From a virus (lineage: Duplodnaviria; Heunggongvirae; Uroviricota; Caudoviricetes), in the IMG/VR virus record IMGVR_UViG_3300049003_000001, positions 1-13,659 of that record: 13,659 nt of DNA, one strand, 5' to 3'. Of the stretch, positions 1-13,659 are shown piece by piece; positions within the stretch are counted from its first letter, which is position 1; each line of letters begins with the position of its first letter. Position numbers and translations under genes: made by a program. The notes below the pieces were generated by a model, which was given only the letters and a program-made list of their open reading frames with translations, searched no databases and was not told the DNA's origin.

Positions 1-2
1 CC

Positions 3-1277
3 AAGATTTACGAAATGTCCCCGCCTCACTACGCGGCGGTCAAGGCGAAGGTCATGAACATCGTCGGTCTCGGATACCGATTCGATGATTCCCCGAAGGC
101 GAAGGCCAAGCTAGAGGCCACAAAGTCCGAGCGTACCAAGAAGTCGATGCGTCAGAACATTGACCGCGAGAAGGATGCGCTCATGGACTGGCTAGATTCC
201 TGCAATGCGGAGGACGAGTTTGCCGAGACGCTAATCAAGGTATGGACCGACTACGAGACCATCGGCAACGGCTACCTTGAAATCGGTCGCGGGCTCGATG
301 GCTCCGTCAAGTACATCGGACACATTCCGGCCGTACTGATGCGAATTCGCCGGGACCGCGATGGTTTCGTGCAGGTATACAGCAATCAGGCTGTATTCTT
401 CCGTAATTTCGGGGACAAGGAAACCGTTGACCCGGTTGGTAACGACCCGACGCCTAACGAGGTTATTCACCTAAAGAAGTACAGCCCGACCCACACCTAC
501 TACGGTGTGCCGGATATCGTGGCGGCTCAGCAGGCCATCGCGGGTAACGAATTCTCTGCCCGCTTCAACCTTGACTACTTCGAAAACAAGGCTGTCCCGC
601 GTTACGTCATCGTCCTAAAGGGCGCGAACTTCTCGGAGCAGGCTCAGGCCAACCTCCTAGAATTCTTCGAAACCGGCTTGAAGGGCCAGAACCACCGCAC
701 CTTGTTCGTCCCGCTTCCGCCGAACGACAGCGAGCAGGAAATCGACTTCGAAATGAAGCCGATTGAGGCCGGGACGCAGGATTCCAGCTTCATCAATTAC
801 CGCAGGGGCAACCTTGACGAGATTTTGATGGCTCACCGAGTGCCCATTACCAAGGTGGGAACAAGCGAAGGTGTCAACCTGGCGAACGCTGTGGACATGG
901 ACAAGACGTTCAAGGAACAGGTCTGCCGTCCGGAGCAGGATATTCTGGAAAAGAAGCTCAACAAGATCATCAAGGAAGTAACCGACGTGGTTACCCTACA
1001 GCTTAACGAGCTATCTCTTTCCGACGAAAATACTCAGAGCCAGATCGACCAGCGTTACCTACAGATGCAGACAATTGTGCCGAATGAGGTGCGTGCGCGC
1101 ATGGGTCTTCCGGCCATCGAGGGCGGGGACAAGGTTGTTGATCTAAAGCCTCAGCAGGCAGCGGACAAGCAGAATAACGCACAGGGCAGCGACGCTCGTG
1201 CTCAGTCTCGTTCCACCGGAGCGGACACAAATGGCACTGGCCGAAACCCTAAGGGCGAAGGTCGCCAGACGCAGTAA
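3..1277 (+). CDS. Phage portal protein (PBSX/HK97-like family), 5'-truncated
   Basis: Frame is open from nt 3 (AAG ATT TAC GAA ATG...), so the ATG at 15 is probably internal. Portal-type motifs: 'YETIGNGYLEIGR', 'GSVKYIGHIPAVLMR', 'NEVIHLKKYSP...YYGVP', 'YFENKAVPRYVIVLKG', 'ILMAHRVP', 'PNEVRARMGLPAIEGGD'. Lies directly upstream of protease and capsid. Stop TAA 1275-1277. Confidence 0.93.
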   Translation, partial: KIYEMSPPHYAAVKAKVMNIVGLGYRFDDSPKAKAKLEATKSERTKKSMRQNIDREKDALMDWLDSCNAEDEFAETLIKVWTDYETIGNGYLEIGRGLDGSVKYIGHIPAVLMRIRRDRDGFVQVYSNQAVFFRNFGDKETVDPVGNDPTPNEVIHLKKYSPTHTYYGVPDIVAAQQAIAGNEFSARFNLDYFENKAVPRYVIVLKGANFSEQAQANLLEFFETGLKGQNHRTLFVPLPPNDSEQEIDFEMKPIEAGTQDSSFINYRRGNLDEILMAHRVPITKVGTSEGVNLANAVDMDKTFKEQVCRPEQDILEKKLNKIIKEVTDVVTLQLNELSLSDENTQSQIDQRYLQMQTIVPNEVRARMGLPAIEGGDKVVDLKPQQAADKQNNAQGSDARAQSRSTGADTNGTGRNPKGEGRQTQ

Positions 1278-1284
1278 TTGGATG

Positions 1285-1326
1285 GCTACACACTTCTATA
1301 CGGACAAACGAATAGAAGTGTGTAGC
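1285..1326 (+). terminator. Perfect 15-bp inverted repeat (hairpin); probable terminator or processing site after the portal gene
   Basis: GCTACACACTTCTAT (1285-1299) and its exact reverse complement ATAGAAGTGTGTAGC (1312-1326), 12-nt loop; followed by TCCTAATTTT rather than an immediate U-run. Confidence 0.55.
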
Positions 1327-1334
1327 TCCTAATT

Positions 1335-1363
1335 TTGCATTTGGAAAAGAATGACGTTAATAT
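1335..1363 (+). promoter_or_regulatory. sigma70-type promoter, probably leaderless
   Basis: TTGCAT (1335-1340), 17 nt, TAATAT (1358-1363), 6 nt, ATG at 1370. No Shine-Dalgarno before this ATG. Confidence 0.7.
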
Positions 1364-1369
1364 AACAAC

Positions 1370-2707
1370 ATGAGCGTACAGAAGGCAATGTGGCAGGCAG
1401 ACGGTAAGACCGTCCGCTTGACAATGCCTCTTACGAAGGTAGACCAGGAAAACCGAATTGTTTCGGGTTTCGCAACGCTTGACAACATTGACACCGGCGA
1501 TGACGTAGTTCTCGCTGAGGCGTCAGCAGAGGCGTTCGGAAACTTCCGTGGAAACATCCGTCTCATGCACCAGCCAATCCCGGCGGGTAAGTTGGTTAAC
1601 TTCCGTGAAGATAACCTATACGACCCGCAGACCGGCAAGCTCTACAGCGGCATTTACGTTGACGTATATGTCTCCAAGGGCGCACCGGAAGTTTGGGAAA
1701 TGTGCTTGGACGGAACTCTTACAGGTTTCTCCATCGGTGGACAGGTCGTTGAGGCCGAATCTGAGTATGTCGCAGATGCCGGTAAGGTAATTCGCTACAT
1801 CAAGAAGTACGTCCTCATTGAACTTTCCCTTGTGGATAGCCCGGCCAACCAGCTATGCGACATTTTCAGCATTACCAAGGCAGCAGACGGCACGCTTACC
1901 GCGTCCGGCATGGCAATCGAGGTAGTAGCAGAAAACGTGTTCTGGTGTGGTACGGATCGAGTTGCTTTCACCTCACGCGATGAGGCGAAGGATTGCAACG
2001 TCTGCGGTAACACCACCGAAAATATCGGCTGGTTTGAAAGCGACGGCGGTGACGTAACTGAGAAGATGCGTTCCATCGTTGATGACTTTGCAAAGACTGT
2101 CGAGGGGAGGGAAAACACTATGGCAGACGAAATTGAGGTAACGGACGAAACCGCTGAGGTTGAGGCTCCGGAAGTTGTTGAAGAAGAGGTCGTTGAGGCG
2201 GCTGACGCTGAGGTAACTGAGGAAGAGGCCCCGGCTGAGGAAGTTGCAGAGGAAGAGGTCGTTGAGACCGAAACCGCTGAGACCGAGGAAGCGGCTGACG
2301 AAGAGGTTACCGAGGAAAGCGCGGAAGAGGCCGAGGAAGAGGTTGTCGAAACCCCTGACTTCGCTAAGATGTTCGCTGATCTTTCTGACACAATCACTAA
2401 GGCTTTGGAAGCAAATGCGGATGCGACCGCAGAAGAGTTGGTCAAGGTAAACGACCGAATCGCTGCGCTTGACACTGTTGCGACCAAGATTGACGAGCTT
2501 GCTGCAAGGCAGGCAGAGCTAGAGAAGAATATTGCCAATGTATCGGAGAAGGTTGAGAGCGTAGAGAAGACGTACTCAGCAGTCGAGAAGAGCGTTGGAA
2601 TTAAGAAGTCCGGTGACCTTGGCGGGTCGCAGGAAGAGACTAGGATTGAAAAGTCCAAGGGCTCAATTTGGGGTGGGCGCTTCTTCGGTTCAGTTGACAA
2701 CATCTGA
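1370..2707 (+). CDS. Capsid maturation (prohead) serine protease, HK97-type, fused to a C-terminal acidic/coiled-coil scaffolding domain
   Basis: 445 aa. N-terminal ~170 aa carry HK97-protease-like motifs 'RIVSGFATLDNID', 'IRLMHQP' (His), 'LTGFSIGG' (Ser), 'ELSLVDSPAN'. C-terminal half is very Glu/Ala-rich, then coiled-coil-like. Sits between portal and major capsid. Confidence 0.88.
   Translation: MSVQKAMWQADGKTVRLTMPLTKVDQENRIVSGFATLDNIDTGDDVVLAEASAEAFGNFRGNIRLMHQPIPAGKLVNFREDNLYDPQTGKLYSGIYVDVYVSKGAPEVWEMCLDGTLTGFSIGGQVVEAESEYVADAGKVIRYIKKYVLIELSLVDSPANQLCDIFSITKAADGTLTASGMAIEVVAENVFWCGTDRVAFTSRDEAKDCNVCGNTTENIGWFESDGGDVTEKMRSIVDDFAKTVEGRENTMADEIEVTDETAEVEAPEVVEEEVVEAADAEVTEEEAPAEEVAEEEVVETETAETEEAADEEVTEESAEEAEEEVVETPDFAKMFADLSDTITKALEANADATAEELVKVNDRIAALDTVATKIDELAARQAELEKNIANVSEKVESVEKTYSAVEKSVGIKKSGDLGGSQEETRIEKSKGSIWGGRFFGSVDNI
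2120..2707 (+). CDS. Probable nested in-frame scaffolding protein (195 aa) from an internal start in the protease gene
   Basis: In-frame ATG at 2120 (Met251, MADEIEV...) preceded by GAGGGGAGGG (2102-2111; GGAGG 9 nt before ATG), exactly where composition switches to acidic low complexity. Confidence 0.6.
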   Translation: MADEIEVTDETAEVEAPEVVEEEVVEAADAEVTEEEAPAEEVAEEEVVETETAETEEAADEEVTEESAEEAEEEVVETPDFAKMFADLSDTITKALEANADATAEELVKVNDRIAALDTVATKIDELAARQAELEKNIANVSEKVESVEKTYSAVEKSVGIKKSGDLGGSQEETRIEKSKGSIWGGRFFGSVDNI

Positions 2708-2753
2708 ACCTGTTCCACAACTCTCATTGTAACAACAAAAATCTAAATTCACT

Positions 2754-2761
2754 GGGAGGTG
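2754..2761 (+). promoter_or_regulatory. Strong ribosome-binding site of the major capsid gene
   Basis: GGGAGGTG upstream of ATG 2772 in an A/C-rich leader. Confidence 0.75.
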
Positions 2762-2771
2762 AAAATTCACA

Positions 2772-3779
2772 ATGAGTGACAACTTGCTAGAAAAGGTTAT
2801 TGTCTCTACTGAGATTGGTAACCCGGCCGGTTCTGGACTTTTGAAGCCAGAGCAGGCAGACCGATTCATCGACTACATGTGGGATGCAACCGTACTTGGT
2901 TCACAGGTCCGTTCCATCCGCATGCGCTCCAACGAGCTTGAAATCGACCGTATCGGAGTTGGAAAGCGTCTTCTTCGCGGTGCCGTTGAGGCTACCGACA
3001 CCGGAGAGAACGCGGGCGTACACTTCTCGAAGATTTCGATTACTACGAAGAAGCTACGTCTCGATTGGGAGCTTTCTACCGAGTCTCTAGAGGACAATCT
3101 AGAGGGAGAAGCGCTAGAAGACCACATTGCTCGCCTAATGGCAACTCAGGCCGGAAACGACCTAGAGGATCTTGCTATCAACGGTGACACTGGCTCTACC
3201 GACCCGCTTTTGAAGGTTTTCAACGGTTGGCGCAAGCAGGCCATCTCGGGCGATGCCCGTAACGACGGTGCATGCCACGTCGTTGACAACGGTGGTCAGC
3301 CGCTTAACCGCGCTGCTGCAAACAAGGCGCTAAAGGCTATGCCGCGTGTCTACATGCAGAAGCGTAACCAGCTAAAGTTCTTCACTGGTTCGAACTTGAT
3401 TCAGGACTACCTATACAGCATTGTAGAAGATGCTGGTCAGGGTGCCGGTCAGTTCTACGGTGACACGAACCGTACCGTCCGCACTGAGGGCGCTGCTGGT
3501 TTCTCGATGGGCTCGCTATTCGGCGTCCCGGTTCAGGAAGTTCCGTACTTCGATGAGACCCAGGCTGGCTCCTACTCAGGTGCCGCTGGTCAGCACGGTG
3601 AGCTTTGGCTAACCTTCCCGCAGAATCTCCTATGGGGAATCAAGCGTGAAATCAAGGTCTACCGCGCGTTCAAGGAGAAGAAGGACACGGTTGAGTACAC
3701 CATGTACTGCCGCGTTGGAACGCAGATCGAGAACACCGACGCATTCGTCGTTGTCAAGAACGTCAAGGTTTCTGCCTGA
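2772..3779 (+). CDS. Major capsid protein (HK97 fold)
   Basis: 335 aa. Motifs 'GLLKPEQADRFIDYM', 'KKLRLDWELSTESLEDN', 'MATQAGNDLEDLAINGD', 'LFGVPVQEVP', C-terminal 'AFVVVKNVKV'. Strong RBS, position after protease/scaffold, followed by a strong terminator. Confidence 0.93.
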   Translation: MSDNLLEKVIVSTEIGNPAGSGLLKPEQADRFIDYMWDATVLGSQVRSIRMRSNELEIDRIGVGKRLLRGAVEATDTGENAGVHFSKISITTKKLRLDWELSTESLEDNLEGEALEDHIARLMATQAGNDLEDLAINGDTGSTDPLLKVFNGWRKQAISGDARNDGACHVVDNGGQPLNRAAANKALKAMPRVYMQKRNQLKFFTGSNLIQDYLYSIVEDAGQGAGQFYGDTNRTVRTEGAAGFSMGSLFGVPVQEVPYFDETQAGSYSGAAGQHGELWLTFPQNLLWGIKREIKVYRAFKEKKDTVEYTMYCRVGTQIENTDAFVVVKNVKVSA

Positions 3780-3791
3780 TCGTAATTGACC

Positions 3792-3827
3792 AAGAGGGGC
3801 CGGGGAGGAAACTCCCCGGTCCTTTTT
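3792..3827 (+). terminator. Intrinsic (rho-independent) terminator after the major capsid gene
   Basis: Stem GGGCCGGGGAG (3797-3807) / CTCCCCGGTCC (3812-3822) with one G-U pair, GAAA tetraloop, then TTTTT (3823-3827). Confidence 0.9.
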
Positions 3828-3854
3828 GCGTCTGAATCAGAATATTGTTAGAAT
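3826..3854 (+). promoter_or_regulatory. sigma70-type promoter with extended -10, overlapping the terminator U-tract
   Basis: TTGCGT (3826-3831), 17 nt, TAGAAT (3849-3854) with TG at 3846-3847; downstream RBS AAAGGAG (3864-3870) and ATG 3878. Confidence 0.7.
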
Positions 3855-3877
3855 CAAGGAAACAAAGGAGATTTGAA

Positions 3878-4285
3878 ATGGCTACCCAGCTAAGCGATTA
3901 CACGAAGGACGAGCTTCTAGCCTACGCCGAGGAATTCGGTGTCGAGGTTAAGTCCGCCATGACCAAGGCCGCTATCATTGCAGAATTTGATAATGATGGC
4001 GTGGACGTTGCTCTTATTAAGGGCCTCCACCCGGAGCAGGTCGAAGAGGACGTTGAGGAAGACGCGCCGGTCGAGATTGAGGAAGAGGCCGACGACGATG
4101 ACGACGCCGACCTAGTTCTAATCAAGATGACCCGCCTGAACGCTTCCTACGAGGTTCGCGGATACAAGTTCAATCGTGAGCACCCGTTCGCTCTCGTGAA
4201 GGAGAACGACGCGGATTACTTGATTGAGGTCGAGGGCGGATTTGCTATGGCGTCCCCGAAGGAAGCCAGGGCTTTCTACTCATGA
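3878..4285 (+). CDS. Hypothetical virion-module protein (135 aa): HeH/Rho-N-like N-terminus, acidic linker, compact C-terminal domain
   Basis: True start is ATG 3878 (RBS AAAGGAG 7 nt upstream), not the track's TTG 3845. 'LSDYTKDELLAYAEEFGVEVKSAMTKAAIIAEF' fits a helix-extension-helix pattern. Confidence 0.7.
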   Translation: MATQLSDYTKDELLAYAEEFGVEVKSAMTKAAIIAEFDNDGVDVALIKGLHPEQVEEDVEEDAPVEIEEEADDDDDADLVLIKMTRLNASYEVRGYKFNREHPFALVKENDADYLIEVEGGFAMASPKEARAFYS

Positions 4286-4554
4286 TGTTCACCGCCTCTA
4301 AGGGTCAGCCGTTCGCTGAGAAGTTCGAATTCAAAAACTCCCAGGGACAGCCGTTGGTTGTTCCGAAGGGTGAATTTGTGCTGACCCTAGAGCGCGGGGA
4401 TTTGGTGAGGTTCCCTCAGTTGCGTCTACAGCGCAATGCAGTTATTTGGAACATGACCGCAGAAGAAACAGCGGCGTTGGAGTACAGCACCATGTACTTC
4501 CACCTGACCTTCGACGGACAGGAAATCGCACGTGGAATTCTGCGAGTAAACTAA
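4282..4554 (+). CDS. Small beta-sandwich structural/adaptor protein (BppU-N / LtfC-like)
   Basis: ATGA overlap with the upstream stop. Pattern 'KGQPFAEKFEFKNSQGQPL...MTAEETAALEYSTMYFHLTF...RGILRVN' parallels the next gene. Confidence 0.6.
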   Translation: MMFTASKGQPFAEKFEFKNSQGQPLVVPKGEFVLTLERGDLVRFPQLRLQRNAVIWNMTAEETAALEYSTMYFHLTFDGQEIARGILRVN

Positions 4555-4567
4555 GGAGTAATACATA

Positions 4568-4954
4568 ATGGCTGACATTATTTTCCCAGGAGACGTGCCG
4601 GTAGACAACGTTGGCACGTCCAACCTGCCGTCGAACCTTGACCTGACCATTTGGCAGGGCGACAAGCAGGAATTCATCGTAAAGGTGGAGACGGACACTG
4701 GTGTGCCGATTGACCTCACGGGCACGACGCCTTCTGCGGTTATTCGTCAGTCGTTTACGGCTCCGACCTCTTACCCGTTCGCCTGCACAGTGCAGGGCAC
4801 AGACAGCAATGAGGTAAGGCTTTACCTGAGCAGCGCAATTTGCGAAACCATCCCGGCCGGGGATTACGTCTGGAATTTCCAGATTGCCGGTGGAGATGGC
4901 GACGTTCGCACCTACCTCGCGGGTGACGTTAAGGTATACGCGCAGGTAGACTGA
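4568..4954 (+). CDS. Beta-sandwich structural/adaptor protein (BppU-N / LtfC-like)
   Basis: RBS AAGGAG 4553-4558. Characteristic pattern 'LDLTIWQGD...DTGVPIDLTG...AVIR...VRLYLS...DYVWNFQI...RTYLAGDVKV'. Confidence 0.7.
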   Translation: MADIIFPGDVPVDNVGTSNLPSNLDLTIWQGDKQEFIVKVETDTGVPIDLTGTTPSAVIRQSFTAPTSYPFACTVQGTDSNEVRLYLSSAICETIPAGDYVWNFQIAGGDGDVRTYLAGDVKVYAQVD

Positions 4955-6546
4955 TGGCTGGCCCAAAGGTAATTACAGTAACATCACCGGCTGACCCGGT
5001 GCAGGTTCTTACTGTCCAGCTTCCGGGCGCTCCGGGTCCGGCTGGCCCGCAGGGTCCGGCTGGTTCGGTCAATGTTCTAACTATTGGTACTGTGACTACT
5101 CGTACACCAGGCACGAGCGCGACCGCCACTATTTCAGGCGTCGCTCCGAATCAGGTGTTGAATCTAGGAATTCCGGCGGGTGTTCAGGGTGCAATTGGCC
5201 CGTCTAACACCTTGACGATTGGAACCGTGAACACGCTGACGGAGGGACAGGCGGCTACGGCTACCTTGACCGGCGTATCCCCTAATCAGGTTCTCAATCT
5301 AGGAATTCCGCGCGGCTACGGAGTCCGTCCGGGTGGCTTGACCGGAGATATTCTAATCAAGCTATCCGCGACCGACCACGACACCGGATGGCACACGCCA
5401 AGCTCAGATGCAGTCGCCGGGGCGGTTGTGAAGCGCCATGCGGATAATTACTTCTCCGTGGGCACCATCTACCTACAGAACCCAGCGGCAAATCCAACTG
5501 AGGCCACTCGCAAGGATTACGTGGATGCTCAGCGCGACGCCGCAAAGACATATGCGGACGGCCTCGATGCCACTCAGAAGACCTATGTGGATAACGGACT
5601 GTCTGGCAAGGCGAATACCGTTCACACCCACGTGGCGACTGATATCTCTGATTCGACCGCCACGGGTCGTTCGGTGCTAAAGGCAGCAGATGCCCCAACC
5701 GCACGCGCGGCAATTGGAGCGGGCACGTCAAGCCTTGCAATCGGTACCACGAGCACGACAGCAAAGGCGGGAGACTACCAGCCAGCGTCTACGAATATCT
5801 CGGACGCTACGGCCACGGGTCGCTCGCTAATTACCGCTGCCGACGCTCCGACCGCCCGTACCGCAATTGGCGCGGGAACATCGAGCTTGGTTATTGGTAC
5901 GACCAGCACAACGGCGGCTGCCGGTGACCACCTTCACTCCATTTATGGACGTGACATGGGAACGGGAACGTCGCTTCCGGCTTCCGGAAACCGTCGCGGA
6001 GATGTGTATTACCACACCGGACTTACCTCGCTCATGGTCTACACCGGATCGGCATGGCGTCAGGTCGGAATTTCCACCGTAGCGGACGCCACGGCTCGCG
6101 CCGCTATTTCGACTAACTACTCAACCCTTCTCCACTCCGGATTTGAGGTTATCGAGACCGACACAACCCGTACATGGAGTTGGAGCGGAACGGTATGGCA
6201 GTGGGTCGGCGGGGGTGTTGATCCTGCCGCGTGGACTTTGCCTACTCTTAACTCCCCGTGGACGAACTACTTGTACCCCGATTATCAGCAGGCGCGATAC
6301 AGAAAGACCGGCTCAGGCATGGTGTATATCGAAGGTCTGATTAAGGGCACGGGTACCGCCGTAGCCAGCGGCACGGTTGTCTTTACGCTACCGCTTGGAT
6401 ACCGACCACCTAACCGTTTGCTATTCTCATCCATCTCCAACACCACGGTCTCTAGCCGTTTGGATGTTACGTCTACCGGCGATGTTGTGCTTATGTCGGG
6501 TGACCAGGGCTTCTACTCGATCAATTGCTCATTCTCGACAGTGTGA
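4954..6546 (+). CDS. Collagen-containing fibre / minor structural protein with a C-terminal receptor-binding-like head
   Basis: 530 aa, TGATG-coupled to the upstream gene. Short G-X-Y stretch, two 'LTIGTV...PNQVLNLGIP' repeats, 'ATRKDYVD', two 45-aa 'DISDSTATGRS...' repeats, C-terminal 'YRKTGSGMVYIEGLI...FTLPLGYRP' fibre-head pattern. Confidence 0.8.
   Translation: MAGPKVITVTSPADPVQVLTVQLPGAPGPAGPQGPAGSVNVLTIGTVTTRTPGTSATATISGVAPNQVLNLGIPAGVQGAIGPSNTLTIGTVNTLTEGQAATATLTGVSPNQVLNLGIPRGYGVRPGGLTGDILIKLSATDHDTGWHTPSSDAVAGAVVKRHADNYFSVGTIYLQNPAANPTEATRKDYVDAQRDAAKTYADGLDATQKTYVDNGLSGKANTVHTHVATDISDSTATGRSVLKAADAPTARAAIGAGTSSLAIGTTSTTAKAGDYQPASTNISDATATGRSLITAADAPTARTAIGAGTSSLVIGTTSTTAAAGDHLHSIYGRDMGTGTSLPASGNRRGDVYYHTGLTSLMVYTGSAWRQVGISTVADATARAAISTNYSTLLHSGFEVIETDTTRTWSWSGTVWQWVGGGVDPAAWTLPTLNSPWTNYLYPDYQQARYRKTGSGMVYIEGLIKGTGTAVASGTVVFTLPLGYRPPNRLLFSSISNTTVSSRLDVTSTGDVVLMSGDQGFYSINCSFSTV
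5071..5316 (+). repeat. Two 37-aa 'LTIGTV...IPxG' repeats (135-nt period)
   Basis: NVLTIGTVTTRTPGTSATATISGVAPNQVLNLGIPAG (5071-5181) and NTLTIGTVNTLTEGQAATATLTGVSPNQVLNLGIPRG (5206-5316); both contain the 15-mer AATCTAGGAATTCCG. Confidence 0.9.
5641..5928 (+). repeat. Tandem 45-aa repeat (153-nt period) in the fibre gene
   Basis: 5641-5775 vs 5794-5928: 37/45 residues identical by manual alignment. Confidence 0.9.
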
Positions 6547-6575
6547 TTGCCTAATAATTTGTAGAAAGGTATAAT
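6547..6575 (+). promoter_or_regulatory. sigma70-type promoter, leaderless or very short leader
   Basis: TTGCCT (6547-6552, directly after the TGA stop), 17 nt, TATAAT (6570-6575), 8 nt, ATG 6584. The only purine run (GAAAGG) is 14 nt from the ATG. Confidence 0.72.
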
Positions 6576-6583
6576 CCAACCAA

Positions 6584-8224
6584 ATGACTTTGCCATTCGA
6601 CTCAGATGAAATCGACGTAATCGTCGTCCAGGCCCCTTCGGTCGCTCCGGTACTAACCGTAAAGGTTCCGGGTCCGCAGGGGCCACCGGGCGTTTTCGAG
6701 ATGGGTCCGGTGTCCACGGGGTTGCCGGGAACCGATGCAATTGCCGTAACGACCGACGTTAACGGCATTAAGACCGTATCCTTCACCATTCCGCGAGGTA
6801 ACCCAGGCGCGGACGCCCACTTCACGCTAGGTACCGTGAATACGCTTTCTCCGGGCACCCCGGCGTCAGCGAGCATTACCGGAACCGCTCCGAACTATAC
6901 CCTAAACCTCAGCATTCCAAAGGGAGACCAGGGTATTCAGGGCATCCAGGGAATTCAGGGAATCCAGGGTCCGCAGGGAATTGTGGGTCCGAAGGGTGAT
7001 CCGGGTGCGGGCATCTCGATTGCCGGAAGCGTTGCCACATACGCCAATCTTCCGACCGGATTGACCTCGGCAGACGCGGGTAAGGCATACCTCGTAAATT
7101 CAGATGGAAAGCTTTACATTTGGTCCGGCACGTCCTTCCCGACGAATGGAAATGGAACGGTCTTCGTCGGACCGGCAGGCCCGGCTAATACGCTAACGCT
7201 TGGCACGGTCACTACAGGTGCGCCGGGCACAGCGGCGAGCGCGACCGTTACGGGCACCGCCCCAAATCAGACTCTTACCTTGACGATTCCTCGCGGAGAC
7301 GTAGGAGCGACAGGCGCGACGGGTGCCACGGGTCCGGCAAATACCCTGACGATTGGCACGGTCACCACCGCCGCCGCTGGCGGCTCAGCCGCCGCAACAA
7401 TTACCGGGGCATCTCCGAACCAGACCTTGAATCTAACAATTCCTAAGGGCGCTGACGGGGCTAACGGTGCCACTGGTGCTCAGGGACCGGCAGGAACGCC
7501 GGGCGCGGGAATCCTAGTTCTAGGACCGACCGACCCAATCCCAACAGGAACACCGGCCAACACTGTCATCTACCGACCAGCGGTTAAGCAGAATACCTAT
7601 TTTTGGGGTAGCGGTACCTCCTTCCCAGCGGCCGGTCTCGCCACCGGAGACACCTACATTCACACCGGATTGCAGTCGCTCATGCGCTACAACGGTGCGG
7701 CTTGGCGTCAGGTGGAACCGGCCGAGTTGGCGAACAACACAGCGCGCGACGCGATTTCGACAAACTACTCGTCATTGCTCTACAGGGGCTTCACGGTTCT
7801 GGCTGCTGACAGCGGTCGATTCTACAAGTGGAATGGCACGTCCTGGCAGTTCGCCTCGGGTGGAGCGGGGCCGGAAGAATTCGTATTCCCATACAACGCC
7901 AATGTTGTCACCTTCGACCCGGCATGGACTAACCTAAAGTATTGGAAGGATTCTGATGGCTACGTGCGTATCTCAGGAATGTCGAAATTGGCGGTTGCGG
8001 TCAACGCTGGCGTTCAGCTTGCGATGGGCACAATGCCGGTGGGTTACAGGCCGTCTCTAGTAGCCATGATGAATGGAGTTTTGAACACCACGACCGCCAA
8101 CGTTTCCTACCCTGGCCGTATGGACTTCAATTCTGATGGCTCCGTTGTGTTTGTGAACAACTCTGGTCAGACCGCCCCAATCAACAGTTGGTTCAATATG
8201 TCTGGTTTCTACAAGGCGGCCTAA
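6584..8224 (+). CDS. Collagen-like fibre / minor structural protein with a C-terminal receptor-binding-like head
   Basis: 546 aa. G-X-Y runs (GDQGIQGIQGIQGIQGPQGIVGPKGDPG; GATGATGATGP), three clear and one degenerate 'LT(I/L)GTV...IP(K/R)G' repeats, an 86-aa module paralogous to the previous gene, C-terminal 'YWKDSDGYVRISG...GTMPVGYRP'. Confidence 0.82.
   Translation: MTLPFDSDEIDVIVVQAPSVAPVLTVKVPGPQGPPGVFEMGPVSTGLPGTDAIAVTTDVNGIKTVSFTIPRGNPGADAHFTLGTVNTLSPGTPASASITGTAPNYTLNLSIPKGDQGIQGIQGIQGIQGPQGIVGPKGDPGAGISIAGSVATYANLPTGLTSADAGKAYLVNSDGKLYIWSGTSFPTNGNGTVFVGPAGPANTLTLGTVTTGAPGTAASATVTGTAPNQTLTLTIPRGDVGATGATGATGPANTLTIGTVTTAAAGGSAAATITGASPNQTLNLTIPKGADGANGATGAQGPAGTPGAGILVLGPTDPIPTGTPANTVIYRPAVKQNTYFWGSGTSFPAAGLATGDTYIHTGLQSLMRYNGAAWRQVEPAELANNTARDAISTNYSSLLYRGFTVLAADSGRFYKWNGTSWQFASGGAGPEEFVFPYNANVVTFDPAWTNLKYWKDSDGYVRISGMSKLAVAVNAGVQLAMGTMPVGYRPSLVAMMNGVLNTTTANVSYPGRMDFNSDGSVVFVNNSGQTAPINSWFNMSGFYKAA
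6929..6982 (+). repeat. 9-bp tandem repeat encoding collagen (QGI)n
   Basis: CAGGGTATT CAGGGCATC CAGGGAATT CAGGGAATC CAGGGTCCG CAGGGAATT. Confidence 0.9.
7187..7450 (+). repeat. Two 37-aa 'LTxGTV...IPxG' repeats separated by a collagen spacer (153-nt period)
   Basis: 7187-7297 and 7340-7450; a further copy at 6818-6925. Confidence 0.88.
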
Positions 8225-9777
8225 TGACAATTTCTAAGGTTGCTCAGCTAGCCACGAACAACGCCTCCGGGAGCACTTTCACGGTTCCGGCAGGCGTTGC
8301 CGCGCAGCATGCCGCCATTCTGGTTTTGGGCAGTGCCAGCATTGGGGACGTGTGGACGATTCCGGGTTGGACGAGCCTTATTTCTAATCCGGCCGGTGTC
8401 AACAACATGTCGTTTCAGGTATTTACACGAAACGGCGGGCTGGTTGCTGGAAACACATTCACCATCGGGTACAACACGGGAGCCCCGGCTACTCAGCTAA
8501 CCGCAGTGTGGTATGACACCGGAGCACGCGCTATCGATATCGTTGGCACCCCGTGGACTCGCAATGGAGTTTCTTCGGTGGCGGTTACCGCCTCATCGAT
8601 TACCACCCCGGTAGCGACTGACGTAATTCTGATTTCGCAGGAGCGTACGACGGCCAGCGGAACGACGGTCACCGTGTCTCCGACCGCGACGCAGGACGTA
8701 TATCAGGAATCAAATACGTCAACGTTCCCGACGAACAACACCGACACGTCGCACTACATCGGACATTTCGCACAGTCGGCAGCGGGAGCCACCGGGGATT
8801 ATACTGCCACTTATTCCGGCGGGTCCGGTAACGGAGTGGGCGTGCAGCTTAGCATCGCCCCGCCGCCTAAGGCTGCCGCATACGTTGAAACATTCCCTGG
8901 CACCACGGTAGACACGTCAAGGTATATTCTCTCTGCCGCAGGCTCCGTATCAATCGTCAACGGCAGGCTGGCGATTAGGGCTGATGGTATGGCACCTGAT
9001 GCCCTCACCGCCGCGAACCTAGACCTCACCGGATCGACGCTATGTCTGGAAGTAATTCCTGCCGATGGCTCACTTGATCCTACCGATTACACCATTGTTT
9101 CGATGTACCGAGTGGGTTCAGGCGCTAGCAATTACTTTCAGTTCAGCATGTCCGTGCTCAATAGCACTTTCAATATTGATACGTCGGCCGGAAGCGTAGC
9201 GGCACTAACCTACAATGCCACTAATCATCGGTGGGTTCGCTTCCGTCATGTGAGCGGTACCACGGTGGCATTTGACGCCTCCCCCACCGGATTGAACGGG
9301 ACGTGGACCGAGCTTGGCCGCAAGGACGTTGGTTTCGCGCTAAACAACATGAAGCTAGATATGGTTGCCAGCACGGGAATGGCTACCGGAGGTTGGGCGT
9401 ACTTCGACAATATCAACAACCCACCACCGGGCCAGCTTTACACGGCTCAGTTCACAATTTGGGACGGAACGAACGAGCTTACGTTCGACGGCTACCTGCC
9501 GGACGGTAATTACAATTTCTACCTACCGTCCAACGATCCGACCACATTCATCATCCTCCGCACCTCGCCGCTATACGTCGGTGCGAGCGATGCCATTGTT
9601 AACACGTCCCTCTACCCATATCCGGAATACGCTCCGTACCCGAGCACGTCGGTCTACCCGGCGGCTACGAACGAATATCCGGCGGACATTACTTATCCGG
9701 GCGATACGAGCTACCCGACCTCGATGTACCCGAACAGCTATCAGTACCCAGGCACATATTACCCAGGAGGAAACTAA
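8224..9777 (+). CDS. Minor structural protein (517 aa): beta-rich N-domain, LamG/ConA-like middle domain, C-terminal Tyr-Pro repeats
   Basis: Start ATG 8224 overlaps the upstream TAA (TAATG), preferred over the track's TTG 8188. 'YNATNHRWVRFRHVSGTTVAFDASP.G...WTELG...YFDNIN' resembles lectin-like beta-sandwich domains in phage structural proteins. Confidence 0.7.
   Translation: MTISKVAQLATNNASGSTFTVPAGVAAQHAAILVLGSASIGDVWTIPGWTSLISNPAGVNNMSFQVFTRNGGLVAGNTFTIGYNTGAPATQLTAVWYDTGARAIDIVGTPWTRNGVSSVAVTASSITTPVATDVILISQERTTASGTTVTVSPTATQDVYQESNTSTFPTNNTDTSHYIGHFAQSAAGATGDYTATYSGGSGNGVGVQLSIAPPPKAAAYVETFPGTTVDTSRYILSAAGSVSIVNGRLAIRADGMAPDALTAANLDLTGSTLCLEVIPADGSLDPTDYTIVSMYRVGSGASNYFQFSMSVLNSTFNIDTSAGSVAALTYNATNHRWVRFRHVSGTTVAFDASPTGLNGTWTELGRKDVGFALNNMKLDMVASTGMATGGWAYFDNINNPPPGQLYTAQFTIWDGTNELTFDGYLPDGNYNFYLPSNDPTTFIILRTSPLYVGASDAIVNTSLYPYPEYAPYPSTSVYPAATNEYPADITYPGDTSYPTSMYPNSYQYPGTYYPGGN
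9613..9774 (+). repeat. Tyr-Pro (YP) repeat, ~6-residue period
   Basis: 10 YP dipeptides and 13 Tyr in the last 54 aa (YPYPEYAPYPSTSVYPAATNEYPADITYPGDTSYPTSMYPNSYQYPGTYYPGGN). Confidence 0.9.
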
Positions 9778-9780
9778 GAA

Positions 9781-10170
9781 ATGAGTTACAGCAAGCAGAC
9801 GTGGGTGGACGGCGTGAACGGGAATACTCCGATCAACGCCGCTCGCCTCAACAACATGGAAGACGGAATTGCCGCTGCCAACGCGGCCATCCCATTTTTG
9901 AACGGTGTGCAGAACGCGGCGGGACTAAAGGTTGTCACGGGCATTATCAATGCGGTGTTCAGCAATATCTCATACGCAATTCCAACCCCAACGTGGACGG
10001 GATTCACCGCCGCGCCCGTGGTCGTGGCGGTTCCCTCATCGGGTAACACCTATGCGACGTATTGCGAGATTGATAGCGTCACGGCCACCGGATGCTGGAT
10101 TGTCGTCCGATCGGCTGGTGCGAACCTTACCGCGACCATCCCGGTCCACTACATCGCTATTGGCATCTGA
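9781..10170 (+). CDS. Short fibre/adhesin paralogue 1 (shared N-terminal module + H-type-lectin/gp53-like C-terminal domain)
   Basis: RBS AGGAGG 9765-9770. N-term MSYSKQTWVDG...TPINAARLNNMEDGI; C-term 'GFTAAPVVVA...VTATGCWI...VHYIAIG'. Confidence 0.75.
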   Translation: MSYSKQTWVDGVNGNTPINAARLNNMEDGIAAANAAIPFLNGVQNAAGLKVVTGIINAVFSNISYAIPTPTWTGFTAAPVVVAVPSSGNTYATYCEIDSVTATGCWIVVRSAGANLTATIPVHYIAIGI

Positions 10171-10181
10171 TTGAAAAATAA
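10166..10181 (+). repeat. 16-bp intergenic direct repeat, copy 1 (copy 2 at 12288-12303)
   Basis: TCTGATTGAAAAATAA is identical at 10166-10181 and 12288-12303; each spans a TGA stop followed by TTGAAA. Confidence 0.85.
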
Positions 10182-10205
10182 TGATTAAGGAAGGAGAATA
10201 GCATT

Positions 10206-10970
10206 ATGACGTATACAAAGCAGACTTGGAGTGATGGGCAGGCAGGCGCTACGCCCATCACTGCCGCGCGCCTTAATTACATTGAGGCTGGTATCGAGCA
10301 GGTCGCCGGGGTAGTCATGACCAAGGCTCAGCGTGTGGCGCTCTCTGGAATGACTACCGGATATCGAGTATACGAATCCGATACAGGTTTCAGGCTTACT
10401 TACGACGGCACACGATTCCGCTACGACGGAGACCGTGTGGCCGTTGCAACCATCGCCGCCCGCGATTTGCTCACTCCTTACGACAATTTGCTTGCATTTG
10501 TTCAGTCCTCCACGCAGGCTGATGGTGGTGAGTGGGTTTACAACAGCGGCACAAGCTCGTGGATTAAGTTGCATACGTGGAATTACCTTCTCTACAGCAC
10601 TAGTTACTCTTCGTCACTCCCGCTTACCGGCACCCCGGCAGCTATTCCAAGTGGCGTATACAACGTCACAACCCCCGCCGGACGCATCGTGGACGCGGAA
10701 TTCCATTGTCCTCGATGGGGAATTGGTTCCGCCTCCACCGCTTTTATCCGAATGTATGGAAACCCGAGTTCGAATATTCTCGATGGCGCTGAATACTCTA
10801 CGGCAACGGGAGTCGGCATCGCCATTCCGGTAAAGCTTTTCGGTCAGTGGGTCGGCACTGGTGCTGCCGTGCCCCTAGGAGTTCAGTATTGGTGTTCGGC
10901 TGGTAGCTCGGATATTCAGTCCTCGGGAACCAGCGGTAGCCCGATTTACATTAGGTACAAGGTAAGGTAA
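10206..10970 (+). CDS. Short fibre/adhesin paralogue 2 (shared N-terminal module, two 'AR..L..G..V...DT' modules, beta-rich C-terminal head)
   Basis: RBS AAGGAG 10191-10196. N-term MTYTKQTWSDG...TPITAARLNYIEAGI. Confidence 0.75.
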   Translation: MTYTKQTWSDGQAGATPITAARLNYIEAGIEQVAGVVMTKAQRVALSGMTTGYRVYESDTGFRLTYDGTRFRYDGDRVAVATIAARDLLTPYDNLLAFVQSSTQADGGEWVYNSGTSSWIKLHTWNYLLYSTSYSSSLPLTGTPAAIPSGVYNVTTPAGRIVDAEFHCPRWGIGSASTAFIRMYGNPSSNILDGAEYSTATGVGIAIPVKLFGQWVGTGAAVPLGVQYWCSAGSSDIQSSGTSGSPIYIRYKVR

Positions 10971-10983
10971 GGGAGAATAGATT

Positions 10984-11682
10984 ATGTCATATACAAAGCA
11001 GACTTGGAATAACGATTCAGTCGGGGGCACCCCGATTAGTGCCACGCGTCTCAACAACATCGAGGCCGGTATCTTCAACGCCGACTTCCAGACTTGCACG
11101 TCCACTACCCGCCCATCCACCGGATTGTTCGATGGAATGCGAATTTTCGAGACGGACACGAAGGCGTGGGGAATTTACGACGCCACTCTTACTAAGTGGG
11201 TAATGTTCGATACACAGTGGCAGAGTTGGGCGGTCAATCTCACTCTCGGTGCCACCGCCGCGACCACCGACCTAGGCACTGGAATCGTTATCGGCAACGG
11301 CGGTCTGGCGGGTCGCTTCTTCCGCACGGGTCGAAAGATTGATTTGCAGGGGTACTTTGCGGTCGGAAGCACCACTAACTACAGCGGCAAGAATGGATAC
11401 ATTCTCGTGGATTATCCGACTGGCTACCGCCCTGCCTCAGCAATCTCAGTATTCGGGGCAAACTCAGTCGGTGGGCCTGCTCGAATGAATGGTGGTTCGG
11501 GAATTTCGGCAGGATGGTGTATCAACCGATACGACGCCACCTCGACAAACCGCCGAATGTGGTTTGTTGTGTCTGCCAATGAAAACGTTGTTGGGGCTGG
11601 AATCAGTACAGCAAACAACATTACTGCGTCTGGTCACTGGCTGAACTGGTCTAACACCTACGAGACGGCGTTTGAGTCGTGA
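10984..11682 (+). CDS. Short fibre/adhesin paralogue 3
   Basis: RBS GGGAG 10971-10975. N-term MSYTKQTW...TPISATRLNNIEAGI, then 'CTSTTRP...GMRIFETDTK', head with 'GNG...GRFFRTGRKI...YPTGYRP'. Confidence 0.75.
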   Translation: MSYTKQTWNNDSVGGTPISATRLNNIEAGIFNADFQTCTSTTRPSTGLFDGMRIFETDTKAWGIYDATLTKWVMFDTQWQSWAVNLTLGATAATTDLGTGIVIGNGGLAGRFFRTGRKIDLQGYFAVGSTTNYSGKNGYILVDYPTGYRPASAISVFGANSVGGPARMNGGSGISAGWCINRYDATSTNRRMWFVVSANENVVGAGISTANNITASGHWLNWSNTYETAFES

Positions 11683-11704
11683 TTAGAAAAGAGATGATTA
11701 ACTA

Positions 11705-12292
11705 ATGAGCTATACAAAGCAGACGTGGGTTGACGGAGCCACCCCGCTCAGTGCCACGCGCATGAATTACATGGAGGCTGGCATTGCCGCTGCCGCCTCT
11801 GTCATTTGCACGTCCACGACAAGGCCGTCCGCCGGGCTGTTCGCCGGAATGACTATCTTCGAAACTGACACAAAGGCTTCCGCCGTCTACGACGGCACGA
11901 CGTGGCAGTACACCACCCCTCAGGTGTCGGCTCAGGCGTTGATTAACGGCTGGGCGAATTGGGCCGATGGACATACCACCGATAACCCTGTTTATGAGAA
12001 GTTGCAGATCACTCGATTGGGCACCCGCCGCTTTATGAACGGGATGATTACCGCTGCCGTTGCGGCAAACACTTCCAGCGTCTTTTGCACCCTGGCCGCT
12101 GGCGACCGACCGACGCACCGACTCAGCCGTCGCCAGGTGGGGTTGGATGGATACAACTCCAATGTTTCGCCACTTCGAATCGACATTGATCCGGCAACCG
12201 GCAGTGTGACGTACACCTGTGTGGCGGCAATCGCTTTGCAGACTGATTACGTCTATCTGGACTTTTCCTGGAATGTCGCAAACAACGTCTGA
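11705..12292 (+). CDS. Short fibre/adhesin paralogue 4
   Basis: N-term MSYTKQTWVDGATPLSATRMNYMEAGI, 'CTSTTRP...GMTIFETDTK', head 'INGWANW...CTLAAGDRP...LRIDID'. RBS is weak. Confidence 0.75.
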   Translation: MSYTKQTWVDGATPLSATRMNYMEAGIAAAASVICTSTTRPSAGLFAGMTIFETDTKASAVYDGTTWQYTTPQVSAQALINGWANWADGHTTDNPVYEKLQITRLGTRRFMNGMITAAVAANTSSVFCTLAAGDRPTHRLSRRQVGLDGYNSNVSPLRIDIDPATGSVTYTCVAAIALQTDYVYLDFSWNVANNV

Positions 12293-12321
12293 TTGAAAAA
12301 TAACTAAGGGAGAAATACAAT
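12293..12321 (+). promoter_or_regulatory. sigma70-type promoter, probably leaderless
   Basis: TTGAAA (12293-12298, directly after the TGA stop), 17 nt, TACAAT (12316-12321), 6 nt, ATG 12328; same geometry as the 1335-1370 site. Confidence 0.7.
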
Positions 12322-12327
12322 AGGGAT

Positions 12328-13203
12328 ATGAGCGTATACCGTGACACAAATGCCAGCGTAGTCTTTGAGCACCCGCATCCGGGTCCATTGACCGCTACCG
12401 TCTACCGTGACGGCATTTCTCTTACTGCCTTTGAGGATTTGACTCCGACTGATGGAAAGTACACCGTACCGCTGGCCTGGCAGCAGACCGCCTACGACGG
12501 CACGTTGAGCATTGTGTGGACCGACACCACCGATATCACTTTTGAGCGCACACAGGAAGTTGAGGTAGTTACCCCAATCGCTTCCTTCTCTCGTCTTAGG
12601 ACGATTTTCGATGACGCCAACGTGCCATCCGGAGACCTTGCGGACATTGAGGCCAGCGTTCGTGTAGTTATCGAATCCTACACCGGCCAGAAGTTCGGGT
12701 ATTTCGGAAAGGGTAGTCGCAATATTCGTGGCACCGGGGCGCAGAGGGTCTTGCTCGACACCCGCCTGAACAGGCTCACCTCCATCAACGGAGTTTTGCC
12801 AAACACGGTCAGGGTCGGTGCTGACGGCTACTCCCTGATCGTCTCAAACGACGTATTGCTAGAGCTTAGGGAGGCCCCTCCGGAGGAATTCATTCCCGAC
12901 GACAACGGGGTTATCCGTGTGCCAGCATGGTATGTGAAGAACTTCAACGCTAGTGCGACCTACACCGTGACAGGAGAATGGGGCTACGCCGCAGTACCGG
13001 AGGATATTCAGGAGGCGGCGCTTTTGCTGGCAAATGACTACATCACCGGAGATTCGGGATACCGCGACCGTTACCTAGAAATTCTAAAGATTCAGCAGGA
13101 CAGCTTCACGTACCACCCTGGCGCATTCCGAGGAACCGGAAATGCCCGTGCTGACTTGCTGTTGGGTCCGTACCGCCGTAAGACAGGAATGACTCTCCTT
13201 TGA
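12328..13203 (+). CDS. Head-to-tail adaptor (connector) protein with an extra N-terminal beta-sandwich domain
   Basis: 291 aa. 'ASVRVVIESYTGQKF', 'YTVTGEWGYAAVPEDIQEAALLLANDY', 'GTGNARADLLLGPYRR' are typical of gp6/gp15-like adaptors; position precedes a stopper-like gene. Confidence 0.8.
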   Translation: MSVYRDTNASVVFEHPHPGPLTATVYRDGISLTAFEDLTPTDGKYTVPLAWQQTAYDGTLSIVWTDTTDITFERTQEVEVVTPIASFSRLRTIFDDANVPSGDLADIEASVRVVIESYTGQKFGYFGKGSRNIRGTGAQRVLLDTRLNRLTSINGVLPNTVRVGADGYSLIVSNDVLLELREAPPEEFIPDDNGVIRVPAWYVKNFNASATYTVTGEWGYAAVPEDIQEAALLLANDYITGDSGYRDRYLEILKIQQDSFTYHPGAFRGTGNARADLLLGPYRRKTGMTLL

Positions 13204-13659
13204 GCAAGTCGCTCGTAGCCGCTCGTTTCACCATGTGGGCAACCGTAATCCCGAGGTTGGTCGCAGGAGACAGCGCGTCTCCGGTAGCTGACGAGGCCGG
13301 GCATTACGAGTTCGTGTCCGATCCGGATTCCGGAGAGGTGAAGACGGTTTGGGTGCCAGAGGGAAATGACCCGCAGGGATTTGCGCCGGGAGGTCAGATG
13401 GCTACCCGCAACTTTGACATTAAGTGCTACGCCCGCTCGTACACCGCTCTAGGCTACCGTTCCAGCGCTAACCGCGAAATCATGGTGCAGCAGGACTATC
13501 AGGCTATCGAATCCATTCAGTTCGATTTCCCGAAGGACGTTCTACTCAATCGCCAGACGTTCGTGACTAATATCCGTAGCCACAAGAACCTGCCAGACTA
13601 CCTCTGGCTACACGAGGACAGCGGCCAGCCGATTGTGTGGGAATGCCAGGGTGTTTCCC
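13200..13659 (+). CDS. Probable head closure / head-to-tail stopper protein, 3'-truncated (absent from the ORF track)
   Basis: TTG at 13200 overlapping the adaptor stop (TTGA); frame open to the window end: MSKSLVAARFTMWATVIP...DPDSGEVKTVW...FDIKCYAR...TNIRSH...IVWECQGVS. Alternative ATG at 13233. Product call rests on gene order and a beta-rich pattern. Confidence 0.6.
   Translation, partial: MSKSLVAARFTMWATVIPRLVAGDSASPVADEAGHYEFVSDPDSGEVKTVWVPEGNDPQGFAPGGQMATRNFDIKCYARSYTALGYRSSANREIMVQQDYQAIESIQFDFPKDVLLNRQTFVTNIRSHKNLPDYLWLHEDSGQPIVWECQGVS

Follow-up and report, generated by a model that had tools for sequence, protein, structure and literature searches.

A candidate collar-and-fiber adhesin cassette between the capsid and adaptor genes of an uncultured relative of large Streptomyces phages

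Introduction

What does a siphophage build from a run of fiber-like genes that lies between its capsid and head-to-tail adaptor genes, apart from its tail-tip genes? Such a locus is carried by an uncultured soil relative of large Streptomyces phages, a Stanwilliamsviridae-like siphophage, and was analyzed in a window of 13,659 nt, the whole stretch of DNA studied here. An earlier sequence-only reading had proposed that these genes specify a multicomponent head or neck appendage displaying many different adhesins, perhaps for attachment to glycans, spores, or matrix. To our knowledge, adhesion accessories located off the tail tip have been detailed in few phages, namely as the lactococcal neck passage structure, the T4 whiskers, and the head fibers of phi29 and P68, and a limited search of papers found no description of such a structure in phages of filamentous actinobacteria.

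Here, we describe the gene content, folds, paralogy, presence or absence, and modular exchange of this locus among relatives. From the genes and folds, we infer a probable location in the virion for its products. With somewhat more conviction than doubt, we read the locus as an optional, mobile cassette encoding a collar with adhesive fibers, most likely placed at the neck, next most likely on the tail in the style of T5, and least likely on the capsid.

Results

All nine open reading frames that had been claimed to lie between the capsid region and the adaptor gene were found on the plus strand, tightly packed, at positions 4282 to 12292 (Table 1), and they are real genes, since each has conserved homologs in related contigs. 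The cassette is placed within the late structural operon, with the capsid region on its 5' side and a T5-type head-to-tail adaptor gene on its 3' side, and encodes seven different fibers or lectin-like proteins along with two small anchor proteins of the ring type. The left border gene, g146, is kept in all relatives, cassette-less ones included; Muntaha gp24 is a homolog (39% identity), and MindFlayer gp51 and NiceHouse gp62 are its counterparts by position. No close cultured phage was found at the DNA level, as ~430 nt of the capsid gene were the only match when the window was compared with cultured phages by megablast. Pfam searches with the nine cassette proteins gave just two subthreshold matches, to Collagen and H_lectin, and a promoter/terminator scan of positions 2600 to 13659 yielded 7 and 11 sites, respectively, compared to 6.7 and 10.3 expected, which is chance level.

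Table 1. Genes of the cassette and its borders in the 13,659-nt window
Feature	Coordinates	Strand	Length (aa)	Description	Basis
Major capsid protein	2772-3779				phrog_1623
g146	3845..4285	+	146	Left border gene, outside cassette	phrog_9487
g90	4282..4554	+	90	Ig-like protein, second ring/anchor-type module, BppU_N/LtfC-like fold	Atlas model
g128	4568..4954	+	128	Putative collar/fiber-anchor protein, Ig-like sandwich	phrog_1084, AF2 model
Long fiber 1	4954..6546	+	530		phrog_5207, 5711, 1954
Long fiber 2	6584..8224	+	546		phrog_4120 (E 9e-38) and many tail-fiber PHROGs
LamG-like protein	8224..9777	+	517	Two ConA/LamG-like jelly rolls and Tyr-Pro-rich tail ending YPGGN	Atlas model
Short fiber 1	9781..10170	+	129	N-terminal module and small head	Residues 1-37 match phrog_5711, phrog_2012
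Short fiber 2	10206..10970	+	254	Common N-terminal module and head of no recognized family	PHROG matches, paralogy
Short fiber 3	10984..11682	+	232	N-terminal module, neck, jelly-roll head with YPTGYRP	PHROG, paralogy, motif
Short fiber 4 (g195)	11705..12292	+	195	N-terminal module, neck, diverged head (AAGDRP)	Paralogy, head alignment
Head-to-tail adaptor	12328..13203	+	291	Right border gene	phrog_442 (E 1e-29)

The two beta-sandwich adaptors suspected at the start of the cassette are borne out by Ig-like folds modeled for g128 (AF2, pLDDT 85) and g90 (Atlas, pLDDT 0.88). The best structural match of g128, for which 113 homologs were found, is T5 p132 (7qg9_R), with Z 12.6 and an rmsd of 2.2 over 110 aligned amino acids, and Foldseek agrees (E 9.4e-7, TM 0.68); a p132-type Ig fold is thus present. 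Further matches are the Douge BppU ring domain (Z 10.8) and the GP4 fiber-tail-adaptor. The Ig domain of the R4C adaptor (Z 8.9), the solved neck collars of Bas63/Sf14 and P74-26 gp112 (Sf14 neck and P74-26 collar, both Z 8.5, with 9c39_I and 9oab_Ga as the entries at this score; 9mt4_G, Foldseek E 4e-6), and TP901-1 BppU (4v96_AA, Z 7.5; 3uh8_A, Z 6.5) also match; Ig-like sandwiches are common, and Z values of 7 to 9, including those of the neck-collar matches (8.5 to 8.9), are close to the search background. By sequence, g128 matches phrog_3304, "L-shaped tail fiber protein assembly" (E 3.4e-6), and, in tblastn, cyanophage genes labeled in the same way (29 to 31% identity), and a PDB sequence search returned nothing significant. 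Its first ~20 residues are disordered yet conserved, and in every locus read the stop of the g128-type gene overlaps or abuts the start of the first fiber gene.

The structural neighbors of g90 are clusters of BppU N-terminal domains (TM 0.82 to 0.85). This protein is kept at 40 to 62% identity in the uncultured relatives L011 to L016, was not found in the cultured BK phages, and matched no Pfam or PHROG family; neither it nor g128 matched Pfam BppU_N or LtfC. Comparison of g90, g128, and the adaptor N-domain by hhalign detected no sequence homology, and the fold class alone is common to them. Proteins matching g128 in fold have been described as dodecameric rings that anchor fibers or whiskers (PMC10038345, PMC12609058, PMC13033339, PMC12407722), and the models support the assignment of g128 and g90 to a fold used elsewhere as a fiber-anchoring ring. 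The collar gene is currently labeled "hypothetical protein" or "tail fiber" in annotations.

The adaptor (461 homologs found) combines an N-terminal Ig-like domain (residues 1 to 82) with a T5-type adaptor core (AF2 pLDDT 88). The model matches, by its core, the adaptors of DT57C (E 5e-6) and T5 (E 2e-5); neck proteins of Mycofy1, GTA, and Milano are matched as well, and the N-domain resembles the P74-26 collar along with the R4C adaptor and BppU. Complex prediction for the adaptor (A2 alignment) with g128 (A1 alignment) scored 0.00 against a mark of 0.32 and, being run without controls, is evidence for neither side. Downstream on the same contig follow genes for a tape measure of 1912 aa and for minor tail proteins with tail PHROGs (133, 1086, 101, 118, and 822 aa). 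This normal tape-measure/tail-tip module agrees with the claim that the block stands apart from the tail-tip machinery.

In long fiber 1, an N-terminal beta-strand anchor and a short collagen run are followed by a pair of ~40-aa modules and a pair of "ARxAIGAG" repeats, and a neck precedes the jelly-roll head, which bears LPLGYRP. Long fiber 2, which is 31.6% identical to it over the whole length, alternates four collagen runs with three beta modules, after which come a junction motif and the MPVGYRP-bearing head. The description of both as long collagen fibers holds for the short G-X-Y runs (5 and 3 triplets long in long fiber 1; 3, 10, 5, and 7 in long fiber 2) but not for a continuous collagen, as the runs are interrupted by ~40-aa beta modules. 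Pfam Collagen (PF01391) scored 17.9 bits in the 546-aa fiber, below the threshold of 27.2, and did not match the 530-aa fiber; fibers of relatives exceed this threshold. Residues 4 to 222 of long fiber 1 are 62% identical to the first fiber of locus L012, with differing heads, and a PDB sequence search with this protein gave no match at E 0.1 or better, solved head fibers included. Long fiber 2 has orthologs in L012 and L015 (54% identity), and a stretch of it, residues 292 to 333, shows a match to the C-terminal part of Muntaha gp26.

The "ARxAIGAG" region of long fiber 1 matches phrog_5711, "head fiber protein" (E 8.5e-31), and Mycobacterium and Gordonia phage proteins whose annotation reads head fiber or capsid decoration. 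We considered this label as a pointer to the capsid and rejected it, since the mycobacteriophage genes bearing it have the tail tube gene on one side and the chaperone genes on the other, which makes it uninformative on location.

The start of the 517-aa protein was set at ATG 8224, in agreement with the starts of its relatives, and not at TTG 8188. Searches of Pfam, PHROG, and PDB gave no sequence match; the structural matches of the Atlas model are to ConA-like clusters of the LamG and GH43_C2 types, with a target-normalized TM of 0.81 for residues 214 to 404. The YP repeats reported earlier are evident as 10 YP within the last 54 residues, at residues 464 to 514. Orthologs occur in L012 (53% identity) and L015 (29%). 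A protein with a YP-rich tail and a "...YPGG" ending precedes the short-fiber genes in all five loci with short fibers that were read; in L013, this protein is a 77-aa mini-protein consisting nearly entirely of the tail.

The four short fibers are indeed paralogous, with a common N-terminal module at 42 to 67% identity. Short fiber 1, with a weak match to H_lectin (E 0.0047, below the cutoff), and short fiber 2 have orthologs in L015 (83% and 70% identity, respectively). Short fiber 3 has only 10 detected homologs, and its Atlas model resembles collagen- or C1q-tipped phage fiber heads (TM 0.5 to 0.66); short fiber 4 is 52% identical to it over residues 1 to 93 and lacks a full-length ortholog among the relatives. 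As the sequence-only reading had noted, a GYRP-type motif (LP.GYRP) marks exactly four proteins (530, 546, 232, and 195 aa), 45 to 82 residues from the C terminus, and the jelly-roll heads that contain it can be aligned. Its count of at least six distinct binding domains was too high, because these four heads represent one diverged family; the remaining heads are the double LamG-like one, a weakly H-lectin-like one (E 0.005, below the cutoff), and one without a known family. Among 18 short fibers, a 36-aa N-terminal module is common (mean identity 60%) and the heads form nine BLAST clusters. Judging from the models, the cargo looks adhesin-like, with C1q/BclA-type jelly-roll heads and LamG-like domains.

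Related contigs were looked up by protein identity, and 14 cassette loci were compared; a search with g128 alone retrieved three loci only. The same gene order recurs in several contigs, with orthologs at 47 to 83% identity (29% for the LamG-like protein in L015). Between one and seven cargo genes occupy the slot across the 14 loci; a T4 Gp10_C domain, a "phage tail tip domain," and a BclA_C-like head occur in this cargo, as does an esterase-like protein. In MindFlayer and in the Rhodococcus phage NiceHouse, the g146-like gene is directly followed by the adaptor gene, and the cassette is absent. Synteny thus reveals a block that is variable and dispensable among relatives, and horizontal exchange of an optional cassette is the best reading of these sequence comparisons. 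The g128 homologs Enygma gp51 and Patelgo gp30 are labeled "tail fiber" by some annotators.

Enygma, which shares its genus and host with MindFlayer, carries the collar gene and two cargo genes in an 85 to 90% identical backbone, and the collinear block of the two phages stops just past the g146-type gene. The Enygma adaptor is chimeric: its N-terminal 85 aa are 67 to 68% identical to those of BK phages and 30% to those of MindFlayer, and the remainder is 79% identical to MindFlayer. Enygma therefore appears to have gained the cassette along with the adaptor N-terminal domain. Since the recombination joint is the first conserved stretch past the hypervariable domain, this cotransfer may merely mark where recombination is possible. 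Moreover, the window lineage has an adaptor N-domain with 44% identity to that of MindFlayer, which lacks the cassette, but only 26% to that of the BK phages, so that the domain is not specific to collar-bearing phages. A link of the cassette to the MindFlayer/MiniFlayer neck attachment (PMC10690885) was considered and discarded: MindFlayer lacks the cassette, and the fiber-like material at its neck does not, therefore, stem from these genes.

Discussion

We propose that g128, probably together with g90, would form a ring of about 12 subunits that encircles a tubular section of the particle, as suggested by the fold, and that this ring would hold the N-terminal strands of trimeric fibers in the way that T5 p132 holds the pb1 side fibers. 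Gene position and the existence of neck collars of the same fold point to the neck as the most likely site, with the ring around the adaptor, stopper, or terminator. The two long fibers, the double LamG-like protein, and the four short fibers would display differing binding heads, which may mediate reversible, multivalent preadsorption to surface polymers of the actinobacterial host, and the essential receptor-binding and penetration machinery would be that of the tail tip.

Rings of the g128-type fold surround the neck in Bas63, Sf14, and P74-26; those of T5, Douge, and TP901-1 surround the tail tip, and it speaks against the neck that the best g128 match, T5 p132, as well as the matches in Douge, TP901-1, 80alpha, and NF5, are tail-tip rings. 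It is conceivable, though somewhat unlikely, that the locus encodes T5-style side tail fibers, with the g128 ring on the distal tail tube or distal tail protein, the fibers suspended from the tail tip, and nothing but the gene placement being unusual. The ranking of fold matches, T5 p132 (Z 12.6) ahead of Douge BppU-NRD (Z 10.8), the 80alpha, NF5, and TP901-1 baseplate proteins among the other matches, and the phrog_3304 match (E 3e-6) fit this arrangement, as do the "tail fiber" annotation of Enygma gp51 and Patelgo gp30 and the PHROG matches of the fibers, which are mostly to "minor tail protein" families. However, the ring genes of T5, Douge, and TP901-1 are located inside the tail-tip cluster, whereas here the gene lies 5' of the adaptor gene in 14 of 14 loci. 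In addition, the tape measure gene is followed by a complete set of tail-tip genes, no p140-like decoration-less tube paralog adjoins g128, and the Enygma cassette seems to have come along with the adaptor N-domain.

Attachment to the capsid in the manner of phi29 gp8.5 or P68, with the Ig proteins on capsomers and the fibers over the head or portal vertex, appears quite improbable. Although the genes come after the major capsid gene, and the repeat region of long fiber 1 matches phrog_5711 (E 8.5e-31) and the Mycobacterium/Gordonia proteins with head fiber or capsid decoration annotations, this "head fiber" label is a similarity-based annotation, the 530-aa fiber has no sequence match to any solved head fiber, and the listed structural matches of g128 include no capsid-surface anchor. 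That the proteins form no virion appendage, being released at lysis or representing a nonfunctional accretion of fiber gene fragments, might be suspected from the g195 head without an ortholog. This is scarcely credible given nine intact and tightly packed frames, orthologs in the same order in several contigs, the position within the late structural operon, and an anchor fold and fiber architecture typical of virion parts. The collar at the neck is the reading that we prefer.

It is tempting to speculate that a neck collar of this kind carries a mixed crown of up to seven adhesins, in which the long fibers are held in the ring and the LamG-like protein is a hub whose YP tail docks the common N-terminal module of the four interchangeable short fibers. 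The hub is hinted at by the YP-tail protein preceding the short-fiber genes, and we regard this detailed arrangement as rather unlikely. If true, it would constitute a swappable, combinatorial adhesin array at the head-tail junction of a siphophage.

By analogy, the cassette most resembles the nonessential "collar and whisker" structures of dairy phages, with many more parts. Known precedents of this kind are the lactococcal neck passage structure and T5 p132 with pb1. In lactococcal phages (936/Skunavirus and P335, e.g., TP901-1), a BppU_N-fold collar at the connector bears a trimeric fiber with variable carbohydrate-binding tips; this structure is nonessential and occurs in 73 of 113 phages (PMC6669499). 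The likeness extends to the BppU_N-fold beta-sandwich as the proposed collar former (a fold predicted for g128 and g90), to fibers ending in variable sugar-binding or esterase-like modules, to presence in some relatives only, with exchange of C-terminal parts, and to separation from the baseplate receptor-binding protein. The lactococcal structure unites ring, coiled-coil stalk, and tip in a single polypeptide. In contrast, the putative ring modules here are proteins in their own right, of 90 and 128 aa, the fibers have their own genes and collagen-interrupted stalks, and up to seven fiber/lectin genes are present instead of one. No sequence similarity between the two systems was detected.

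T5 p132 (LtfC) forms a 12-mer ring that holds the pb1 N termini, and the L-shaped fibers are dispensable and bind sugars reversibly (PMC10038345; PDB 7qg9). It resembles g128 in being a small stand-alone Ig-like protein encoded beside a fiber gene. However, p132 surrounds the tube-like p140 ring at the tail tip, is encoded among tail genes, and serves one fiber type, whereas g128 is encoded between capsid and adaptor, is accompanied by seven cargo genes, and has no p140 equivalent seen beside it. Neck collars provide a further comparison: in Bas63/Sf14, P74-26 (gp112), and R4C, 12-fold Ig-like rings sit on adaptor, head-completion, or terminator proteins, and the P74-26 collar is substoichiometric or dispensable (PMC12609058, PMC12407722, PMC10276861). 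The adaptor described here has an N-terminal Ig-like domain, as in R4C. Unlike collagen-type trimers, the whiskers of Bas63 are dimers on a collar "rope," and the collars of P74-26 and R4C have no fibers. Accessory trimeric or collagen-like proteins that are encoded beside the capsid gene and thought to aid adsorption are also found in phi29 (gp8.5) and SPP1 (gp12). The fibers near the capsid gene described here are similar in kind, though no sequence match was detected, whereas gp8.5 and gp12 attach to the capsomers themselves and use no ring-type Ig anchor.

Our comparison portrays an optional cassette, found family-wide, that is highly modular and unusually rich: this phage has seven cargo genes, and nine head types occur among 18 short fibers. 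It implies corrections to annotation, both of the collar gene as "hypothetical protein" or "tail fiber" and of "head fiber protein" where this name was given by similarity alone. Enygma, with the cassette, and MindFlayer, without it, form a natural plus/minus pair on the same host, Streptomyces mirabilis NRRL B-2400. With such cultured relatives, the effect of the extra fibers on adsorption to hyphae, spores, and matrix, as well as the exchange of modules, would become testable.

Setting and layout of the cassette

The nine plus-strand genes at 4282-12292 (the cassette) comprise g90 and g128 (the collar gene), encoding small Ig-like proteins, and seven cargo genes for two long fibers (fibers 1 and 2; 530 and 546 aa), a 517-aa protein, and four short fibers. 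All nine consecutive ORFs of the sequence-only reading are present and closely packed, with overlaps of 1 to 4 nt or gaps of 3 to 37 nt; the start of the 517-aa protein was corrected to the ATG at 8224. Two spacers within this region share the identical 16-nt string TCTGATTGAAAAATAA, and these and a third spacer contain a sigma-70-like match, the promoter-like sites of the region being at chance level.

The window spans nt 1 to 13,659 of a linear viral contig of 77.7 kb (estimated completeness, about 60%), for which the DNA-level match to cultured phages covers no more than a capsid gene stretch of about 430 nt (77% identity to Muntaha and Wakanda, Streptomyces phages of cluster BK in Stanwilliamsviridae, Loccivirinae). 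Its host is an environmental actinobacterium. The contig continues downstream with genes for stopper-like and neck proteins, the major tail protein, a chaperone, and a tape measure of 1912 aa, and then for minor tail proteins (133, 1086, 101, 118, and 822 aa) that match tail PHROGs. The separate tail-tip cluster sought past the tape measure is thus present, and this phage therefore possesses its own ordinary tail-tip module. Residues ~1586-1833 of the tape measure match endolysin PHROG phrog_971 (E 3e-12), which suggests a predicted cell wall hydrolase domain. The 146-aa postcapsid protein begins with a helix-hairpin of ~37 residues, followed by an acidic linker. This hairpin also matches phrog families labeled endonuclease VII and Arc-like repressor and is therefore SAP/Rho_N-like; the homolog in NiceHouse, a Rhodococcus phage, has an endonuclease VII gene directly upstream.

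Features of the window, its contig (G000:C1), and related loci (L001, Muntaha; L008, Enygma; L017, MindFlayer; L012 to L015, uncultured; L022, another relative)
Feature	Position	Strand	Remark
Portal	5' end of window	+	Cut there
Protease/scaffold	Between portal and major capsid protein	+	
Major capsid protein	2772-3779	+	
Conserved 146-aa gene	3845-4285	+	Directly after major capsid gene
g90	4282-4554	+	90 aa
g128	4568-4954	+	128 aa
Spacer	6547-6575		Before 546-aa gene
Junction motif	7457-7582		Residues 292-333 of fiber 2
YP tail, 517-aa protein	9613-9777	+	Tyr/Pro-rich, terminal YPGG type
Spacer	10166-10209		After 129-aa gene; shared string
Spacer	12288-12331		After 195-aa gene; shared string
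Head-to-tail adaptor	12328-13203	+	291 aa, directly after cassette
Tape measure	G000:C1:16752-22490		Beyond window
77-aa mini-protein	L013:12000-12233		Nearly all YP tail
YP-tailed protein	L012:13679-15244		Before short fibers
YP-tailed protein	L015:14245-15840		Before short fibers
515-aa protein	L022:13593-15140		Same place before short fibers, by position
Muntaha gp26	L001:18226-19188		
Enygma gp52	L008:9384-9971		
Enygma gp54	L008:10778-11683		Adaptor
MindFlayer gp52	L017:7001-7870		Adaptor
Second 598-aa gene	L014:16961-18757		After adaptor and stopper
Adaptor ORFs	L015:18331-18549, 18591-19238		72 and 215 aa

Folds of the small Ig-like proteins

g128 has 113 homologs in metagenomes, 43 of which were used to build an AF2 model (pLDDT 85) showing an Ig-like sandwich after about 20 disordered, conserved residues. 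Its top structural match is T5 p132 (7qg9; Z 12.6, rmsd 2.2 Å over 110 residues, E 9e-7), on which Foldseek and a Foldseek-independent aligner agreed. p132 is a dodecameric collar with the N-termini of three L-shaped fibers intertwined inside, and T5 virions lack it when the fiber is truncated (PMC10038345). All of the subsequent matches are ring or anchor modules of virions as well. In Douge, it is the ring domain of BppU, which surrounds the distal tail protein as a 12-mer (PMC13033339); in Sf14 and Bas63, the collar proteins, which form a whisker-bearing 12-mer at the adaptor/head-completion interface (PMC12609058); and in P74-26, collar protein gp112, with lobes that surround the terminator and are missing from some virions (PMC12407722). 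The TP901-1 BppU N-domain and the GP4 fiber-tail-adaptor were matched too. The g90 Atlas model (pLDDT 0.88) neighbors BppU N-terminal-domain clusters and clusters with Pfam LtfC, BppU_N, Phage_connect_1, or head-completion domains. More exactly, the two proteins first read as beta-sandwich adaptors have the class of fold that serves phages for fiber-anchoring rings. No sequence relation was detectable between any of g90, g128, and the adaptor N-domain. In the cultured phages covered by the search, g128 homologs occurred in BK phages and Enygma, besides weak matches in cyanophages of the T4-like type and in a few marine phages of other kinds.

Fibers and their heads

Fibers 1 and 2 are 31.6% identical along their length and start with a short beta-strand segment leading into "PG.(Q)GP.G," and the initial cargo gene of each relative opens in this way too. 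Their designation as collagen fibers needs tempering: G-X-Y runs are present but modest (3 to 10 triplets), broken by beta modules of ~40 aa, and subthreshold for Pfam Collagen. The four LP.GYRP heads proved by alignment to be one diverged family, not four separate binding domains; those of fibers 1 and 2 and of the 232- and 195-aa short fibers can be aligned over a neck motif and an LP.GYRP-bearing jelly-roll. The 232-aa fiber model (Atlas) resembles heads on collagen- and C1q-tipped phage fibers, and the orthologous position in L022 gave a weak BclA_C match. Past its last collagen run, fiber 2 has an internal junction motif that forms the extreme C-terminus of Muntaha gp26, and the C-terminal stretch of Enygma gp52 looks similar by eye. 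As the motif is terminal there and internal here, stalk and head may be separate gene products in cultured phages and fused in the window.

The four short fibers share the N-terminal module "M.YTKQTW...TP..A.RLN.IE.GI." In 18 short fibers from five contigs, this 36-aa module averages 60% identity, and the remainders fall into nine unrelated clusters, a clear sequence pattern of one anchor with exchangeable heads. Where present, such genes are preceded by another protein gene, whose product ends in a Tyr/Pro-rich tail with terminal "...YPGG(N/Y)" in all four cases read (window, L012, L015, and L013). Going by this adjacency, the YP tail may dock the short fibers. The 517-aa protein had no sequence-family match; in its Atlas model, two ConA/LamG-type jelly rolls precede the tail with ten YP dipeptides.

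A conserved slot with variable content

The slot between the 146-aa-type gene and the adaptor is conserved among relatives, and its content varies. It is empty in MindFlayer (BE2) and NiceHouse and contains the collar gene with one cargo gene (Comrade, Patelgo, and uncultured L016) or two (Muntaha, Enygma, and uncultured L011). Three cargo genes, including one for an esterase-like protein, were found in L014, six, including a T4 Gp10_C domain, in L013, and seven in the window's order in L012, L015, and L022. g90 is limited to the uncultured lineage. L014 also carries two extra genes between portal and protease, and its second 598-aa gene, with a Pfam Phage_capsid match, has the look of an unusual head gene that was duplicated or inserted.

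Enygma and MindFlayer, of one genus and with one host strain in common, are collinear with 85-90% nucleotide identity outside one segment, which extends from just past the 146-aa-type gene to about 250 nt into the adaptor gene. The window's adaptor is modeled as an N-terminal Ig-like domain (residues 1-82) on a T5-type core. Compared with its MindFlayer counterpart, the Enygma adaptor is naturally chimeric: the first 85 residues, with a BK-type Ig-like domain, are BK-like (67-68% identity versus 30% to MindFlayer), and the core is BE-like (79% identity to MindFlayer), joined at a conserved "VVTP" stretch. Judged from these identities, the cassette and the adaptor's peripheral Ig-like domain moved together in one event. 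Given the variable or empty slot, the Enygma/MindFlayer difference, and the chimeric adaptor, the cassette is a dispensable unit, self-contained and able to be transferred. Two ORFs are predicted for the adaptor in L015, with the break at the domain/core boundary; a genuine split, a frameshift, and a misassembly are all conceivable. The window's lineage is mosaic: its adaptor is more like that of BE phages (~40% identity) than that of BK phages (~32%), and its collar gene has homologs in BK phages and Enygma.

Location of the appendage

We somewhat favor a neck location. The cassette's position is invariant, immediately upstream of the adaptor and away from the tail-tip cluster; the adaptor N-domain was transferred with the Enygma cassette; and neck collars of the same fold are known in siphophage P74-26 and in myophages. 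The same logic is seen in the lactococcal neck passage structure, with a BppU_N-fold collar at the connector, a trimeric fiber, and carbohydrate-binding or esterase-like tips that fall into seven groups; this structure is nonessential and was found in 73 of 113 phages (PMC6669499). However, the top fold match and several more are tail-tip rings, and T5-style attachment to the tail, though less probable than the neck, comes next. Moreover, the Enygma joint is the first conserved stretch past a hypervariable domain and may reflect recombination convenience, and the window's adaptor N-domain is nearer to cassette-less MindFlayer than to BK phages. Attachment to the capsid appears improbable, and a nonvirion role of these proteins is hardly to be expected.

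In function and logic, the closest systems are the lactococcal neck passage structure and T5 p132 with the L-shaped fiber pb1; by sequence, the cassette belongs to neither. In contrast to both, its ring module stands apart as one or two small proteins, its stalks are collagen-interrupted, and up to seven cargo genes are present, among them that of a possible hub protein. In the searchable literature, no account of this cassette turned up for Stanwilliamsviridae, and GenBank labels its genes "hypothetical protein," "unknown function," "minor tail protein," or "tail fiber." The main value of the cassette lies in a natural plus/minus pair of cultured phages, which makes it directly testable.
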